Below are positions 1 to 64,000 of a stretch of DNA of 64,000 bases, in pieces. The position numbers and the translations under genes are program-made. Each line of letters starts with the position of its first letter. The stretch's first letter is position 1. The stretch lies in the IMG/VR virus record IMGVR_UViG_3300044878_000136, positions 125,232 to 189,231 of that record, one strand, 5' to 3'. The notes under the pieces were generated by a model, which did not search any database, was not told where the DNA came from, and saw only the letters and a program-made list of their open reading frames with translations. The DNA is from a virus. Lineage: Duplodnaviria; Heunggongvirae; Uroviricota; Caudoviricetes.

Positions 1-18
1 TAAACAGAGGGGACTGAC

Positions 19-1113
19 ATGGGTACTATTTCGAACATGGATCCTGCCGGGGAGTTATCCGGCAACGAGTTGATTGAGGTCGTGCAGGACGGCGAGAGTC
101 GTAGAGCTCTCCTGTCTGACGTAATGCTTGGTGGTGATAGTACCTACGACATTGCGGTAAAGAATGGCTACGTTGGCACCGAAGCTGAATGGCTTGTCAC
201 TCAGAAAGGGGCTAAGGGCGATCCCGGTACTCCGGGTGCTAAAGGAGACCCTGGTGCTCCTGGGGCTAAAGGCGACCCTGGGACTCCAGGCGCCGCTGGT
301 GCGCCAGGCGCTAAAGGCGATCCGGGTACACCCGGCGCTAAAGGTGACCCAGGTACTCCAGGCGCCCCTGGCGCTAAAGGTGATCCTGGCGCAAAGGGTG
401 ATCCTGGCATTGGTGTCAAGGGTGACCCTGGAGCTCCGGGTGCAGCAGGTGCTCCGGGTGCTAAAGGTGATCCCGGCATTCCGGGTACCCCTGGTGCTGC
501 TGGCGCCCCAGGTGCTAAAGGTGATCCAGGTGCCCCGGGTACGCCCGGAGCCGCAGGCGCGCCTGGAGCCAAGGGTGATCCTGGCACGCCAGGGGCGAAG
601 GGTGACCCAGGCGTTAAAGGGGATCCTGGTGCGACTGGTGCCGCTGGACCGGCGTGGATCGTGTTACCGCGCGCACCTGCGTCTGGCGATGGTGTTGTGA
701 ACGACCTGTTCCTCAATACCCTCACCGGTGAGTTCTTCAAGAAGACCGGCGCTACGGCTTGGACCAGTCAAGGGTTCTTCCCACAGCAGCTGTTGGATCG
801 TTACGACTTGAAACGTATCGACCTGCCGGTGATCTCGGTTGCTACCACGACCACGTTGGACACGTCGGTGGCTCAGAACTACACCGTGGTCAACACCAAC
901 ACCGCAGTGCGCACGTTCGTATTCACCCCACCACCTGCTGGTCGTTCCATGACCTTGGTGTTGGTGATGTTGGGTAACGCAGGTACGCCTGTGTGGCCAG
1001 CTACGGTGAAATGGAACCGTGGGACGCCACCGGTGTACGGCGCCACCAAAACGGTCTTGACGTTCCTCTGGGACGGTACAGACTGGATCGGTGCCACAGG
1101 CTCTACCATCTAA
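19..1113 (+). CDS. collagen-like repeat protein, probable tail fibre
   Basis: Central region has about 50 Gly-X-Y triplets (GAKGDPGTPGAKGDPG...). A non-repetitive C-terminal domain follows. An SD-like GAGGGG precedes the ATG at 19. Confidence 0.7.
   Translation: MGTISNMDPAGELSGNELIEVVQDGESRRALLSDVMLGGDSTYDIAVKNGYVGTEAEWLVTQKGAKGDPGTPGAKGDPGAPGAKGDPGTPGAAGAPGAKGDPGTPGAKGDPGTPGAPGAKGDPGAKGDPGIGVKGDPGAPGAAGAPGAKGDPGIPGTPGAAGAPGAKGDPGAPGTPGAAGAPGAKGDPGTPGAKGDPGVKGDPGATGAAGPAWIVLPRAPASGDGVVNDLFLNTLTGEFFKKTGATAWTSQGFFPQQLLDRYDLKRIDLPVISVATTTTLDTSVAQNYTVVNTNTAVRTFVFTPPPAGRSMTLVLVMLGNAGTPVWPATVKWNRGTPPVYGATKTVLTFLWDGTDWIGATGSTI
190..650. repeat. tandem 9/18-nt nucleotide repeats encoding collagen Gly-X-Y triplets
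   Basis: Repeated ggtgctaaaggtgatcct-like units lie inside the CDS 19..1113. They create long spurious ORFs in other frames on both strands. Confidence 0.8.
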
Positions 1114-1126
1114 CTAGGAGGTAGAT

Positions 1127-1843
1127 ATGTTTGAAGCCTTGCTGAACATCGATTACGTAGCGCCGTATAACCCATTGGGTCCTGGACCCACCACCTTGCA
1201 GTATGGCGACAGCACGCTGGGCTATTACGGTGAGGTGACCGGCGCTGAGTTCTTCACTGAAGCTGAAGTGTCGGGCGGGATTGGTCTGACGGCGGGTGCC
1301 ATCTTTAGCAGCGCTCCTTATTGGATCAAGATGATCATCGATGGAGTGATCATTTACATTCCTAAGATGCCACTGCGGTCTGGCATCAAGTGGGACGAGA
1401 TATACGCCGCCAAAGCGGTCTACGGCATCAAGGGGAACGGCAAGTACCCTCCTGGTGGTGTAGGGGTAATGCAGAACGCCCAACTCGTCAAGAACGGGTA
1501 TCGCTATAAAGTACGGTTGGGGTCCACGGGTAACGACCCTACGACGCTGCCGAGTCCGAACGCCTCGACGACAGCATCTTACGCCTCCACCGAATGGGGT
1601 CGTATCACCAACGCCCTCGTGACACCGAAGCGTACTGGTGCCGGATGGGGCTTGTACAACATCGGCACAATGTTTGCTGGGCATGTGGTGACCAAGAACA
1701 CCTACAACGGCAACACCACCATGGCGGTCACGGTTGAGAACACCGCGAGTCCGGCAGTCAACGCCTACTCGAAGACCACAGCCACTTCTACATGGCTGCC
1801 TATCCTTGAACTGACCACTGACGATACGTGGGGCAATCCGTAA
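1127..1843 (+). CDS. hypothetical protein, possibly fibre-associated or structural
   Basis: A strong SD (AGGAGG) lies 8 nt upstream. The gene is contiguous with the collagen-like gene. It is Gly/Thr/Asn-rich. Confidence 0.55.
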   Translation: MFEALLNIDYVAPYNPLGPGPTTLQYGDSTLGYYGEVTGAEFFTEAEVSGGIGLTAGAIFSSAPYWIKMIIDGVIIYIPKMPLRSGIKWDEIYAAKAVYGIKGNGKYPPGGVGVMQNAQLVKNGYRYKVRLGSTGNDPTTLPSPNASTTASYASTEWGRITNALVTPKRTGAGWGLYNIGTMFAGHVVTKNTYNGNTTMAVTVENTASPAVNAYSKTTATSTWLPILELTTDDTWGNP

Positions 1844-1854
1844 CCATAAGACGA

Positions 1855-1893
1855 CATAGAGTCCCTCCGGTTTGGGAGGGACTCTATGCTATA
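1855..1893 (+). terminator. stem-loop with CATAGAG/CTCTATGCT flanks
   Basis: The hairpin is agagtccctcc-ggtttg-ggagggactct, flanked by cataGAG ... CTCtatgct. It lies after the stop of gene 1127..1843. Confidence 0.5.
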
Positions 1894-1953
1894 TGGAACT
1901 GACCCTCATGCGTAATTTATGAGTTAACACCCACCTATCCGAAGGACTAACAG

Positions 1954-4494
1954 ATGTTCGCCGCGCTCAAGCAACGCCTCGGGATTGTCTCCGTGTCGAC
2001 CACCCCGACCTACATTGTAGTGCAGGGCATCGACACGATGAAGTTGTTCAAAGACATCTACGCCGCATGGGGTAGTACCGTCATCCAGAAAAACATGTTT
2101 TCCATTGCCCGAAGCTCTGAGTTGCGCTTGCGTCACTTCTTCGGCTTGGACTTCCTTTATATCCTCGAGACTCTGTACGACGCACCCCAAACGCGTCTAC
2201 CTCGTCGCATCATCGCCAAAGTGATCGAAGAACTCAAGCTGCAAACCTGGTTGGGTCAGATCGATCGTGACACCAAGTCCATCACTGACATGTCGGTCGT
2301 GGACAAGCAGATCCCTTACCCACTCAAGCCGTTCCAAAGCGGCTTCGTGCAACACTACGGGATCATGGTACCGGCATACCGTCTGAAGGGCTACATGCTC
2401 GATGCGGGACCTGGTACGGGCAAGACGCTGACCAACCTGATCCTCGGTGCTGCACTGCACGCTGAGAAGGTGATCATCCTCACGCCGAAGAACGCGGTCA
2501 ACCGGGTGTGGGAAGATTCGATCAAGGATCTGTTGCTGAACAAGAAGTCGTATTGGGTATCCACGTCCGGTGAAATGCCGACCATGGATCAACACTACTA
2601 CATCTGCCACTACGAAGCACTGGAAACCCTCCTGGGCTTTATCAAGATGAATGAGCCTCGTCTCAAGAACATCTTCGTGGCTCTCGACGAATCCCACAAC
2701 TTCAACCGCATCGATGCACAGCGTACGCAGATGTTCATCGAACTCTGCCAGATGAAGTGCGTGGCCTGGTGTAACTGGGCATCGGGTACTCCGATCCTCG
2801 CACTGGGTGTGGAGTGTATTCCATTCCTGCGTTGCATCGACCCGCTGTTCGATGCCGAGTCTGAGGAACGCTTCCGTAAGATCTACGGTCGCGATGCCAA
2901 GCGGGCGAACGACATCCTGCGTAACCGGATTGGTCACTTGAAGTATCACGTTCCTAAACAGGACGTGGTGAACATTGAGGTCACCACCAAGCAGCACATG
3001 GTGAAGATCCCCAATGGTCAGGAGTTTACGCTGAACGCTATCGGCGAACGTATGAAAGCGTTCATTGAAGCACGGCGTAAGTACTACAAGGAGAACTTCG
3101 GCAAGTACCGCACGGACTACAACCGTGCCCTCGAAGACTTCAGGCTCTCACTCAACGGTCCTCAGGAACGTATGGCGTTTGCCAAGTACCAAGAGTGCTT
3201 CAAGACGGTATCCTCTGGCTTCGATGCGAAGCTCATGAAGGAAGAGGCCGCCTACTGCAACAACTACGAGTTGCGGACCATCATCCCGCGTCTCCATCCG
3301 ACTGAGAAGCCTCTGTTCAAGTCGGCTCGTAGCGTGCTGAAGTACGTTGACCTCAAGATCATGGGTGAAGCCTTGGGCGGTATCCTCGGCCGTGAGCGTA
3401 CGCGCTGCCACGTTGAGATGTTGCCTCACATCGACTTCAGTCGTTTCATCGACGATGCCAAGAAGAAGACGTTGATCTTCACCAGCTTCGTTGAAGTGGT
3501 TGAACGCAGTAACGACATCCTCAAGGAAACCGGTTACGATGCAGCACTCGTATACGGTTCGACCAACAAGGACTTGGCTGCGATCGTTCAGAAGTTCTAC
3601 AAACTGCCAGACCTCAACCCTCTGGTGGCGACGTACCAGTCGTTGTCGACCGCTGTTCCACTGACAGCCGCCAACAACATCATGCTGCTGAACCAACCGT
3701 TCCGTTCGGGTATCCGCGAACAGACCGTCGCGCGTGCGGCACGTCTGGGTCAGGACGAACCGGTCAGTGTGTGGGATATCCTGCTCGATACTGGGGATCA
3801 ACCAAACATCTCCACTCGCAGTAACGACATCATGGAATGGTCCCAACAGCAAGTGGCCTCCATCATCGGCGTGCAGAACGTCGACTTGGACAGCTTGGCG
3901 TTGGAAGCACGCGAAGGTGAACTCGATGGGCATGACACGATTACTCAACTGGCCCTCGAGGCCGCAGATGTTGCTTCGTTTGAATCAGGGGCTCCGGTTG
4001 CTAGCGGCCAAAATGCCCTTACCACCGCAACCACCGATCGCCTGCCTGCTTTTCTGTATCACGGCAGCATGTATCAACAAAATGAGTTGATGCCTGGCTT
4101 CAAGCGTTCGGGTCAATTGGTCAAGTGGGATGGGTGTGAGGATAACACCTGGCTGTACTCCACGTCTGACCGTGAAGAAGCGGTTCTGTTGGGCATCTCC
4201 TCCGCCATCGAGAAGACGGCTGGGTTGAAGCGCTACAGTCACGTCGCGGGAAGCAAGGTCATCAACCTTGAGTTCTACGAGAACCCGATCAGCGTGGATC
4301 AGATCTATCGCTTGCCGATCTATCTGTACTCCTTGATGGGTGATAAGCATGACGGTTGGATGCCAAACTACAACGCCAGCAACGGGATGGTCACTGAGTA
4401 CAAAACTCAGCAGACAATCACCGGCGGTGTAGCGCGATGCGAAGCGGTCGATGTGCGTGACTTCCTCCACGGATGGCGGATCAACATCAAGTAA
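1954..4494 (+). CDS. SF2 helicase, SNF2/DEAD-like, with C-terminal extra domain
   Basis: It has Walker A DAGPGTGKT, motif II DESH, motif III SGTP and a helicase-C region ending QTVARAARLGQ. A C-terminal domain of about 160 aa has no recognised motif. Confidence 0.7.
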   Translation: MFAALKQRLGIVSVSTTPTYIVVQGIDTMKLFKDIYAAWGSTVIQKNMFSIARSSELRLRHFFGLDFLYILETLYDAPQTRLPRRIIAKVIEELKLQTWLGQIDRDTKSITDMSVVDKQIPYPLKPFQSGFVQHYGIMVPAYRLKGYMLDAGPGTGKTLTNLILGAALHAEKVIILTPKNAVNRVWEDSIKDLLLNKKSYWVSTSGEMPTMDQHYYICHYEALETLLGFIKMNEPRLKNIFVALDESHNFNRIDAQRTQMFIELCQMKCVAWCNWASGTPILALGVECIPFLRCIDPLFDAESEERFRKIYGRDAKRANDILRNRIGHLKYHVPKQDVVNIEVTTKQHMVKIPNGQEFTLNAIGERMKAFIEARRKYYKENFGKYRTDYNRALEDFRLSLNGPQERMAFAKYQECFKTVSSGFDAKLMKEEAAYCNNYELRTIIPRLHPTEKPLFKSARSVLKYVDLKIMGEALGGILGRERTRCHVEMLPHIDFSRFIDDAKKKTLIFTSFVEVVERSNDILKETGYDAALVYGSTNKDLAAIVQKFYKLPDLNPLVATYQSLSTAVPLTAANNIMLLNQPFRSGIREQTVARAARLGQDEPVSVWDILLDTGDQPNISTRSNDIMEWSQQQVASIIGVQNVDLDSLALEAREGELDGHDTITQLALEAADVASFESGAPVASGQNALTTATTDRLPAFLYHGSMYQQNELMPGFKRSGQLVKWDGCEDNTWLYSTSDREEAVLLGISSAIEKTAGLKRYSHVAGSKVINLEFYENPISVDQIYRLPIYLYSLMGDKHDGWMPNYNASNGMVTEYKTQQTITGGVARCEAVDVRDFLHGWRINIK

Positions 4495-4496
4495 GC

Positions 4497-4547
4497 AAAA
4501 AAAAGAAAGTCTAGATGCAGGAGCGTGAGCTCCTGCATCTATGCTGT
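4497..4547 (-). terminator. intrinsic terminator for leftward transcripts, with conserved CAGCATAG box
   Basis: The minus strand reads CAGCATAGATGCAGGAGC-tcac-GCTCCTGCATCTAG followed by CTTTCTTTTTTTT. It sits between convergent genes. Confidence 0.7.
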
Positions 4548-4837
4548 CAGTCTTTCGACTCTGGATCAATGCCGATACGGCGCAACACTTGATCCGTTGA
4601 CGCGGGTGGTGATGTTCGACTGTATACGACTCCAGCCTTTGTAAGTAGTTCCTGAGCGAGTTCACGCAACTCTTCGTCAGGTCTATCTTTGAGGCTATCG
4701 TCTAACATCTTCTGAATCTCCACCACCCCATGTCCCTTACGGAGCAACGCGGCTATGAGGTGTACCCTCAGCAACTTTACCGCGAACGCCCACGGGATAA
4801 CCAGATCATCTACTTTCTTATCCATCACATTTTCCAC
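4547..4837 (-). CDS. hypothetical protein
   Basis: ORF in a minus-strand array. Composition is typical of the other genes. Confidence 0.5.
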   Translation of the reverse strand: MENVMDKKVDDLVIPWAFAVKLLRVHLIAALLRKGHGVVEIQKMLDDSLKDRPDEELRELAQELLTKAGVVYSRTSPPASTDQVLRRIGIDPESKD

Positions 4838-5142
4838 TTAGCTGGGATTTCGGTGTTCGTGCGTTTGCAGAACTCCACGTAGGCGGCGTAGATGTCATCG
4901 ATCACCGGGATGATGGTCGAGGAGAAGTAACCTTCCTCAAACCACGCGGTGAAGAACTCCACCAGATCGACGTAGCATTCGATACCACCACCCAGTGCTG
5001 GGAGACGCACCATGACATTGTTGATGTCGGTAGTCTCGTCAGTCAACGTTTCCCAGAGGGTCTCGTCGTACGCATTACGGACGGTGAACAGAACGCCTTC
5101 AGTGGCGTGGAAATGTTCTGGGTTGTATTTGTACTTGTGCAT
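4825..5142 (-). CDS. hypothetical protein
   Basis: ORF in a minus-strand array. Confidence 0.5.
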   Translation of the reverse strand: MHKYKYNPEHFHATEGVLFTVRNAYDETLWETLTDETTDINNVMVRLPALGGGIECYVDLVEFFTAWFEEGYFSSTIIPVIDDIYAAYVEFCKRTNTEIPAKWKM

Positions 5143-5201
5143 TGCTGACCTCCACGGTCTTAGTGTATCAATAGATGGGGAGGTTTCCCTCCCCGGTTAA
5201 C

Positions 5202-5801
5202 TCACTGGTTGGCGTACCAGTCGAAGATGAGTTTGGCGTTGCCACCGAGCTCATCCCGAGTCTTTACCAGCGCAGCGTAAGCTGCATCACCGCGCCGACG
5301 GACAGAGCTGTCGTCAGAATAACCGGTATGCCAGTCATTCGACTCGCAAGCTGCCTTGAAAGCTATTTCAGCTTCAGACAACTCCCAGCCCTCCATCCGC
5401 TTCTCAAACGGTTTGTCACCCATCACCTTCGCCCAGGATTCCAGGTCGTTGTTGATGAGCCACTGTTTGAGCGGCAATGGATCCATGACCTGATAGCCAG
5501 ACTTGTTAGTCCAGCTTACCGGCACGCCACGGTGGAATGTGATCCGCATGTAGCGACCACGGATGATGAGCTTGTCGTCACCCTCCAGCTCCACCGACTC
5601 CAACACATTCTTCGGCTTGAAGTCTTTCAGAACTTCAAAGTTGCTCGAAGAGATGTACACCTCGATGTGCTCGCCAGCACCACCCATCGATCGCGCCAAG
5701 GTAGGCTCAGACAGCCCTGCCGCGAACGAGCCACCAATCACAAACATCTCCGGCTTCAGGCCGATAGTGAATTGGACGTAGTTGATAGAAGAATAGTTCA
5801 T
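5202..5801 (-). CDS. hypothetical protein
   Basis: The ATG at 5801 is preceded by the conserved SD CCGAGGAGG. The antisense 256-aa ORF is R/L/H-rich and rejected. Confidence 0.55.
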   Translation of the reverse strand: MNYSSINYVQFTIGLKPEMFVIGGSFAAGLSEPTLARSMGGAGEHIEVYISSSNFEVLKDFKPKNVLESVELEGDDKLIIRGRYMRITFHRGVPVSWTNKSGYQVMDPLPLKQWLINNDLESWAKVMGDKPFEKRMEGWELSEAEIAFKAACESNDWHTGYSDDSSVRRRGDAAYAALVKTRDELGGNAKLIFDWYANQ

Positions 5802-5861
5802 AATGACCTCCTCGGTCTAAGAAAGAACTGGGAGAGGATATCCTCTCCCAGGTGTATCAAA

Positions 5862-6149
5862 TTACAAGTAGTTGAACACTACTGGTTCAACATCCCAAGC
5901 GGTAAGCTCGTCGACAAATTCTTGCTCGACATCTTCCACCCATAGGCGATCCCTGTGCCAGCCTTGAACCCGACCAATCAGCTTATCCTGAGGGTCGTAC
6001 ACCAGGGCTACTGCGCCACTGGGGTCACGAAGTTCGTAGTAATACTTCACTACGCCTTCTTTGATGAACTTCCCATTATGGGGAAGGGGACCTTTCTCAT
6101 CAACGATCTTGACGTTGAAGCGATCGATCTTGTAGGCTGCACTACTCAT
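5862..6149 (-). CDS. hypothetical protein
   Basis: The ATG at 6149 is preceded by GAGTCCGAGGAGGACAGCAAC. Confidence 0.55.
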   Translation of the reverse strand: MSSAAYKIDRFNVKIVDEKGPLPHNGKFIKEGVVKYYYELRDPSGAVALVYDPQDKLIGRVQGWHRDRLWVEDVEQEFVDELTAWDVEPVVFNYL

Positions 6150-6184
6150 GTTGCTGTCCTCCTCGGACTCATGGGGATGGTTCG

Positions 6185-6212
6185 GGTGTATTATGTATGA
6201 CCAGAAAAAAGT
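6185..6212 (-). promoter_or_regulatory. candidate promoter motif, TACAT-core family A
   Basis: The coding strand reads CTGGTCATACATAATACACC about 44 nt upstream of the ATG at 6149. Confidence 0.35.
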
Positions 6213-6218
6213 TAACTG

Positions 6219-6268
6219 AAAAAAGAAAGAGCATATAGCCTAGGCGATGAGCCTAGGCTATATGCGTG
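6219..6268 (-). terminator. intrinsic terminator with GCATATAG/CTATATGC flanks
   Basis: The + strand has gaaaaaagaaag followed by GCATATAGCCTAGGC-gatga-GCCTAGGCTATATGC. The minus strand has a T-run after the hairpin. It follows the stop of 6271..7071. Confidence 0.65.
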
Positions 6269-6270
6269 CG

Positions 6271-7071
6271 TTATTCACGGGGCGTCATTGGCTTAGGACC
6301 CCAGCCGAGTTCACGCGCTAATTCCTTGGATGCTTCGAAAATCATCTTACGACTACCGAACCCTTTAGGACGGAACATGTCTTTCTTGGTTTGCATGTTG
6401 CTCGCGTGTGGGTACCTGAAAGCCAATGCATGGGCCACCGCCCAGACTTCAGCGAGATCATTAAAATCCATCTCGATGGTGTCCAGATGAGGTCTAGCCT
6501 TCGCCATGAATGCTTGGGTATTCATCGCACGCTCACCCTTGAACCAATCCTTCTCACGAGGTAGTGCAAACACCCGCTCAAACGTTGGACGGATATGTGC
6601 GATAACCTTATCTTTCATGGCGCGTTCGGCGGCGTTGGTTTCGTTGTTGATTGCAGCGAGATCCTTACGATCGAAGTTCAGGTTCTCGAAGTAGTCCTTA
6701 CCTTCGTTACGCTTCTGCGCATCTTGGAAGTCGATGTACCCCATGGCTTTCCAGATCATGCGCGCACCAATGTTCAGACGGAGCTTCTTCTCAGAAGCGA
6801 TCCTGATCAGACGACCACCTTCCTGAACTTCCTTATGGGTGACTCGTTGGAGTTTCATGATCTCGGCGATGATGCCGTTGATCTCAGTGGTTGGATCGGG
6901 CAGAGGCTCTACCTCGTACCCATTTATGGATTTGAAAGCTTCCTCGTGATCCTTGAGGGTCTTCGAGGCACGACGAGCGGTGAGTGTGTCTGGCGCCGCT
7001 TGAGGTGGGAGGGTTAGAATCTTTGCCATTACTGTCTTCCTCAGACTAGGTAGGTCGGTGGGTTTCCCCAC
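6271..7071 (-). CDS. hypothetical protein
   Basis: 266-aa ORF in a minus array. Confidence 0.55.
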   Translation of the reverse strand: MGKPTDLPSLRKTVMAKILTLPPQAAPDTLTARRASKTLKDHEEAFKSINGYEVEPLPDPTTEINGIIAEIMKLQRVTHKEVQEGGRLIRIASEKKLRLNIGARMIWKAMGYIDFQDAQKRNEGKDYFENLNFDRKDLAAINNETNAAERAMKDKVIAHIRPTFERVFALPREKDWFKGERAMNTQAFMAKARPHLDTIEMDFNDLAEVWAVAHALAFRYPHASNMQTKKDMFRPKGFGSRKMIFEASKELARELGWGPKPMTPRE

Positions 7072-7087
7072 CGACTGTTTGTATCGT

Positions 7088-7387
7088 TTATGCCGTTTGT
7101 TCTTCGTTGAGTTTCAGGAAATCAGCCCCTGGGAAACAATCGAAGGATCGACGGCCAGCGCGAGTGATCCAATCACCCACGTTGACTTTCATCAACCCCC
7201 AAGGCATCATACCCACGAGTTGCTTAGGTTTGGCGATTCTGTGCTGAGCACTGTCCTCAGGACGGGCTTCACGAACGGTGATCGTGATTCCATCCTTTTC
7301 CATCCACTCAGCGATTTCGACCTCGTTGGTCCCGTCCCATTGGATGGCTTGAAAGATTGCCCGACTACGGTAGTTAGCGACTGGCAT
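7088..7387 (-). CDS. hypothetical protein, paralog of 7387..7674
   Basis: It shares the QWDGTNE motif with its neighbour. Confidence 0.5.
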   Translation of the reverse strand: MPVANYRSRAIFQAIQWDGTNEVEIAEWMEKDGITITVREARPEDSAQHRIAKPKQLVGMMPWGLMKVNVGDWITRAGRRSFDCFPGADFLKLNEEQTA

Positions 7388-7674
7388 TATATCGACCCCT
7401 TTTCACGTTCGAAGTAGACTAAGAATGTTTCCGCGCTGTTATAGCTTACGTGACCCATGTCGTCTCGGGTAACGTAGTCACCTTCCTTCACGAAGAGCGT
7501 ACCCCAACTCACTTCGATCACCAATTGACGTGGCGTCTTGTAGTGGGGAGATTCCTCCTTGACCGTTATCGACTTCTGAAACGGACCCAAGAAGTCTCTG
7601 ATCTGAGCCTCATTGGTGCCGTCCCACTGAAGCGCAGCCAAGGACAACTTACTGCGGTAGCGATGTATTGGCAT
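7387..7674 (-). CDS. hypothetical protein, paralog of 7088..7387
   Basis: It has the LAALQWDGTNEAQI motif. It is adjacent and co-oriented with its paralog. Confidence 0.5.
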   Translation of the reverse strand: MPIHRYRSKLSLAALQWDGTNEAQIRDFLGPFQKSITVKEESPHYKTPRQLVIEVSWGTLFVKEGDYVTRDDMGHVSYNSAETFLVYFEREKGSI

Positions 7675-8278
7675 CGGCAGCCTCTTTCAGTTTCGTGTAG
7701 CCATCGGTGGTAGCGAGTACAGCTTCCAGTGGAGATGAGCGTTTCGCCATCCGGGTGTAGATCTTCACACGAACGCGGGACTTGATGTTAGCCAAGCACT
7801 CGCGCAGGTTTTCCTGCACTACTTCATGGCCGACAATGTCCATCATCTGGAACTCGATCTGATCTTGCTCAACGCCCTTGGATTTGAGGAAGTCGTTGAA
7901 CAGGTTGATGATGGTGGACTTGCCAGTGTTGGCACGGCCGATTACGGCGATGCCGGTTTGGTTGAACGGGAAGGCATGTGGGACAGCCGGCTTGACTCGG
8001 AACTGGGCTTCGGTCACCGGCTTCTCGGCCGACGGTTCAAGTTGGAAGGGGATCGACAGCATGTGTTCGCTGAGGATGTAACGGAACCCTTCACCCATTT
8101 CCATCTGTGGACCTTTCTCCACATCGCACGGCGGCTCGATGTCCACCACGCCCACCGCAGTCATGTCGACTTCAACACCCAGATCAGTCAAGGTCTGGGC
8201 GAAGCAACGTGCCACGTAGCTGCGGTTGGTGTTAAAGCCGGCGGTGATGATTACGGTTACATCTTGTTTCTGGGACAT
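7649..8278 (-). CDS. P-loop NTPase, GTPase-like G1 motif
   Basis: It has GRANTGKSTIINLF (GRxNxGKST) and a downstream DIVG. Confidence 0.5.
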   Translation of the reverse strand: MSQKQDVTVIITAGFNTNRSYVARCFAQTLTDLGVEVDMTAVGVVDIEPPCDVEKGPQMEMGEGFRYILSEHMLSIPFQLEPSAEKPVTEAQFRVKPAVPHAFPFNQTGIAVIGRANTGKSTIINLFNDFLKSKGVEQDQIEFQMMDIVGHEVVQENLRECLANIKSRVRVKIYTRMAKRSSPLEAVLATTDGYTKLKEAADANTSLPQ

Positions 8279-8280
8279 GG

Positions 8281-8454
8281 TTACTCACTCGGTAGGGGTT
8301 CATGTACGACGTTATCGTCGTACGTTACTTTGAACATGCGGACAGGGAGGATCTCAGACACTGGGACACCTAAGTGTTTGGCCAGTGCCTCGACGCCTGT
8401 GATCTCCGTCAGCTTGCCGGTAGGTTTGTGGGCGACAATGAACTTACGCTCCAT
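8281..8454 (-). CDS. small hypothetical protein, 57 aa, not in ORF track
   Basis: ATG-to-TAA ORF with translation MERKFIVAHKPTGKLTEITGVEALAKHLGVPVSEILPVRMFKVTYDDNVVHEPLPSE. It fills a 160-nt gap between genes. Confidence 0.25.
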   Translation of the reverse strand: MERKFIVAHKPTGKLTEITGVEALAKHLGVPVSEILPVRMFKVTYDDNVVHEPLPSE

Positions 8455-8734
8455 CGTCGATCCTTGGGTCGCCGGTCTGCAATGTAGACTTCAGATCGAT
8501 AAACCCAGCCGAGTTACGGCAGCTAGTGTGATGACGTTCTTTCAGCACCTCAGCAAACTCCGCGGTCACGAAGTTGTATTGGACGCTAGTGCCCAGATCG
8601 CTGAAGCCGTAGACGTCGTAGCCTTTGACCTTCATGGCTTCGATCACGGCTTGACGAAACACCTCGTCCTTGTCGTGGATCTCGACAACGTGATAACCGT
8701 TCTCGGCCTTGAATTCTTTTTCCATGCGGAACAT
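8444..8734 (-). CDS. hypothetical protein
   Basis: ORF in a minus array. Confidence 0.45.
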   Translation of the reverse strand: MFRMEKEFKAENGYHVVEIHDKDEVFRQAVIEAMKVKGYDVYGFSDLGTSVQYNFVTAEFAEVLKERHHTSCRNSAGFIDLKSTLQTGDPRIDDGA

Positions 8735-9300
8735 TATTTAGACGCCTCTTGGTAATGATGGATGGACATCTTGCCGATGCGCAGATGGAAGGTGTGTCCA
8801 CTATCGCCACGACGGCTGACCGACATGACGTTTGTCAGTCCCACCTTGGAGTCTCTCACCAACGCCACCAGTAACTTCATCTCAGTCGAGTCGTCGCCCA
8901 AGATCTTCAACGCTTCAAGGATCTTGTCGGTCCCCTCCACGATGTAGTTCTTCAAACCGGGGACGGTGACGTCAGCGATCTTGAGCTCATTCCACTTGCG
9001 CAGATACTCCAGCGCTTTATCCAAAGTCCAGGCGTGGACATGGGTGTCGTCCTTGGTGACGTCGTCTTCAGTGATGAGACCGCGACGGTTGGTCATCGAC
9101 CAATCGATGCAGATGACCCGCTTACGCCAGCCGATGGTGATGTTACCACCGCCTTTGACGTGAACCACCCACCACGGGTACTTCTCCCGCATGTCGTCGT
9201 AGTTCGGATGATCCGGCCAGTACAGGTTAGGGGTCTTGTGGACGCCGTCGTGATCGATCTTGGCGAGGGTGAGTAGAGCCATTACTTCTTCGTGTTTCAT
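8734..9300 (-). CDS. hypothetical protein
   Basis: 188-aa ORF. Confidence 0.5.
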   Translation of the reverse strand: MKHEEVMALLTLAKIDHDGVHKTPNLYWPDHPNYDDMREKYPWWVVHVKGGGNITIGWRKRVICIDWSMTNRRGLITEDDVTKDDTHVHAWTLDKALEYLRKWNELKIADVTVPGLKNYIVEGTDKILEALKILGDDSTEMKLLVALVRDSKVGLTNVMSVSRRGDSGHTFHLRIGKMSIHHYQEASK

Positions 9301-9581
9301 TACGAATCCTTATTCTGCGTGCGCTCGCGTACTGTCTCTATTAAGCAGTTGAATGCCATCTCCCGGATCTCACCATGGAGTCGGTTAGAGGCGAACTTAT
9401 AGATGTCGTTGAGCATCATGGTGTATTTCAGGACATCATCCACCATCGCCGTGGTGACCTCGTCAGAGAAGTCCTTGGCATACGGTGCCCCGAGTAATTT
9501 ATCGATAGCCTCGAGTTTGCACTTGAGGTCATCAACTTCACCAGAGAGAAGCTTGAGTAGTTCTTTCAGTTCTTCATGCAT
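9300..9581 (-). CDS. hypothetical protein
   Basis: ORF. Its stop overlaps the start of the next gene. Confidence 0.45.
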   Translation of the reverse strand: MHEELKELLKLLSGEVDDLKCKLEAIDKLLGAPYAKDFSDEVTTAMVDDVLKYTMMLNDIYKFASNRLHGEIREMAFNCLIETVRERTQNKDS

Positions 9582-9619
9582 GATAATGTCCTTGTCTACG
9601 TTAGACTGGGTAGTGGGTG

Positions 9620-9910
9620 TTACTTCTCGCCGAGGAGGATGTGGTAGACGCCATCGCTGTAACGGATGGCTGCGGCTTTCCGGCCGAGTTCGTTGGACAG
9701 TTCTTGGTCTTCGATCTTGAAGGCCCGTTCACCGTTAGGTGTAGCAAGGACCACACCGCAGTCCTTGTAGTGCTTGAACCCACGAAAGGATTCACTACTG
9801 GCACAACCGGCTGCTTTGATCGTACCGCTCGCCGCCAGTGTTGCATCTTCTGCATCGGCGATTGCCAGGATAGGGAGGGTGATCAGTGCAGCAAGAATGA
9901 GTTTACGCAT
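9620..9910 (-). CDS. secreted small protein
   Basis: N-terminal signal peptide MRKLILAALITLPILAIADA. Confidence 0.5.
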   Translation of the reverse strand: MRKLILAALITLPILAIADAEDATLAASGTIKAAGCASSESFRGFKHYKDCGVVLATPNGERAFKIEDQELSNELGRKAAAIRYSDGVYHILLGEK

Positions 9911-10179
9911 TACCAGTCCTTAGTAGGCCAATCACAATGGCCGACGGTTCCAACATTGATGGGTGTTAGGTCGAGGGTACGGTCGAGAGGATGGACGTCA
10001 ACAAACGCATACTTGCAAACGTCCACGATCGGTTTGGGGTAGATGGGGACGATGGGCTCGGAATGCCGCATGAACGAATAGCGTTGCCAACGAGCAAGCT
10101 GCTGATTCATGTTGTCCTTACCCGTACGTCTGAACTCACCCGCCATGGTCAAACACAGCTGGAGCTTATTTAGGTACAT
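9910..10179 (-). CDS. hypothetical protein
   Basis: ORF in array. Confidence 0.4.
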   Translation of the reverse strand: MYLNKLQLCLTMAGEFRRTGKDNMNQQLARWQRYSFMRHSEPIVPIYPKPIVDVCKYAFVDVHPLDRTLDLTPINVGTVGHCDWPTKDW

Positions 10180-10183
10180 GGCG

Positions 10184-10642
10184 TTAGGCTTCCAACCCTT
10201 CGAGAATATCTTCGACGTAGTCGATCAATTCACCGAAGATGTTTTCGAAGTCACCTTCAGGGCCACCACGACCGTAGTCGCGAATAGCCTTCAGCAGAGT
10301 CTTCGGTACGTAGCCCACCAACATACAGCGCTGGAGCAGGTCCAGGATGTCGTCATTGAGCTTCGGATACGACTGGTCGTCGTTGTGGACGCCATCGACC
10401 ATGACCAGGTTATTCGGATCCAGGTCGTACAGGAAGAAGTAGTCGGCAATACCCCAGAGGACAATGATCGAGAATTCCTGATCATCTTCCTTAACGCGGT
10501 ACTCTGCGAGTTGGTTGCTATACTCCAACTCGGTATCTTCGACTTCCTCGCCCAGCTTGTTGGTGTACGGCGCCAGTGCCATAGCGCCCAGCGTCTGGAT
10601 TGCGGCACGGAGGCTTGGGAACACAGTCTTTTTCATCAACAT
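10184..10642 (-). CDS. acidic hypothetical protein
   Basis: I moved the start to the ATG at 10642, which has GGAG 8 nt upstream. The track start 10717 would overlap the downstream membrane gene. The protein is strongly acidic. Confidence 0.5.
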   Translation of the reverse strand: MLMKKTVFPSLRAAIQTLGAMALAPYTNKLGEEVEDTELEYSNQLAEYRVKEDDQEFSIIVLWGIADYFFLYDLDPNNLVMVDGVHNDDQSYPKLNDDILDLLQRCMLVGYVPKTLLKAIRDYGRGGPEGDFENIFGELIDYVEDILEGLEA

Positions 10643-10661
10643 GGAAATACTCCAAATGGAT

Positions 10662-10931
10662 TTAGCGACGGCGACGATTTTCTGCACGCCAGAGCTGAAT
10701 GAACTCAACCAGCGCACACAGGCCGATGAACATCATGAAGAGCACGAACGCCACGATAGCCAGAGGCCACAGCGTCATGATCCACCAGTACTGCCGGTCG
10801 GTGAAGGAGATCAGACCCTCCTTCCGACGTTCCCACATGTAGGGATGTTTGCGGTAATAGGTGTTGCGTCGGTAATGACAGCTTACCGCTACGAACGCCC
10901 AGATTGCGACAATAAGAAGAAACGTAATCAT
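10662..10931 (-). CDS. membrane protein, two TM helices
   Basis: Hydrophobic stretches MITFLLIVAIWAFVAV and LWPLAIVAFVLFMMFIGL. Confidence 0.5.
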   Translation of the reverse strand: MITFLLIVAIWAFVAVSCHYRRNTYYRKHPYMWERRKEGLISFTDRQYWWIMTLWPLAIVAFVLFMMFIGLCALVEFIQLWRAENRRRR

Positions 10932-11167
10932 CAGTCATCCAACTCGAATTGATCCATTAGGGCTCCGCAGCGGGCAGGTAGATCGGCTGTGTCAATCTCG
11001 CCAGCGTCACAGAGGGCAAAGACGGCCGCGATAGCTTTACGCTGCGCTTTGGATTTGTACCACGCGAGCCTAAACCGCGCGATACGCTCCTCGTGTTGTT
11101 TCTCTGACTCCTTGCGATACGCCAGTTCTTCCATCCAAGGAGTCGGATTGTGGGTGAGGAGTAGCAT
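10931..11167 (-). CDS. hypothetical protein
   Basis: ORF in array. Confidence 0.4.
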   Translation of the reverse strand: MLLLTHNPTPWMEELAYRKESEKQHEERIARFRLAWYKSKAQRKAIAAVFALCDAGEIDTADLPARCGALMDQFELDD

Positions 11168-11263
11168 TCACTTTTCGTCCGTGAACCGGCTAGCGTCACC
11201 TACTCGGATGTTGGACTCAGGTGGGTTGAGGATCGATTTGAATTGAGTCATGGTGTTGCTCCT

Positions 11264-12046
11264 TTAGAAACCAGCGGGTTCGTCTTGATCGACGTAGTAG
11301 GGGGTGTAGTAGAACACAACACCCTTCTCATGTTTGGCGGCGGCAATGCCTTGGTCGTTAATGTCTTTGACCAAGCCATCGAGTTGTTCGTTACCGAGCG
11401 TCAGGTTAGACAGATCGACCACAAACGACGACGCGGTAAACTCACGCACAGCGTCACGGGTATCGACCTTACTTGGATCAAACAGACTCCAGCTGTCGCC
11501 TTGACAGTAATCGGCGAAGTCCTCGACCTGCCCATTCTCGCGAGTCCAACCTTCAGCCAGTGCCTGAATGACAAGAGGTTGAGTATTGCAGCTGGCTAAC
11601 AGATCGCGCAGATAGGCCACGTCGAGCGCGTTCTCGGTGTTACGCACGATCTGCTGTGCGACTAGACTTCTGGCGTCTTTCAGCCGGTACTCGTAGTCGC
11701 GCAGGTTCTGATTCTCTTTGAAGCTACCTACCAGCTTGTAGAGTTTGGGGTCCGACTTGTCTAACCGGCAGTAGATCACCGGCAGTAAGTCGATCATGGC
11801 AGCGACTTCGTCCATGAGCTGAGTGTGCTTGGAGGACTGCGTTGCCACTTCCATACCGTCGTAAGTAAAGCTAAAGTGCTTACTGAGGGTATCCTGCGGA
11901 TGGGTGCAGAGGAAATTGTGCGCTTGCTGGACCAACCCAACGAGACTGCCAGCGAAAGCACTCAAGGAAGAACAGTGGATATGGACGTTGTCACCAATCT
12001 CACTGTGGATGACGGTGGTGACTGGTTTCATTGCGTAAATAGACAT
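11264..12046 (-). CDS. hypothetical protein
   Basis: 260-aa ORF. Confidence 0.55.
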   Translation of the reverse strand: MSIYAMKPVTTVIHSEIGDNVHIHCSSLSAFAGSLVGLVQQAHNFLCTHPQDTLSKHFSFTYDGMEVATQSSKHTQLMDEVAAMIDLLPVIYCRLDKSDPKLYKLVGSFKENQNLRDYEYRLKDARSLVAQQIVRNTENALDVAYLRDLLASCNTQPLVIQALAEGWTRENGQVEDFADYCQGDSWSLFDPSKVDTRDAVREFTASSFVVDLSNLTLGNEQLDGLVKDINDQGIAAAKHEKGVVFYYTPYYVDQDEPAGF

Positions 12047-12070
12047 GTCTTGATTTCCTGTGCGGAATGA

Positions 12071-12100
12071 GGGTGTTCATGCTTACAATGTACGACTACA
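12071..12100 (-). promoter_or_regulatory. candidate promoter motif, TACAT-core family A
   Basis: The coding strand reads CTGTAGTCGTACATTGTAAGCATGAAC about 42 nt upstream of the ATG at 12046. Confidence 0.35.
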
Positions 12101-12120
12101 GATCTTTACAGTAAGGGACA

Positions 12121-12160
12121 TAAAGGCTAGGCGGAATTCCCACCTAGCCGTGTGTTTATG
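12121..12160 (-). terminator. stem-loop plus TTTATGCCG box
   Basis: ggctagg...cctagcc hairpin followed by tgtgtttatgccg. The stop codon of 12156..12575 lies inside the box. Confidence 0.45.
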
Positions 12161-12575
12161 CCGCCTTGGCAGTTACTACTTTATAGCTACTGCGTCCACC
12201 AATACGCACTCCGGCGTAGAAGATGATGCAGCGTACCTTATCCACACCTTCTGCCCGCAAGGCGCGATAGAAGATCTGGTCACATTCTTTTCGAGTGGGA
12301 TAGTAGATCGTCCCATCTGCACGGACAATCCCGTAACCGCGGTAGATCCAGTCATGGATCGTGGCAGCCTTGTCTCCGTATCCCACCAACATGGCGTAGA
12401 ATAGGAGGAGTAGGAACTTCTTCAGTACGTCGATACTGGCGTAGTCGGTAATGAATCCACTCTTCGCCGTGATCACACCGAAGCCCATGATGTCATCGAA
12501 CTTGAAGTCCGCCAACAACTGGTACTGTCTCCGGGCCAGTTCCCGCGTATCCAAATGACTGAAAGCTTTTGACAT
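12156..12575 (-). CDS. hypothetical protein
   Basis: 139-aa ORF. Confidence 0.5.
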   Translation of the reverse strand: MSKAFSHLDTRELARRQYQLLADFKFDDIMGFGVITAKSGFITDYASIDVLKKFLLLLFYAMLVGYGDKAATIHDWIYRGYGIVRADGTIYYPTRKECDQIFYRALRAEGVDKVRCIIFYAGVRIGGRSSYKVVTAKAA

Positions 12576-12621
12576 GGTGAAACTCCAGAACGTATACCCT
12601 ACTCAGGGCATAGGATCTGGA

Positions 12622-12822
12622 TTAGAAGCCGTTGTGTTTCAGACACAGCTCGGTGTAGTCCTCAACAAACGACTTGGACGGAATGACCTTGCCGTCACGA
12701 CCGGTGTAACAACGTCCGGTGGATTCAGCTACTTGGATCGCTTCACGCTCTGCACGTTCCCGCTGAGACAGACGTTCTGGATTACGACGAACCATCTCAC
12801 GGAAATAACCCATATCTGGCAT
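12622..12822 (-). CDS. small hypothetical protein
   Basis: I moved the start to ATG 12822 (MPDMGYFREM...), which has TGAGGA upstream. The track start would overlap the upstream gene by 77 nt. Confidence 0.35.
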   Translation of the reverse strand: MPDMGYFREMVRRNPERLSQRERAEREAIQVAESTGRCYTGRDGKVIPSKSFVEDYTELCLKHNGF

Positions 12823-12832
12823 GGAGTAGTCC

Positions 12833-13096
12833 TCAGTTAATAAGTAGGTGTTCCGGTAAGTGGGCACGGAACTTCTTCTCAAACACGCGTGCGTCGACGA
12901 GCGAGGCAAAGGGTGTCACACGCCACTTGAAATCGGGATCGCGCTTGTAGAGGCCTATGAGGCGCTTGTTGGTACACGTTGCGGTGGTAAGGCTGGCCAA
13001 GATGTCTTTGACTTCCTGTTCTGCATCTTTTGACACTCCAGTCAACACTTGCCCGGTTGGTTTGTGTTCCAGGGTGTAGAAACCTTTGACTTTCAC
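12833..13096 (-). CDS. hypothetical protein
   Basis: ORF in array. Confidence 0.45.
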   Translation of the reverse strand: MKVKGFYTLEHKPTGQVLTGVSKDAEQEVKDILASLTTATCTNKRLIGLYKRDPDFKWRVTPFASLVDARVFEKKFRAHLPEHLLIN

Positions 13097-13152
13097 GGAT
13101 AGCGCTCCGGCATTTATTCATCCGATATACAGGTTCTGTAAGAAATAACAAC

Positions 13153-13190
13153 AAAAAAGAAAGGTCGGACTGGAGGGTTGCCCCTCCAGT
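13153..13190 (-). terminator. intrinsic terminator
   Basis: The + strand has aaaaaagaaag then CTGGAGGG-ttgc-CCCTCCAG. The minus strand has the hairpin then a T-run. Confidence 0.6.
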
Positions 13191-13209
13191 GTTCATTAAG
13201 TCTGCACCA

Positions 13210-13527
13210 TCATAGTACCAGCACATCAATGAGCGTACCCCGACCTTTCTCGTTGAACTTATCGACGGCGGCCATCAGGTGACCGCGCTCGACCCGCATC
13301 TCCCCCAACACCTCCGGGTGGAGTACTACATTGCCATCTCGGTCTACAACCAGCTCACGCAGCTCGAAGTGAGGCGCATTCAACAACAGAACCATCTTTG
13401 CCGCCACACCCTCGATGAGGAGGGTGGCTACGTATTGCGCGGAACCGCGACGCTTCGTTACTTCATCAATGTACATCCCTTCCCGCTTAACCAAGCGACC
13501 CAGTACCTTTTCAACGTTCATCACCAT
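13210..13527 (-). CDS. hypothetical protein, paralog of 13575..13883
   Basis: It shares VVLHPEVL...NEKGRGTLIDVLVL with the downstream paralog. Confidence 0.5.
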   Translation of the reverse strand: MVMNVEKVLGRLVKREGMYIDEVTKRRGSAQYVATLLIEGVAAKMVLLLNAPHFELRELVVDRDGNVVLHPEVLGEMRVERGHLMAAVDKFNEKGRGTLIDVLVL

Positions 13528-13574
13528 TCTCCTTTAGTGTGGATGTGTTACTCCCGTCCAGCGATGTGAGTCCA

Positions 13575-13883
13575 TTACAGAACCCACACGTCAGACAATT
13601 TACCGCGACCCGATTCGTTGTAGACGTAGATCGCGTGCGACATGCGGCCACGGCGAATCGACAAGGTGTCGATCACCTTCGGATGCAGAACCACCTGACC
13701 ATCAGGCATCAGGGTCAGTTCACGCAGGCGGCAATCAGCATCGTTCTCCAGCAGTACCAGCTTCTTGCCTTGTGGGCAATCGTGGATAGCGAAGAACTGA
13801 GCGACCTTGAGATCACGGCCGGACTCGTCAACATAACGACCACGGTTTGCTACCAGACGTTCCATTACGACTTTTGCGCTCAT
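13575..13883 (-). CDS. hypothetical protein, paralog of 13210..13527
   Basis: I moved the start to ATG 13883 (MSAKVVMERL...), which has AGGAG upstream. The longer track start 13931 lies inside the promoter-like motif. Confidence 0.5.
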   Translation of the reverse strand: MSAKVVMERLVANRGRYVDESGRDLKVAQFFAIHDCPQGKKLVLLENDADCRLRELTLMPDGQVVLHPKVIDTLSIRRGRMSHAIYVYNESGRGKLSDVWVL

Positions 13884-13925
13884 CTTTGTGTTACTCCTAA
13901 GATTATAATTGGTGTTACTCAAGCT

Positions 13926-13952
13926 TATCATGTACGACTGTAATTTCTTTCA
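13926..13952 (-). promoter_or_regulatory. candidate promoter motif, TACAT-core family A
   Basis: The coding strand reads AAATTACAGTCGTACATGATAAGC about 47 nt upstream of the ATG at 13883. A TTATAAT lies further downstream. Confidence 0.35.
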
Positions 13953-13953
13953 A

Positions 13954-13992
13954 CAGCATAGACGATGCGGTGGTAAGCCGCATCGTCTATGG
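13954..13992 (-). terminator. stem-loop with CAGCATAG box in the reverse arrangement
   Basis: The + strand reads tttctttcaaCAGCATAGACGATGCGG-tggtaa-GCCGCATCGTCTATGG. It lies just after the stop of 13994..14326. Confidence 0.5.
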
Positions 13993-13993
13993 A

Positions 13994-14326
13994 TTACTTC
14001 TTCTTTTTGATCAGGCCGTTATCGTAGGCGTCCTGAGTGTTCTGGGAGATGGTTCCCCACTTCAGGTTACCTGGCTTGTTGTTCTTCTTGTTGTCATCGC
14101 CATGCAGTACGATCTGGTTGGCCTTAGGAGCGCCCTTGAAGGCACGGCAGACGAGATCATGCACGTAGCAGAGGGTAGGCTTCTTATCGCCTTTCTTGTA
14201 CACAGAGACCTTCAGGTAGTGTCCTGCGTTGCCGCCCTTGGTAACGTAACCGGTGTCGTCGTTGCGGACCTCACCGTCGCTAGAGGCTGAGTAGCCAGGG
14301 TAGCCTGGAATCTTTTTCCATGCCAT
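13994..14326 (-). CDS. HNH homing endonuclease, HNH_3/NUMOD-like
   Basis: Motifs YPGYSASSDGEVRN ... GHYLKVSVYKKG ... VHDLVCRAFKG ... HGDDNKKNNKPGNLKW. Confidence 0.6.
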   Translation of the reverse strand: MAWKKIPGYPGYSASSDGEVRNDDTGYVTKGGNAGHYLKVSVYKKGDKKPTLCYVHDLVCRAFKGAPKANQIVLHGDDNKKNNKPGNLKWGTISQNTQDAYDNGLIKKKK

Positions 14327-14371
14327 GGAGGTAGTCTCACGAAAAGAAATGGGGGAGTCACATAATCAGAC

Positions 14372-14428
14372 AAAAAAAGAAAGGACCAGACGCCGGGACT
14401 GGCGTCCCGGCTATTGGTTATGCTGCAT
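14372..14428 (-). terminator. intrinsic terminator with TTATGCTG box
   Basis: caaaaaaagaaagg, a hairpin ccggga-ctggcg-tcccgg (or gacgcc/ggcgtc), then tattggTTATGCTGcataa. The stop of 14418..14612 lies inside the box. Confidence 0.6.
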
Positions 14429-14612
14429 AAGCTACAACTTCCAGAGCGGCGATCTTTGCTTCGATTTCCAGAGCTTCGTCAGAACGGATGCCATAATGAG
14501 CCATAGCACGTTCCAGGCGACGCATCAGCGCAGCTTCTTCTACTTTGAAAGCGGCAACTTTCTCAGCACGGATAGCAGCAGCGGAACGGAACAGATTGAT
14601 GATATTCGACAT
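14418..14612 (-). CDS. small hypothetical protein
   Basis: 64-aa ORF with GAGGAG 7 nt upstream of the ATG. Confidence 0.4.
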   Translation of the reverse strand: MSNIINLFRSAAAIRAEKVAAFKVEEAALMRRLERAMAHYGIRSDEALEIEAKIAALEVVAYAA

Positions 14613-14629
14613 GGTATTTCTCCTCAGGG

Positions 14630-14670
14630 GGCATAGACCACACCCGACCGAGAAGGCCAGGTGTGGTTAT
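14630..14670 (-). terminator. stem-loop with CATAGAC box
   Basis: GGCATAGACCACACC...GGTGTGGT hairpin. The minus strand reads hairpin-TCTATGCC then the SD and ATG at 14612. Confidence 0.4.
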
Positions 14671-14697
14671 GTAATAGTTAGGTTTGAACATTCGTTG

Positions 14698-14728
14698 TGA
14701 TTGTTCATGCCGACTATGTATGACTGAA
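14698..14728 (-). promoter_or_regulatory. candidate promoter motif, TACAT-core family A
   Basis: ATTGTTCATGCCGACTATGTATGACTGAAGG on the + strand is near-identical to 36693-36720. Confidence 0.4.
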
Positions 14729-14748
14729 GGATTTTTAAATGCGATTTC

Positions 14749-15243
14749 TCACCAGCTGAAGGATCTTGGCGAGACGAACACTGGGTTGCGTTTACAGGCG
14801 GCTTCAACTGCATGGCGTACTGCCTCGCGTTGTTCTTTGAAGAAGAGGAAGTGCTCATCCACTGGAGTGATGTCGCCACCAGGGGTGAACTTGAAAACTT
14901 CTTTGTGCCACTTCAGATCCGCTGGATGGATCACACCTTCTGGATCACCCAACTTAACAAACGGGATCTTCGGGTCCTTCATGCAACGTTCACGATCGCA
15001 ACCGCGCGAATGAGCGATGTACAGATCGGCGTCTGGACGTGGGCAGGTCTTGGGTTCGCCCGAATCGAAGGTGATCTCATTGACGCCCAGTTGACGCAGG
15101 TAGGTTTCGATGTCCTTGTAATACTGCGCGGCCAACGCGGTGTTCAAGTACTTGGGATTGCCTTTGATGATGACGGCCGAGAGTCGTGCCATAGTGAACC
15201 TCAAAATAAGAAAGTATGTCAGAGGGAACAGCCCCTCTGACAT
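14749..15243 (-). CDS. hypothetical protein
   Basis: 164-aa ORF. Confidence 0.5.
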   Translation of the reverse strand: MSEGLFPLTYFLILRFTMARLSAVIIKGNPKYLNTALAAQYYKDIETYLRQLGVNEITFDSGEPKTCPRPDADLYIAHSRGCDRERCMKDPKIPFVKLGDPEGVIHPADLKWHKEVFKFTPGGDITPVDEHFLFFKEQREAVRHAVEAACKRNPVFVSPRSFSW

Positions 15244-15256
15244 ATAGTAACGAGGA

Positions 15257-15658
15257 TTATTCGTGGAGGAACGCTTGATACTTGTTCACGTCTTCCAGCG
15301 CCTCGTCCAGAGTAGCTTTCAACGGCATGGTGAAGTTGTCGTTGATGTTGTCGGAATGCGACATCAATACCGAGATGTACTTGGCGATGTCTTCACAACG
15401 CACGCTACGGACCTTGGCTTCCAGCTTCTCGATGGATTCCTCTTGGGTATCACCGTACGCCAGAGGATACCACGTCGATTCGAAGTACTGAGCGAAGCCT
15501 TCTTCTGGACAACCGAGGAACAGGTCATGCAGACGGTCGTCACTCAGGCCGGGACCACCGAGGAAAGCGTAGTGGCACTTGTCCGCCTCGATCAGGTAGA
15601 CAGTGACGTCAGACACCAGTTGTTGAATCGCATCGATTGTAAGGCTACGGGAGGTCAT
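15257..15658 (-). CDS. hypothetical protein
   Basis: 133-aa ORF. Confidence 0.5.
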   Translation of the reverse strand: MTSRSLTIDAIQQLVSDVTVYLIEADKCHYAFLGGPGLSDDRLHDLFLGCPEEGFAQYFESTWYPLAYGDTQEESIEKLEAKVRSVRCEDIAKYISVLMSHSDNINDNFTMPLKATLDEALEDVNKYQAFLHE

Positions 15659-16082
15659 GGATTAACTTCCTTTCGACAAGAGTGATGACCATGCGGTCGA
15701 TGTGGGCGTGGGACCACGGGATGAAACCTTCGGAGTAACACAGACGCCACGTTCCGTCTGGTAGTTCGTCGAGGTGGTAGAACGGCGAACCTTCATCGCG
15801 AGCGAGTACAGTGTGAACGCTGATCTGGTAGCGCTTACCGTTTACTTCAAATGCCCGGCCATCTTCCCCTTCGCGAATCCAGGTGAGGATGTTGACATCG
15901 ACCTTCTGGTCAGTCACGCTGTTCATGTCGAACAACAACCAGGTGTTACCCTTCTGCTCCAGATGGAGGAAGCGCAGACCGTTCTTACCAACGTTGATGG
16001 TCTTGTAGACCACCCCAGCACGTTCCATATCGCCGACTTCCCCTTGGAACTCGACGGTTACAATCTTCTGCTTCATTGCCAT
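15645..16082 (-). CDS. hypothetical protein
   Basis: ATG at 16082 preceded by AAGTCCGAGGAGGACAGC. Confidence 0.55.
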   Translation of the reverse strand: MAMKQKIVTVEFQGEVGDMERAGVVYKTINVGKNGLRFLHLEQKGNTWLLFDMNSVTDQKVDVNILTWIREGEDGRAFEVNGKRYQISVHTVLARDEGSPFYHLDELPDGTWRLCYSEGFIPWSHAHIDRMVITLVERKLIHDLP

Positions 16083-16098
16083 GCTGTCCTCCTCGGAC

Positions 16099-16422
16099 TT
16101 AACTTGCGTTTGACTTCAGGTATTCCAGTAGACGCTCTGCACCTTCTTGATTGGTGACTTGACCCAGCAGTAGGTCTTTGTCATTACACCGCCACAGCAG
16201 TACCCAGAAGTCGCTGGTGGGGTTAGACCGACGGACCGAGTAATCCGTGACGGTACGCGGCTCGGTGGTGTGGTCCAAGGCGCTAACCATCATCATGTCG
16301 ATCCACATGGGGTCCTTATCCACGATGGTGGCTAAGTAACCTGCCGTCCGACTTGTGAGAGTCTTCGTGATGTAGCCTTCGAGCGGTTCACCGTCGGTTA
16401 CTTCGATGTCATTCATGTCCAT
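16099..16422 (-). CDS. hypothetical protein
   Basis: ORF in array. Confidence 0.45.
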   Translation of the reverse strand: MDMNDIEVTDGEPLEGYITKTLTSRTAGYLATIVDKDPMWIDMMMVSALDHTTEPRTVTDYSVRRSNPTSDFWVLLWRCNDKDLLLGQVTNQEGAERLLEYLKSNAS

Positions 16423-16694
16423 TACTTGTACGCTCGACTGTATTTCTGGATGGCCTGTTTGATGAACAACTCCACCTGCGTACCCGTCACGAATGCCGGG
16501 ATGGTTTGGCAGTCCATGACGTAGCGCGGCAGAGCTGTCCAGAAGCTGGAGGTCTCAGGCCTCAACCCAATATTGACCTGGAACCAGCTGTTCCTTTCCA
16601 AAGAACCCTCGACGAGTTCGTCGATCTTGATCTCGAGCAATTCCGTCTCGAGTTGCTGCTTGCGGTGATCACGAGCGGTGTTATCAATTGCCAT
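16422..16694 (-). CDS. hypothetical protein
   Basis: ORF. Its stop overlaps the start of the next gene. Confidence 0.45.
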   Translation of the reverse strand: MAIDNTARDHRKQQLETELLEIKIDELVEGSLERNSWFQVNIGLRPETSSFWTALPRYVMDCQTIPAFVTGTQVELFIKQAIQKYSRAYK

Positions 16695-16697
16695 GTC

Positions 16698-16874
16698 CTA
16701 CTCCTTCTTTGCCTTTACGGCACGAGTTGGTTTAGTGGTGATTTCGAACCGAGGACCAGTGTCGGTAAAGACCAACGAGACAGTACCGCCACACGCGATA
16801 GTCTCGTTAATCGAGATCCTCAGAGCATGAAGCTCTGAGGCCTTGAGTCCCTTGTTCAAACGACGGTACTGCAT
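16698..16874 (-). CDS. small hypothetical protein, start uncertain
   Basis: The track ORF 16698..17045 overlaps 16924..17208 by 122 nt. Its N-terminus is S/T/R-rich and looks like alternate-frame sequence. The tentative start is the internal Met (MQYRRLNKG...). No clear SD. Confidence 0.3.
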   Translation of the reverse strand: MQYRRLNKGLKASELHALRISINETIACGGTVSLVFTDTGPRFEITTKPTRAVKAKKE

Positions 16875-16923
16875 CAGCAAACCCAACGCATTGCGCAGGG
16901 CTGGCGATACTACAACTGCGGTA

Positions 16924-17208
16924 TCAGTCACGGATAGCTTCCGGATGGTAGTGGAAGTAGATGATGATGCTGAGCTGCGCGTTCTGTGGACCAGTGCGCT
17001 CATACACCACGCGCTCGCCGCCGGGAACATCTTCAACACGAGCATCGAAGCTTTCGTTGTCTTCGTACAGACGCTTGCGATCGATCTCGAAACCCTTCAC
17101 ACCTTCAGGTGGAATCACGCCAGATTTGCTCAGAGCGGACTCGGCATTGAAGTGACCTTTGTGACCAAGATCCAAGGCTAGGGTAATTTCAGTAATGCGT
17201 GATGTCAT
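16924..17208 (-). CDS. hypothetical protein
   Basis: ATG at 17208 preceded by AAGGAAG. Confidence 0.45.
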   Translation of the reverse strand: MTSRITEITLALDLGHKGHFNAESALSKSGVIPPEGVKGFEIDRKRLYEDNESFDARVEDVPGGERVVYERTGPQNAQLSIIIYFHYHPEAIRD

Positions 17209-17218
17209 GATTGCTTCC

Positions 17219-17635
17219 TTATGCGTTATCGATGAATTTGGCCATCAGAGTCAGTATGTCCTTCTGATCTTTTGGCCGATTGAGTTGGAGTTTCTGAATC
17301 AGCAAACTGCGGACATCGTACACGCACACGCCAATGATCATCGTCGTGGTAAACGCATGATCAAGTGGCGCGATGCTGAGCCACTCGTGATACTGAAGCA
17401 TCTCGGAGGGTTGGCCTGGACGAACCGGAAGGCGGACTATCTTTCCTCGTTTGACCGCACCGTTACGAATGCGGTTATACAGGCTACGAGGGATATGAAT
17501 ATCCAGATCCTCAGTCTCCTCGCGAAGCCCATGCATAACGCATGCACCTCCGGCAGACAGCGCCACTTGACTGGGATCGAGCTCGAAAGCCTGTACGGTT
17601 GCGTTGTAACGTTCGATCAATTCAGTGCGGTTCAT
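17219..17635 (-). CDS. minimal nucleotidyltransferase-like protein, paralog 1
   Basis: AGGACVMHGLREETEDLDIHIP fits hG[GS]-x(9-13)-DhD of pol-beta-type nucleotidyltransferases. Conserved SD AGTCCAAGGAGGAC. Confidence 0.5.
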   Translation of the reverse strand: MNRTELIERYNATVQAFELDPSQVALSAGGACVMHGLREETEDLDIHIPRSLYNRIRNGAVKRGKIVRLPVRPGQPSEMLQYHEWLSIAPLDHAFTTTMIIGVCVYDVRSLLIQKLQLNRPKDQKDILTLMAKFIDNA

Positions 17636-17657
17636 CAGAGTCCTCCTTGGACTAATG

Positions 17658-18080
17658 CTATTTGGCTTTCAGTTGACGCAGGCTGTTCAGGTCATGGATA
17701 TCCTGATCGACCTTGTGTTGTTTACGACGTGGGTGCTTGGACATGCGATCTTTCTGCTCAATCAACGCATCCAGTGTATACATGCCAACACTCTCGACAT
17801 TCATCCAGTCCCGCGGTTTGGACATGCGATGAAGATCGACAAACTCATCCCAGACGATCAAACGATCATTGGGGTCCAGCGCGTTGCGGACTTCGAACTC
17901 ACCCGTCTTTTCCAGACAGTCGAAGACCTCAGCGGGAATATCCAAATCGATATCCGAAGACTTGTCACGTAGGCCCAACATCATACAGGCACCACCAGCA
18001 CTCACTAACGCTTGGTTGATTTGCAGACCGAGCGAGTTGCAGACTTCGTGGTACTTCTTGATGAATTCTACCTTATCCAT
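17658..18080 (-). CDS. minimal nucleotidyltransferase-like protein, paralog 2
   Basis: SAGGACMMLGLRDKSSDIDLDIP has the same motif. It is a tandem paralog of 17219..17635. Confidence 0.5.
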   Translation of the reverse strand: MDKVEFIKKYHEVCNSLGLQINQALVSAGGACMMLGLRDKSSDIDLDIPAEVFDCLEKTGEFEVRNALDPNDRLIVWDEFVDLHRMSKPRDWMNVESVGMYTLDALIEQKDRMSKHPRRKQHKVDQDIHDLNSLRQLKAK

Positions 18081-18144
18081 TACGGGTTCCTTCTAGGGGA
18101 TGGGTTCAAGCCGGTAATGTGTGATTGTAAAAGCCACAGATACG

Positions 18145-18188
18145 AAAAAAGAAAGTGTCGAGGAGGGTTGCCCCTCCTCTATGCTACG
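18145..18188 (-). terminator. intrinsic terminator with TATGCTAC box
   Basis: gaaaaaagaaag then GAGGAGGG-ttgc-CCCTCCTC then TATGCTACG. The stop of 18184..18537 lies inside the box. Confidence 0.6.
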
Positions 18189-18537
18189 CCTTCCTTGCTC
18201 GCCGATTAGTGTTGGTGATGTTGGCTTTCAAGCTATAGCCGGCCACCGCAAACGAGCGGCCATTCAGGTAACCTTTGCAGTCCAGCTTGATCACGTCCAT
18301 CTTGATGACACCTTTGGCAAGGTCAACCGTACCCACCAAACGTCCTGCCGCCCACCGATGATTGATGTCAACCGTGATGATCCCATCCTTGACGGTAGTC
18401 TTCGGGTTGAGGATGGTTTTGAGGTTACGTACTGCTCCCTTGCCTGACTTGAGCTTCTTGGGTCGGACTAGGTGCACATGCGAGACTTGCAGGTTCTGCA
18501 TAAGGTTTCCGTTTGGTGAAGAAGTGGTTGAATACAA
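18184..18537 (-). CDS. hypothetical basic protein, start uncertain
   Basis: ORF. It overlaps 18425..18799 in another frame. Confidence 0.35.
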   Translation of the reverse strand: MYSTTSSPNGNLMQNLQVSHVHLVRPKKLKSGKGAVRNLKTILNPKTTVKDGIITVDINHRWAAGRLVGTVDLAKGVIKMDVIKLDCKGYLNGRSFAVAGYSLKANITNTNRRARKA

Positions 18538-18799
18538 AGACGAACGACATCACACCCAGCCCTGCGCCGATAGCGCCTGGGATGACGTGCAACATCGTAC
18601 CGCCCTTAGCGATCATGAGAACAGCGCTACCTTCACCCAGATAGATAGTCGAACCCACGATACCCATACCGGGATAATGGTTAGCCGCTACGACTTTCTG
18701 CTGGAAGGCACGAGCGCCGATCACAAAGAACACGGTGAAGAAGATTGTGACGTATTCCATCAGATCGTTTTCTCGTTGTGGACGAAGCAACCTTTCCAA
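18425..18799 (-). CDS. membrane protein
   Basis: Hydrophobic segments VTIFFTVFFVIGA and GAIGAGLGVMSFVFVF. Confidence 0.45.
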   Translation of the reverse strand: MERLLRPQRENDLMEYVTIFFTVFFVIGARAFQQKVVAANHYPGMGIVGSTIYLGEGSAVLMIAKGGTMLHVIPGAIGAGLGVMSFVFVFNHFFTKRKPYAEPASLACAPSPTQEAQVRQGSST

Positions 18800-19224
18800 C
18801 GACCGATCTCGTGGATGCGATAGCCTTCTGGCAGTTCAGCGAACACACCGCCAATCGGGACGCCGTCGATGACGCGTTCAGAACGAGGATCGTGCACTCG
18901 TACGTGGGTCTTGCTACCGGCAGTCCTCGACAGGAACCGCATTGGTGTCAGCACGTACTTATCCGTAACGACGAACACAGTCTTACCGAGGTTGGTACGG
19001 ATCAGATCGGTTACCGCTTTGCGATCAGCGCGGAACTGTTGACGCGCACGGTTGATCTCTTCCTGATGTGCATCACTGACCGGCGTGTTGAACTTACGCA
19101 CATGGCGTTCGAGGTCACTGATGTCAGCACCTGCTTCCATAGCGCCAATGCGAGCATAGTGTATCAGCGAGTTGGCAATGCCGCGTTCAATCACGACGAT
19201 TTCAGGATCGTTGTTCCGAATCAT
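18760..19224 (-). CDS. hypothetical protein
   Basis: 154-aa ORF. Confidence 0.5.
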   Translation of the reverse strand: MIRNNDPEIVVIERGIANSLIHYARIGAMEAGADISDLERHVRKFNTPVSDAHQEEINRARQQFRADRKAVTDLIRTNLGKTVFVVTDKYVLTPMRFLSRTAGSKTHVRVHDPRSERVIDGVPIGGVFAELPEGYRIHEIGRWKGCFVHNEKTI

Positions 19225-19586
19225 TCAATCTGTCCCCCACGGACTGGATGTCCTTTATACAGGTAATCGAGCAACGCCCTAGCACCAACGGCGTGTTGAT
19301 CGAAATCAAACGCCACACGGCTCGCGCTATCATTGGCATTGTTGTTGGGTTGGAAATCCGGGTACTCACCGTAGACGATGATGAACCCATCAGTAACCGG
19401 GTGGTTCAGTACGCTAGCCTTGCGGGTAGGAAACCCATGACCCATCGTGAAGTGCAGACCGGTGGTTTTGTTACCGCTAACACCAGCGACAGAGATGTCG
19501 AAATCGTCATCGTCCATCATCAGCTGCGCGAGGTGTAGAATAGCTTCGGCGTGATCCAGACCGGGTTGTTTGATCATACGTCCCAT
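19221..19586 (-). CDS. hypothetical protein
   Basis: I moved the start to ATG 19586 (MGRMIKQ...), which has GGAGGG upstream. The longer track ORF runs through the terminator hairpin. Confidence 0.45.
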   Translation of the reverse strand: MGRMIKQPGLDHAEAILHLAQLMMDDDDFDISVAGVSGNKTTGLHFTMGHGFPTRKASVLNHPVTDGFIIVYGEYPDFQPNNNANDSASRVAFDFDQHAVGARALLDYLYKGHPVRGGQIE

Positions 19587-19596
19587 GATACCCTCC

Positions 19597-19641
19597 AAAA
19601 GATAAGAAGCAGATGCGGAGCCTAGCTCCGCATCTATGCCG
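19597..19641 (-). terminator. intrinsic terminator, near-identical copy of 4513-4547
   Basis: aaaagataagaag then CAGATGCGGAGC-ctag-CTCCGCATCTATGCCGTCA. The stop of 19642..20676 lies in the box. Confidence 0.6.
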
Positions 19642-20676
19642 TCAGTTGAGTGTTTCGCCATTGGCGGTGAGTGGGAACATCGGTTGAGGGAAAGAAGTGG
19701 CGTCGTAGCCTTCTTCATCCGGCAACACGTTGTTTCCATCCGGCACCAGGATCTGGATGATGCGGTGGCTGTTGTAAACCGGATCAGGGCAGAAGCCAGC
19801 CTTATGCGCTTCCCAGCCATTGGCTTCGATAGCCTTCAGACGCAGAGGACGACCATCGGACAGTTTGCCGCACTGCTCATTGATCTGCAACGGATCGAAG
19901 TCTTCGTCCTGAGAAGCCAGGGTGATGAAGTTATCAACGAACACTGCCAGCGTACGGCACGACAGACCACGCATGACAGCGAATGCATCCCAGCTGACCT
20001 TCTCGTCACCGTTCTCGCTATAAGCGAAGTCGTGATCGTTTTCAGCCGTTGGGAAGACAGCGCGGACGGTGTAACCTTGTTTCGCCATGGTCGCCTCATC
20101 CATCGCCTTGATTCTTGCGAAGTTGATTGCGCGCACGCAGTCGACAAGGAACTCCTTATCGAGGTTGCCGACATCCTGCGCCATCTTGATGAACTGGCGG
20201 ATTTCGGTGCCTTGTTGCGAGAACGCCAGATTAGACGCGAGGGTCAGGATCTGTGGATCGTTCAGGCCGAGCTCCTTGGCATTAGGTACCAAGGTAGCGA
20301 ATTCTTTCAGGTCTTCGATAGAGACCAGGTTGGTGAACTCTTCGAACGTCAGAGTCAGTTGTTTTGCAGCGTCGTAGCTTTCCCAGAGCTTACCGGCAGC
20401 TGCCAACTCTGCGGCGAGTTCTGGTTTACCTTCGACTTCAGCCGGGTAGCTCTTGGCCAGTTCGCAGTTTGCGAGGAAGTCGCAGAAGTCGAGACCGGAT
20501 TCTTCGGTGTAGCCGTCATCCAGGTTGTACGCGTTGAACGCAGCCCAGAAGTTGAAGTCTGCGAGGGCGGTAAACCCTACGCCAATAAAAGTAAAGACTT
20601 CACCAGTCTTGATGTTACCAATAACCAATTCTTCATGAACGTCAGTGCACATATTTCCCACTCCGGTTTTAGACAA
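19642..20676 (-). CDS. hypothetical protein
   Basis: 344-aa ORF. The long antisense + ORF is rejected. Confidence 0.55.
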   Translation of the reverse strand: MSKTGVGNMCTDVHEELVIGNIKTGEVFTFIGVGFTALADFNFWAAFNAYNLDDGYTEESGLDFCDFLANCELAKSYPAEVEGKPELAAELAAAGKLWESYDAAKQLTLTFEEFTNLVSIEDLKEFATLVPNAKELGLNDPQILTLASNLAFSQQGTEIRQFIKMAQDVGNLDKEFLVDCVRAINFARIKAMDEATMAKQGYTVRAVFPTAENDHDFAYSENGDEKVSWDAFAVMRGLSCRTLAVFVDNFITLASQDEDFDPLQINEQCGKLSDGRPLRLKAIEANGWEAHKAGFCPDPVYNSHRIIQILVPDGNNVLPDEEGYDATSFPQPMFPLTANGETLN

Positions 20677-20689
20677 TGCCCATCACTGT

Positions 20690-20730
20690 CTATTAATAGA
20701 GGCTGGTGGGTTTTACCCCACCAGCAGTAT
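20690..20730 (-). terminator. stem-loop CTGGTGGG-tttta-CCCCACCAG with ATAGAGG flank
   Basis: It lies between 19642..20676 and 20737..22347, after the stop of the latter on the minus strand. Confidence 0.4.
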
Positions 20731-20736
20731 TGCGTG

Positions 20737-22347
20737 TTACTCGAGACGGTCGATGACGTAGTTGGTCAGACCGAACTCGGTGCGGACCTGCACACGACGA
20801 GGAACGGCAGTGCTGAGACCTACCGCCTGATCAAGGGTGGTGGTGTCCATGTTACCTTTCAGCGAGTACGCTTGGATCACGCGTTCAGCCACAGTCAGCT
20901 CTGGACGGAGCAGTTCTGCGAAGAGTGCCAGACCGCAGGATTCGCGAGGATCGCGCAGACCTTTGACCAGCAGGATATCCAGATCGTACTTCTTACCGCG
21001 TTCGCCACCCGTCCAAACAGCAGGCGGGGTAGTGATGCCGACGACGTCCAGCAGTTGATCGACGTACAGGCCGAGGTGACGGCATGGCTGTGGATCATTG
21101 GTGGTGTGCCAGGCGTAGGGGTTACGGTTGTCTGCCAGGTCGTAGAACCACAGGCGGCCAGCGTCAGGGTTCTTCGGAGCCGAGAAGAAGACATACTTCT
21201 CTGCGATCAGCGCGAAGGTCTTGAGTTCCAGGGCGGTTGGCAGGATCTTCTCCTTGAACTTCTCCCAGGTCATGCGACCACCATCAGCCACCGTCTGCGC
21301 TACCTGAGGCTTCTCAGTCGCCTGCTTGGTAACCAGGTCACCGAACAGAGGCACTTCCTTTGCAGGAGCTTCTGGAGCGGCTGGTGGCGTCCACACGGTC
21401 TGACGGATCTCGTCGAGGGAAGCCAGACGGCGTTCCATGTCACCAGCACCCAGACCCAGTTCAGCGAACAGCTTCTGCGCTACCTGCACGTTGCCTTCGG
21501 TAGGTGGCGCTTCTTTCTGACGATAGAACTCTGGATCAACACGCAGGATGAAAGTACGCAGAACCGCTTCAGGAGTTCTGCCATCGGCGATGCCGTCCAG
21601 CAGGATGTTACCTTCGACGTTGTTGGTGATCTCAGCGAAGGATGGAGCAACCATCGCCACTTCACGACGCACCAGGTTACGGATCTGCCCGACGTTCTTG
21701 CCATCGAGACCTTTCACGAAACCGTACAGCCATTCCAGCTGAGGCAACCAACGTTCCATCGCCTTACCGGCCGACTTGAGTTGGTTGATCGCAGCACCCA
21801 CGATTTCCGGCGTGTAGCGCTGAGTAGCTTTCAGCAGCAGGTCGAACGAGGTGTTCGCCTTACCGCGGATAGTACCGATCAAGTGGAACGGTGCGACGTA
21901 CTTCGGCAGCGACTGGACTTGGTAGTGAGTCCAGCCATCAGTCTCACCCGTGCCCCAGGTGTCGTGTTCAACCACCTGGATTTCCGAGATACCCGAACGC
22001 AGCACCAGGTTGTGGATCGCAGTGACCGACGCCTTGTACTCTTCCGGAGTGTTCTCAGGATCCCACAGCGCGGAGACCAGTTCGCCTTCAGGGGTGACGA
22101 ACACCATGTGGCCAAAGCGCTCGAAGAACGTACGGCAGCTCGAGCAGTTGTGGTGCTGTTGCTGTTCTTCCGGGAACGCTTTACGGTAGACCGTAGACAG
22201 ACCCTTGGACTTGGTGACGAAGAGGCCTGGACCGTAGGCTTCCATACGTTCGGCAAAGGTCTTCTGGACCAAGGCACGCAGTTGGTCGAAAGATGCGCCA
22301 GATTTGGTTTCTGCTACAGCGCCTTGGGTCAGTTGTTCGTTGCTCAT
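20737..22347 (-). CDS. hypothetical protein, 536 aa
   Basis: Large ORF with typical composition and a Cys cluster HHNCSSCRTF. No family recognised. Confidence 0.6.
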   Translation of the reverse strand: MSNEQLTQGAVAETKSGASFDQLRALVQKTFAERMEAYGPGLFVTKSKGLSTVYRKAFPEEQQQHHNCSSCRTFFERFGHMVFVTPEGELVSALWDPENTPEEYKASVTAIHNLVLRSGISEIQVVEHDTWGTGETDGWTHYQVQSLPKYVAPFHLIGTIRGKANTSFDLLLKATQRYTPEIVGAAINQLKSAGKAMERWLPQLEWLYGFVKGLDGKNVGQIRNLVRREVAMVAPSFAEITNNVEGNILLDGIADGRTPEAVLRTFILRVDPEFYRQKEAPPTEGNVQVAQKLFAELGLGAGDMERRLASLDEIRQTVWTPPAAPEAPAKEVPLFGDLVTKQATEKPQVAQTVADGGRMTWEKFKEKILPTALELKTFALIAEKYVFFSAPKNPDAGRLWFYDLADNRNPYAWHTTNDPQPCRHLGLYVDQLLDVVGITTPPAVWTGGERGKKYDLDILLVKGLRDPRESCGLALFAELLRPELTVAERVIQAYSLKGNMDTTTLDQAVGLSTAVPRRVQVRTEFGLTNYVIDRLE

Positions 22348-22380
22348 ACTTCTTCCTTAATCACAAACGCGGGTTGTTAT

Positions 22381-22608
22381 TTAGTTTGGGAAACGTACAG
22401 TCATGCCGGGAATGTCAATAAACGTCACGATGTACGCTACGCAATCCCGGAAACGGTTAGAAGGAATGGGCTGGACTTCAATCTGCCAACCCATGTCGTG
22501 CAACGCGCACATTGTTGCGGCGTCAGGATAACCGACCATCACTACGGTCAGGAATTGACGACCAGTCTGCTTAGAGACTACGTGACGTTCTACGTGGAGA
22601 CCGCTCAT
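22381..22608 (-). CDS. small hypothetical protein
   Basis: ORF. Its start overlaps the stop of the upstream gene (ATGA). Confidence 0.35.
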   Translation of the reverse strand: MSGLHVERHVVSKQTGRQFLTVVMVGYPDAATMCALHDMGWQIEVQPIPSNRFRDCVAYIVTFIDIPGMTVRFPN

Positions 22609-23294
22609 TCATTCACCGGTGCCGGACGAGTGTGGGGAATACCCTCTTCTTCCAGCAGGGCGATAATCGACTCGGCGTAGTCCAGTGTGAGGATAGGTCG
22701 CAGCGTCGCCGTGTAGTTCTTCGCCTGAGCCAACAACCGACGACGTTCTTCGAGACTGTAGTTGTTCTCGAGGTCTGCGTCATGCTCAGCCACACGTTGG
22801 TCGGCCTGCGCCTTGTCTTCAGCCGCCTTGGCGAGTTCTTCAGCAGTGGGCGGTGGTTTAGCCGCTTCAACAGCTGCGACACGCACCACTTCGGCTGCAT
22901 CGGTTTCTTTGGCCAACGCTTCCACGGTGACCTTGAACTCGTTGATGAATTGAGCAGCTTCCTCACTGTCCAACGCACGACTGACGTAAGTACCGCGGCC
23001 GAAACGTTTGTAGTAGGTGAAGACCACATCACGCCAGACCATCACGAACTCATCGTCACCCATGTGGCGGGCTTCGAAGAGATCGCAAACAAATTGGTTG
23101 CCATGCTTGGGCCACAGTGGGTCTTTGTCATGGTCGAAGTTCTGGGCGATCCACTTACGCAGGCCGTCCATCTGTTCATCGATCCATTTACCCGTATCGG
23201 TTTCGATCAGGTAAACCGAATGGCCAGCTTCCGCAGCTTCGTCCGGATCTTTGAATTTCACAAACAGTGATACATCTTTAGTGGCGTTATTCAT
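22605..23294 (-). CDS. hypothetical protein
   Basis: 229-aa ORF with an Ala/Glu-rich C-terminal half. Confidence 0.5.
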   Translation of the reverse strand: MNNATKDVSLFVKFKDPDEAAEAGHSVYLIETDTGKWIDEQMDGLRKWIAQNFDHDKDPLWPKHGNQFVCDLFEARHMGDDEFVMVWRDVVFTYYKRFGRGTYVSRALDSEEAAQFINEFKVTVEALAKETDAAEVVRVAAVEAAKPPPTAEELAKAAEDKAQADQRVAEHDADLENNYSLEERRRLLAQAKNYTATLRPILTLDYAESIIALLEEEGIPHTRPAPVNE

Positions 23295-23346
23295 GGGGGC
23301 ATATTCCGTCTACGTTAGACATGTGATGATGACGTTCTGTGAGATT

Positions 23347-23943
23347 TTACATCTTACGGAAAATCGACCTGAGTTGGGTTGGGTTGAACACGCAATACTC
23401 GGGGAAATCGGCTGAGCCGTAACCATTACCGCGATGGATAGCGCCGTCGTAACCACGCTCGATCAGCTTTTCCACTTCTTCGGTATCCGCAAAGAACGGA
23501 TAGGCTTGGAAGTAGAGTTTGCTGAGTTGTCCGTCTTTGCAACGGAGGTAGTGGTCCACGTCTTTATAGTAGCCGACACGGTTGATCTTCTGTTTCCAGT
23601 TATCCGTGGCTTCAATCCAGCTGGCGAACTTGCGGGCAATCCGCATAGCTTCCAACAACCCCAATCGAGCCGCCACATCGGACAGCTCGAGGAAGGGATC
23701 GTTGGGCTGGTTGACGAAAGGTTTCTTCATGCTGATGCGCAGCGGGTAGATCCGAGCAGTATCCTCGAGTCCAGCCTTAGTCTGCGTGGGATCCGCATAA
23801 CGGTTGGCGACTTCTATACATGCAACATAGAAGGCGCGAGTCTTCGACCGTAGATGGTTCGTATCAGGATGAGAAACCTCACCCCGATAGAACACACCAG
23901 ACAGGTCAGGAAGAGATGGTCGTTCGACAATCCCTCTGGCCAT
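23347..23943 (-). CDS. hypothetical protein
   Basis: 198-aa ORF. Confidence 0.5.
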   Translation of the reverse strand: MARGIVERPSLPDLSGVFYRGEVSHPDTNHLRSKTRAFYVACIEVANRYADPTQTKAGLEDTARIYPLRISMKKPFVNQPNDPFLELSDVAARLGLLEAMRIARKFASWIEATDNWKQKINRVGYYKDVDHYLRCKDGQLSKLYFQAYPFFADTEEVEKLIERGYDGAIHRGNGYGSADFPEYCVFNPTQLRSIFRKM

Positions 23944-23945
23944 GT

Positions 23946-24218
23946 TTACTTCTCCTTATGGCTCTTGCCGACGAGTTCGGCTCGGTTCCAGCACAGGCGG
24001 TATGCCTGATTAACACCCGCGTCGGTCAACCCTTGAGTTGTGACCGTTACAATGCAACTACGCATGGTCTCAACGATGACCGAATCAGTTCCTTTATCAA
24101 CGGGAGCTACCTTTACCGCTTCACTTGCACGGGTCATTTTCAGAACCCCAACAATTGTTGCGAACGAGGCTACTACCGCAACTGCCAACACTGCACTAAC
24201 AAGGAACTTCTTTTTCAC
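23946..24218 (-). CDS. small secreted protein
   Basis: Signal peptide MKKKFLVSAVLAVAVVASFA. Confidence 0.45.
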   Translation of the reverse strand: MKKKFLVSAVLAVAVVASFATIVGVLKMTRASEAVKVAPVDKGTDSVIVETMRSCIVTVTTQGLTDAGVNQAYRLCWNRAELVGKSHKEK

Positions 24219-24228
24219 GTACTTCTAC

Positions 24229-25122
24229 TCACGGTTTGGATTTGGAAAGGATGGCTGTGTAATAGACGCTGGTACCGATGAAGCGCTTTTCGATCTCCCA
24301 CTCAATCGTACGAGATCCGTAGTCGAACTGCACCATGCCTATATCTTTGCCATCGTATTTCAAACGATACTGAAGTTGATCGATGTCAGCTTCGACATGG
24401 ACCAACTCGAACGATTGCGGACGCTCATCCTTCCACCGACCTTCACGGCTGGCGAAGCTGATGTCCTTGATACCCGTCACGTAAGTCTGGGTAGACTGGT
24501 TAACACCGGCCTGGAGGTTGACACGCCCACCACCGTAACCCATGACGAAGTGCGACTTCTCGGTGACTTCGTCTTTAGCGACGTTGCCATCTTCGGTCAT
24601 ACCGCGTTCTTTGAGCAGGTAGTTCTTGCCGACCTTGAATAGGTGTTCCAGCGCACAAGCGCAGGCCGAGGACAGGGTGTAGTTCTTACCGACGAAGTTC
24701 TCGGTCGGAGCGGCGGAGTTGATGCTCCAGTACCAGCTATTTTCACTCTCGCAGAAGGTGATCTCGTGACCGACCTGGAGTACTCCGCACAACCAGTGGA
24801 TCTCGAGGTAGGCTGCGATGTACGCCGGATCCGCCGGGTGGTTGAAGTTGGGGAGATGTACTTCATCGTCCTTCAACCACTGAGGGAAGTGGTCACCGCC
24901 AAGAGGTTGCCAACGAATGAGGTCGTTGATTGCACGCTGCTTGGCTTCACTGATGTCAGCAAACTCCCACTGATCAATACCAGGGATGTAGTGGGTGATG
25001 TTAATGACTCGACCTTTCGGCTGGAAGTCACCATGGGTGGACTTGATCAGGAGGTTGATCTTGTCCCAGGTTTCCACATTGGTTTCCGGCAGCTTAGCCA
25101 GACGGTTTGCGAAATCACTCAT
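24229..25122 (-). CDS. hypothetical protein
   Basis: I moved the start to ATG 25122 (MSDFANRL...), which has TGAGG upstream. This abuts the stop of 25124..25855. Confidence 0.5.
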   Translation of the reverse strand: MSDFANRLAKLPETNVETWDKINLLIKSTHGDFQPKGRVINITHYIPGIDQWEFADISEAKQRAINDLIRWQPLGGDHFPQWLKDDEVHLPNFNHPADPAYIAAYLEIHWLCGVLQVGHEITFCESENSWYWSINSAAPTENFVGKNYTLSSACACALEHLFKVGKNYLLKERGMTEDGNVAKDEVTEKSHFVMGYGGGRVNLQAGVNQSTQTYVTGIKDISFASREGRWKDERPQSFELVHVEADIDQLQYRLKYDGKDIGMVQFDYGSRTIEWEIEKRFIGTSVYYTAILSKSKP

Positions 25123-25123
25123 G

Positions 25124-25855
25124 TTAAACCTCAGTAAGTTTGTAGGAAGAGTTGACGATCTCACGACTGATCGGGATAGCGCCACGACACTTGCTGGCCA
25201 CGATCGAGCACGTCAGCGCTTCTTCTTCAGGATCGTACACAGCGGGGGCACAGACGAACGCGATGTCGAACTCCATGGTGACGTTGCGCTGGCGCTCATA
25301 ACCACCTACAGCGACCTTTGGCAACCATTCGTCTGCGTCAGGGTCCATACGCCACAGTTGACCAGCCGTGTAGCACATGGGACTACTGGTGACGAACAGT
25401 ACGCCTGCTGGTGACAGCGCGCTGCGCATCTTGCGGATCTGCTCACGGGTGCCGTGATATCGATCGGAAGCACTGTCTTCGATGATCAGGTAACGGCAGG
25501 TGCGTGTACCGTCTTCCAGATCTGCCAGTATGTCCAGAATCTCTTCCGGATCAAACGTGTGGTAGGTCTTGACAATGACTTCCACTGCCGGTGCCACGTT
25601 GTGGCGGGCGTACGCTTTCAACTTGGCCTCGGTCTGCATCGAGCGCGTCAGATAGACCACCAAGGTGTTATCCTCGTAGTCTTCATCCGGTGGCGTACTC
25701 ACAGCCGATTTGAACAGTTGCTGCATAGGCCAGTTGTAATCGGTACCCATCAACCCTTGGACGAGCACAGCCTCCCCAGCAAAGAACTGGGGACGGTGAG
25801 TCAAGGTGAGGGCCAGATGACATTGACCCAGAATCATTTCTTGACGATGAGTCAT
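25124..25855 (-). CDS. hypothetical protein
   Basis: 243-aa ORF. Confidence 0.5.
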   Translation of the reverse strand: MTHRQEMILGQCHLALTLTHRPQFFAGEAVLVQGLMGTDYNWPMQQLFKSAVSTPPDEDYEDNTLVVYLTRSMQTEAKLKAYARHNVAPAVEVIVKTYHTFDPEEILDILADLEDGTRTCRYLIIEDSASDRYHGTREQIRKMRSALSPAGVLFVTSSPMCYTAGQLWRMDPDADEWLPKVAVGGYERQRNVTMEFDIAFVCAPAVYDPEEEALTCSIVASKCRGAIPISREIVNSSYKLTEV

Positions 25856-25857
25856 GG

Positions 25858-26070
25858 TTATTCCTTACCTTTGAAAGACTTGAGGGCTTTGTCGATGCCG
25901 AGGATGAGGGCACCAGCAATCGTCAGTGGCCAGGCCACCACCAGCTCGTAGGGTTTCTTGAGCAGGCGATCTTTGACATCCATATCGAGGGTGAGGATAA
26001 ACGTCCACCCACCGAAGATGACGACGCCAGCGATGTAGATCTTGATCAGGAGCCAGATGAATTGCAGCAT
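25858..26070 (-). CDS. small membrane protein
   Basis: Two hydrophobic helices. Confidence 0.45.
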   Translation of the reverse strand: MLQFIWLLIKIYIAGVVIFGGWTFILTLDMDVKDRLLKKPYELVVAWPLTIAGALILGIDKALKSFKGKE

Positions 26071-26071
26071 G

Positions 26072-26362
26072 TCAGTACCCTCGTCTGTTGAAACGTTTGT
26101 CGATCCAGGAATCTAGCCTGGTCGATATGCGGAATGCTGGATAACCGAGAGTGATGCAGAACACCCACCACCCCCAGTTACGATAGTCTTGTACGATAAA
26201 GCCGTGCGCCAACATCACGAGGCCGACAATGATCGGCGCTGCGATGAGACCACCGACTAGAAGGAACTGAATCATTTCCTTCAGACCACCTAGCAGGAGC
26301 AGGCCGAACTTCTTCAGTGCAGCCAATTCCTCAGCAACGATATTTGTCAGCTTCTCGTTCAT
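26072..26362 (-). CDS. small membrane protein
   Basis: Hydrophobic helices. Confidence 0.45.
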   Translation of the reverse strand: MNEKLTNIVAEELAALKKFGLLLLGGLKEMIQFLLVGGLIAAPIIVGLVMLAHGFIVQDYRNWGWWVFCITLGYPAFRISTRLDSWIDKRFNRRGY

Positions 26363-26724
26363 GGTTGTGCTTTACTCATCTTGGTAGCGAGTTTGAGGAG
26401 GTCACGTAGTTCCTTGAACTCCCGGTAGCGACTCAGCTTGTGGTCCATCACTTCGACGTAGTGGTAGATGAAAGCGTTCGCCTCAGATTCGTACTGATAT
26501 TCGTAGCGCTTCCAGTTCCAACGCCACAGAGCAACAGCCCAGTGCGATGTGTACCAGCCGAAGATGGTGGACATTATGGCGTAATAGAAGAAGGCGGTGC
26601 CCATGTTGTTGGGTAATGAGGAGCGCGTGATCTCGTTCCACCAGAGGATGGTCGTGAAATAAATCGCGAGGTACACGATGGCGAGCAGGACGTTAGTCCA
26701 GAGAAACTTCTTTTTACCTAACAT
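26359..26724 (-). CDS. membrane protein
   Basis: I moved the start to ATG 26724 (MLGKKKFLW...), which has TAAGGAA upstream. This removes the overlap with 26735.. gene. Confidence 0.45.
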   Translation of the reverse strand: MLGKKKFLWTNVLLAIVYLAIYFTTILWWNEITRSSLPNNMGTAFFYYAIMSTIFGWYTSHWAVALWRWNWKRYEYQYESEANAFIYHYVEVMDHKLSRYREFKELRDLLKLATKMSKAQP

Positions 26725-26734
26725 GGTGACTTCC

Positions 26735-27100
26735 TTATATCCCGTGCAGAGCCGGTACGGGTGACTTGTGTTCCACACGCAGAGCGACGCGTGCGTATTG
26801 CACTTCACTGTGTTTAGTGAAAGTGTACGTTTTATCCACGGCATTTACGACGAGTGTCATAAGCAACCGATTGCCAGACTTATAGCCGGGCAGGTTCGGT
26901 ACGTAGAATTCAAGGTGGAGTGGGTTACCGTTAACGCGATGTATGAAGGCATGGCCGGAGAACAGATCCCGCGGAGTAAGCCCGCCGAGAGTGATGTCCC
27001 CAATCTCACCATCGAAAGGGAACGGACCGGTACCTTCTTTGATTTCCATGCAGATCCATTCTGCACAGACTACATTCTTTTTGGCGTTATTGTTGTTCAT
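26735..27100 (-). CDS. hypothetical protein
   Basis: ORF. The start is uncertain (27100 or 27118). Confidence 0.4.
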   Translation of the reverse strand: MNNNNAKKNVVCAEWICMEIKEGTGPFPFDGEIGDITLGGLTPRDLFSGHAFIHRVNGNPLHLEFYVPNLPGYKSGNRLLMTLVVNAVDKTYTFTKHSEVQYARVALRVEHKSPVPALHGI

Positions 27101-27107
27101 GCGGATC

Positions 27108-27527
27108 TCACTGATCACAAGAAAACTGGATGATTAGGTCTGGCTCTTTCTGAACCAGCATGTAGACACCTGCAACAAAGTCTCGACCAAGGATGGTCTC
27201 AGCCCCAATGGTAGTCTGGATCAACTCGTGCAATTCCTGCACGGTGTACCAGGTACAATTCTTCTGACCGTGCTCGGTTGTGGCGACAGCGAAGCCGGGC
27301 TCACTGAAGGCCATGGCTTCGATAGCCTGTTTCCAAGTACCGGGGTAACGACCGTTGCAGGGTTTGAAGTTAATGCCCTCGAAGCGATCGCAGAGCAAGG
27401 CTGCTTTCTCGCTGGTCGGAGCATAAGTGAAAGGAAGTTGACCACAGCCATAGTCGGCGACGATCTCAATCCCATTTTCCTCTTCTTCTTTCTTGCGGAT
27501 CACGGTACAACTCAGGTACGTACCCAT
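27108..27527 (-). CDS. hypothetical protein
   Basis: 139-aa ORF. Confidence 0.5.
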   Translation of the reverse strand: MGTYLSCTVIRKKEEEENGIEIVADYGCGQLPFTYAPTSEKAALLCDRFEGINFKPCNGRYPGTWKQAIEAMAFSEPGFAVATTEHGQKNCTWYTVQELHELIQTTIGAETILGRDFVAGVYMLVQKEPDLIIQFSCDQ

Positions 27528-27577
27528 TACTTACTTCCTCAGTATGGATGCGGGGCCAGAGCGACCCCGCAGTTGAA

Positions 27578-28873
27578 TCAGTCAATGATGACGTGGGGCA
27601 TGAACTGCTCTTCGTCAAAGTCATTGACAGCAGAACCGAACTCACGGATGGCGAAACCAGTCGCGTTGGCCAACTTACCCCACTTCGCAGCCTGCGGAGA
27701 CATCCACACACCGCCCAGGAAGTTACGTCCTTCGACCAGACTGCCTGGCTTGACGTATTGTTGGTAGACCATGTTCTCCGATTCATACGGACCATCGGTC
27801 TCTTGCACCGTGGTACCGGTTTCGTCAATGATCTGCACGTTACCGGACATCCGGCCGACCTTTGGCTTTCTGACACACCACTGACGCTCAGCAGCGAACC
27901 TGATGGAACCGAGGTAGGTCGGAATGAACGGCACGCCTTGGGTGTCGAACATACCCGCTTCTTGTAGCTCAGTGATCAGCGAGAAGATACCCTTGTTGGT
28001 CATGAACCACTTGTAGGCTGGTTCCATCACTGCGACGTTCGTGCACCAGCGTTCCCACTGGAGGATCGACTCAGGATGTTTCTCGACCATGTCTTCCCAA
28101 GGCACCAGAACGAACATGCCATCCAACGTAATGCCGTACGCTTCGAATGGCTTGTCGATACGTAGCGATTCGAAACCCAGCGCACGGATATCGACCATCA
28201 TCGCGTTGCCGAACTGATCCAGCGCTTGAGCGATGATCTCGCAGGTAGCCGAGTCATCCACGTATTCACTGTCGAACACCACGCCGATACGGTGGGACTT
28301 GTTGACGTAGCACTCTTTGAGTGCGTTGGTCACCCCTTCGTACCAGTCGTTCGATTGCGACTCGATGTCGTAGTGCTGACCCAGCAGATGGCTCTGCAAG
28401 ACAGTCGACTCGAACAGCATCGTTGGTGTATCGGCATTCAGCTCGTAGATACCAGTAACGGCTTCTGCGACTGGATCGATGGCGAAGTCAAACCTGGAGT
28501 ACAGCGACTGACCCAGCATGCTCTTCTGTTCGTACGTCCATGCCGCGTAGTCGACAAACGCACGGCCTGCCTGACTGCGCAACATCTCGCAATCGAAGTG
28601 CTTGAACAACATGTCGCGGTTAGCGAACGCGTAGTCCAAAGCATTCAACATCACTTCGTACGCTTTGGTCGCTGTGTGTTGGATGCGCTGCATGCCGACT
28701 TCGCTGATGGCGTAGAACGGCAGGTTAGCCTGGTTGGCGATGTGGTAGCCGAAGTGTTGCTTGGCATCCTCGACCAACTCATCCTGGTGCGTATAAAAGC
28801 TACGCAGCCAAGGCATCTCTTCTTCGAGCAGTTTTGGAACGTCCACATGGACAGGATGTTTTACAATTCTCAT
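27578..28873 (-). CDS. glutathionylspermidine-synthase-like ATP-grasp protein (YgiC/YjfC family)
   Basis: Motifs match E. coli YgiC as recalled from memory. SRFDFAIDPVAEAVTGIYELNADTPT matches SRLDLAWDG..LLENNADTPT. C-terminal VRKPKVGRMSGNVQIID...GPYESENMVYQQY matches VVKPIFSREGANVSIIE...GPYGEEGMIVQQF. Confidence 0.75.
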   Translation of the reverse strand: MRIVKHPVHVDVPKLLEEEMPWLRSFYTHQDELVEDAKQHFGYHIANQANLPFYAISEVGMQRIQHTATKAYEVMLNALDYAFANRDMLFKHFDCEMLRSQAGRAFVDYAAWTYEQKSMLGQSLYSRFDFAIDPVAEAVTGIYELNADTPTMLFESTVLQSHLLGQHYDIESQSNDWYEGVTNALKECYVNKSHRIGVVFDSEYVDDSATCEIIAQALDQFGNAMMVDIRALGFESLRIDKPFEAYGITLDGMFVLVPWEDMVEKHPESILQWERWCTNVAVMEPAYKWFMTNKGIFSLITELQEAGMFDTQGVPFIPTYLGSIRFAAERQWCVRKPKVGRMSGNVQIIDETGTTVQETDGPYESENMVYQQYVKPGSLVEGRNFLGGVWMSPQAAKWGKLANATGFAIREFGSAVNDFDEEQFMPHVIID

Positions 28874-29553
28874 GAGCCGCCTCCACCGCCACCTTTACCA
28901 CCACCTCCGCCGCCTCCGGCTTTGGCACCCCCACTACCGCCAGCGCCTTTTACGCCGCCGGTACCCTGAACCCCTTTAGCGCCAGCATAGATGCCGGTGG
29001 TCTTGGTGCTCAGGACAGCCTGCTTCAACGCTGGGGAACCTGGAGGTGTAGCCTTGTAGATTGCTGCACGGCGATTCGCCATGATCGAGCTGGTGTAGAC
29101 GCTCGAATACGTGTTGCGGTTCTTCTTCTCGTCTTCACGGGAATAGTAGCTGCTGGTGCGTGGTGGGTATTGCTGGACGTAATTGCTCGCCCCACCGCTG
29201 GACAACATGTGACCAAGGACTGCACCGCCGGCCATTGCGCCGACGATAGGCCAGACGCTGTTCTCAACCTTTTCAGGGTCCTGAGGGTTCTCAGTGACAA
29301 CGTGCAGCTCTTTCTCGCCTTTGTCATTGACTGCGTAGTACGCGTCTTTGACCGACGGGTCCTTGGCCTGGAGTTTGGCGAGGTTGTCCTTGAGGTCAGT
29401 ATCCTCTTTGGCAACCTCGGCCATGGTTTCCGCTTTCGCCGTATCTTCGACGTAAGCGTCCATGTCTTTACCGCTGACCTCCTGCTCGCAAGCAGTGAGG
29501 CTTAAAGCTGATGTAGCAATCACCGCCGCAGCGGCAAGTTCACGCACACTCAT
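28870..29553 (-). CDS. lipoprotein with Gly-rich C-terminal tail (YgiB/DUF1190-like)
   Basis: Lipobox LSLTAC. Central segment VWPIVGAMAGGAVLGHM resembles YgiB. C-terminus is GGVKGAGGSGGAKAGGGGGGGKGGGGGGS. The gene is translationally coupled (ATGA) to the ATP-grasp gene. Confidence 0.55.
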   Translation of the reverse strand: MSVRELAAAAVIATSALSLTACEQEVSGKDMDAYVEDTAKAETMAEVAKEDTDLKDNLAKLQAKDPSVKDAYYAVNDKGEKELHVVTENPQDPEKVENSVWPIVGAMAGGAVLGHMLSSGGASNYVQQYPPRTSSYYSREDEKKNRNTYSSVYTSSIMANRRAAIYKATPPGSPALKQAVLSTKTTGIYAGAKGVQGTGGVKGAGGSGGAKAGGGGGGGKGGGGGGS

Positions 29554-29577
29554 CTGACGTTACTCTTGGGGTTGGAA

Positions 29578-29874
29578 TTAGTTGTTGACGGCAGCGACCT
29601 TATCGAAGAACGCATCGGGTACATCGATGTCCATCGACTTGAACTTACCGCGGAAGTAGTCGGGACTGACCTTAACACTGTCTTCCGGGATGTCGCGATC
29701 ATCCAGGTTGCTGTAGATCATGCCAGACTCTTCGTCAGCATCCGGGTTATCGTCGAACACTGGTTCGCAGATCGCCCAGAAGCGATGCAGCATTGGGTCG
29801 AAGCCAGCGATGACTTTTACTTCACGGCCGTTGTAGAGGGTGTTGTGCTCAAGATCCATGTTCGTCTCCATCAA
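29578..29874 (-). CDS. hypothetical protein
   Basis: 98-aa ORF. Confidence 0.45.
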   Translation of the reverse strand: MMETNMDLEHNTLYNGREVKVIAGFDPMLHRFWAICEPVFDDNPDADEESGMIYSNLDDRDIPEDSVKVSPDYFRGKFKSMDIDVPDAFFDKVAAVNN

Positions 29875-30320
29875 TTAAAGTGAAGGCATTGCGGCTGTCT
29901 TCTGCGAGTACCGCATCCAGCGTAGGCGCTGCATCTTTGAACACCAGCGCCACCATGTCTTCGACGGCGTAGTTTTCAAAGGTATTCTCGGGAGTGAGGC
30001 GAAGGCGCGTCACGAGTTCAGTCGTAACACCCTCCACCTGCTTGACACGTTTACGGGTGAAGAGCTGATCGCGCTCCCGCTCAGGCGGTATGGCATTCTT
30101 GAAGACCAGGGTGAGGTAATCCGACTGGATGTTCTCGTCGAGGAACTTAACGATCTGGATCTCGACACCCTTGACGTTGGTGCTGACCTTGTAGCGAGTG
30201 ATCTTTCCCCAAAGGTTCTTGCCAGCGCTGTTGGGATCGAACCCAGCATACGCCAGGATATCGTCAATCTCCGTGGGAGGTTCTTTATCAAACCCCACGA
30301 TCATCATTAGAATTGCCATA
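29849..30320 (-). CDS. hypothetical protein
   Basis: The true ATG at 30320 is preceded by AGTCCGTGGAGGACAGT. The track start 30331 is a GTG. Confidence 0.5.
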
Positions 30321-30334
30321 CTGTCCTCCACGGA

Positions 30335-31135
30335 CTATTGGAATTTATGACTCTGCGCTTCGAGCTTGACCAGAATGCGTTGCCCGGTGGTTTGGTTGAC
30401 CAGGACCACTTCGTCCAATACCGGCTTGGACATTTCAAACATGATCTCCCACCCAGCGCTCAACATCACGCCGCTGCGGACGGAGTCGATCTGGTAGGCG
30501 TTCATGCCGTTGGGTACAGGTGCCATGCTGAAGCATTCTGCTCTGACCTGATCTTCGGCGGTCAGTACCTTCTCGCGCTCAACCGTAATGCAGCTGTGCG
30601 GAAGGTCTAACGGCAACCCATTAAGGAAGGCGGCAGTGCCGAAGTCATCGACATAAACCATCCAGACGTCGTACCACCCGATGCGGCGGTCGTCTTTACG
30701 TTTATGCATGCGGATTTCCGAGTGGTGGATTTCCGACCCCATGACCTTGGACAGGTGGGCGAGTAATGCCTCGGTTGTAGCGGGTAAGTCCACGATGCTG
30801 TCAATGGACTTCTGGAAGTTCCCGAAATGTTTCCGGAACTGAATGGTGTTCGGCTTTGGAGCTTTGGGTTGATCGAACGCTGTGTCTGGTGCGTTACGAG
30901 GCGCTTCATCAGACATGCCGACAACGCCAAACCCTTCGAAGTAGACGTACCAGGATTGAGCCCAACCAATGCGACGGTCAGGACCAGTGAACTTCAGGCG
31001 CAGGTCTTCAACCTTGAATTCAAACCCGGTGAGGACGGAAGCGAGGTGGTCGATCAGTGCTTCGGTAGAGGAATCCAATTCCACCAGCGTTTGCATAGCG
31101 TCTTCGAGGGTTCCACGATGTAGGCGAAATTTCAT
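30335..31135 (-). CDS. hypothetical protein with internal tandem domain duplication
   Basis: Residues about 1-90 and 95-185 are clearly related (FR.H.G......TEAL..HL..V ... RRIGW..W.VY..FG). Confidence 0.55.
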   Translation of the reverse strand: MKFRLHRGTLEDAMQTLVELDSSTEALIDHLASVLTGFEFKVEDLRLKFTGPDRRIGWAQSWYVYFEGFGVVGMSDEAPRNAPDTAFDQPKAPKPNTIQFRKHFGNFQKSIDSIVDLPATTEALLAHLSKVMGSEIHHSEIRMHKRKDDRRIGWYDVWMVYVDDFGTAAFLNGLPLDLPHSCITVEREKVLTAEDQVRAECFSMAPVPNGMNAYQIDSVRSGVMLSAGWEIMFEMSKPVLDEVVLVNQTTGQRILVKLEAQSHKFQ

Positions 31136-31197
31136 GCTTATATTCCTCTGTATCTGTGACGTGATTGTCCAGACGATAATGTATTGCCACTTTCGGT

Positions 31198-31240
31198 TTA
31201 AAAGAAAACGGTGGAGCTGGCGCCCGAAGGCGCCAGTCCG
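31198..31240 (-). terminator. intrinsic terminator
   Basis: aaaagaaaacgg then CTGGCGCC-cgaa-GGCGCCAG. On the minus strand the hairpin is followed by a T-run. It lies after the stop of 31244.. gene. Confidence 0.6.
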
Positions 31241-31243
31241 GTG

Positions 31244-32746
31244 TTACTTGGTGTCGGTGGACACGAGTGGCGTAGCTGCACCGAAGATGGTGGTAGCACG
31301 CGAACCGTTCCAGCGCTCAGCTTCGATCAGTTGAATCAGCTGAGGGTTGTTCTTCAGAGCGTTGGCCTTGGCGACGATGGCAGATGCTTCAGCAGTACCT
31401 TTGGCGGTAATACCTTCGGCTTCAGCGATCATCTGGTTCTTCTTCGCCGTAGCGAACGCCTGCTCTTTAGCTACGTGGGCACGGGCGTCGATGGTTGCAC
31501 GTTCTTCGAGTTTGCCGGCAGTATCAACAGCCACCGCCGCTTTGGCTTTCTCTTCGATCGTCTTTTCGTAGGCATCACTGAAGTTCACGTCTTCGACTTG
31601 AATCGAAACGACGGTAACGAACGGTGGAACCATCGACTTGATGCGATTGGTCAACGCCAGGACGAATGCGGTACGGTCTTGGACGAGGGATTCCGCCGAG
31701 TACAGACCGAATACGTTCTCGACTTCCGTCGGTGTAATGGGTCTGATGAACCGATTCGTGACGCCGTCCAAATCGAGGGTAGTGCGGTACAACGTTTTCA
31801 GCTCGGAGGGATTGGCCGTCCAAGTCACCGATACGCGCATGTCCGCAGGCTGCTGGTCCTTGGAGTAGGCCGACAGCTTTGGGAAGTTGTCCGTCCAGGT
31901 TTGCAGACTCAGGCGTTTGACCGACTGGATGATCGGTACGCGCATGTGCAGGCCAGGGTCTTGTACTTCCGACAACTTACCGCCGGTCAGCAACAGACCG
32001 CGCTCGGTTTCGTTGATGGTGTACACCGACGACCAGAGCAGGCACAGCAGGACGAATGCGCCGAAGGCCATAAAGCCGGATTTGATCTTGTTACGCAGAA
32101 CCTTCGCGAGGAAGGATTTGTTTGCTACTGGGGGTGCTTCGAAGTTCATTGAGTTGCTTTCCTTACTGCTTTGAGTTTCCGCCTCAGGTTCCTCCAAGGC
32201 GGGTGCTTCTTCTACCAACGTCGGTTCCAGCAACGGGTACTGGGGTTCCGGCGGTGGCGGAGGAGGTGGGGTTGGATCAATCGCCGCAACGGCGAGTGGT
32301 CGCAATGGTCGTGGGTCTTGCTCTGCTGGAATCTCCACGGGCCGTAGGTCGGTCCATGTAGCTCGACCTGGCAACCCGTGGATGAGGTGAAGATCACTGT
32401 ACATCAGGATCACACCGCCAGACGCCATGAAGTCTGTGTAATCCAGATTCGGATCCAGACGGTTGAAGTGCTGACTGAGGGGAGGAGCTACCCACAACCG
32501 CGCACCAGTCGAACGACCGATGCGGTTGTTGAACGACTTGGACAAGTACTCAGGCCAACCACGCTTATCGCCGAAGTTGCTGGGGTACTTGCTCAGTTCG
32601 GCGTCATCTTCTACAGATGTCCACCAAACGACTATCGTGTTTTGCTTACGGGTCCAGCGCATCAGCGCTTCTGAATAGTCCATCCTACGATTTCTTCTCG
32701 AAGATACGTTTGACGGAAGTGGTGTTGGAACCCACCATATTGGCAC
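31244..32746 (-). CDS. SPFH/band-7 (HflK/C, prohibitin-like) membrane protein with N-terminal extension
   Basis: A TM helix is followed by an SPFH-like core (YTINETERGLLLTGGKL...GLHMRVPIIQ). It has a Pro-rich linker PTPPPPPPPEPQYP and an N-terminal domain of about 150 aa of unknown type. The start may be the internal ATG at 32683. Confidence 0.65.
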   Translation of the reverse strand: MPIWWVPTPLPSNVSSRRNRRMDYSEALMRWTRKQNTIVVWWTSVEDDAELSKYPSNFGDKRGWPEYLSKSFNNRIGRSTGARLWVAPPLSQHFNRLDPNLDYTDFMASGGVILMYSDLHLIHGLPGRATWTDLRPVEIPAEQDPRPLRPLAVAAIDPTPPPPPPPEPQYPLLEPTLVEEAPALEEPEAETQSSKESNSMNFEAPPVANKSFLAKVLRNKIKSGFMAFGAFVLLCLLWSSVYTINETERGLLLTGGKLSEVQDPGLHMRVPIIQSVKRLSLQTWTDNFPKLSAYSKDQQPADMRVSVTWTANPSELKTLYRTTLDLDGVTNRFIRPITPTEVENVFGLYSAESLVQDRTAFVLALTNRIKSMVPPFVTVVSIQVEDVNFSDAYEKTIEEKAKAAVAVDTAGKLEERATIDARAHVAKEQAFATAKKNQMIAEAEGITAKGTAEASAIVAKANALKNNPQLIQLIEAERWNGSRATTIFGAATPLVSTDTK

Positions 32747-33140
32747 ACATCTTCGTCATCTGACGCTTGACCGATTCCGGGTAAGTGTAGCCGTACCCGA
32801 TATCTTTCTTAACAGTCTCGTCAGCCAAGGCCTTGACGATGTTGTAGTTGAAGCGCACCGACAGGGCATTACCTGCGTACTTGTCATCATTGCCGATGTC
32901 CGCCGCTATTTCTTTGGAGATGGCGCGCATGCGCTCGGTCTCGCTGACGCCGTCCAGATACATGTTGGTGATGTCCACGGCCTGCTTGACGAAGAATTTG
33001 CAGGACAGTGGAGTGATGAGGAGCGATTCATCCGGCTGCTCGGTATCGAGCTTAACGAACTTACCGCGTTCCTCGTCAGCCATAGCCAGACCAGTAACGA
33101 AAGTTGTGCAGAGGATTACAGCTTTAATAATGTTGTTCAT
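32685..33140 (-). CDS. secreted protein
   Basis: Signal peptide MNNIIKAVILCTTFVTGLAMA. Confidence 0.5.
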   Translation of the reverse strand: MNNIIKAVILCTTFVTGLAMADEERGKFVKLDTEQPDESLLITPLSCKFFVKQAVDITNMYLDGVSETERMRAISKEIAADIGNDDKYAGNALSVRFNYNIVKALADETVKKDIGYGYTYPESVKRQMTKMCANMVGSNTTSVKRIFEKKS

Positions 33141-33175
33141 ATCCCACTCCTAATGAATAATGATTTACCACCGCA

Positions 33176-33700
33176 TCACTTAGCGGCGATCCGCTCCAAT
33201 GCGCGATGTATAGGTCCAGCAGACTTCTCGATTACTTCAGTGATGTCTACGGGTTCCAGCAGGCCCACCGCCTGGTTAGGAATCCTTCGACTGATGTGTT
33301 CGACACGCTTACGGTGTTCTTCTAACATTTCGGACGTGTCGTCGTGGAACCCATCGATCATTGCCATGACGCCCATCGAGGACATCTTGAATCCGGCAAT
33401 GGTCCCGAGGATATCCTGACTGTCGCGACGACGTACCAACTGACCGACCTGTGGGATCCATGATTGGACCTCCAGCTTGGCGGTCAGCTCTTCGATATGG
33501 GTGTTCGGGAGGACATCTACGCCCTCAGCCGCATCGTCATCCAGAAGAGTACGCTCGAGGCGAGCGATGATCTCAGAGTTCATACTGCGGTGATGGGTAC
33601 GAGCCACCTCCGCGATACGTTCGCGCATTCCGTCAGGGAGACGAACTACAAACTTGTCTGCTGTACGGCTGGAATAGAGTGCTTGTTTAAGTGGGCGCAT
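33176..33700 (-). CDS. RHH (Arc/CopG-like) domain protein
   Basis: C-terminal [25 protein letters not shown] resembles a ribbon-helix-helix. ATG preceded by AGTCCGAGGAGGACATTAAC. Confidence 0.5.
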
Positions 33701-33718
33701 GTTAATGTCCTCCTCGGA

Positions 33719-34063
33719 CTAGACGAACAGTTCAGTGTATTCTTCAGTGGTGCAGATCGGAATGATCCAGTTGCTGTTGGGTAGTTTGATGGTGATGCTG
33801 GCACTCTTCTGAGTAACCATGCCATCGGGGATCCGCTTCTTGAGTTCCTCGATGACCAATTCACTCAGCTCAGGGCTGATGAAGAACCCATGCTTGTTGT
33901 GGAGATGGGGCTGCTTCTTCATGGTGTCGTAGACGTACGCCACGAACGCCTTGGCCCGGCTCTTCTTGTCGAACGCCTTGACGCTGGAGTTACGGACGAC
34001 GATTGCGATAAACAGACCCACCACAACCAGACCTAAGATAATGCTCACGGCCAGATCAGACAT
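33719..34063 (-). CDS. membrane protein
   Basis: N-terminal TM helix AVSIILGLVVVGLFIAIVV. Confidence 0.45.
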   Translation of the reverse strand: MSDLAVSIILGLVVVGLFIAIVVRNSSVKAFDKKSRAKAFVAYVYDTMKKQPHLHNKHGFFISPELSELVIEELKKRIPDGMVTQKSASITIKLPNSNWIIPICTTEEYTELFV

Positions 34064-34457
34064 TTGCAGACTCCTTACGATTGGCTACGTACCACTCTTG
34101 CAGCGAGCGGTAGTTGTGGTCACGCATCTCACCACCCTCCCACGGCTTGCCTGTGTGTTCGTAGTCTTCGTAGTGACGCCACACGAAGTTGGCAATCGCA
34201 CGACTACGGTACCTGCCTTCAGTGCAGTGGATCACGATGTCATCGCCAGCGGCAACCGCCTCTTCGATGAACTCCACGATCTGCTGGCAGGTCTCGTCGG
34301 GGATGCGCGCATCCGGTTCAACGAAGACTTCTTTTACCGCCTTGTGGGAGATATTGAAGCCTTGATAGTTACTGTGGCGAAAGGCCACCCGTAGAATGCG
34401 AGTGGGTTCCTTTAATGCCAGGGCCGAATCCGCTGACATGAATTGTACTGTTGGCAT
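34056..34457 (-). CDS. protein tyrosine/dual-specificity phosphatase (CX5R)
   Basis: VIHCTEGRYRSRAIA matches the HCxxGxxR(S/T) P-loop signature. Confidence 0.6.
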   Translation of the reverse strand: MPTVQFMSADSALALKEPTRILRVAFRHSNYQGFNISHKAVKEVFVEPDARIPDETCQQIVEFIEEAVAAGDDIVIHCTEGRYRSRAIANFVWRHYEDYEHTGKPWEGGEMRDHNYRSLQEWYVANRKESANV

Positions 34458-34467
34458 TGCGTCTTCC

Positions 34468-35445
34468 TTAATAATGGATGTCTACAACGGAGACGATGGT
34501 GTCTTCGTGCAGGGCTTCAATGGCGTCTAGGCCTTTGTGGATGCGTTCTTCCGTGACGGTGAAATCGTCGAGGTCATACAACTCACCTCCTACGACCCAG
34601 GCCGACAACGTCTTCACGCGCAGCGGCGCCAAGCGTTCAAGCAAGGCGTTGGAGAAACGATGTTCGTCGAATGCGAACACCATATCCCGTGGATACCCAT
34701 GCGTCACCCGCAGCTCCTTGAGGAACTCCGAGAACTTCCAGTACACATCCCACTTACGAGCCAGGAGGTATCCGTTAATAGCGTCAGGCGCTACCTGATC
34801 ACGCAGAGCCGGATACATCTCGTGGAAGTACTCGACGAACGTTGGAACCTTGACCCCTTTCGCAGCGAGGTCAGTGCGCATCTGCATCGCACCCGTTTCA
34901 CGGTCTGGGAATTCCTTAGCGATCGCTTCCCAGTCAACGTCTCTGATAGCCAGCGCTGACCACTCACCTACCAGGATTTGACCGTAGATCTTCCCGAACA
35001 CCGTCTGTTTGGCTTCGGCTGCGGTGATTGGAGTGACATGCGCATCTTGCGTGGATGGATCTTTGGCCTTGAGGTAGGAAGACCAACGACCGCCCGGCTC
35101 GTACCAGTCGTACAGACCATCACCATGCAACGCAAACAATTTATAGTCATGGTCCTTCTTGTAGGTCAGGACCCAACTGGCTGGACCGAAGTTAACGGAC
35201 CATGGGGCGCAGGCATCTTCCTCTGGCATCACAACGAATACTTCGAGGAAATCCTTACCCACGCTCGACTCTACGTTCTGGATCATCTCCATGATCTGGC
35301 TGATCATGAGACCGGCAGATGTCGCCTGTGGAAAGGTGTGGCAAAGTACTGGTGTGGAACCAATGGTGAGTTCGTTGTACTTATCCAGCGCCTGCGACAA
35401 TGCGAACCGATCCTGAGGACCGTAAACCATAATTCCCCTATGCAT
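34468..35445 (-). CDS. hypothetical protein
   Basis: 325-aa ORF. The first codons contain the CTATGCATAG palindrome. The start may be the second ATG at 35430. Confidence 0.55.
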   Translation of the reverse strand: MHRGIMVYGPQDRFALSQALDKYNELTIGSTPVLCHTFPQATSAGLMISQIMEMIQNVESSVGKDFLEVFVVMPEEDACAPWSVNFGPASWVLTYKKDHDYKLFALHGDGLYDWYEPGGRWSSYLKAKDPSTQDAHVTPITAAEAKQTVFGKIYGQILVGEWSALAIRDVDWEAIAKEFPDRETGAMQMRTDLAAKGVKVPTFVEYFHEMYPALRDQVAPDAINGYLLARKWDVYWKFSEFLKELRVTHGYPRDMVFAFDEHRFSNALLERLAPLRVKTLSAWVVGGELYDLDDFTVTEERIHKGLDAIEALHEDTIVSVVDIHY

Positions 35446-35476
35446 AGAGGGAGCTCCTAGGTGTAGTGTTGTCTAT

Positions 35477-35494
35477 TCAATAATGTAGTATTGT
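35477..35494 (-). promoter_or_regulatory. candidate promoter motif, family B (TACATTATTGAA)
   Basis: The coding strand reads ACTACATTATTGAATAGAC about 35 nt upstream of the ATG. Confidence 0.35.
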
Positions 35495-35518
35495 AAAGTT
35501 TTACTGGCGTTTTCAGCA

Positions 35519-35566
35519 CAAAAAAAGAATAGCAGTGAGTGGGTTTCCCCACTCACTGCGTTATGC
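35519..35566 (-). terminator. intrinsic terminator with TTATGCTC box
   Basis: acaaaaaaagaatag then GCAGTGAGTGGG-tttc-CCCACTCACTGC then GTTATGCTCA. The stop of 35567.. gene lies in the box. Confidence 0.65.
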
Positions 35567-35893
35567 TCAGGCTACCAGATGTTCGAAGTGCTTCTGGTAG
35601 AATGGGAGCTCTTCGATCCCATGTACCATGGACAGCCATTCAGCAGCTTCCAACATCAGATCGCTGTGGCTAGCGTCAGCCCACAGTGGTCCGTAGAAAC
35701 TACGAATGCTTTCAAAGCCTTTCTTCTCGACCAGGTTCTTCAGCGACATGTAGCTGAAATCATCTTTCGAGGTACCGCGACGAATGTAGGCTTCTTCAAC
35801 CAAGTCAGCCTTGCGGCAGAGGGTGAAGCTGATCGTCCGCCCGAAAGCGTTGAGGTTGAAGATCAGGCCAGCTGCGTCGTGAATAACTTCCAT
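35567..35893 (-). CDS. hypothetical protein
   Basis: I moved the start to ATG 35893, which has AAGGAGAAAG upstream. The track start would overlap 35905..36096. Confidence 0.45.
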   Translation of the reverse strand: MEVIHDAAGLIFNLNAFGRTISFTLCRKADLVEEAYIRRGTSKDDFSYMSLKNLVEKKGFESIRSFYGPLWADASHSDLMLEAAEWLSMVHGIEELPFYQKHFEHLVA

Positions 35894-35904
35894 TGTCTTT
35901 CTCC

Positions 35905-36096
35905 TTAGTGCTTTGCGATGAATTCGTTCTTGATGCAGATGATGCCATTCTCGTATTTCAGAGAATCGCAACCTTTGATCTTACCACCGCTTGCGACGAA
36001 GGCTTGATCTTCTTTCTTCATCTGGTAGTCGGCGATTGCAACAACACCGACTACAGCGGTGATCAGAGCGAGTGTAGCGATGATAAGCTTTTTCAT
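35905..36096 (-). CDS. small secreted/membrane-anchored protein
   Basis: Signal-like N-terminus MKKLIIATLALITAVVGVVAIA. Confidence 0.4.
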   Translation of the reverse strand: MKKLIIATLALITAVVGVVAIADYQMKKEDQAFVASGGKIKGCDSLKYENGIICIKNEFIAKH

Positions 36097-36113
36097 TTTC
36101 TTCCCCAGAATTA

Positions 36114-36341
36114 TTAAGCGTGTTCTGCCATGCGGCGACGGAAATCATTTACCAACTCTTCGCCACCGATGTCGCGAAGGTTCTGCTCAAGCTCGCGCGT
36201 GAACGCTTCGTTCTTGGCCTTCATGTCCTTGGTGGTTTCTTTTGCTTTCACCCAGGTACGGTAACTCTGATAGGTAGAACCTACAGCAGCCCCAATAACC
36301 AGCGCGGTTGCGCCGACTTTAATCAGATTCAGTACACCCAT
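36114..36341 (-). CDS. small membrane protein
   Basis: ATG at 36341 preceded by GACCGTGGAGGTCAGCATC. The track start 36356 is a GTG. Confidence 0.45.
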   Translation of the reverse strand: MGVLNLIKVGATALVIGAAVGSTYQSYRTWVKAKETTKDMKAKNEAFTRELEQNLRDIGGEELVNDFRRRMAEHA

Positions 36342-36372
36342 GATGCTGACCTCCACGGTCTCAGATAGATGG

Positions 36373-36666
36373 TTATGCGAAGTTGGTACGGTAGAACGTC
36401 AGCATGTGAGTCAGTGACTCGGCTGTGCGACTACCTTGCATGAACTGCTCGATGACGGTTTCAACGCCTTCCATGTTCATGAACTTCTCCCTACGCTCAG
36501 GCGAAAGGTTAGCGAACTGTTGCTCGAGGATCGGAGTGAGAACTTTCTCAGCTTCCATGATTCGTTTGTTGTGACGGCTGACCTCGATCTTGTCGATCGC
36601 ACGGATCCCGGTGTACAGGAGCATGGCAGCAGCGGCGAGGGTGAAAGCACCTTTGATAGCACTCAT
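36373..36666 (-). CDS. small membrane protein
   Basis: N-terminal TM helix. GGAGAA SD. Confidence 0.45.
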   Translation of the reverse strand: MSAIKGAFTLAAAAMLLYTGIRAIDKIEVSRHNKRIMEAEKVLTPILEQQFANLSPERREKFMNMEGVETVIEQFMQGSRTAESLTHMLTFYRTNFA

Positions 36667-36692
36667 GGTGGTTCTCCGGTATCAGTGGGATT

Positions 36693-36720
36693 GTTCATGC
36701 TGACTATGTATGACTGAAAT
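36693..36720. promoter_or_regulatory. candidate promoter motif, TACAT-core family A, in divergent intergenic region
   Basis: ATTGTTCATGCTGACTATGTATGACTGAAAT is near-identical to 14698-14728. Its reverse complement lies 27 nt upstream of the ATG at 36666. The + gene at 36781 lies 60 nt downstream. Confidence 0.4.
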
Positions 36721-36780
36721 AAAGTTAACTGAGATTCTATGGACCATCCCCGTTCACCCTCCTTATAAGGCTAGACAGCC

Positions 36781-38004
36781 ATGAGCGTACTGCGCGAACT
36801 AACACTGAACCATATGGCGATTACTCCCTCGATGGAATGCGCCAGTATTGAAGATAACATCACCCAGCTACAAGGACGTTTCATTCGTCTGGTTTCACTC
36901 CTCCCAGGATCGGGTGTAGATGGTGGACTCTCCATGGAATCCGCTAACTACCTGACCATCGAAGGGTACTCCACCGAGTCCGAAGGAAAGTCGCTCGTCC
37001 AACGTATCTGGGAGGGGATCAAAGCCACCTTCCGCAAGATCAAAGAGTTCCTTGGTCGCCTGTTGAGCTTGCGTAAGCATCGCTTGAAAGGCAACGAGTT
37101 CAAGATCGAGAAACTCAAGAAGTACATCCAGGCCATCGACACCTCGTCGAAGCCGTCGGGTGAAATGCAAGTAGGTCCTTCGTTACTGCCTGCCGAGCCT
37201 GGTCATGCTGCGGCCGCAATCGCGGCTTTCCGTAATCAGGCTAAACAGGTTATCACCTACCGCAGCCATGCATTGGAAACCCTTGGCGCACTTGACATCA
37301 AGTCGCTGGAAACGAAGACCGCTGAAGATGTCCTCAAGACTCTGGGTGGTCGTGGTTCCATCGTCAAGAAGGGTCATGGCGAGGCTGTCTACGAGAACAA
37401 CCTGTATACCGTCAGCTACGGTATCGACGTCGGTGGTCACCACGCAGCCATCAAAACCCAACCGGCCTCGGTTGTGATGATGAATTCGTTGGTTGGCGAG
37501 TACGAGCATCTGGTAAAGGATGACGGCGAATTCACCAAGTCCATCGAAGGACACGTTGTCTCTGGCGATAAACTCATCGCCGCGCTCGAGAAGATGCTGG
37601 CCGACAACGACTGGCGTCATCAGAAAGCGCCTGACAACCTGGACGAGTTCGAAGCACAGACCAAGAAGGGTATGCATATCTTCCGAGCCTGTAGCGATCT
37701 CGTGATGTACATCCATAAGCTGCAACGTCTGTCGCACAGCGTGGTCTGGGATGCGCTCTATGGCGACATCGAAGAACTACTGCGCAAGTCACTCGGCCAG
37801 TACAAGTTCAAGAAACACGAACTGATGGACGAAGACATCAAGAACAACCCGGACGCCGAAGGCCAGCGCTATCGCGAAGAACAAGCTCGCGATAAGGCAC
37901 AGGCTGAGAAGAATCGTCGGGAAGAACAGAATCGTCGTCAGCATCAGCAGGCGCATGATTTCGCTGATCAACAGCGTCGTCACAGCCAACAGCACGGTAT
38001 GTAA
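36781..38004 (+). CDS. hypothetical protein, distant paralog of 41769..43070
   Basis: 407-aa ORF on an isolated plus-strand island. It shares the N-terminal motif GLSMESA with 41769..43070. The C-terminus is R/Q/E-rich. Confidence 0.6.
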   Translation: MSVLRELTLNHMAITPSMECASIEDNITQLQGRFIRLVSLLPGSGVDGGLSMESANYLTIEGYSTESEGKSLVQRIWEGIKATFRKIKEFLGRLLSLRKHRLKGNEFKIEKLKKYIQAIDTSSKPSGEMQVGPSLLPAEPGHAAAAIAAFRNQAKQVITYRSHALETLGALDIKSLETKTAEDVLKTLGGRGSIVKKGHGEAVYENNLYTVSYGIDVGGHHAAIKTQPASVVMMNSLVGEYEHLVKDDGEFTKSIEGHVVSGDKLIAALEKMLADNDWRHQKAPDNLDEFEAQTKKGMHIFRACSDLVMYIHKLQRLSHSVVWDALYGDIEELLRKSLGQYKFKKHELMDEDIKNNPDAEGQRYREEQARDKAQAEKNRREEQNRRQHQQAHDFADQQRRHSQQHGM

Positions 38005-38048
38005 ACAAAAAAAGAACATAAGGGCAGGCTTGCGCCTGCCTTTATGCT
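38005..38048. terminator. bidirectional terminator between convergent genes
   Basis: caaaaaaagaacat then AAGGGCAGGC-ttgc-GCCTGCCTTT then ATGCTG. Confidence 0.65.
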
Positions 38049-38053
38049 GTCCA

Positions 38054-38362
38054 TTAACAGAGACTGACGATACCGCCACTACCCTGAGTCATTGACCTCG
38101 CGATATCCACAAACTCCTGGATACGAGGACGTAACCCATCCCCACTCTTCGTCGGGGTATGGTAATGCCGCCTCGTCATCGTACGCATGTACTTTGAACT
38201 TTCTTCAGGCGACATCACTCTCACCGTTGCATTGCGATCCAGTTCGAGACAGAGTTCCTCCAACTCCCAATCGATCTTGGTACATCCATCGTAAAACCCA
38301 GGTTTGGCACGTTCTGCCTGTTGGTGTTTACGCAGCGACTCAACCATGTCACACAGATCCAT
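38054..38362 (-). CDS. hypothetical protein
   Basis: ORF. The start is placed at the internal ATG 38362, which has a purine-rich SD, to avoid overlap with the ligase gene. It could extend to 38401. Confidence 0.4.
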   Translation of the reverse strand: MDLCDMVESLRKHQQAERAKPGFYDGCTKIDWELEELCLELDRNATVRVMSPEESSKYMRTMTRRHYHTPTKSGDGLRPRIQEFVDIARSMTQGSGGIVSLC

Positions 38363-38381
38363 ATTCCCACCCCTCTTACAA

Positions 38382-40373
38382 TCAGTTGTATTGCGACCCA
38401 TCAGTTACTGGAATACCCAGCTTCCGAGCCTTACTTACTTTTGCATCACCTGCATCCAGACCTGCAATCAACTCAGTGGTGTTACTGGACACGCCACTTG
38501 ACACTTTCCCGCCACGCAGTTGGATGTACGACTCCATCTCCGCACGGGACTTGTTACCGAACCGCTTACCGCTGACCACGTAGGTCTTCCCTTCTAATGA
38601 AGAGTCCACGCGCGATGGTGGAGCATCGATGGTGAAGATGTCGCCGTATTCCTCGATGAGATCTGAGTTGAGGTGCATGAAGCCGACAATGGAGTCTGCT
38701 ACCACGTCCCCGATGTCTGGCAATTCCACCAGTTCATCAAACGTCAGTTCCGAGATCCGCTCCAGCGTTGGATAGAACCGCGCCAAGGTGGCTGAGGTCC
38801 CTTCTGCGCAGTTGTGGATACCGAGTGAGGCAATCAGACGTTCCAGAGTCTGGTGTCGCGCAGCGGCCAATGCAGCCATCTTCTTCAGTGCGGCGGCTTC
38901 GGTCTTGGTGACCTTCTCGAGCTGCTCTTCCGTGAGGTTGAACAGATCGGGAACAGAACGCACACCCAGAACATCCACGCACTTCTGGATGAAGGAAGGA
39001 CCCACGTCATCGACATCGAGTACATCACGACCCACGGCGTACGACAGAAGCTTCTTGATCCGATCCGTGCAGTCATCACCCAGGCAGAACAACGAACCAC
39101 CTTTGTCCTCACCTACGTCACCACCGCAGTACGGGCAGAACTCCGGGAGCTCAGCTTCGAACTCATCCCGATCCCGACCTTCTACCGACCAGGCCAATTG
39201 TGGCACCACGTCCCCAGCGCGTCGTACGACCACGTTGTCACCAACCTTGAGCTTCAGGCGGCGGATATGTTCGACGTTGTGCAGCGTGGCGTTAGAGACC
39301 ACCACACCACCGACTCGTACCGGTTGCACCCGAGCCATTGGCGTCAGTACCGCAGTCCGACCCAACTGGAAGTCCAGACCCGTCATGATGGTCATTTCTT
39401 CCTGAGGTGGGAACTTGAAGGCGATCGCCCAGCGTGGATGCTTGGAGCGCTCACCCAGTTTGTGCTGCAAAGCGATCTCGTTTACCTTGAACACCAGACC
39501 ATCGACTTCCATCGGTAACGACGAACGTTTCTCCAACATGTCTTCGCAGAACTTGCGGAGGTTGGCGATATCAACTTCGATTTCCCCTGGGACTTCACGC
39601 AGCTCGAAATCCAGTTCTTCCTGAGGGCCGATCTGGAATCCCCATTCGGCCAACAGGTTCATCGAACCGATGTGGGTATCGTTGATCTGGTTCTTGCCCG
39701 CTACTCGATACGCCATGAACTTCAATGGCCAACGCGCAGCGTACTCAGGATCAAACTGAGTGATGATACCTGCCGTGGCATTGCGCGGGTTAGCGTAAGA
39801 CTTCTGTCCAGCCAACTCTGCCAGGGTGTTCATCCGCTCGTACGGCTTGACTGGCATGAAGATCTCACCAGAGACCTCCAGATAGTCAGGCCAACCCTTA
39901 CCACGGAGTCTGCGTGGGATCGTACGGATCACGCGAGCATGGTGGGTGATGTCACTGCCGACCAAACCATCGCCGCGTGTTGCAGCGCGTTGTAGGTAGC
40001 CGTGGCGGTAGATCAGTGTGGAGGCAATCCCGTCCAGTTTCAGCTCGCCGGACAGAACCACGCAATCCTTCTTCAACGCCTGGGCTACGTTAAGGCAGAA
40101 GGTTTCCAGATCTTCGAAGGTATGGACCTTGTCTAGGCTGAGCATCTTGGTATCGTGCTCAACTTCCACCAATCCGAGAATCGGCTCCCCACCGACACGA
40201 CGAGTTGGTGACAATGGATCAGCCCATTCTGGAAACTGTTCTTCCAAAGCAATGAGCTCATCGACGTAGCGGTCAAACGAAGCGTCCGGGACTTCCGGGG
40301 TTCCTGCATCGTAGAGCTTCTGGAGACGATGGATCTCGTCCGCCAGAAACACCATTCTCGACTTGTCAGTCAT
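38382..40373 (-). CDS. ligA: NAD-dependent DNA ligase
   Basis: Adenylation motif GELKLDG. Conserved N-terminal Ia-domain pattern. Zn-finger CPYCGG. C-terminal BRCT-like region. The true start is probably the ATG at 40373 (MTDKSRMVFLADEI...) forming an ATGA overlap. The track N-extension to 40487 overlaps the upstream gene. Confidence 0.85.
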   Translation of the reverse strand: MTDKSRMVFLADEIHRLQKLYDAGTPEVPDASFDRYVDELIALEEQFPEWADPLSPTRRVGGEPILGLVEVEHDTKMLSLDKVHTFEDLETFCLNVAQALKKDCVVLSGELKLDGIASTLIYRHGYLQRAATRGDGLVGSDITHHARVIRTIPRRLRGKGWPDYLEVSGEIFMPVKPYERMNTLAELAGQKSYANPRNATAGIITQFDPEYAARWPLKFMAYRVAGKNQINDTHIGSMNLLAEWGFQIGPQEELDFELREVPGEIEVDIANLRKFCEDMLEKRSSLPMEVDGLVFKVNEIALQHKLGERSKHPRWAIAFKFPPQEEMTIMTGLDFQLGRTAVLTPMARVQPVRVGGVVVSNATLHNVEHIRRLKLKVGDNVVVRRAGDVVPQLAWSVEGRDRDEFEAELPEFCPYCGGDVGEDKGGSLFCLGDDCTDRIKKLLSYAVGRDVLDVDDVGPSFIQKCVDVLGVRSVPDLFNLTEEQLEKVTKTEAAALKKMAALAAARHQTLERLIASLGIHNCAEGTSATLARFYPTLERISELTFDELVELPDIGDVVADSIVGFMHLNSDLIEEYGDIFTIDAPPSRVDSSLEGKTYVVSGKRFGNKSRAEMESYIQLRGGKVSSGVSSNTTELIAGLDAGDAKVSKARKLGIPVTDGSQYN

Positions 40374-40657
40374 AGCGAATCCTCCGTGCCGTACCGTTCG
40401 CGGTCCAGCTGGTCGAGGGTACTTTGCCTTTCGGCATTGATACGTTGGATTTCGGCGGTGATCTTTCTGGTAAGATCTTCCACCCATTGGAATTCTGGAC
40501 CGTGGGGGTTCAGCAGCTTAACGCGTGTTGACAGGCAACCTTCGCTGTAGCGGAACTGGATGTATTCCGACTTATTAGATCGCAACACCCTACGGATAGC
40601 TGCGTCAGCTTGTTGATTGGCCAGAAAACGTAGGAGTTGGAAATAGATGGCTGTCAT
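40370..40657 (-). CDS. hypothetical protein
   Basis: 95-aa ORF. Confidence 0.5.
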   Translation of the reverse strand: MTAIYFQLLRFLANQQADAAIRRVLRSNKSEYIQFRYSEGCLSTRVKLLNPHGPEFQWVEDLTRKITAEIQRINAERQSTLDQLDRERYGTEDSL

Positions 40658-40722
40658 GATTGACGACTCGTTATGGTGTTAAGTGTTTGAAAATAAAACG
40701 TGGTAGACGCCTACTCTCCCGA

Positions 40723-40745
40723 AGGGAATGTACGACTATAACTTT
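40723..40745 (-). promoter_or_regulatory. candidate promoter motif, TACAT-core family A
   Basis: The coding strand reads TTATAGTCGTACATTCCC. The region also contains ATTATAATCT. Confidence 0.3.
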
Positions 40746-40801
40746 TTAGAATCAGATTATAATCGAGTACACTACAGGGTCTGTACATTCTATATGCACA
40801 T

Positions 40802-40850
40802 TAAATAAAAAAATAAATGGAAGCAGACAGGCATCACCTGCTTCCATTTA
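40802..40850 (-). terminator. intrinsic terminator
   Basis: The minus strand reads AAATGGAAGCAGG...CTGCTTCCATTT followed by ATTTTTTTATTT. It follows the stop of 40868..41260. Confidence 0.65.
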
Positions 40851-40867
40851 CACCGGGTCGGTCGGGC

Positions 40868-41260
40868 TTACTTGGTGCTGGTCGGGGCTTCAGCGTTCGG
40901 CTTTTCCGTGGATGCAGCTTCGTCGCTCTTGGGCTCAGTCGCAGCAGGACCTTCCGCAGGTTTGGCTTCTTCCTTGTCCTTCGACGCTTTGCGGTAGATG
41001 TTCATCACACGCTCGCCGATGTCGTTCGGAGCCACCTTGCCGGCGGTGATGTCGTCGATCAGGGTATTCAGATCAGCCTTCAGTGAAGACAGATCACCTT
41101 CCAGACCTTCGACAGCCTTCTTCAGGATCTCGCACTTGTTGGCAGTGGAGACACCGGAGTCGTTCAACATCTTCTTCAGACCACGGTTGGTCAGGAACTG
41201 GTAAGCGTTGGCGCCAAGGGATACAGCGGCGATTGCACAGACAGCGATTTTCAGAGACAT
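40868..41260 (-). CDS. secreted coiled-coil protein
   Basis: Signal peptide MSLKIAVCAIAAVSLGANA followed by heptad-like repeats. Confidence 0.5.
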   Translation of the reverse strand: MSLKIAVCAIAAVSLGANAYQFLTNRGLKKMLNDSGVSTANKCEILKKAVEGLEGDLSSLKADLNTLIDDITAGKVAPNDIGERVMNIYRKASKDKEEAKPAEGPAATEPKSDEAASTEKPNAEAPTSTK

Positions 41261-41296
41261 GGCATTTCCTCAGGGATTAGGGATGGAGCTTATTCA

Positions 41297-41314
41297 CTTC
41301 AATAATGTATCACC
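41297..41314 (-). promoter_or_regulatory. candidate promoter motif, family B
   Basis: The coding strand reads GGTGATACATTATTGAAG about 40 nt upstream of the ATG at 41260. Confidence 0.35.
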
Positions 41315-41319
41315 GTAAT

Positions 41320-41362
41320 TCTTTAGGTTGCAGCATAGAGGCAGGGCACTACGCCCTGCCTC
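41320..41362 (-). terminator. stem-loop with CAGCATAGAG box
   Basis: ctttaggttgCAGCATAGAGGCAGGGC-actac-GCCCTGCCTC. The stop of 41366.. gene follows immediately. Confidence 0.5.
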
Positions 41363-41365
41363 GCA

Positions 41366-41719
41366 TCACGCTTCGTTGGTACCCAACACACCGCGATCGG
41401 ATCGCTCTTTCGTACGGTCCGTCAACGCATCAATCGCATGGCCAATCTTCTCGATAGCGATGAAGTTGTTGCGGCATTCGAACTTCCCTTGGTTCAGGGT
41501 TTGCAGGCGGATCAGGCAGACCTCGAGCAAGGCCTCAGTGGACAGACCGTTAGGGTCGCCATTGACCACACCACTTTGGAACTTGATGGTGTCTTGGAAG
41601 CCGCCAGAGGTCAGGATGAAACTATCGACCGTTCCAGCGGGTTGACTCGGTGGTCCTGGGACGATGTCGAAATCCATCGAACCACGACCGGTGTGATGAC
41701 GCAGGGTTCCCTCAGACAT
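41366..41719 (-). CDS. hypothetical protein
   Basis: I moved the start to ATG 41719 (MSEGTL...), which has GGAG upstream. The track start is a GTG. Confidence 0.45.
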   Translation of the reverse strand: MSEGTLRHHTGRGSMDFDIVPGPPSQPAGTVDSFILTSGGFQDTIKFQSGVVNGDPNGLSTEALLEVCLIRLQTLNQGKFECRNNFIAIEKIGHAIDALTDRTKERSDRGVLGTNEA

Positions 41720-41768
41720 AATTGACTCCGAAATTGTATGTAACTCCACATATCAGGATGACGCTATC

Positions 41769-43070
41769 ATGGGTTTCAGACAAGAGCACGGTAAGGTGCT
41801 AAAGCTGCAAGTAGTACAGTCGTTGTTTGGCTACATTCCCGTCGAAGAGCGTTGGGAACACGAAGCCTCTTTTGAATCGGCTTATCGTAAGATCCTGGGT
41901 AAGGCTTGGGACGATAGCGGGCTCTCCATGGAATCCGCTGAAGGTTTGTCGTATTACCTGCGTGGCGTTGCAAGCGCCTCTGGCAAGCCTATCACCCACA
42001 ACCACCGCAAGGTGATGTTGGGCCTGTCCCGATCCGTACTGTCGCTGGAATCGCGTCTCGACACCCTTCCCGAAGGTACGCTGGCTGCGGCTATCTCCCG
42101 TCCAATCATCGAGCAGGAAGCTACCGTCCTCTTCAAGCGTTACGGGCTGGATGGCCTGTCGACTGAAGGTTTGATCGGTGGAGCACTGAAGTCTGTTGCA
42201 GGTGCGTTGAAAGCGATGTTCGCTCCACGTCCTACCAAAGATGCCAAGTTCAGCAAGATCGAACAACAGTGGGATCCGAAGAACGTGGACTACAGCCAAG
42301 TCCACAAGATGGCCGAGTACATCGACGAATGTTTCCCGGCCAGTAACAACGATCCTGACTGGACGCCGAAGGAAGGGAAGATCTCTGGCGAAGGTATCGT
42401 CAAGAATCTGACCTGGGGTCATGAGTTCGATGAGAAGAACCCTCTCGAGTTCCTGAAGAAGAAGTTCGCTGCCTGGGAGAAGTTCTACCAGGGTCACGAA
42501 GCCGCTGTAGCGCGTTACAGCGCTGCGATCATGGCTGACGAGAAGTCCACTCGTGCTGCCATCAACACGGCCCGTGAAGACGACGACAAGATGGTGGAAA
42601 TCCTCGATAAGGCTGTCAAGGCCTTGCGCAAGATCGAGAACCCATCCGACTACGCAGCGAAGACCAAGTGCGACTTCCCTGGCGGCCGTACGCTCACCGT
42701 GGACAAGCGCCACGATCTGTCCAACGGCTACGACATCACCGAAGTCGTACCGGACAAGGCGTTCAAGGACATCGCTCAGATTCGCTCTCTGAAGGAAGAC
42801 GAAGCTCGCGCCATGCTGACCTGGTTGCGTGACCGCGTCACCGAGCTCAAGAAGTTCACCACGATCTTCGACAAGGCTCATTGGTCCGACCACTCCGATG
42901 GTGATGTTATCTGGGATCAGACCGAGCACATCGACAACGAAGAGTACGCGATCATGGTCTACCATCAGACCTGCGATGCTGACTTCCTCTACGACGTCGA
43001 TGACATCTCTCAAATCCTCGCACATCTGTCTAACGGCATCATGACCTGGGTTGACCGTAGTTTCAACTAA
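41769..43070 (+). CDS. hypothetical protein, distant paralog of 36781..38004
   Basis: 433-aa ORF on a plus-strand island. It shares the GLSMESA N-terminal motif. The antisense 408-aa ORF is V/L/R-rich and rejected. Confidence 0.6.
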   Translation: MGFRQEHGKVLKLQVVQSLFGYIPVEERWEHEASFESAYRKILGKAWDDSGLSMESAEGLSYYLRGVASASGKPITHNHRKVMLGLSRSVLSLESRLDTLPEGTLAAAISRPIIEQEATVLFKRYGLDGLSTEGLIGGALKSVAGALKAMFAPRPTKDAKFSKIEQQWDPKNVDYSQVHKMAEYIDECFPASNNDPDWTPKEGKISGEGIVKNLTWGHEFDEKNPLEFLKKKFAAWEKFYQGHEAAVARYSAAIMADEKSTRAAINTAREDDDKMVEILDKAVKALRKIENPSDYAAKTKCDFPGGRTLTVDKRHDLSNGYDITEVVPDKAFKDIAQIRSLKEDEARAMLTWLRDRVTELKKFTTIFDKAHWSDHSDGDVIWDQTEHIDNEEYAIMVYHQTCDADFLYDVDDISQILAHLSNGIMTWVDRSFN

Positions 43071-43074
43071 GCGT

Positions 43075-43110
43075 ATCGGCAGGGGCTTCGGTCCCTGCCT
43101 TTGTGCTGTA
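43075..43110 (+). terminator. stem-loop GGCAGGG-gcttcggt-CCCTGCC followed by TTTGTGCTG
   Basis: It lies immediately after the stop of 41769..43070. Confidence 0.5.
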
Positions 43111-43458
43111 AATGTTTACGGAACAGGAATATTGGAATGAGGGGAGGGGAGAGAGCGATAGCGAACGACGGAGGGGAGCTTAATAGAGAGTGGAATCCTA
43201 CGGATGACGTCTGATTATCCTTATCGAGCCATTGAGGGATTTATCCCGAGGCGAGTGTTCTAGCGCAGGGCAGCAGGCCCTGCTAGCTGTTTATTATTAG
43301 CTACAGGAGGGCGGTCTAAACCGACCCGACTAATATGAACGTAACACAATTTTAGGCTTCGGGGATTGGTCGATTTTACAACAAGTTACCGTAATTTGTT
43401 ACGACGCTTGGGTATGAGTTGATCTCACTATAACACAGCAAGTCATTAGGGCTGAAAC

Positions 43459-45945
43459 ATGATTGAAGAAGTAGTTAAGTTCGATGGATCGGTAGAACCA
43501 TTCATCGCGAAGAAGATCAATGGTTGGGGCAAGTGGAGCGCTCGAGGCTTCTCCAAGTACATTGATTGGGCTGAAATCGTCACCAAGACTGTTTCGCAGA
43601 TGCCTTCCCGCGTTACTTCTTCCGAGCTGAACCAAGGCCTCATCCGTAACTGCATCGACCAGGACACCTGGGCCGGCCAGTTGATGGCTGGTCGCCTTTA
43701 TGCTATCGAATGCCATAAAGAGGTATTCGGCAGTAAAGACCCGTTGCCGCTGAAGCAGATCCACGAGATCATGCAAGCCGCTGGCGTGATGGTCAAGTTG
43801 GCCTACTCCGACGAAGAATACGTCAAGATCAACCGCTGGATCAACCACCGTCTCGATTATGACTGCGCCCATTATCAACTGAAACAAGGCCGCGACAAGT
43901 ACGCCCTGCGTAACCGCATGACAGGCCGTATCTACGAGACCCGTCAGTTGGCCCTGATGCGTGTCGCAATGGTCGTGTGTGAGCGTGAAGAGCGTTCCGG
44001 CCGTATGGCTCGCCTGAAGTCCTTCTTCGCTGACCTGTCGGAAGAGCGGATCTCCGCACCAACGCCAAACCACAACAACATGGGTACCGGTCACAACGGC
44101 TTCTTCAGCTGCTGCCTGTACACCAGTGGCGATACCAAAGAGTCCATCGCTGTAACCACCCACATCGCCGAAGTCATGACCTACATGTCGGCAGGCCTGG
44201 GTAGCAACCACCACGTCCGTTCGTTGGGCGATCCGATTCGTGGCGGCAGTATCGTCCACAACGGTAAAGCGCCGTACTTCAATAAACAGACCGGCGTGGT
44301 CAAGTCCAACAAGCAAGGCTCCCGTGGCGGCTCGTTGACTGAATACTTCTCGGCATTTGACCCTGAAGTCAAAGAGATGATGGTGCTGAAGAACCCACGC
44401 ACCCCTCTGAACAAGCGTAACCGCAACATCGACTACTGCATGATGCTGAACCGCTTCCTGCTGTGGAAGTCGGCTGGCGAAGAAAACGTATTCATGTTCA
44501 ACTGCTACACCGCGCCTGACCTGTACGCCGCCATGTACGGTAAGGACCTGGAGCTGTTCGCTACTCTCTACGAGAAGTACGAGAAAGACGAATCCTTCAA
44601 GAAGACCTGGATCTCTGCCCGCTGGTTGGTAGTGAACTCCCGTTCGCAAGGTTTCGAAACTGGCCGCTACTACATGGCCATGATCGACACCATCAACTTC
44701 CACACTCCTCATCGTGACCAGATCTTCAGTTCGAACCTGTGTGTTGAAATCACACAGCCGACCTACTGGTACAGCCACATGATGGAGCTGTACAGCGACA
44801 AGTTCCTGTCCTACATTCGTCTGACCACGAAGAAGCGTAAACAGGTTCTGCTGGATGGCAACCAAGCCATCCTGATCAAGAACCGCATCAGTGGTCCGGT
44901 GGCTGCCATCGAACTGCTGCCAGGCGACACCTACTGCACGCTGGACGATCCAACCGAACACAAGGTGGCCAAGGTAGTCTCTTCCCGTCGTGAGCCTGAG
45001 GTTTCGTTGTGTGCGCTTGGCGCGATCATCGTCACCAACTGCAAGACCGAAGAACAGTACCAGGAAGCCACGTACAACCTGCTGTACATGATCGACTTCT
45101 GCATCGACGAAAACGAGTATGCGCTTCCGCACATGAAGCTCACCGCTCAGGCTCGTCGTAACGCCGGTGTCGGCATCATGGACTTGGCGCACCACATGGC
45201 GCTGAAAGGCCTGAAGTACAACACCAAAGAAGGTCTGGAAGAAATCCACCGGGTGGCAGAACGCCACATGTACTGGTTGATCCAGGCTTCTATCCGTCTG
45301 GCCAAGGAACGTGGCAACGCTCCATGGATCCATAAGACCGACTGGGTACGTGGTTGGACTCCTCAGAAGACCTACTCCCGTGAAGTAGATACGCTGGCGA
45401 ACTTCGTCAACGTCTACGATTGGGATCAGGTGTCTCTGGATCTGATCGACGTAGGTGGTGGTCGCTTCAGTTCTCTCTGCGCACACATGCCGGGCGAATC
45501 CAGTTCCAAGTACAGCGCCTGCACCAACAGCCTCATGGGTCTGCGTTATCTGTCCATCACCAAGAAGGACGGTAGCAACGCCATGGAGTGGGTGGCTCCA
45601 GAAGCAGATACCCTCAAAGATCAATACACGATCATGTGGGACATGACTCGTATCGAGCAGATGAACTCCTATGCCGTGGTTCAGAAATGGACCGACCAAT
45701 CGATCTCGGCCGACTACTACGCCGTGATCAAGGGCGACGACAAGATCGATAGTCTAGAGCTGGTGCAAGAGACCAACCACTGGGCCAACATGGGCGGTAA
45801 GACTTGGTACTACACCAACGTCGAGACCTCTGATAAAGAAGCCCTCAAAGGGACGCTTGAACGCATCAAACGTGAAGCCCTGTTCGAAGACGATGGCCTC
45901 GACCTCGATGGTCCTGTCTGCACCGGCGGCGGCTGCTCCGTTTAA
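43459..45945 (+). CDS. nrdA: ribonucleoside-diphosphate reductase alpha subunit, class I, with ATP-cone
   Basis: N-terminal ATP-cone (VVKFDGSVEPFIAKKI). It is 828 aa and is followed by the beta subunit gene. There are conserved Cys-containing catalytic segments. Confidence 0.85.
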   Translation: MIEEVVKFDGSVEPFIAKKINGWGKWSARGFSKYIDWAEIVTKTVSQMPSRVTSSELNQGLIRNCIDQDTWAGQLMAGRLYAIECHKEVFGSKDPLPLKQIHEIMQAAGVMVKLAYSDEEYVKINRWINHRLDYDCAHYQLKQGRDKYALRNRMTGRIYETRQLALMRVAMVVCEREERSGRMARLKSFFADLSEERISAPTPNHNNMGTGHNGFFSCCLYTSGDTKESIAVTTHIAEVMTYMSAGLGSNHHVRSLGDPIRGGSIVHNGKAPYFNKQTGVVKSNKQGSRGGSLTEYFSAFDPEVKEMMVLKNPRTPLNKRNRNIDYCMMLNRFLLWKSAGEENVFMFNCYTAPDLYAAMYGKDLELFATLYEKYEKDESFKKTWISARWLVVNSRSQGFETGRYYMAMIDTINFHTPHRDQIFSSNLCVEITQPTYWYSHMMELYSDKFLSYIRLTTKKRKQVLLDGNQAILIKNRISGPVAAIELLPGDTYCTLDDPTEHKVAKVVSSRREPEVSLCALGAIIVTNCKTEEQYQEATYNLLYMIDFCIDENEYALPHMKLTAQARRNAGVGIMDLAHHMALKGLKYNTKEGLEEIHRVAERHMYWLIQASIRLAKERGNAPWIHKTDWVRGWTPQKTYSREVDTLANFVNVYDWDQVSLDLIDVGGGRFSSLCAHMPGESSSKYSACTNSLMGLRYLSITKKDGSNAMEWVAPEADTLKDQYTIMWDMTRIEQMNSYAVVQKWTDQSISADYYAVIKGDDKIDSLELVQETNHWANMGGKTWYYTNVETSDKEALKGTLERIKREALFEDDGLDLDGPVCTGGGCSV

Positions 45946-46010
45946 TCCGTTCCCACTCCGGGAGTTCATTACTCCCGGTTTCCCTCAACTTCTCGAAAGA
46001 CACTTAATAC

Positions 46011-47174
46011 ATGAGCAGCGCTACCGACCTAATCCTACCCCCATCCGTGAAAGACGAAAACTTCGCGGACATGATCTTCAACCCCAATAAGACTGACTAC
46101 GACAGCCCCGCACTGTTCTTAGGTCAGCGTGGTGGGTTGGGCGACACCATTCATGACCACCACCCAGAACTGTGGAAGTACTGGCGTGCTCTGCGTTCTC
46201 TTGACTGGGACACCAACGAGTTCAACTTCGAACCTTGCAAGCTCGAGTTCCAAACCGTTAAGCCTGGCATCGCTCAGGCCATGATCCAGAACCTGGGCTT
46301 CCAGTGGGAATCGGACACCGAAGCCGCTAACGGCATCAGCGCCGTGGCTAACCACTTCGTGACCAACTCTGCACTCAAGACCACTTGGGAGCAGATCACT
46401 GCGAACGAAAACCTGCACTGGACCACCTACTCGGAAATCGTGCGTTACAGCTTCGACGATCCGAACGCCGTACTGAAAGACGTACTGGGTGTGAAGGAAT
46501 CGATCCAGCGTTTCCACCGTATCGGCGAAGCCATGGGCAAAGCCTACCGTATCGGTCTGGAATACTCCCTGGGTCTGCGTAAGTCGGACGATCCTGAAGT
46601 CTACGCAGCAGCCTTCATGTTCACCGTAGCGCTATTCCTGCTCGAGCGTGTGAACTTCATGGGCTCCTTCGCAGTAACTGGCGCTATCGCTCAGACAGGC
46701 GACTTCATCCCTATCTGCAATGCCGTTCAGCGTATCGCGCAAGACGAAGCAGAAGTACACGTTAACGTGGGCAAGTACGTCATCGGCTACGAACTTACCA
46801 CCGCACGCGGTCAAGCCTGCTGGAAAGCCAACCGTCAGTGGATCGATGACATGATCATGGAGGCCCGTGCCTCCGAGATGCGTTGGATCGGTTTCCAGCG
46901 TGACTCCGGTTCGATCGTTCCGGGTACTGGTTGGGATGAGTTGAAGACCTACGTGAACTTCAACGTAGCCGACGCCTGCGACGTACTGCACCGCCCTGTG
47001 GAGTTCAATGCTCCGTCCCAGTGCAACCTGCCGTACATGATCAAGTGGCTGGACGTATCGAAGACTCAGCACTCCCCGCAAGAGTCTGACATCGGTCAGT
47101 ACCGTGTAAACGTGGTACGCAGTAACGACGAAGGCATCAAGCTGCCGTTCAACCTGCACCGCGTCATGGCGTAA
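46011..47174 (+). CDS. nrdB: ribonucleoside-diphosphate reductase beta subunit
   Basis: 387 aa directly downstream of nrdA. It has ferritin-like helices with E/H iron-ligand patterns. Confidence 0.8.
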   Translation: MSSATDLILPPSVKDENFADMIFNPNKTDYDSPALFLGQRGGLGDTIHDHHPELWKYWRALRSLDWDTNEFNFEPCKLEFQTVKPGIAQAMIQNLGFQWESDTEAANGISAVANHFVTNSALKTTWEQITANENLHWTTYSEIVRYSFDDPNAVLKDVLGVKESIQRFHRIGEAMGKAYRIGLEYSLGLRKSDDPEVYAAAFMFTVALFLLERVNFMGSFAVTGAIAQTGDFIPICNAVQRIAQDEAEVHVNVGKYVIGYELTTARGQACWKANRQWIDDMIMEARASEMRWIGFQRDSGSIVPGTGWDELKTYVNFNVADACDVLHRPVEFNAPSQCNLPYMIKWLDVSKTQHSPQESDIGQYRVNVVRSNDEGIKLPFNLHRVMA

Positions 47175-47228
47175 ACAAAAAAAGAAAGGGCATAGAGGCA
47201 GGGGAATGAACCCCTGCCTCTATGCTGT
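47175..47228. terminator. bidirectional terminator, fully palindromic including CATAGAG/CTCTATG
   Basis: caaaaaaagaaagg then GCATAGAGGCAGGGG-aatgaa-CCCCTGCCTCTATGC then TG. Confidence 0.7.
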
Positions 47229-47233
47229 TAACG

Positions 47234-47542
47234 TTACTTGTTCTGAATCAGCAACAGGTTCTTCTGCTTGGCCGTTTCGTTAAACGCCCTAGCCTTGCCT
47301 GTGCCTTTATTACAGAGCGAGTTCTCCAGCAGCTGCCTGACGTATACCTTGGACCACATCGCAGCCCTGACGCCCTCTGGGGCAGCCTCGTAAGCTACCT
47401 TTTCTGGTGGCGGGACGACTACGCAATCCTTCAACCATTCGTCATCCATCGTGACGAAATGAGTTTGGGTTTCGTACTTCGTTTCGGTTCTTGTACAACC
47501 GAACAATGCAAGTACCGTGCAGAGTGCCAGGAAGTACTTCAT
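47234..47542 (-). CDS. outer-membrane lipoprotein, probable o-spanin (Rz1-like)
   Basis: Lipobox LALFGC. Pro-rich VVVPPPEKV. Its start overlaps the stop of the upstream i-spanin-like gene. Confidence 0.5.
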   Translation of the reverse strand: MKYFLALCTVLALFGCTRTETKYETQTHFVTMDDEWLKDCVVVPPPEKVAYEAAPEGVRAAMWSKVYVRQLLENSLCNKGTGKARAFNETAKQKNLLLIQNK

Positions 47543-48006
47543 GGGTGTGTTCCTTCAATGCAGTCTTTATACGACGGGCGAATCTTGCAGAACGACTGCC
47601 ACGCCAGAGACAATTCTGAAATGTCGTCTTCTTGAGGTTTTGGTGGTTCCGGTTTATTCGCAACTGGTTTTGGAGCTACCGGATGGAATCCCGTGACTAC
47701 GGTTGCCGGCAACTCCACAGCATTCGCCTGACGCTTGGCAATCACGTCATCGATCTGATCCTCGACCGTATTGAAGTACTCGGTGGTGGAGGCCACCTCC
47801 TTGCTCAGGTCACGGTTGAACTCAATAGTGAGATCAGCCATATCGACCTGAACATTGAGGCGTTCTCTTTCCTGACGGTCATTAACCTCAGCAATCGCTT
47901 TCCCTTCGATGTACCCGATAACCGCAGGGATACCTTTGTACAGGGTGAGGGCAATAACGGCGATAGCCACGAGGGTTATCGCCACGACTTTGAGAGTTTT
48001 AAACAT
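47539..48006 (-). CDS. probable i-spanin (Rz-like)
   Basis: It has an N-terminal TM anchor VVAITLVAIAVIALTLY and a coiled-coil periplasmic domain. It is translationally coupled to the lipoprotein gene. Confidence 0.5.
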   Translation of the reverse strand: MFKTLKVVAITLVAIAVIALTLYKGIPAVIGYIEGKAIAEVNDRQERERLNVQVDMADLTIEFNRDLSKEVASTTEYFNTVEDQIDDVIAKRQANAVELPATVVTGFHPVAPKPVANKPEPPKPQEDDISELSLAWQSFCKIRPSYKDCIEGTHP

Positions 48007-48007
48007 A

Positions 48008-48682
48008 TCAGCGTCCGTTGGTTGGCGTAAGGAACTTTCCGTAAATGCGGCAGAAGATCTCGCTGTACTTCAGACCCTCTTTGGTCACGAACCGATCTTT
48101 CTGCCACACATACCCGATGGCTTCCATTTCGTCTTTCATGGTCTTCGGTGGGAACTCGGGACCTGAGAGTAGAGACTTCAGGATATCCGGGTTGGTGTCA
48201 TCGATCAGGGTCAGGTTAACATACCCCGTGCTGACTTGGTGGTTGTCAGTCTTGATGATGAGTGGGTCACGCGTAACGGGCATACCGCCTTCACACAAGG
48301 TGTAGAGGATGCCTTCGTACTCTTTGACGATCCGCGTGAATACTTGCAGACCGAAGCGGTTGCGGAACTGACGAGAAGACCCGAGGAACGTCACATAACC
48401 TGCCCACGGCAAATCAGTTTCGTACAGATCATTCATGTCAGGGTGGTCATGGTCTTCGCCCAACGCCGCTTTGTCGACCTTAACGATGATCGTGTGGCGG
48501 CAGAAGATGTTATCTTCCTTGGTTGGAATATTGTAGTAAACTACATCGGCGGAGTCCTTCTTACGCAACACGCTCTGAAGGGTGGAGTTGGTGCTGGAGA
48601 TCTCACGACCTTGACGCACTTTCTCGAGTGGAACAGTGATTACGTCGTATTTCTTGGCTGGTACTTTAGTGGCGGCATTCAT
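48008..48682 (-). CDS. hypothetical protein, possibly lysis-associated
   Basis: 224-aa ORF immediately upstream of the spanin pair. No recognised muralytic motif. Confidence 0.5.
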   Translation of the reverse strand: MNAATKVPAKKYDVITVPLEKVRQGREISSTNSTLQSVLRKKDSADVVYYNIPTKEDNIFCRHTIIVKVDKAALGEDHDHPDMNDLYETDLPWAGYVTFLGSSRQFRNRFGLQVFTRIVKEYEGILYTLCEGGMPVTRDPLIIKTDNHQVSTGYVNLTLIDDTNPDILKSLLSGPEFPPKTMKDEMEAIGYVWQKDRFVTKEGLKYSEIFCRIYGKFLTPTNGR

Positions 48683-49073
48683 TGTTAAACTCCTAACTAC
48701 TTATCCATTCGTGGAGGTAACGGACATAAGGCTCCGACCCGAAGGTCGGAGCGGTGTTGATTACTCGCGATCGTGTCGGAGTCATCTCCACCCGTAAGAT
48801 AGGCGCCCATATCTTATCAGTGTTTCAGGCTCCAGATGCCTGTGCTACTCCCGTGTCCAGAGGACATGACTAGCCAATCTATTGGCGTCGTCTTTGGGTT
48901 AGCTAAAACACTGGCTATGGGCGAACCAGTTCGACTACCGATAAGGCGGGCGGTCAGTGACCGCATTCCGTCGTACCAGTAGATCCGGGCAAGGAGATGA
49001 AAGATCCAATAGATCATTCGTCACCTCATTTATGTCTGCGTAACAGTTTTGCTATACCATACCACGAAGTATG

Positions 49074-49688
49074 TTATTTCTTACCAAGGATGCTGGTGGC
49101 TGCTTCCGCGATAGTGTCATAGAGGTTTTGGACCACAGGTGGCTTCAACCTCAGGAACGCTATCCCATTGATGACGTGATAATCCATTACAGTGGACATC
49201 GTCGCCAAGCAAACACGCTTAACCAACAAGGATCCTTTAGGAGTCAATTGATGGGTAATGCGATCGACGAGTTCCCATTCGGGGTCGTCGAGGTATGCAT
49301 ACATCTCAGCAGGTTCGGTGGGTGGCTCAGGATAGGTGCTGGTACCGATGTGGAACAGCCATCCATCCTGAAGTGGAACCCTCATCATCCGGTAGCCGTG
49401 ATTGGCCTTCTGAGCCCTGTAGGGGACCAAGGCAGCCCGTTGGAGCATCACTGCATCCGGTAGGCTGTTTGCGACCTTCAGGTAGGGCCAGTGGGTCAAT
49501 AAGAACGTTCTTGGCGTCAGGGGTTGCTGGGACTTGGTGATCTCGATCATGATGCACTCGCGAGGAGACATCAGCGGGACCATCGAGTGGGCCAGCAACT
49601 CCGCTTGCGACAGGATCTTGATGGGTTCCGGTTCTTTTGGAGGTGGTTCAGGCTTCCCCCATAGCCGTTCCTTAATACTTTCAAACAT
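49074..49688 (-). CDS. hypothetical protein
   Basis: 204-aa ORF. Confidence 0.5.
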   Translation of the reverse strand: MFESIKERLWGKPEPPPKEPEPIKILSQAELLAHSMVPLMSPRECIMIEITKSQQPLTPRTFLLTHWPYLKVANSLPDAVMLQRAALVPYRAQKANHGYRMMRVPLQDGWLFHIGTSTYPEPPTEPAEMYAYLDDPEWELVDRITHQLTPKGSLLVKRVCLATMSTVMDYHVINGIAFLRLKPPVVQNLYDTIAEAATSILGKK

Positions 49689-49697
49689 GGCGGCTTA

Positions 49698-50066
49698 CTA
49701 CTGCCTCCGAATTTCGCCCATGCGCTCCACGGTAATGTCGAGGGACTCACAGACCTTTACAAGGAAGTTGACGGTGATGTGGCGATGGCAGAACTTGTCT
49801 GCCCCACAGTAACAGGCGATCGCCACCTCTGGCATGTTGCACACTTCCAGCCAACGTTCACGGTTGTTGCGATAAGACTCGCGCATCTTCCCCGTGTAGT
49901 GGCTGGTGTACTCAGCCTCAGTGATTTCGTTTGCCTTGTACGCCATCACCAGTTTCCGATCAGGAGCAAAGACGGGGTCACCACTCTTGAAGGTGGTATC
50001 GAGAAACGGAATGCCTAAGCGATCCGCTTCCCGCCACTGGGCAACCTGGATGGTCCAGATTTTCAT
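49698..50066 (-). CDS. hypothetical protein
   Basis: I moved the start to ATG 50066 (MKIWTIQ...), which forms an ATGA overlap with the upstream gene stop. The track N-extension overlaps 50063..50722 by 200 nt. Confidence 0.45.
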   Translation of the reverse strand: MKIWTIQVAQWREADRLGIPFLDTTFKSGDPVFAPDRKLVMAYKANEITEAEYTSHYTGKMRESYRNNRERWLEVCNMPEVAIACYCGADKFCHRHITVNFLVKVCESLDITVERMGEIRRQ

Positions 50067-50722
50067 CCGTTGATGATCCGTTCCGAGTCGTATTCCTCCA
50101 TGAGACGGTCGATCTCGTCGAGGATGTTGTTGTGCCACATGTGTTTGGCTTCCACGGCGAGCAAACGATCGTGGACCTTGTCGAACATCTCCCAGAACGG
50201 GATACCCATCAACTTCAGGCAATGGACGTAGCAGGAGAACAGCACCATGCACTCGTTCCAAAGTTCCCCAAGAGGATTGGACTGACCCATGTGATCGATG
50301 TCCTCGATCGTCTTGGCCATTTTACCCATGCTCGTGATCATACTCTCTCGAGCGCTGATGTTCATCCACGGCATGGTGGCGAACGTACCTGGGACCAGCT
50401 TACCGCAGATGTTGGTCATCGACAAGCAGATGATCACCCCATCCAAGGCTATGCGCTCGAAACGCTTCCAGCCGTTGATCTCACCCTTCTTCCATTCCGG
50501 CGTCCAGGTCTCCAGCTTGAGCACTAGTTCAGCCACGTACTTACAGTGATGCAGTACGAGGTGAGTCAGACGCTTGGCCTTTGGCAGGACGTAGATGTCG
50601 GTGTGGTACCGGGCATCATGCAGGTCCTGACGATACTGCGCTCGACGCAGACGCTCTGCGAAGAGGTTCATGTCGATTTGCGTACCGTCGTCTTTGTGAA
50701 CAGGCATTGGTGCAATGCTCAT
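50063..50722 (-). CDS. hypothetical protein
   Basis: 219-aa ORF. Confidence 0.5.
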   Translation of the reverse strand: MSIAPMPVHKDDGTQIDMNLFAERLRRAQYRQDLHDARYHTDIYVLPKAKRLTHLVLHHCKYVAELVLKLETWTPEWKKGEINGWKRFERIALDGVIICLSMTNICGKLVPGTFATMPWMNISARESMITSMGKMAKTIEDIDHMGQSNPLGELWNECMVLFSCYVHCLKLMGIPFWEMFDKVHDRLLAVEAKHMWHNNILDEIDRLMEEYDSERIING

Positions 50723-50730
50723 GACAATCC

Positions 50731-51105
50731 TTAAACGAGTAAGTGGGTGAGGTCTTCGACAGTGCCGGAGTCCAGATTCACGACGATCAGGATGCGGTTG
50801 TGGCCAGTCATGGTCACGTTGGCTACCACTTCCTGTCCTTCCATCTCGATCAGCGTGAAGACGTAAGTACCTTCAGGAAACGGGAAGTGGGCCACAGTCT
50901 TCGACTTCTCCATGTTGGAGGTATAGCCTTGACGAATGGCCGGATCGTTGGTCAGACGGAATACCGGCGCGCCTTCCAACTCAGGGAGGCGATCGGCGGC
51001 TTCGTTGATGATTGCGCGGAAGCGCTCACCCGTACCGGAGGTTCCGTGCAGGTCAATAAACTCGATGATTTTATCGAGGTTGTAAACGGTAACGATGGAA
51101 TCCAT
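50731..51105 (-). CDS. hypothetical protein
   Basis: 124-aa ORF. Confidence 0.45.
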   Translation of the reverse strand: MDSIVTVYNLDKIIEFIDLHGTSGTGERFRAIINEAADRLPELEGAPVFRLTNDPAIRQGYTSNMEKSKTVAHFPFPEGTYVFTLIEMEGQEVVANVTMTGHNRILIVVNLDSGTVEDLTHLLV

Positions 51106-51107
51106 GA

Positions 51108-51683
51108 TTAGACCCTCGGTAAGGTTATTCCTGTTTGCCCCTGGTATTTACCACCGCGGTCGTCGTAGCTGGTTTCACACTCTTCGCCTTGCAGGAAGAG
51201 GAACTGCGCGATACCTTCGCCCACGTAGACCCGCATAGGGCTGTTGGTGCTGTTTGCCAGTTCGATCACGATGTTACCTTCGAACTCAGGCTCGAGAGGC
51301 GTCACGTTGACCTGAAGACCTGCACGAGCATAAGTGGATTTACCCAGGCAGATCACCAAAGTATCGCGAGGGATCTTGAAGTATTCGACAGTACGCCCGA
51401 GCATGTACGTGTTTGGCGGAAGGATTACCCAACGGCCTTTGACACCCGTGTGGATTTCAGGGATGTAAAGGAAGTTCTCGTCGAGTTCCTTGGGGTCGAT
51501 GATTTCGCCAGTGTTGTTACAGAACACACGGCATTCGTCTGCCAGTTGCACGTCATACCCGAACGAGCTGGGGCCGTAGCTGATGCGCTTGATACCATCG
51601 GCCAGGCGAACCAGTTCGTGGTTAAACGGGGTGATCATACCCACTTCGGCGCGTTGACGGATTTGGCGGTCATTGAGAATCAT
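51108..51683 (-). CDS. dcd: dCTP deaminase family (dUTPase fold)
   Basis: N-terminal MILNDRQI. C-terminal VICLGKSTYARAGLQVNVTPLEPEFEGNIVIELANSTNSPMRVYVGEGIAQFLF matches the dCTP deaminase core (GRSSLARLG...IDPGW...LE..N). Confidence 0.75.
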   Translation of the reverse strand: MILNDRQIRQRAEVGMITPFNHELVRLADGIKRISYGPSSFGYDVQLADECRVFCNNTGEIIDPKELDENFLYIPEIHTGVKGRWVILPPNTYMLGRTVEYFKIPRDTLVICLGKSTYARAGLQVNVTPLEPEFEGNIVIELANSTNSPMRVYVGEGIAQFLFLQGEECETSYDDRGGKYQGQTGITLPRV

Positions 51684-51692
51684 GGGACTTCC

Positions 51693-52070
51693 TTAATTAG
51701 AGGCGTATGTAACAAACTGAAACTTCGGCAGATGGATATCACCTTCCACATGCCGATGAATTTGGGTCAACCACTCGATACCTTCGTTCGAGTCGATGAG
51801 GGGAAACGTCTGGCTGAACAAATGGACGTGTGTATCGTCGGCCTTGCGAACCATCGCGTACTTCAGGCTATCTGCGACATACAGAACTGCACGACGCTCG
51901 CCGGTGTGTTTCCAGCATTCCAAGCGGACTGCTCGTTTAGGCTCAACAGCCGTACCCAGTGTATTGACCGGGATATAAAGAAACGCCATGTCACTGGCTT
52001 GTTGTAGCACAGGTACGACGCGAGAGATACTGACTACGTTAGTCTTTGCGTAACTGTTCATTGTTTTCAA
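51693..52070 (-). CDS. hypothetical protein
   Basis: 125-aa ORF. Confidence 0.45.
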   Translation of the reverse strand: MKTMNSYAKTNVVSISRVVPVLQQASDMAFLYIPVNTLGTAVEPKRAVRLECWKHTGERRAVLYVADSLKYAMVRKADDTHVHLFSQTFPLIDSNEGIEWLTQIHRHVEGDIHLPKFQFVTYASN

Positions 52071-52522
52071 TTCCCTATGGTGAAGTTGTACCGAATGCCG
52101 GTAAACCCTCGATTCTTGAAGAAGACTACGTCACAAGTGGACTTGCCAGGATCGAGTTCCTCACCCAACCGAACGGCAGCTTTCCTGGCGACTTCGACTT
52201 CGTGAGTGAGAACGTATTGCTTGTCGTACTCGTCTTCAATGATGACGTGTAGCGGGTAGGCATTCCCATCGTGCAGGATCATGCCCAAGTAACCCATGTT
52301 GTTGATCTCGTTGGCTGCTGCGTTCAATGTGATGAAACGATCCGCATGCCAATCGATGACGGCTTTAGGATCCTTGCTGTCCAGAACACCGTTGAGGATT
52401 TCGGCTCGGACATGAGGCGCCACACGCTTGATCATCTTCAAGGACATCTTTTTGATGGTGGCCTTGTCGTGGTTAGCGTGGATGAGGGAGAGTTGCAAAA
52501 GTGTATCGAGAGATTCTAACAT
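52067..52522 (-). CDS. hypothetical protein
   Basis: 151-aa ORF with an ATGA-type overlap. Confidence 0.45.
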   Translation of the reverse strand: MLESLDTLLQLSLIHANHDKATIKKMSLKMIKRVAPHVRAEILNGVLDSKDPKAVIDWHADRFITLNAAANEINNMGYLGMILHDGNAYPLHVIIEDEYDKQYVLTHEVEVARKAAVRLGEELDPGKSTCDVVFFKNRGFTGIRYNFTIGN

Positions 52523-52591
52523 CGAAATAGTATCCTAGAATAGTCTTGGCTGTAACACCAAGACTATAATGTAGCATTAGAGATCGGTTGA

Positions 52592-53212
52592 CTAACCGAA
52601 GATCTTGTCCAATACAGACCGGACACAATCAGCTACTTCGGTCGGGTGTGGTCTGGCATCCAGGACGATGAACCGCGCAGGGTCTTGTGCGATTCGCATC
52701 TTGTAGCCTTCGATGGACTGTTCGGCGTTCTCGTAGAACTCCGTCTCCATCCGGTCCAGTCTGCCGCGAGCCGCAGCGCGTTTCATGCTGGTTTCTACGT
52801 CGATGTCGAAGTAGATGGTCCAGTTTGGTTTGAAGTCGCCGATAGACGCCTTCTCGATCGCTTCGATCTGCTTCGAGTGGATACCCTTGGCACGTTGGTA
52901 GGAGAACGTCGAGTCAGAGAAACGATCGCACAGTACGACGTAACCTTTGGCCAGATGCGGTTCAATGCATTGTGCCACATGTTGCTGGCGGGCTGCGTAG
53001 AACATCATCGTCTCTGCCACGATGTCTACCTTTTCATCGTGAGGGGACAGCAGCAGTTCACGGATCTTCTCCGCGAATGGCGTACCCCCAGGCTCACGCG
53101 TGACGATGTACGGGATACCCTTTAATTGCAGGTATTCCTCGATTACGTCACGTTGAGTTGTCTTGCCAGCGCCATCAATCCCTTCAAGGGAAATCATAAT
53201 TCCACGTTGCAT
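52592..53212 (-). CDS. tmk: thymidylate kinase
   Basis: P-loop ISLEGIDGAGKTT and LID-region arginines. 206 aa. Confidence 0.85.
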   Translation of the reverse strand: MQRGIMISLEGIDGAGKTTQRDVIEEYLQLKGIPYIVTREPGGTPFAEKIRELLLSPHDEKVDIVAETMMFYAARQQHVAQCIEPHLAKGYVVLCDRFSDSTFSYQRAKGIHSKQIEAIEKASIGDFKPNWTIYFDIDVETSMKRAAARGRLDRMETEFYENAEQSIEGYKMRIAQDPARFIVLDARPHPTEVADCVRSVLDKIFG

Positions 53213-53284
53213 TTTCTACCGCCCCAATTTTATGTATTCGCATCTTATAGCCACCACCTTTAAAGTTTTAACACAAGTGGAGTT

Positions 53285-53770
53285 TTGACAATGTATGTAG
53301 ATCGTACTAAGACAGCCGCTGACAATATGTTGGCACTGCTGAACACTACCAACGACGCGGACTTGACCTACGCTGACTTCAAGCTCGGTGATCCGATCGC
53401 ACTGCCTCCAGTGTATCTGCCTAAGGCGGACCCAGAAGATCCGGACGAGCCGGACGTAGTGGACCGTACCGCAGACAACACCAAGATCGTAGCGACCGGC
53501 CAAGGCGATTACAGCGAGGCTGTCGAGCTGACCTACCGTCGTCTGGACCTGGACTTCGAAGTTCAGTTCATCCGTTACTACAAGATCGACTACACCGACT
53601 GGGCTGACTTCAAAGCCAAGTTCGCGGTGAAGAACGACATCCGTGTCGAAGAGCTGGTCTTCTCGATCAGTGCGCTGCCAACCGCCCCAGGGATCACCTA
53701 CGTCGACGTCACCCCGGTGGCCAAGTCGCTGATCTACTTCGGCACCAAGCAAATCCGTATCACCGTTTAA
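53285..53770 (+). CDS. hypothetical protein, paralog of 53786..54229
   Basis: It shares N-terminal TAADNMLALLNTTNDADLTYADF with TAFENMLALLNTTNGTEYTAEDV of its neighbour. Confidence 0.55.
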   Translation: MTMYVDRTKTAADNMLALLNTTNDADLTYADFKLGDPIALPPVYLPKADPEDPDEPDVVDRTADNTKIVATGQGDYSEAVELTYRRLDLDFEVQFIRYYKIDYTDWADFKAKFAVKNDIRVEELVFSISALPTAPGITYVDVTPVAKSLIYFGTKQIRITV

Positions 53771-53785
53771 GGCAGGTCATAACCC

Positions 53786-54229
53786 ATGCTCGTCGATCCT
53801 AGCAAAACAGCGTTCGAGAACATGCTGGCCCTGCTGAACACGACCAACGGTACCGAGTACACGGCAGAAGACGTGCAGTTCGGCCCACCGGAAGTGTACA
53901 GCAACCCAGCGCATCCCGACCACAACACCAAGGTCGTCCTGACTGGTATCGGCGATTACACCGGCACCATGGACATCTTCTACAAGCGTCTTGACCTCGA
54001 CCTCGAGATCATGTACCGCAACTACCCGATTGGCGATTACGCCGACGTAGCGGCCTTCATGGCGTACGTGGCGACGCACAACGAGGTTCGGGGCGATAAC
54101 GTACGTCTTGAGATCGACTACATCCCTAACGGGACTGTAGACGTTACTACGCGCTTGCTCCCAGTAGCCAACTCCTGGCTCTACATGGGTGAGCGTGAGA
54201 TCGTGTTCAAGGCACCGGTCGCACCGTAA
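53786..54229 (+). CDS. hypothetical protein, paralog of 53285..53770
   Basis: Tandem paralog. Confidence 0.55.
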   Translation: MLVDPSKTAFENMLALLNTTNGTEYTAEDVQFGPPEVYSNPAHPDHNTKVVLTGIGDYTGTMDIFYKRLDLDLEIMYRNYPIGDYADVAAFMAYVATHNEVRGDNVRLEIDYIPNGTVDVTTRLLPVANSWLYMGEREIVFKAPVAP

Positions 54230-54232
54230 CAC

Positions 54233-54280
54233 AAAAAAAAGAAAAGGCTAGATGCAGGCGTGAGCCTGCATCTATGCTGC
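54233..54280. terminator. bidirectional terminator, near-identical copy of 4513-4547
   Basis: acaaaaaaaagaaaagg then CTAGATGCAGGC-gtga-GCCTGCATCTATGCTG. Confidence 0.7.
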
Positions 54281-54282
54281 GA

Positions 54283-54320
54283 ACAGCATAAAGTCAGGGG
54301 ATCCAGCCCCTGACCTAAGC
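54283..54320. terminator. second stem-loop with CAGCATAAAG box
   Basis: CAGCATAAAGTCAGGGG-atccag-CCCCTGACCTAAG lies directly after the first hairpin. Together they read TCTATGCTGcgaaCAGCATAAAG. Confidence 0.45.
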
Positions 54321-54491
54321 CGACTAATGAATAGTCTAAACCAGCAACGCTGGATTGTTACAGCTGTATGCTTCCGAATTGTTGAGAGATTACGGTCAAG
54401 GCAGCAATCAAAACAAAGGTGCGGAACATTTTATTTACGAGACTACGGACAATCACTTCTTCACTCACTAACAAAAGGTTAACGTTGCATA

Positions 54492-54842
54492 TCAGTCGTT
54501 AATGGGAACGGTAGTACTCACATGCTCTTCGCACATCGCTGAGACGTCCTCAGCGATTGTGGCAGTAGTCGTGTTGAGACTACCACGATAAAGGTCGTCG
54601 GTGATGTTAAACAACAGGGGTACCGTCGCGCGATACCCCATGTCGGACATCTTTGCATCGTCTCGCAAATAAGTCAGCACTTCAGCCTTGGCTACCCCAG
54701 CATCATGCTTCTTTGCGATACCCTCGGCTTCCTTTGCCAGATTATTGCAATCCGTTTGTTGTACGAGGTATTCGCCGGCTACCGCATGGGCGGTGCTCAA
54801 AGAACCCAGAGCCAACAGCAGTACTGTCGCGAGATGTTTCAT
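54492..54842 (-). CDS. secreted protein
   Basis: Signal peptide MKHLATVLLLALGSLSTAHA. Confidence 0.5.
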   Translation of the reverse strand: MKHLATVLLLALGSLSTAHAVAGEYLVQQTDCNNLAKEAEGIAKKHDAGVAKAEVLTYLRDDAKMSDMGYRATVPLLFNITDDLYRGSLNTTTATIAEDVSAMCEEHVSTTVPIND

Positions 54843-54854
54843 GCAGCTTTTCCC

Positions 54855-55385
54855 TTAGAATTTCTGTCCGCTGTGACCCACAGCTTCGACGTTGAGTTTG
54901 AAACTGATCAGGCTCAGGATATCCACCCGATCCTCGTCAGTGTTGCAGCCTTCGATCTCATGCACCAAAGACTTGATGTTGACGCCCCCACGCCTACGAG
55001 AGGCACCCCAAGCCAGAGTTGCGATCTGGTTGATGTAGAGGTTATCAACGATCCACGGCGATGCTTCCGCCAAGGTCTTCAACTGCATGACCGTCGGTTG
55101 CACCAGTTGACACGAGAAGTAACGACCCCCGTCCTTCTCGGCTGCCTGCTTGCGTTTCCGATGGTAGTCGGTGTCGCGGCTAGTCAGCAGGCTGACGTAG
55201 TTGTCATTGACCATCGCAGCGAGGATTGTGTCATCCACACCCTCATCCGTGAAGTCAAACTTCTCCAGGTTCCTTTGTACGTAGTCGTAGATGTTGAAGT
55301 CAACCAGCGCCTCAACTACGCAGCCGTTGTAGTAGAACGGCATCCCCTTACGAACGTACCCCAGTTTTACTAAACTCATATCCAA
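54855..55385 (-). CDS. hypothetical protein
   Basis: 176-aa ORF. Confidence 0.5.
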   Translation of the reverse strand: MDMSLVKLGYVRKGMPFYYNGCVVEALVDFNIYDYVQRNLEKFDFTDEGVDDTILAAMVNDNYVSLLTSRDTDYHRKRKQAAEKDGGRYFSCQLVQPTVMQLKTLAEASPWIVDNLYINQIATLAWGASRRRGGVNIKSLVHEIEGCNTDEDRVDILSLISFKLNVEAVGHSGQKF

Positions 55386-55535
55386 TTCCTCGTGCTTAGC
55401 GTTTCACCACCCTTACAGGGTAAGTGGTCTTACCTGCTACCAATGTCAGCATGCTTTATTCTTTTATCGCTGTCGTTAAGATACTACAGCAGTGAGGTGA
55501 TCGCTCAATCCACCCCACCACTATCCCTAGTTACA

Positions 55536-56453
55536 TCACACGTCCAGCATCAGGCGATACGTGTCAAACTTCTCACGCACCCGATGCAAGAACACTTCCT
55601 CCACGCGGACATTTCTGGAACGTACTAGTCGGGGACGATTCTTCTTGTACCGCTTTGACTCTTTGAGTCGATCGTTGATCTCCGACACTTTCAGCCCATC
55701 TACTACGCACTGGGTTACTTCCGTCATCAACAAACCCATCTCGAAGGCTGGGAAGTCTTCGATCAGGTATACCTCGTAGCCCTCTCCGAACTGCGAGAGA
55801 CCTACCGTGTACAGAGAGTTCGGATCCCCTGGTTTATCCGCCGCCTGCCCCATGATGGAGTAGCCATTGGATTCCACCGAAGCGTTCACATACCGGCGAG
55901 CATGACGCTCCTCACAGCGTGCTGCGAAAGCCAGCATGTTCTCTTCTGTACACGCATCATCTGCCACAAGAGCGATCAGGTCTTGGCGATACGTGTTGTC
56001 CTTCGCGGAGGAGTCCACGGCCATAGCCAGATACGCGATCATCTGCGATCCCAAGAACTTGTCCGCATCTGGACAGAGATCGAACAGATTCCTCATGGCA
56101 GACAGGGTCGGATGAAACCGATCCAACTGGAAGGTACGACCCTTGTCGCCCTTATCGGCGTCACGGATGTACGTGCTATCTTCCAGCAGGACTGGTTCAT
56201 CGATGCGAGTGATAGTGTCACCTACCAGACCCATACGCACTACTTTACCATCGTCGGTATTAATGAACATCTCACCCAAGCCCCGAGCAACCAGGTACTG
56301 AGCGAAATTGCTCCAGCCTTCTTTGATCGCAGACCACCCGAATACGGTGGCCTCAAAGTAGAGGTTGAATTCTTTCGTTGGGACGAAGTAAATCAGGTTA
56401 ATGCAAACGCACTTGCCTGGAAACATGTCGCCTAGCTTTACCAGCTTCTTCAC
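55536..56453 (-). CDS. hypothetical protein
   Basis: 305-aa ORF. Confidence 0.5.
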   Translation of the reverse strand: MKKLVKLGDMFPGKCVCINLIYFVPTKEFNLYFEATVFGWSAIKEGWSNFAQYLVARGLGEMFINTDDGKVVRMGLVGDTITRIDEPVLLEDSTYIRDADKGDKGRTFQLDRFHPTLSAMRNLFDLCPDADKFLGSQMIAYLAMAVDSSAKDNTYRQDLIALVADDACTEENMLAFAARCEERHARRYVNASVESNGYSIMGQAADKPGDPNSLYTVGLSQFGEGYEVYLIEDFPAFEMGLLMTEVTQCVVDGLKVSEINDRLKESKRYKKNRPRLVRSRNVRVEEVFLHRVREKFDTYRLMLDV

Positions 56454-56472
56454 AACCCACTCCTAATACGAA

Positions 56473-57210
56473 TCAGTTTACTGCTTTAGCGGCCAGAAAG
56501 TGTTTGGCTTGTTCTGTAAAGACCTGTCTCCCAACAGTGGCTTTAATTGCCTGACCGGTGTACGTGTAGAACACCACATCACGCATGAACACTTCCTGAC
56601 GCTGGATCAGCTCTTCGGCCGATAGAACATTACCGGAACGAGAGAACTCTTGCCAGAGGCCGTTCAGGTACTTGCAGCTATGACCCGAGAAGTTCTGCAA
56701 GATATCTGCATCACGGATCATCTTCTGGAGGCTGGACTTTGGTTCGTGGATGAACGGGAACTCAGTCACCTTGATCAGGTTCTTGATCGCTTCCTTATTG
56801 AACTTCAGCCAGACCTTCGTGTCGTGGTCTTTGATCCAGGAACACGCATTCTCAATGAAGAGATACGCTTGCTCGATGTTCTCCGAGTCAGGACGCAGAC
56901 CACCGGAATGCATGACGTCATGCAGACACGCCGCTGCGAGCAACAACTTCAGTTGCCCAGCGTCGAAGGTCAGCGAATCGCTCATGTACAACTTACCGCA
57001 CCAGCTCACCATGTTCAGCAGATGCTGTTCATTGTGATACGGGAGATCGGCGGAGATGTTGTTCTCCTGGACGTACGACCACAGATGAATCAGGCCAAAC
57101 TGATCCAGCAGGTTAATCGCGTAGACCGCCGTGACTTGTTCGTCAACGGTCAACTGAGCGGCAGGCAGACGGCGCTGCTGCGCCTGAGGTACTTGATCGT
57201 TCATGTTCAC
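56473..57210 (-). CDS. HD-domain phosphohydrolase
   Basis: HNEQH ... LHDVMH fits the H...HD...D metal-binding pattern. Confidence 0.55.
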   Translation of the reverse strand: MNMNDQVPQAQQRRLPAAQLTVDEQVTAVYAINLLDQFGLIHLWSYVQENNISADLPYHNEQHLLNMVSWCGKLYMSDSLTFDAGQLKLLLAAACLHDVMHSGGLRPDSENIEQAYLFIENACSWIKDHDTKVWLKFNKEAIKNLIKVTEFPFIHEPKSSLQKMIRDADILQNFSGHSCKYLNGLWQEFSRSGNVLSAEELIQRQEVFMRDVVFYTYTGQAIKATVGRQVFTEQAKHFLAAKAVN

Positions 57211-57962
57211 GCCCGGATGTGTTTGTCTTGGTGGTTGATTGGGTTGCTGAGGGTTTGGATGTCCCAGAACTGGATATGGCCCTTAGCGAACGGGAACCAG
57301 CGGAGGATGATGTCCTCCAGCTCTTTCATGATCCCCACCAAGTTCCAGAGTTCAAACCCTTGAGCGTGAGCGTGATGAACCGCGAACTCACACTTCTCGC
57401 CGAAGAACGCCACCTGACCTTTCAGGATGATGTCCCAGCGATCCAGATCCATGTCCTGCGGTTCCTTGGGCGGATAGATGCGCAGACTGGCACCCTGATC
57501 CAGCGGAACGTAGGTGTGACCCAACGCATGGATCGTCGCACCCTCGGCATGGCGGCCGTTCATGCAGGCACGGAGTTTCTGCCGCATCATGTTCTGCATC
57601 GTTTGGGCGAGGTATTCTTTATCGTCCGACCACCACGCAGCGCGATTGTCTGGATGGAGTTGAACACCGAGCTCGCTGTACGCTTCGACCATGTCGCGAG
57701 CGATCGTCGCGTAGTTACTCGGGATGAGCGGCTGACGGCGCTGGGTGTTAGGTACCAGGTTGTAGTGGACCTGTTGCACTTCGCCATCGACGATGAAGTG
57801 ATAAGACACAACCGGTAGTTCGCTCAGACTGTTGATCCGGCGAGGCATTACCGGGATAACTTGCAAGGAGCTGGATTTGAACTCAGCTTCTTTGAGGGCT
57901 TGCAGTTTCATGTTGACTTCCTTATTAATGGGGAACGCTTCAGTCGTTCCAATCATCTTCAT
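57207..57962 (-). CDS. hypothetical protein
   Basis: 251-aa ORF with an ATGA overlap with the HD gene. Confidence 0.5.
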   Translation of the reverse strand: MKMIGTTEAFPINKEVNMKLQALKEAEFKSSSLQVIPVMPRRINSLSELPVVSYHFIVDGEVQQVHYNLVPNTQRRQPLIPSNYATIARDMVEAYSELGVQLHPDNRAAWWSDDKEYLAQTMQNMMRQKLRACMNGRHAEGATIHALGHTYVPLDQGASLRIYPPKEPQDMDLDRWDIILKGQVAFFGEKCEFAVHHAHAQGFELWNLVGIMKELEDIILRWFPFAKGHIQFWDIQTLSNPINHQDKHIRA

Positions 57963-58152
57963 CGCAGAGGGAATCTGCTTCTTTCACGCGACATGCTTTA
58001 CACACGTCGTAGATCGGACCACCACTACCCTCTTCGAAATCTCGATGAGGTTTGACGATCAGGTTACTGCCTTTGCACCAGTCGCAAGTCCCGACATTAT
58101 GCAAGTCGAGGTCTTCTTCTTCCGGCGCAACTTCTTCAGGTAAATCGCTCAT
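57940..58152 (-). CDS. small zinc-ribbon protein
   Basis: CDWC...CKAC four-Cys motif. The start is placed at ATG 58152 (MSDLPEE...), which has AGGA upstream. Confidence 0.45.
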   Translation of the reverse strand: MSDLPEEVAPEEEDLDLHNVGTCDWCKGSNLIVKPHRDFEEGSGGPIYDVCKACRVKEADSLCDEDDWND

Positions 58153-58167
58153 TCCTGATACCCTGAT

Positions 58168-58206
58168 GGCATAGAGCCCATTGCTGTATAACAATGGGCT
58201 GTTATG
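58168..58206 (-). terminator. stem-loop with CATAGAG box
   Basis: gGCATAGAGCCCATTG-ctgtataa-CAATGGGCT then GTTATG. The minus strand reads hairpin-CTCTATGCC then 16 nt then the ATG at 58152. Confidence 0.45.
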
Positions 58207-58218
58207 TAAATAATTACA

Positions 58219-58431
58219 TCAAACTACTAGCGAGTAGTAGCGGTCAAACCGCGCTCGCGAAATAGAAGTGGAGTCAACAGCATCCAGAGAACGCTTGACA
58301 AAGACCACATCGGCCTTGACCCGGCACGGATACACGACAGTCTTGCGACCATTGTGGTCCGTTTGATAGGCAACGTTCTCGGTGATGGGTTTGTAAACCA
58401 CTGGCTCTACAGCCTCGACGTTCTTACTCAT
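58219..58431 (-). CDS. small hypothetical protein
   Basis: 70-aa ORF. Confidence 0.4.
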   Translation of the reverse strand: MSKNVEAVEPVVYKPITENVAYQTDHNGRKTVVYPCRVKADVVFVKRSLDAVDSTSISRARFDRYYSLVV

Positions 58432-58443
58432 GAGTTCCTTTCC

Positions 58444-59052
58444 TTAGTACATCCAGCTCGGACGTTTGGTTTCACCCGCAACAAGACGGCCGTTGACGGC
58501 ACGTACGATGTTGTGGAAGTTTGCGTTGGACGGGTAGGTCAGGTAGGTGTAAGCACCACCTGCATCTTCCCCGGTACGGACAGCCAGCTTGTTCAGCGGG
58601 ATGCGCAGTTCGTTGGTACGCGAATCCGGATCAGGCCAGGACTGAGTGCCACGAGTCAGCCAGTGAGTGCAGACGCCCGATTCGTGGTAGACGTCCACGT
58701 TACCGTCGGCGTTAGCCAGTTTCTTCGCCAGGCGCAGGGCTTCGACCGAGTAGTCACGCTTGGAGGCGTGGAACTCAGTCCACCAGGTCAGCAGACCTTT
58801 GGAGGTCGTGGTGTCGCCATCGAGCAGTTCGTTGGCCTTGGCAGGTTCATTGGTGATCAGCTCGTTGAGTTCCTTGTACAGCAGGTCCTCGACAGCGATG
58901 TCGGTGGTGAACTTATCACCGGCCGCCTTGGTGACGAACTCAGGGATTTCTTTACCGAGCTGTGCCAACAAGAAACCCAAGCTGATGGCAGCGTCTTGGA
59001 TGCGGGCTTCGGTTGCGGTAGGGAGGTTCTTTTCGTCGTAGAATTCTTGCAT
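58444..59052 (-). CDS. hypothetical protein
   Basis: 202-aa ORF. Confidence 0.5.
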   Translation of the reverse strand: MQEFYDEKNLPTATEARIQDAAISLGFLLAQLGKEIPEFVTKAAGDKFTTDIAVEDLLYKELNELITNEPAKANELLDGDTTTSKGLLTWWTEFHASKRDYSVEALRLAKKLANADGNVDVYHESGVCTHWLTRGTQSWPDPDSRTNELRIPLNKLAVRTGEDAGGAYTYLTYPSNANFHNIVRAVNGRLVAGETKRPSWMY

Positions 59053-59064
59053 GGAATGTGTTCC

Positions 59065-59400
59065 TTATTGAACGCGTCTGGGTTTGATGAAGCCTTGCAT
59101 GATCAAGAACTCGACCATGGCTTCACAGGTTGGAGGATTTCCGCGGTACGTCAGCGACAGCTCCACTTCACGCGGGTTGAAGTGTTTGAGGATGCGGTAC
59201 TCCTCGGGGAATGCATTGTCTTCACCGGTGACCACAAAGATGCGTTCATCCGGTCCAGATAGATCTAGGTGCTCACCGAAAAAGTTGATAATAGACATGG
59301 GAGAGAGTTCCATTGTCATGCTTGACGCTCTCAAGTGTCTGGAAGCGCCATTCCTTAACACCGTTCTCGAACTTGACGAAGGTGTCGCAAGCATCTTCAC
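59065..59400 (-). CDS. small hypothetical protein, start uncertain
   Basis: ORF. The N-terminal part overlaps the 3' end of folA. An internal ATG at 59298/59319 is possible. Confidence 0.35.
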   Translation of the reverse strand: MKMLATPSSSSRTVLRNGASRHLRASSMTMELSPMSIINFFGEHLDLSGPDERIFVVTGEDNAFPEEYRILKHFNPREVELSLTYRGNPPTCEAMVEFLIMQGFIKPRRVQ

Positions 59401-59890
59401 TCGCCACCACCGTCAACTCAATCCGGGAGCAGTAAGGCAACATCGCCTCGTAGATCTGTGCCCCACCGATCACGTAGATCCATTCGGTCTCGAAAGACTT
59501 CGCAAGATCCAGCGCTTCTTGAACGGACCTAACCACATGGACTTCTGCCGGCCACTCAGTATCAGGCGTAGGCTTATCGCGACTGGTGATCACGATGTTG
59601 ATGCGATCCGGTAAAGGCTTCCCAAGCGACATGTAGGTGTTGTAACCCTGAATCACTACATTGCCTAGGGTGAATGCCCTGAACCTCGGCAGATCGCCTT
59701 TGATGCGTCCCCATGGCAGGGTGTTCTTCATCCCGATGCCACCATGTTCCGTCATCGCCAAGATAGCTGCGAGATTGGGTATTGGGGTAACGGGTTTCGG
59801 TCGTTTGAGTTCAGCCAAACGTTGCTGCCAATCTTCATAACGCATTACTAGCTTCCTCAGCTTAATAGCGCGAGTTGGTCGTGACGTCAA
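59273..59890 (-). CDS. folA: dihydrofolate reductase
   Basis: GGIGMKNTLPWGRIKGDLPRFRAFTLGNVVIQGYNTYMSLGKPLPDRINIVITS aligns with the E. coli FolA core (MPW...DL..F...T....V.MGR.T..S.GRPLPGR.NI.LS). Confidence 0.8.
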   Translation of the reverse strand: MTSRPTRAIKLRKLVMRYEDWQQRLAELKRPKPVTPIPNLAAILAMTEHGGIGMKNTLPWGRIKGDLPRFRAFTLGNVVIQGYNTYMSLGKPLPDRINIVITSRDKPTPDTEWPAEVHVVRSVQEALDLAKSFETEWIYVIGGAQIYEAMLPYCSRIELTVVASEDACDTFVKFENGVKEWRFQTLESVKHDNGTLSHVYYQLFR

Positions 59891-60320
59891 TCAAGACCGT
59901 TCCGATGAATTGGATCGAGGACTTCTTTGCGGTTATACGGATCCGCTCCTGACCCATGTACCTGTTGGCGCGAAACACATCCACCTGTTCCTCATCGATC
60001 TTCAACATCCTGAGGACGTAGGTAAGTTCGTTAGTCGAGTAATCCCTCAATGCGAAGGACCGCACGCTGAACTCATTTACCCAGTCTTCCAGTTTGTCTC
60101 GATCGTAGAAGTACCAGATGTTCTTCTTGTAGCCTTTGATCTGAGCATTTATCTTGGTGTTCGGGACTCCTTCCTTCTTACGCACTGCACGGGGATCAGC
60201 GAGAGTAATCTCACCTAGCCGATTCACACCACCATTGAATACTAAGTTGGGATGCTTATCGACTAGGGTGTCGATTATACCACGCTTGATCGTCTCGATA
60301 GCTGGTGTTCTAGTATCGAA
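59862..60320 (-). CDS. hypothetical protein
   Basis: I moved the start to ATG 60320 (MFDTRTPAIE...), which has AAGGA upstream. The longer track start includes the family-B motif. Confidence 0.45.
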   Translation of the reverse strand, partial: FDTRTPAIETIKRGIIDTLVDKHPNLVFNGGVNRLGEITLADPRAVRKKEGVPNTKINAQIKGYKKNIWYFYDRDKLEDWVNEFSVRSFALRDYSTNELTYVLRMLKIDEEQVDVFRANRYMGQERIRITAKKSSIQFIGTVLIDVTTNSRY

Positions 60321-60349
60321 CATGATCGTCCTTAGTGATGATTGATCTG

Positions 60350-60366
60350 TTGAATAATGTATCATC
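60350..60366 (-). promoter_or_regulatory. candidate promoter motif, family B
   Basis: The coding strand reads GATGATACATTATTCAACAG about 30 nt upstream of the ATG at 60320. Confidence 0.35.
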
Positions 60367-60380
60367 ACAATCGGTTTACA

Positions 60381-60788
60381 TCAGTGGACTGTGTTCCAGC
60401 GGTTTTCGTAATAGTCCGAGTGCTCCTCGTCATCACTGAGATCCAAGGCTGCGTGGCCCCGGTATTCATGCCGCCAGATATCTACCCAGAGTAACGTGAT
60501 TTCACGACCCCGGTAACTTCTGCCTTTAAAGCCTGGCTTGGTGGTGTGCTCGAGCAGTTCCAGGAATACCTCCCGCGAGACCTCCCGAGCCTTGGTGTAG
60601 TCAGGATGATGCCCACCCCGCGTCAACCAGTCTGTAATCACCACCACCTTACCGTTTTCCCTGACATCTGCAACAAACAACGAAGGTCCATGAAACTCCG
60701 ACCAGTAATCACCTGGCTGTGGATCCTTCAACATTTCTTTCATCGTCCGCTTTGGCATGACCAGGTCCTTAGGCTGCGTATTCAACAA
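60381..60788 (-). CDS. hypothetical protein
   Basis: 135-aa ORF. Confidence 0.45.
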   Translation of the reverse strand: MLNTQPKDLVMPKRTMKEMLKDPQPGDYWSEFHGPSLFVADVRENGKVVVITDWLTRGGHHPDYTKAREVSREVFLELLEHTTKPGFKGRSYRGREITLLWVDIWRHEYRGHAALDLSDDEEHSDYYENRWNTVH

Positions 60789-61149
60789 AGTACTCTGCGT
60801 GGATGACTCTGGCGTCGGGATGTTCCCGACGACGCAAGTACTGTTGCATTCCTACGAAAGCTTCAGTGCGGATGCAGAACGGTGTAACGTAAGCGTGGAC
60901 GCAGGGCTTCCAGCATTCTTCGTCTACGCTGTACTCACGGATCTCATAGACCGATTTCACAATCTGATCTTCAGCGATGACCGTGACTACCTCAAGATAC
61001 AGAACGTGCGGTACTTGCTGGAACTCAGTAACCGGAACCAACGCGTACGACCCCATGCGGTATTCGCCGTCCGGGGTAAAGGAGATTGCTTCATTTTGCA
61101 ATTCGGTATTAGAGTTTTTAATGATGCCGAATGACTTGCGTGTTAACAT
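60769..61149 (-). CDS. hypothetical protein
   Basis: 126-aa ORF. Confidence 0.45.
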   Translation of the reverse strand: MLTRKSFGIIKNSNTELQNEAISFTPDGEYRMGSYALVPVTEFQQVPHVLYLEVVTVIAEDQIVKSVYEIREYSVDEECWKPCVHAYVTPFCIRTEAFVGMQQYLRRREHPDARVIHAEYFVEYAA

Positions 61150-61202
61150 GATTGAACCCCAGTGGAACGGGGGAGATGGTCCTCCCCCAAGCGATACATC
61201 CT

Positions 61203-62822
61203 TTATACAGCCACTGGAATGTCCAAGAACCCCCGATGACTGTAACCGCTAAAGCTTACTGCGTCGAGCGTGAAATCATCGATCTCTTTGAAGTCACGTT
61301 CGAAGTGAATGCGAACATCGCAGTCAGGCATGGATTCCCGGCTGAGTTGTTCTTTGATCGCATCGATCTGGTTCACGTAGATGTGCGAGTCCCCACCGAC
61401 CCACGTCAACGACGCCGCTTCCATATTGGTGACGTGAGCGATCACATGCACCAGCAAGGCGTATTGCGCTACGTTGAACGGCGTACCCAGTGGGGTGTCC
61501 GAAGAACGCATGACCAGCAGGCAATGCAGATGGCGTGTTGGGATCTTGTAGTGATCGCCGTTCAGGATCGTTTCCATGTATTCGCGGAAACCAGCATCGC
61601 TGTCGAACTTGGCGATGAAGGTATCCGGAGTAAGGATGCATTGCTTATCCTGCCAGAGGATCGACAAGAAGTCATTCCAACAGTCACGCTCGCCGTACAG
61701 ATCTTCACAGACTTCCTTCCCGGTACGGTAGGAGGTCATGAACTGGAAGTACAGGTGGCATGGAGGCAATGCACAGCGCCACGTCAGACCTGGGTTCCAG
61801 GCGGTCACCAGCATACGGCGATCGTCTGGATTGGTGCGCAGCTTGTCGATGCAGTTTTGCAACTGGTCGATTTCACGGTGCATCACGACCTTGCCGTAGA
61901 ACTCTTCGGAATGGCTGACCCGGATAACCTGCTGATAGCCCTGCGCCAAGTAAGCCTTGACCTCGTCTTCATTGACGAGTTGGGTATCCTGCCAGTGACG
62001 CCATTGCGGACCGTAGCCACCAGGACCAATGTCAGCATCCAGCAACGGATAGGCTGGCACCTTGAGCTTGTTGAGGCAGATCCACAGCTGATTGACCTGC
62101 TCCATGTTGAGGTCGGTCTGGACGAACTCAGTGCCGCTCCAGATCGGCAACGTCATTTCGACACCACCACCTTCGCAATGGAACTCGCTTAGGTTCCAGC
62201 GGATCTGCGTCCACGTATCTGCGTCGTTCTTCGACACACGGGTTAGACGCTTCTTCAAGCTGACCGGCTTACCACCGCCTTCAGACACACGGGACGGGAT
62301 ACCCATCTCGCACAGGCAACGGTACAGTTCACGGCCGAAGTATTCCGGCAGCGATTTCCAGGTGGAGCGAGTACCGTCTGGATTGGTGACGTAGACGGTA
62401 AGGCTACCCAACACACCGCTCTTGGCGACATGCGCTTCGACGATCTTCTTGATCTCAGGACCGTGACCCTGAGCAATAGCGACGTCGATCATGTCTTGAA
62501 GAGTCAGCTCACGCTTGACCGGTTCGTCGTACACCGCAGTGCCCGGCATGAACCAGTCATCCCAAATCCCATTCTTGCGGTCACGCAGGAACTTGATGCT
62601 GGAAGAACCAGAGATGAACCACTCCATCTCTTCGCCCAGCTTCTGATCTCGCAGTTCCTTGGTAGAAGGCCACGGGTTCTTCTTACCACGCAGATCGAAC
62701 TTCATCGACATGGCAGGCAACATCAAGGTATCGACACCAGTGCGGTTCGTCTTGAGGTGACCTTCGTTCAACAGCTGGCTGTAAGTATCATGAAACGCTT
62801 TATCAACAGCATTCAACGTCAT
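61203..62822 (-). CDS. thyA: thymidylate synthase family protein with two large insertions
   Basis: NEGHLKTNRTGVDTL, DPDDRRMLVTAWNPG, catalytic ALPPCHLYFQF and DTPLGTPFNVAQYALLVHVIAHV all match ThyA blocks. It is 539 aa versus about 264 aa for canonical ThyA. An insert of about 190 aa follows the N-terminal block and an insert of about 70 aa follows the catalytic Cys block. Confidence 0.8.
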   Translation of the reverse strand: MTLNAVDKAFHDTYSQLLNEGHLKTNRTGVDTLMLPAMSMKFDLRGKKNPWPSTKELRDQKLGEEMEWFISGSSSIKFLRDRKNGIWDDWFMPGTAVYDEPVKRELTLQDMIDVAIAQGHGPEIKKIVEAHVAKSGVLGSLTVYVTNPDGTRSTWKSLPEYFGRELYRCLCEMGIPSRVSEGGGKPVSLKKRLTRVSKNDADTWTQIRWNLSEFHCEGGGVEMTLPIWSGTEFVQTDLNMEQVNQLWICLNKLKVPAYPLLDADIGPGGYGPQWRHWQDTQLVNEDEVKAYLAQGYQQVIRVSHSEEFYGKVVMHREIDQLQNCIDKLRTNPDDRRMLVTAWNPGLTWRCALPPCHLYFQFMTSYRTGKEVCEDLYGERDCWNDFLSILWQDKQCILTPDTFIAKFDSDAGFREYMETILNGDHYKIPTRHLHCLLVMRSSDTPLGTPFNVAQYALLVHVIAHVTNMEAASLTWVGGDSHIYVNQIDAIKEQLSRESMPDCDVRIHFERDFKEIDDFTLDAVSFSGYSHRGFLDIPVAV

Positions 62823-62886
62823 TGCTGACTCCTTAATGGAAAGGGAATAAAAGGCTAGGGAAAAACCCTAGCCTCTTGCACGTATT

Positions 62887-63681
62887 TTACACCGCCTGAG
62901 CGATGTCTTTTTGCATGGTTTCGTAGGTCTTGTAGTGGTCGAGCAACCACTCGTAAGACATCGGAGTACCATCGATACCGGCCTTGGCCAGGATTTCAGG
63001 AGTACGGTCCAACAGGAACTGCGACCAGTTCTCGAACTTCAGCTCCTTGACTTCAGGAGCGTCGAATTCCATCCAGGCTGGAGCGCTGATGTCGTCTTCG
63101 CCGGAGCGGAAAGTAACACCGTCAGCCAGTTGGAACACGCAGACGATCGCCAGGTGAGTGCTACCCACGTCGTCAGCTGGTTCGTAGATCACACCGATAT
63201 CGTGCATGATGCCGAACGGTGGTGGGATTTCTGCATCGACGCCTGCGACTTCGAAAGTCACCGGTGCTTGCAGTTGCAGTTCTTCGTACAGCTCGCGGTA
63301 GCCAGAGGCCATCACGGTCGCTACAGGGTCCAGCACGCCCTTCTCAGTGAAGACGAAGTCGATGATGTCGACATGACCGCCGAAGCCGGCCGAGTTATCG
63401 CGCAGACGGGTTTCGGTACCGTTCGAACCACGCAGATACTTCACGAACTTCTTGCCGGTCGAATCGACTACCAGCATGTAAAGGATCGGGTGGACGATAT
63501 CGAGATCTTCTTCCATCGCCAGACGGGTTTTGCAGACCACGTCAGGCGTCAGTGCAGCCAACACTTCCATCGGGTTCTGGATGGACAGACGATTGACCTC
63601 CAGTACTTGCAAGGCAACGGCCGACCGGTTGAAACCGAGGATCAGTTCCTTCTTCTTCGCGTATTCCAAATGCTGTTTCAT
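62887..63681 (-). CDS. hypothetical protein, possible Nudix-like hydrolase
   Basis: GGHVD...SGYRELYEELQL loosely resembles the Nudix box (GX5EX7REUXEEXGU, with G replaced by Q). Confidence 0.4.
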   Translation of the reverse strand: MKQHLEYAKKKELILGFNRSAVALQVLEVNRLSIQNPMEVLAALTPDVVCKTRLAMEEDLDIVHPILYMLVVDSTGKKFVKYLRGSNGTETRLRDNSAGFGGHVDIIDFVFTEKGVLDPVATVMASGYRELYEELQLQAPVTFEVAGVDAEIPPPFGIMHDIGVIYEPADDVGSTHLAIVCVFQLADGVTFRSGEDDISAPAWMEFDAPEVKELKFENWSQFLLDRTPEILAKAGIDGTPMSYEWLLDHYKTYETMQKDIAQAV

Positions 63682-63746
63682 GCTAGACCTATTTAACGGA
63701 TGAGAGACACACTACAGTTCGTAAGATACGTGCAGTGTGTATTCTT

Positions 63747-63965
63747 TTACTCCCTTCCGCAAAGTCGCATGAAGTCCGTGTATTCCTCATGGGTTTTGAA
63801 GTGCTCACGAATCTTGTTGTACGAGGTGTCGCCACACGCAATCAACTCACGCAGAACCAACGCGTAGGCATAGGCACCTGGGTTTTCAGCCAATTCATCG
63901 AGGAGTCCGAGTGCGTAGATCCTATCCTCGATGGTGGGGACATTCCCATTGTAGAGCCAGCCCAC
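63747..63965 (-). CDS. small hypothetical protein
   Basis: 72-aa ORF at the window edge. Confidence 0.35.
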   Translation of the reverse strand: MGWLYNGNVPTIEDRIYALGLLDELAENPGAYAYALVLRELIACGDTSYNKIREHFKTHEEYTDFMRLCGRE

Positions 63966-64000
63966 CTTAACGAGGAAGTTAGTGTCGGAAGGTTCTATAT

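Follow-up and report, generated by a model that had tools for sequence, protein, structure and literature searches.

Few enzymes are as conserved or as well studied as thymidylate synthase (TS), which normally has 264 to 320 residues. A homologue of about twice that size is encoded at positions 61203 to 62822 (minus strand) of the 64,000-nucleotide stretch of phage DNA analyzed here (the window), and the question is whether its additional sequence has altered the chemistry of the enzyme or has been added to an ordinary ThyA. The ORF listing returned a 539-amino-acid (aa) frame with exactly the coordinates given in the preliminary description. The protein matched PF00303 in Pfam (227.4 bits, E = 2e-67; cut-off, 24.3) and passed the TIGR03284 thyA equivalog (194.2 bits versus a cut-off of 108.35). 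Scores for the narrower NF00249x equivalogs remained below their own cut-offs (e.g., 196.9 versus 327), as expected, because the protein is diverged and interrupted by inserts. The best PHROG was phrog_160, thymidylate synthase (E = 1.5e-76), and only “thymidylate synthase” PHROG families matched. AF2 modeled the full-length 539-aa protein with a pLDDT of 93.5 and a pTM of 0.86, and a Foldseek search of the PDB with this model retrieved TS structures only (E = 3e-24), with target-normalized TM-scores of up to 0.93, the value obtained for E. coli TS. The gene thus encodes a genuine ThyA homologue; it comes from a phiKZ-related jumbo phage. Since 14 kb of the window yielded no match to deposited phage genomes in megablast, this phage has no close cultured relative.

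The protein consists of core blocks interrupted by insertions, as listed below in the order of translation (minus strand throughout; residue names in brackets are those of E. coli ThyA).

61203 to 62822, minus strand: whole gene, ThyA-type thymidylate synthase, 539 aa and stop codon (ORF, PF00303, TIGR03284, Foldseek)
62553 to 62822, minus strand: core block 1, aa 1 to 90, with Arg27 (R21, dUMP phosphate), Glu65 (E58), and IWDDW with Trp87 and Trp90 (W80, W83) (alignments)
62028 to 62552, minus strand: insertion site 1, aa 91 to 265, about +168 aa relative to E. coli, small-domain loop, two tandem modules
62283 to 62528, minus strand: module A, aa 99 to 180, helix-helix-beta hairpin-helix (hhalign versus module B, dN/dS)
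62037 to 62282, minus strand: module B, aa 181 to 262, fold as in module A, basic motif PVSLKKRLxRVSKND..W (hhalign, dN/dS)
61992 to 62027, minus strand: core block 2, aa 266 to 277, GPGGYGPQWRHW with Tyr270 (Y94) (alignments)
61878 to 61991, minus strand: insertion site 2, aa 278 to 315, about +32 aa, strand-helix-strands element (alignments, AF2, homologous inserts of DT01 and Psa21, dN/dS)
61743 to 61877, minus strand: core block 3, aa 316 to 360, with REIDQ, Arg335 and Arg336 (R126, R127), and PPCH with the catalytic Cys355 (61758 to 61760) and His356 (alignments)
61536 to 61742, minus strand: insertion site 3, aa 361 to 429, about +64 aa, element of four helices in the hairpin that follows the Cys strand (alignments, AF2, homologous insert of DT01, dN/dS)
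61203 to 61535, minus strand: core block 4, aa 430 to 539 and stop, with MRSSD (R439, S440, D442 of the query), PFN with Asn450 (N177), DSHIY (H480, Y482 of the query), and the C-terminal PVAV (alignments)

All catalytic blocks of ThyA are present in order, as the preliminary description had reported: the N-terminal dUMP block (residues 8 to 98), PPCH with Cys355, and PFNVAQYALL with Asn450. Its count of two inserts, of about 190 and 70 aa, was borne out only in part. The 70-aa segment matches site 3, in the hairpin that follows the catalytic-Cys strand, but the conserved DIGPGGYGPQWRHW block (E. coli positions 88 to 101, which hold Tyr94) divides the 190-aa segment, which was resolved into site 1, after IWDDW, and site 2, after WRHW. 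The protein therefore carries three surface insertions, which together account for an excess of about 275 residues over the 264-aa E. coli ThyA.

The residues of the active site were then compared with those of E. coli ThyA. The nucleophile Cys146 within P-C-H corresponds to C355, followed by H356, and the phosphate arginines R21, R166, R126′, and R127′ correspond to R27, R439, R335, and R336; all are present. In the alignment of 100 homologues, E65, W87, W90, C355, H356, R335, R336, and R439 were invariant and R27 was nearly so (at least 90%). The query and 11 diverse homologues showed the ThyA state at R21, E58, W80, W83, Y94, R126, R127, L143, C146, H147, R166, S167, D169, F176, N177, H207, Y209, and the C-terminal V-A-V. 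The core of the query is only about 38% identical to E. coli ThyA. The established folate-pocket and hydride-transfer set of ThyA (Carreras and Santi 1995, cited in PMC8989533) is complete in the query: E58, W80, W83, Y94, L143, D169, and F176 are conserved, and the carboxylate lid, V-A-I/V at the C-terminus of ThyA, is represented by the terminal PVAV. Gln165, a residue that orients Asn177 and is conserved in ThyA rather than defining for it, was the sole departure found: it is Met in the query and Met, Leu, Thr, or Cys in most homologues checked. The family placement is independent of this position. N177 and H147 are published discriminators of uracil versus cytosine substrates (PMC8670742). 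The query keeps the ThyA residue at both positions (Asn450 and His356), and the retention of Asn177 points to dUMP as the probable substrate, in line with the earlier suggestion.

The inserts are shared by a large family. At least 100 homologues of 417 to 664 aa were found in independent metagenomes, many of them on jumbo-phage contigs of 240 to 275 kb, and the three sites are kept in 100 of 100 homologues, at identities down to about 31%. The GC content of core and inserts is alike (0.540 and 0.547). Selection was estimated against an 87% identical homologue (P0002) at a synonymous divergence (pS) of 0.37 to 0.63. The core gave a dN/dS of 0.04 to 0.08, indicative of strong purifying selection, and the frame is intact across 539 codons. 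Every insert had a dN/dS below 1: module B lies near the core value (0.05 to 0.12), followed by module A (0.14 to 0.27), site 2 (0.17 to 0.44), and site 3, the fastest-evolving part (0.45 to 0.53). Raised pS and pN at sites 2 and 3 in this comparison suggest that these two may be exchanged as cassettes. Conservation is much lower in the inserts than in the core (mean top-residue frequency, 0.29 versus 0.55 to 0.81). The structural models support the proposal that the inserts form discrete folded elements, as judged from the high pLDDT of the whole protein and a value of 90.3 for insert 1 modeled alone. When the inserts alone were searched against profile databases, as had been proposed, there was no Pfam match, and the best hit (E = 0.07, a collagen-flanked repeat) was noise.

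Comparison of the two halves of site 1 with hhalign aligned module A with module B over 73 columns (probability, 93.9%; E = 1.5e-7). By this profile evidence, site 1 is a tandem duplication of an approximately 80-aa helix-helix-hairpin-helix module. Among the 22 homologues with two modules, R192, L193, R195, and W204 of module B are invariant. Family members carry one to three copies of the module, and six homologues show an A-A-B arrangement in which module A is duplicated again; the copy adjacent to where the chain returns to the core is always module B. A search of 1.84 billion representative proteins gave 18 matches to the module, 17 of which are long ThyAs, and in one case the module forms the N-terminus of a phage protein of 223 aa that stands alone. 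It is thus almost confined to the long-ThyA family of jumbo phages. Foldseek detected no relative of the module among the BFVD viral structures at an E value of 0.001 or below, and among the PDB sequences the insert profile matched no TS, that of Lactobacillus casei included, at E values up to 10. A marginal match of this profile to the BUD31 N-terminus (E = 0.045) was judged to be due to chance. The module is previously undescribed, with no Pfam, PDB, or viral-structure relative.

Site 3 may represent a third copy of the module that has diverged, since hhalign related it to module A with a probability of 69% (E = 4.5e-5). No relation of site 2 to the modules or to site 3 was detected by the same program. 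Long site-2 inserts of about 103 to 110 aa occur in 18 homologues, and these were ruled out as a further module copy (hhalign probability below 2%).

How the protein relates to known enzymes was examined next. E. coli ThyA (PF00303/TIGR03284) has the same fold, the same catalytic, dUMP-binding, and folate-pocket residues, and the same C-terminal tail, and the same reaction and dependence on dihydrofolate reductase (DHFR) are expected; the query differs in its insertions, in Met at position 165, and in the diverged core. The top Foldseek and phmmer matches were the long ThyAs of L. casei and Enterococcus faecalis (315 to 316 aa), in which a 50-aa small-domain insert occupies the same loop, just past the W80-W83 helix. 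Site 1 of the query, however, comprises about 168 aa of two alpha/beta modules, and the L. casei TS is devoid of a site-3 insert. As the insert profile retrieved no TS from the PDB, homology with the L. casei insert is not supported. Protozoan bifunctional DHFR-TS proteins (500 to 610 aa; chains 4eil and 4eck were among the matches) are likewise enlarged TS polypeptides, with extra sequence that serves DHFR coupling. DHFR is fused in those proteins, whereas here it is encoded by its own gene at a distance of 1.3 kb; Pfam found PF00303 only in the ThyA polypeptide, and no insert matches DHFR.

Closer relatives are the annotated long TSs of cultured jumbo phages, which belong to the same family: pPa_SNUABM_DT01 (473 aa), Psa21 (473 aa), Lu11 (426 aa), and SPN3US (338 aa). 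DT01 is the best match among cultured phages (43% identity to the query), and both its site 2 (E = 3.8e-15) and its site 3 (E = 4.9e-17) are homologous to those of the query, as is site 2 of Psa21 (E = 2e-5). Insertions at the site-2 position occur in all four, and site 3 is occupied in all but Lu11. The two-module insert at site 1 is absent from the four: SPN3US lacks a site-1 insert entirely, and module HMMs detected no module in DT01, Psa21, or SPN3US. Sequence homology of the SPN3US inserts to the query family was rejected because the similarity was not significant, so only the positions are shared. The preliminary description had named an end-to-end match to a characterized long ThyA family of ordinary function as one case against its reading. 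The protein indeed aligns end to end with a large long-ThyA family, but no experimentally characterized member was found, and a literature search returned no functional study of the DT01, Psa21, Lu11, or SPN3US enzymes.

The genes that surround the long ThyA bear on its role. The following were identified in the window:

59273 to 59890, minus strand: DHFR (PF00186, E = 1.6e-35), 1.3 kb downstream of ThyA on the same strand, in agreement with the folA distance first reported
52592 to 53212, minus strand: thymidylate kinase (Tmk), which consumes dTMP (PF02223, E = 2.8e-44)
51108 to 51683, minus strand: dCTP deaminase-like/dUTPase-fold protein, dUMP supply branch (PF22769, E = 1.8e-27; PF00692, E = 1.2e-5)

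An HD phosphohydrolase and the ribonucleotide reductase (RNR) subunits NrdA and NrdB are also encoded in the window, and a conserved protein of 264 aa is encoded upstream. The locus of one homologue (P0004) shows the same ThyA/DHFR gene order, and DHFR and Tmk lie about 9 kb and 10 kb from ThyA in two others (P0022 and P0095, respectively). We therefore favor, with a probability of roughly 0.8, the prediction that the protein is an ordinary dTMP-forming thymidylate synthase with accessory domains. It would methylate dUMP to dTMP with 5,10-methylene-tetrahydrofolate, releasing dihydrofolate that the neighboring DHFR would recycle, and the dTMP would be passed onward by thymidylate kinase; the RNR and dCTP deaminase-like genes would feed the pathway. 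The doubling in size stems from three lineage-specific, independently folded surface insertions, those at sites 2 and 3 being common to other phiKZ-related jumbo phages, with the active site, folate pocket, and C-terminal lid left intact.

The main alternative, raised in the preliminary description, is that the protein is a paralogue that modifies pyrimidines and provides a non-canonical base. It would then be a dUMP hydroxymethylase of the SPO1 gp29 kind or an enzyme that methylates or hydroxymethylates dCMP, and its inserts would admit water to the active site or recruit downstream modification enzymes. Such enzymes exist among phage TS homologues (PMC8989533). SPO1 gp29 and the T4 gp42 dCMP hydroxymethylase belong to the same superfamily and are phage encoded like the query; gp29 keeps Asn177 and is enlarged too (383 aa, so that the range of 260 to 320 aa first quoted for all known hydroxymethylases was inexact), the change of Gln165 to Met is also seen in gp42, and many neighboring ORFs carry no annotation. 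The extra length of gp29 is, however, a C-terminal extension rather than internal modules, and both enzymes differ from ThyA and the query at W83, H147, F176, and the C-terminal tail, W83 and the tail being absent from both. In T4 gp42, position 177 is Asp and position 147 is a residue other than His, where the query has Asn450 and His356, and gp29 has Gly at W80, Asp at L143, Asn at H147, Ala at F176, and Gln at R127, where the query is in the ThyA state throughout. The alignment does not support this alternative: W80, W83, L143, H147, F176, and N177 are retained in the query and its family, as is the V-A-I/V tail, which closes over the cofactor. The TIGR03284 and PHROG results argue in the same direction, as does the linked DHFR, which is required after methylation, a reaction that yields dihydrofolate, and not after hydroxymethylation. 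The window also encodes a canonical Tmk alongside the dCTP deaminase-like protein and RNR, and the 50 ORFs of the window that were scanned for annotated families with Pfam and/or PHROGs contained no 5-hydroxymethyluridine DNA kinase (5-HMUDK), aGPT-Pplase, glycosyltransferase, or dTTPase/dTMPase. We consider a pyrimidine-modifying function very improbable.

An ordinary ThyA could also have been enlarged by remains of mobile elements that have no function, such as decayed inteins, homing-endonuclease genes, or remnants of in-frame introns, and that persist because the surface loops can accommodate them. Mobile elements often target TS genes; intein Pfam domains are present in three homologues (P0083, P0106, and P0115), a GIY-YIG endonuclease gene interrupts the TS of Pseudomonas phage SL2, and the weak conservation of the inserts and the dN/dS of about 0.5 at site 3 would be compatible with decay. 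Yet the inserts contain no intein, endonuclease, or other Pfam match, Rfam gave no intron match at E values up to 1 across positions 60900 to 63100, the inserts are confidently modeled as compact folds, and all of them are under purifying selection, module B most of all. The tandem modules and the retention of three sites throughout the homologues argue for a retained function, and mobile-element relics appear unlikely. The long ORF has a negligible chance of being a pseudogene or an artefact of sequencing or assembly. The source is a metagenomic contig with no DNA-level match among deposited phage genomes, but an identical protein is present on a 263,994-bp JGI contig, homologues at 87%, 80%, and 75% identity from independent assemblies are alike in length and architecture, and the intact frame is under strong constraint in the core. 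Because JGI, ENA, Logan, and NCBI assemblies independently show the same architecture and dN/dS is below 1 in all inserts, an artefact is effectively refuted.

With the inserts of this dTMP-forming enzyme taken as real and folded, their role can be addressed tentatively. The constrained module B, with its invariant basic motif (R192, R195, and K198), lies at the insertion point beside the folate-binding small domain, which hints that the inserts may be binding surfaces that leave the chemistry unchanged. The likeliest roles would be docking of a partner from the phage deoxynucleotide-synthesis machinery or a longer binding groove for the acidic folate polyglutamate tail. Regulation of the enzyme or channeling of dihydrofolate to DHFR, as first suggested, is also conceivable. 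It is conceivable, if speculative, that the module is a new jumbo-phage-specific binding domain, either a tether to DHFR, thymidylate kinase, RNR, or a cytoplasmic assembly feeding the phage nucleus or an extension of the polyglutamate groove, and that the fast, cassette-like sites 2 and 3 reflect coevolution with partners or escape from a host factor targeting the enzyme. The phage nucleus is known to exclude both TS and thymidylate kinase (bioRxiv 10.1101/2021.04.26.441357). Should the domains prove to be binding surfaces, they would provide a starting point for understanding how nucleus-forming jumbo phages organize cytoplasmic dNTP synthesis.

In this jumbo-phage clade, TS has reached 1.6 to 2.5 times its normal size through insertion and tandem duplication of a domain without known relative, its chemistry apparently untouched. 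The family offers a naturally occurring case of domains inserted into a rigid enzyme that is an obligate dimer, and for annotation it carries the negative lesson that TS size alone is no evidence for a base-modifying paralogue. A working analogy for the inserts may be found in the T4 Td TS, which is reportedly part of a dNTP-synthetase complex and whose surface insertions are said to have been proposed as contacts with partner enzymes (Mathews laboratory; 1994 crystal structure); Td is reported to have 286 aa, with insertions of a few residues.

The ThyA-type open reading frame (ORF) that the preliminary description had placed at 61203-62822 was found at exactly these coordinates (minus strand, 539 amino acids [aa]; hereafter, the query), and its assignment as a ThyA homologue held. 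The protein matched Thymidylat_synt in Pfam (PF00303; 227 bits, E=2e-67), split over two stretches, and PHROG 160 "thymidylate synthase" (E=1.5e-76), passed the curated TIGR03284 thyA equivalog (194 bits versus a cut-off of 108), and matched only thymidylate synthases (TSs) among PDB sequences, in three blocks (residues q8-98, q318-363, and q430-539). Alignment of the query with E. coli ThyA and family members placed the insertion points as follows.

Insertion sites in the query
Site 1, q91-265, after IWDDW, about +168 aa
Site 2, q278-315, after WRHW, about +32 aa
Site 3, q361-429, in the hairpin following the catalytic-Cys strand, about +64 aa

Sites 1 and 2 are parted by a conserved GPGGYGPQWRHW block holding the equivalent of Tyr94 (E. 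coli ThyA numbering is used for such residues). The inserted sequence described earlier is thus real, but it falls into three insertions and not the two described, the segment of ~190 aa comprising sites 1 and 2 and that of ~70 aa being site 3. All three sites were expanded in 100/100 aligned homologues, drawn from the best 120 of 2,598, with anchor-to-anchor lengths of 75-303, 33-110, and 38-83 aa for sites 1, 2, and 3, respectively. Loops at the insertion points vary in length among TSs, and those of sites 1 and 2 are presumably the positions of short inserts in eukaryotic TSs. An L. casei-type TS carries 50 extra residues at the location of site 1, which, from known TS structures, we take to adjoin the cleft where the p-aminobenzoyl-glutamate tail of folate exits.

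An assembly or sequencing artefact, the alternative raised in the preliminary description, is at odds with several observations. An identical protein is recorded on a 263,994-bp JGI contig, and a large protein database yielded 2,598 homologues at E <= 1e-10, the best 120 of which span 346-881 aa and derive from independent JGI, ENA, Logan, and NCBI assemblies, many on 240-275 kb contigs. When codons were compared with those of homologues 87% and 75% identical to the query, dN/dS was 0.04-0.08 for the core (the remaining TS blocks), 0.14-0.27 for module A (q99-180) and 0.05-0.12 for module B (q181-262), both of ~80 aa and within site 1, 0.17-0.44 for site 2, and 0.45-0.53 for site 3. These data indicated that all inserts are translated and subject to purifying selection, which is more relaxed at sites 2 and 3. 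Inserts and core have equal GC content. Against the closest homologue (87% identity), site 3 (61536-61742) showed pN of 0.42 and pS of 0.63 versus 0.02 and 0.37 in the core, and the same jump appeared at site 2 (61878-61991) against the homologue at 75% identity. Such a pattern would fit either rapid co-evolution or the replacement of whole cassettes, and the inserts at sites 2 and 3 seem to have been swapped or replaced without involvement of the core. Rfam revealed no intron or other RNA within the gene, and Pfam no intein or endonuclease domain in the query or its inserts. Mobile elements have repeatedly targeted thyA in jumbo phages: homologues P0083, P0106, and P0115 contain inteins (Hint-type Pfam domains), and the TS gene of Pseudomonas phage SL2 (MF805716.1 52736-55161) is split by a GIY-YIG homing-endonuclease gene.

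AlphaFold2, run with the 100-sequence alignment, returned a full-length model with a mean pLDDT of 93.5, a pTM of 0.86, and nothing below 50, in which the inserts are compact alpha/beta or helical elements; the earlier suggestion of extra domains was therefore borne out structurally. Foldseek against the PDB matched thymidylate synthases only, the TM-score to E. coli TS reaching 0.93 (maximum) when normalised by target length but only about 0.46 by query length, such that about half of the query lies outside the TS fold. The query has the complete catalytic apparatus of a ThyA; its additional mass is made up of surface domains that are folded, under selection, and specific to the lineage.

In the model, site 1 reads helix-helix-beta hairpin-helix twice, and profile-profile alignment of q99-180 with q181-262 (hhalign probability 93.9%, E=1.5e-7, 73/82 columns) confirms at the sequence level a tandem duplication of one module. 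Among the best 120 of 2,598 homologues, module HMMs detected one copy in 13 proteins, two in 48, and three in 6; module B was always the copy adjoining the core re-entry point, and three-copy proteins were arranged A-A-B. The best-conserved insert motif, PVSLKKRLxRVSKND..W, lies in module B, where R192, L193, R195, and W204 are invariant in 22/22 two-module proteins. Site 3 could be aligned over its full length with module A, with a borderline score (probability 69%, E=4.5e-5). This hints, but no more than hints, that site 3 is a third, diverged copy of the module placed in another loop.

Searched alone, as the preliminary description had proposed, the inserts gave no match in Pfam and nothing significant among PDB sequences, and BFVD viral structures held no module match at E <= 0.001. 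Against 1.84 billion representative proteins, the module profile produced 18 matches, of which 17 were long ThyAs. The remaining one, P0121, is a standalone 223-aa protein without a TS domain (L004:8001-8672, on the 54-kb Logan contig SRR19576297_59558, with unannotated neighbours), whose first ~80 residues are an obvious module-A copy; it is the only occurrence outside ThyA in that set. The module is thus an autonomous domain, yet almost confined to this ThyA family. A resemblance of module B (62037-62282) to the BUD31 N-terminus (PDB 8ro0_N; SLKKRLxRVSKND..W at aa 188-204, E=0.045) was set aside as probably chance. The modules are a previously undescribed, copy-number-variable insertion domain on a very well-known enzyme, of relevance to jumbo-phage cell biology and protein domain insertion; they overturn nothing and give no pointer to new DNA chemistry.

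The preliminary description had also proposed that the query may be a hydroxymethylase supplying a non-canonical base. The query and 11 diverse homologues were compared with E. coli ThyA, T4 gp42 (dCMP hydroxymethylase, 246 aa), and SPO1 gp29 (dUMP hydroxymethylase, 383 aa). The query family is in the ThyA state at R21, E58, I79, W80, W83, Y94, R126, R127, L143, C146, H147, R166, S167, D169, G173, F176, N177, H207, and Y209 and ends in P-V-A-V, in agreement with the earlier report of intact catalytic blocks and a retained Asn. Both hydroxymethylases lack W83, His147, Phe176, and the C-terminal lid, all four of which the query has; moreover, gp42 carries Asp177 and gp29 a Gly at W80, whereas the query keeps N177 and W80. 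The deviating positions are those known in TSs to bind folate and shield the exocyclic-methylene intermediate, favouring hydride transfer over hydration. Positions 177 and 147 are published discriminators of uracil and cytosine substrates (PMC8670742). The single departure of the query from ThyA, Gln165 to Met, is shared with gp42; most homologues checked have Met, Leu, Thr, or Cys there. Passage of the thyA equivalog cut-off and the neighbouring genes further argue against a hydroxymethylase, the window encoding a complete conventional dTTP route.

Nucleotide-metabolism and adjacent genes of the window
43459-45945 and 46011-47174, NrdA and NrdB
49698-50261, minus, DUF488-N3a "active subclade" protein (E=5.5e-10)
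51108-51683, minus, dCTP deaminase-like/dUTPase-fold protein (PF22769, E=1.8e-27)
52592-53212, thymidylate kinase (Tmk)
56473-57210, HD phosphohydrolase
59273-59890, minus, DHFR
62887-63681, minus, 264-aa protein directly upstream of ThyA (phrog_8902, unknown function)

DHFR lies 1.3 kb downstream of ThyA on the same strand, as noted previously. It is required only where a TS homologue oxidises folate, i.e., methylates, and canonical Tmk uses dTMP. Companion genes of the hmU and hypermodification pathways described in PMC8989533 were not detected among the 50 window ORFs scanned, about 30 of which are without annotation. Thus, the hydroxymethylase proposal was not supported, and we infer that the query converts dUMP to dTMP. 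Relatives retain the linkage. Gene order at the P0004 homologue locus is that of the window (264-aa gene [L011:4142-4936], ThyA, three small ORFs, DHFR); at the P0022 locus, DHFR lies about 9 kb from ThyA, beside phiKZ internal-head-protein genes, and at the P0095 locus, Tmk lies about 10 kb from it. The dCTP deaminase-like and DUF488-N3a genes share a minus-strand block with Tmk, DHFR, and ThyA. Neither Pfam nor the PDB yielded a match for the 264-aa protein, in which a degenerate Nudix-like box (G-x13-RELYEELQL) is discernible by eye.

As for function, the inserts would add a binding capacity to the query. Module B, adjoining the core, is nearly as constrained as the core and bears the invariant basic motif. 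By analogy with T4, which has a dNTP-synthetase complex, the modules might form a docking surface for a partner in the phage dNTP-synthesis machinery or, alternatively, bind the cofactor through its acidic polyglutamate tail. This is our preferred idea, held tentatively at a probability of roughly 0.3; channelling to DHFR, suggested earlier, would be one idea of the docking type.

The window, searched over 14 kb, had no DNA-level match to deposited phages, and its helicase is nearest (40-43%) to those of pPa_SNUABM_DT01, LucasX, Eowyn, FLC9, and similar phiKZ-related jumbo phages. The DT01 ThyA (473 aa) has inserts clearly homologous to those of the query at sites 2 and 3 (E=4e-15 and 5e-17), and module HMMs found no module in its shorter site-1 insert. 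The similarity is weaker at site 2 (E=2e-5) and marginal at site 3 (E=0.008) in Psa21 ThyA (473 aa). SPN3US ThyA (Salmonella phage, 338 aa; L007:319-1335) lacks the site-1 insert and has inserts of ~35-45 aa at the site-2 and site-3 positions, without significant sequence similarity to the query family. Its core, 76% identical to E. coli ThyA, looks host-derived. This combination points either to mosaic recombination with host thyA or to insert gain at these loops on more than one occasion. The ThyAs of phiKZ-related jumbo phages thus generally carry insertions at sites 2 and 3, and the tandem site-1 module is, on present comparisons, a further elaboration known so far from metagenomic contigs only. 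A literature search found no published experimental work on long jumbo-phage ThyAs.

Elsewhere in the window, a 1014-aa ORF (19636-22680, plus strand) matched neither Pfam nor PHROGs, and ORFs of 250-430 aa at 41769-43070, 36781-38004, and 34468-35445, among others, are equally unannotated. Two auxiliary or structural genes are unusual for a phage, encoding a glutathionylspermidine synthase-like protein (27578-28873, minus strand; phrog_6215, E=1.8e-80) and a collagen-triple-helix-repeat protein (19-1113, plus strand; PF01391, E=3.8e-24).
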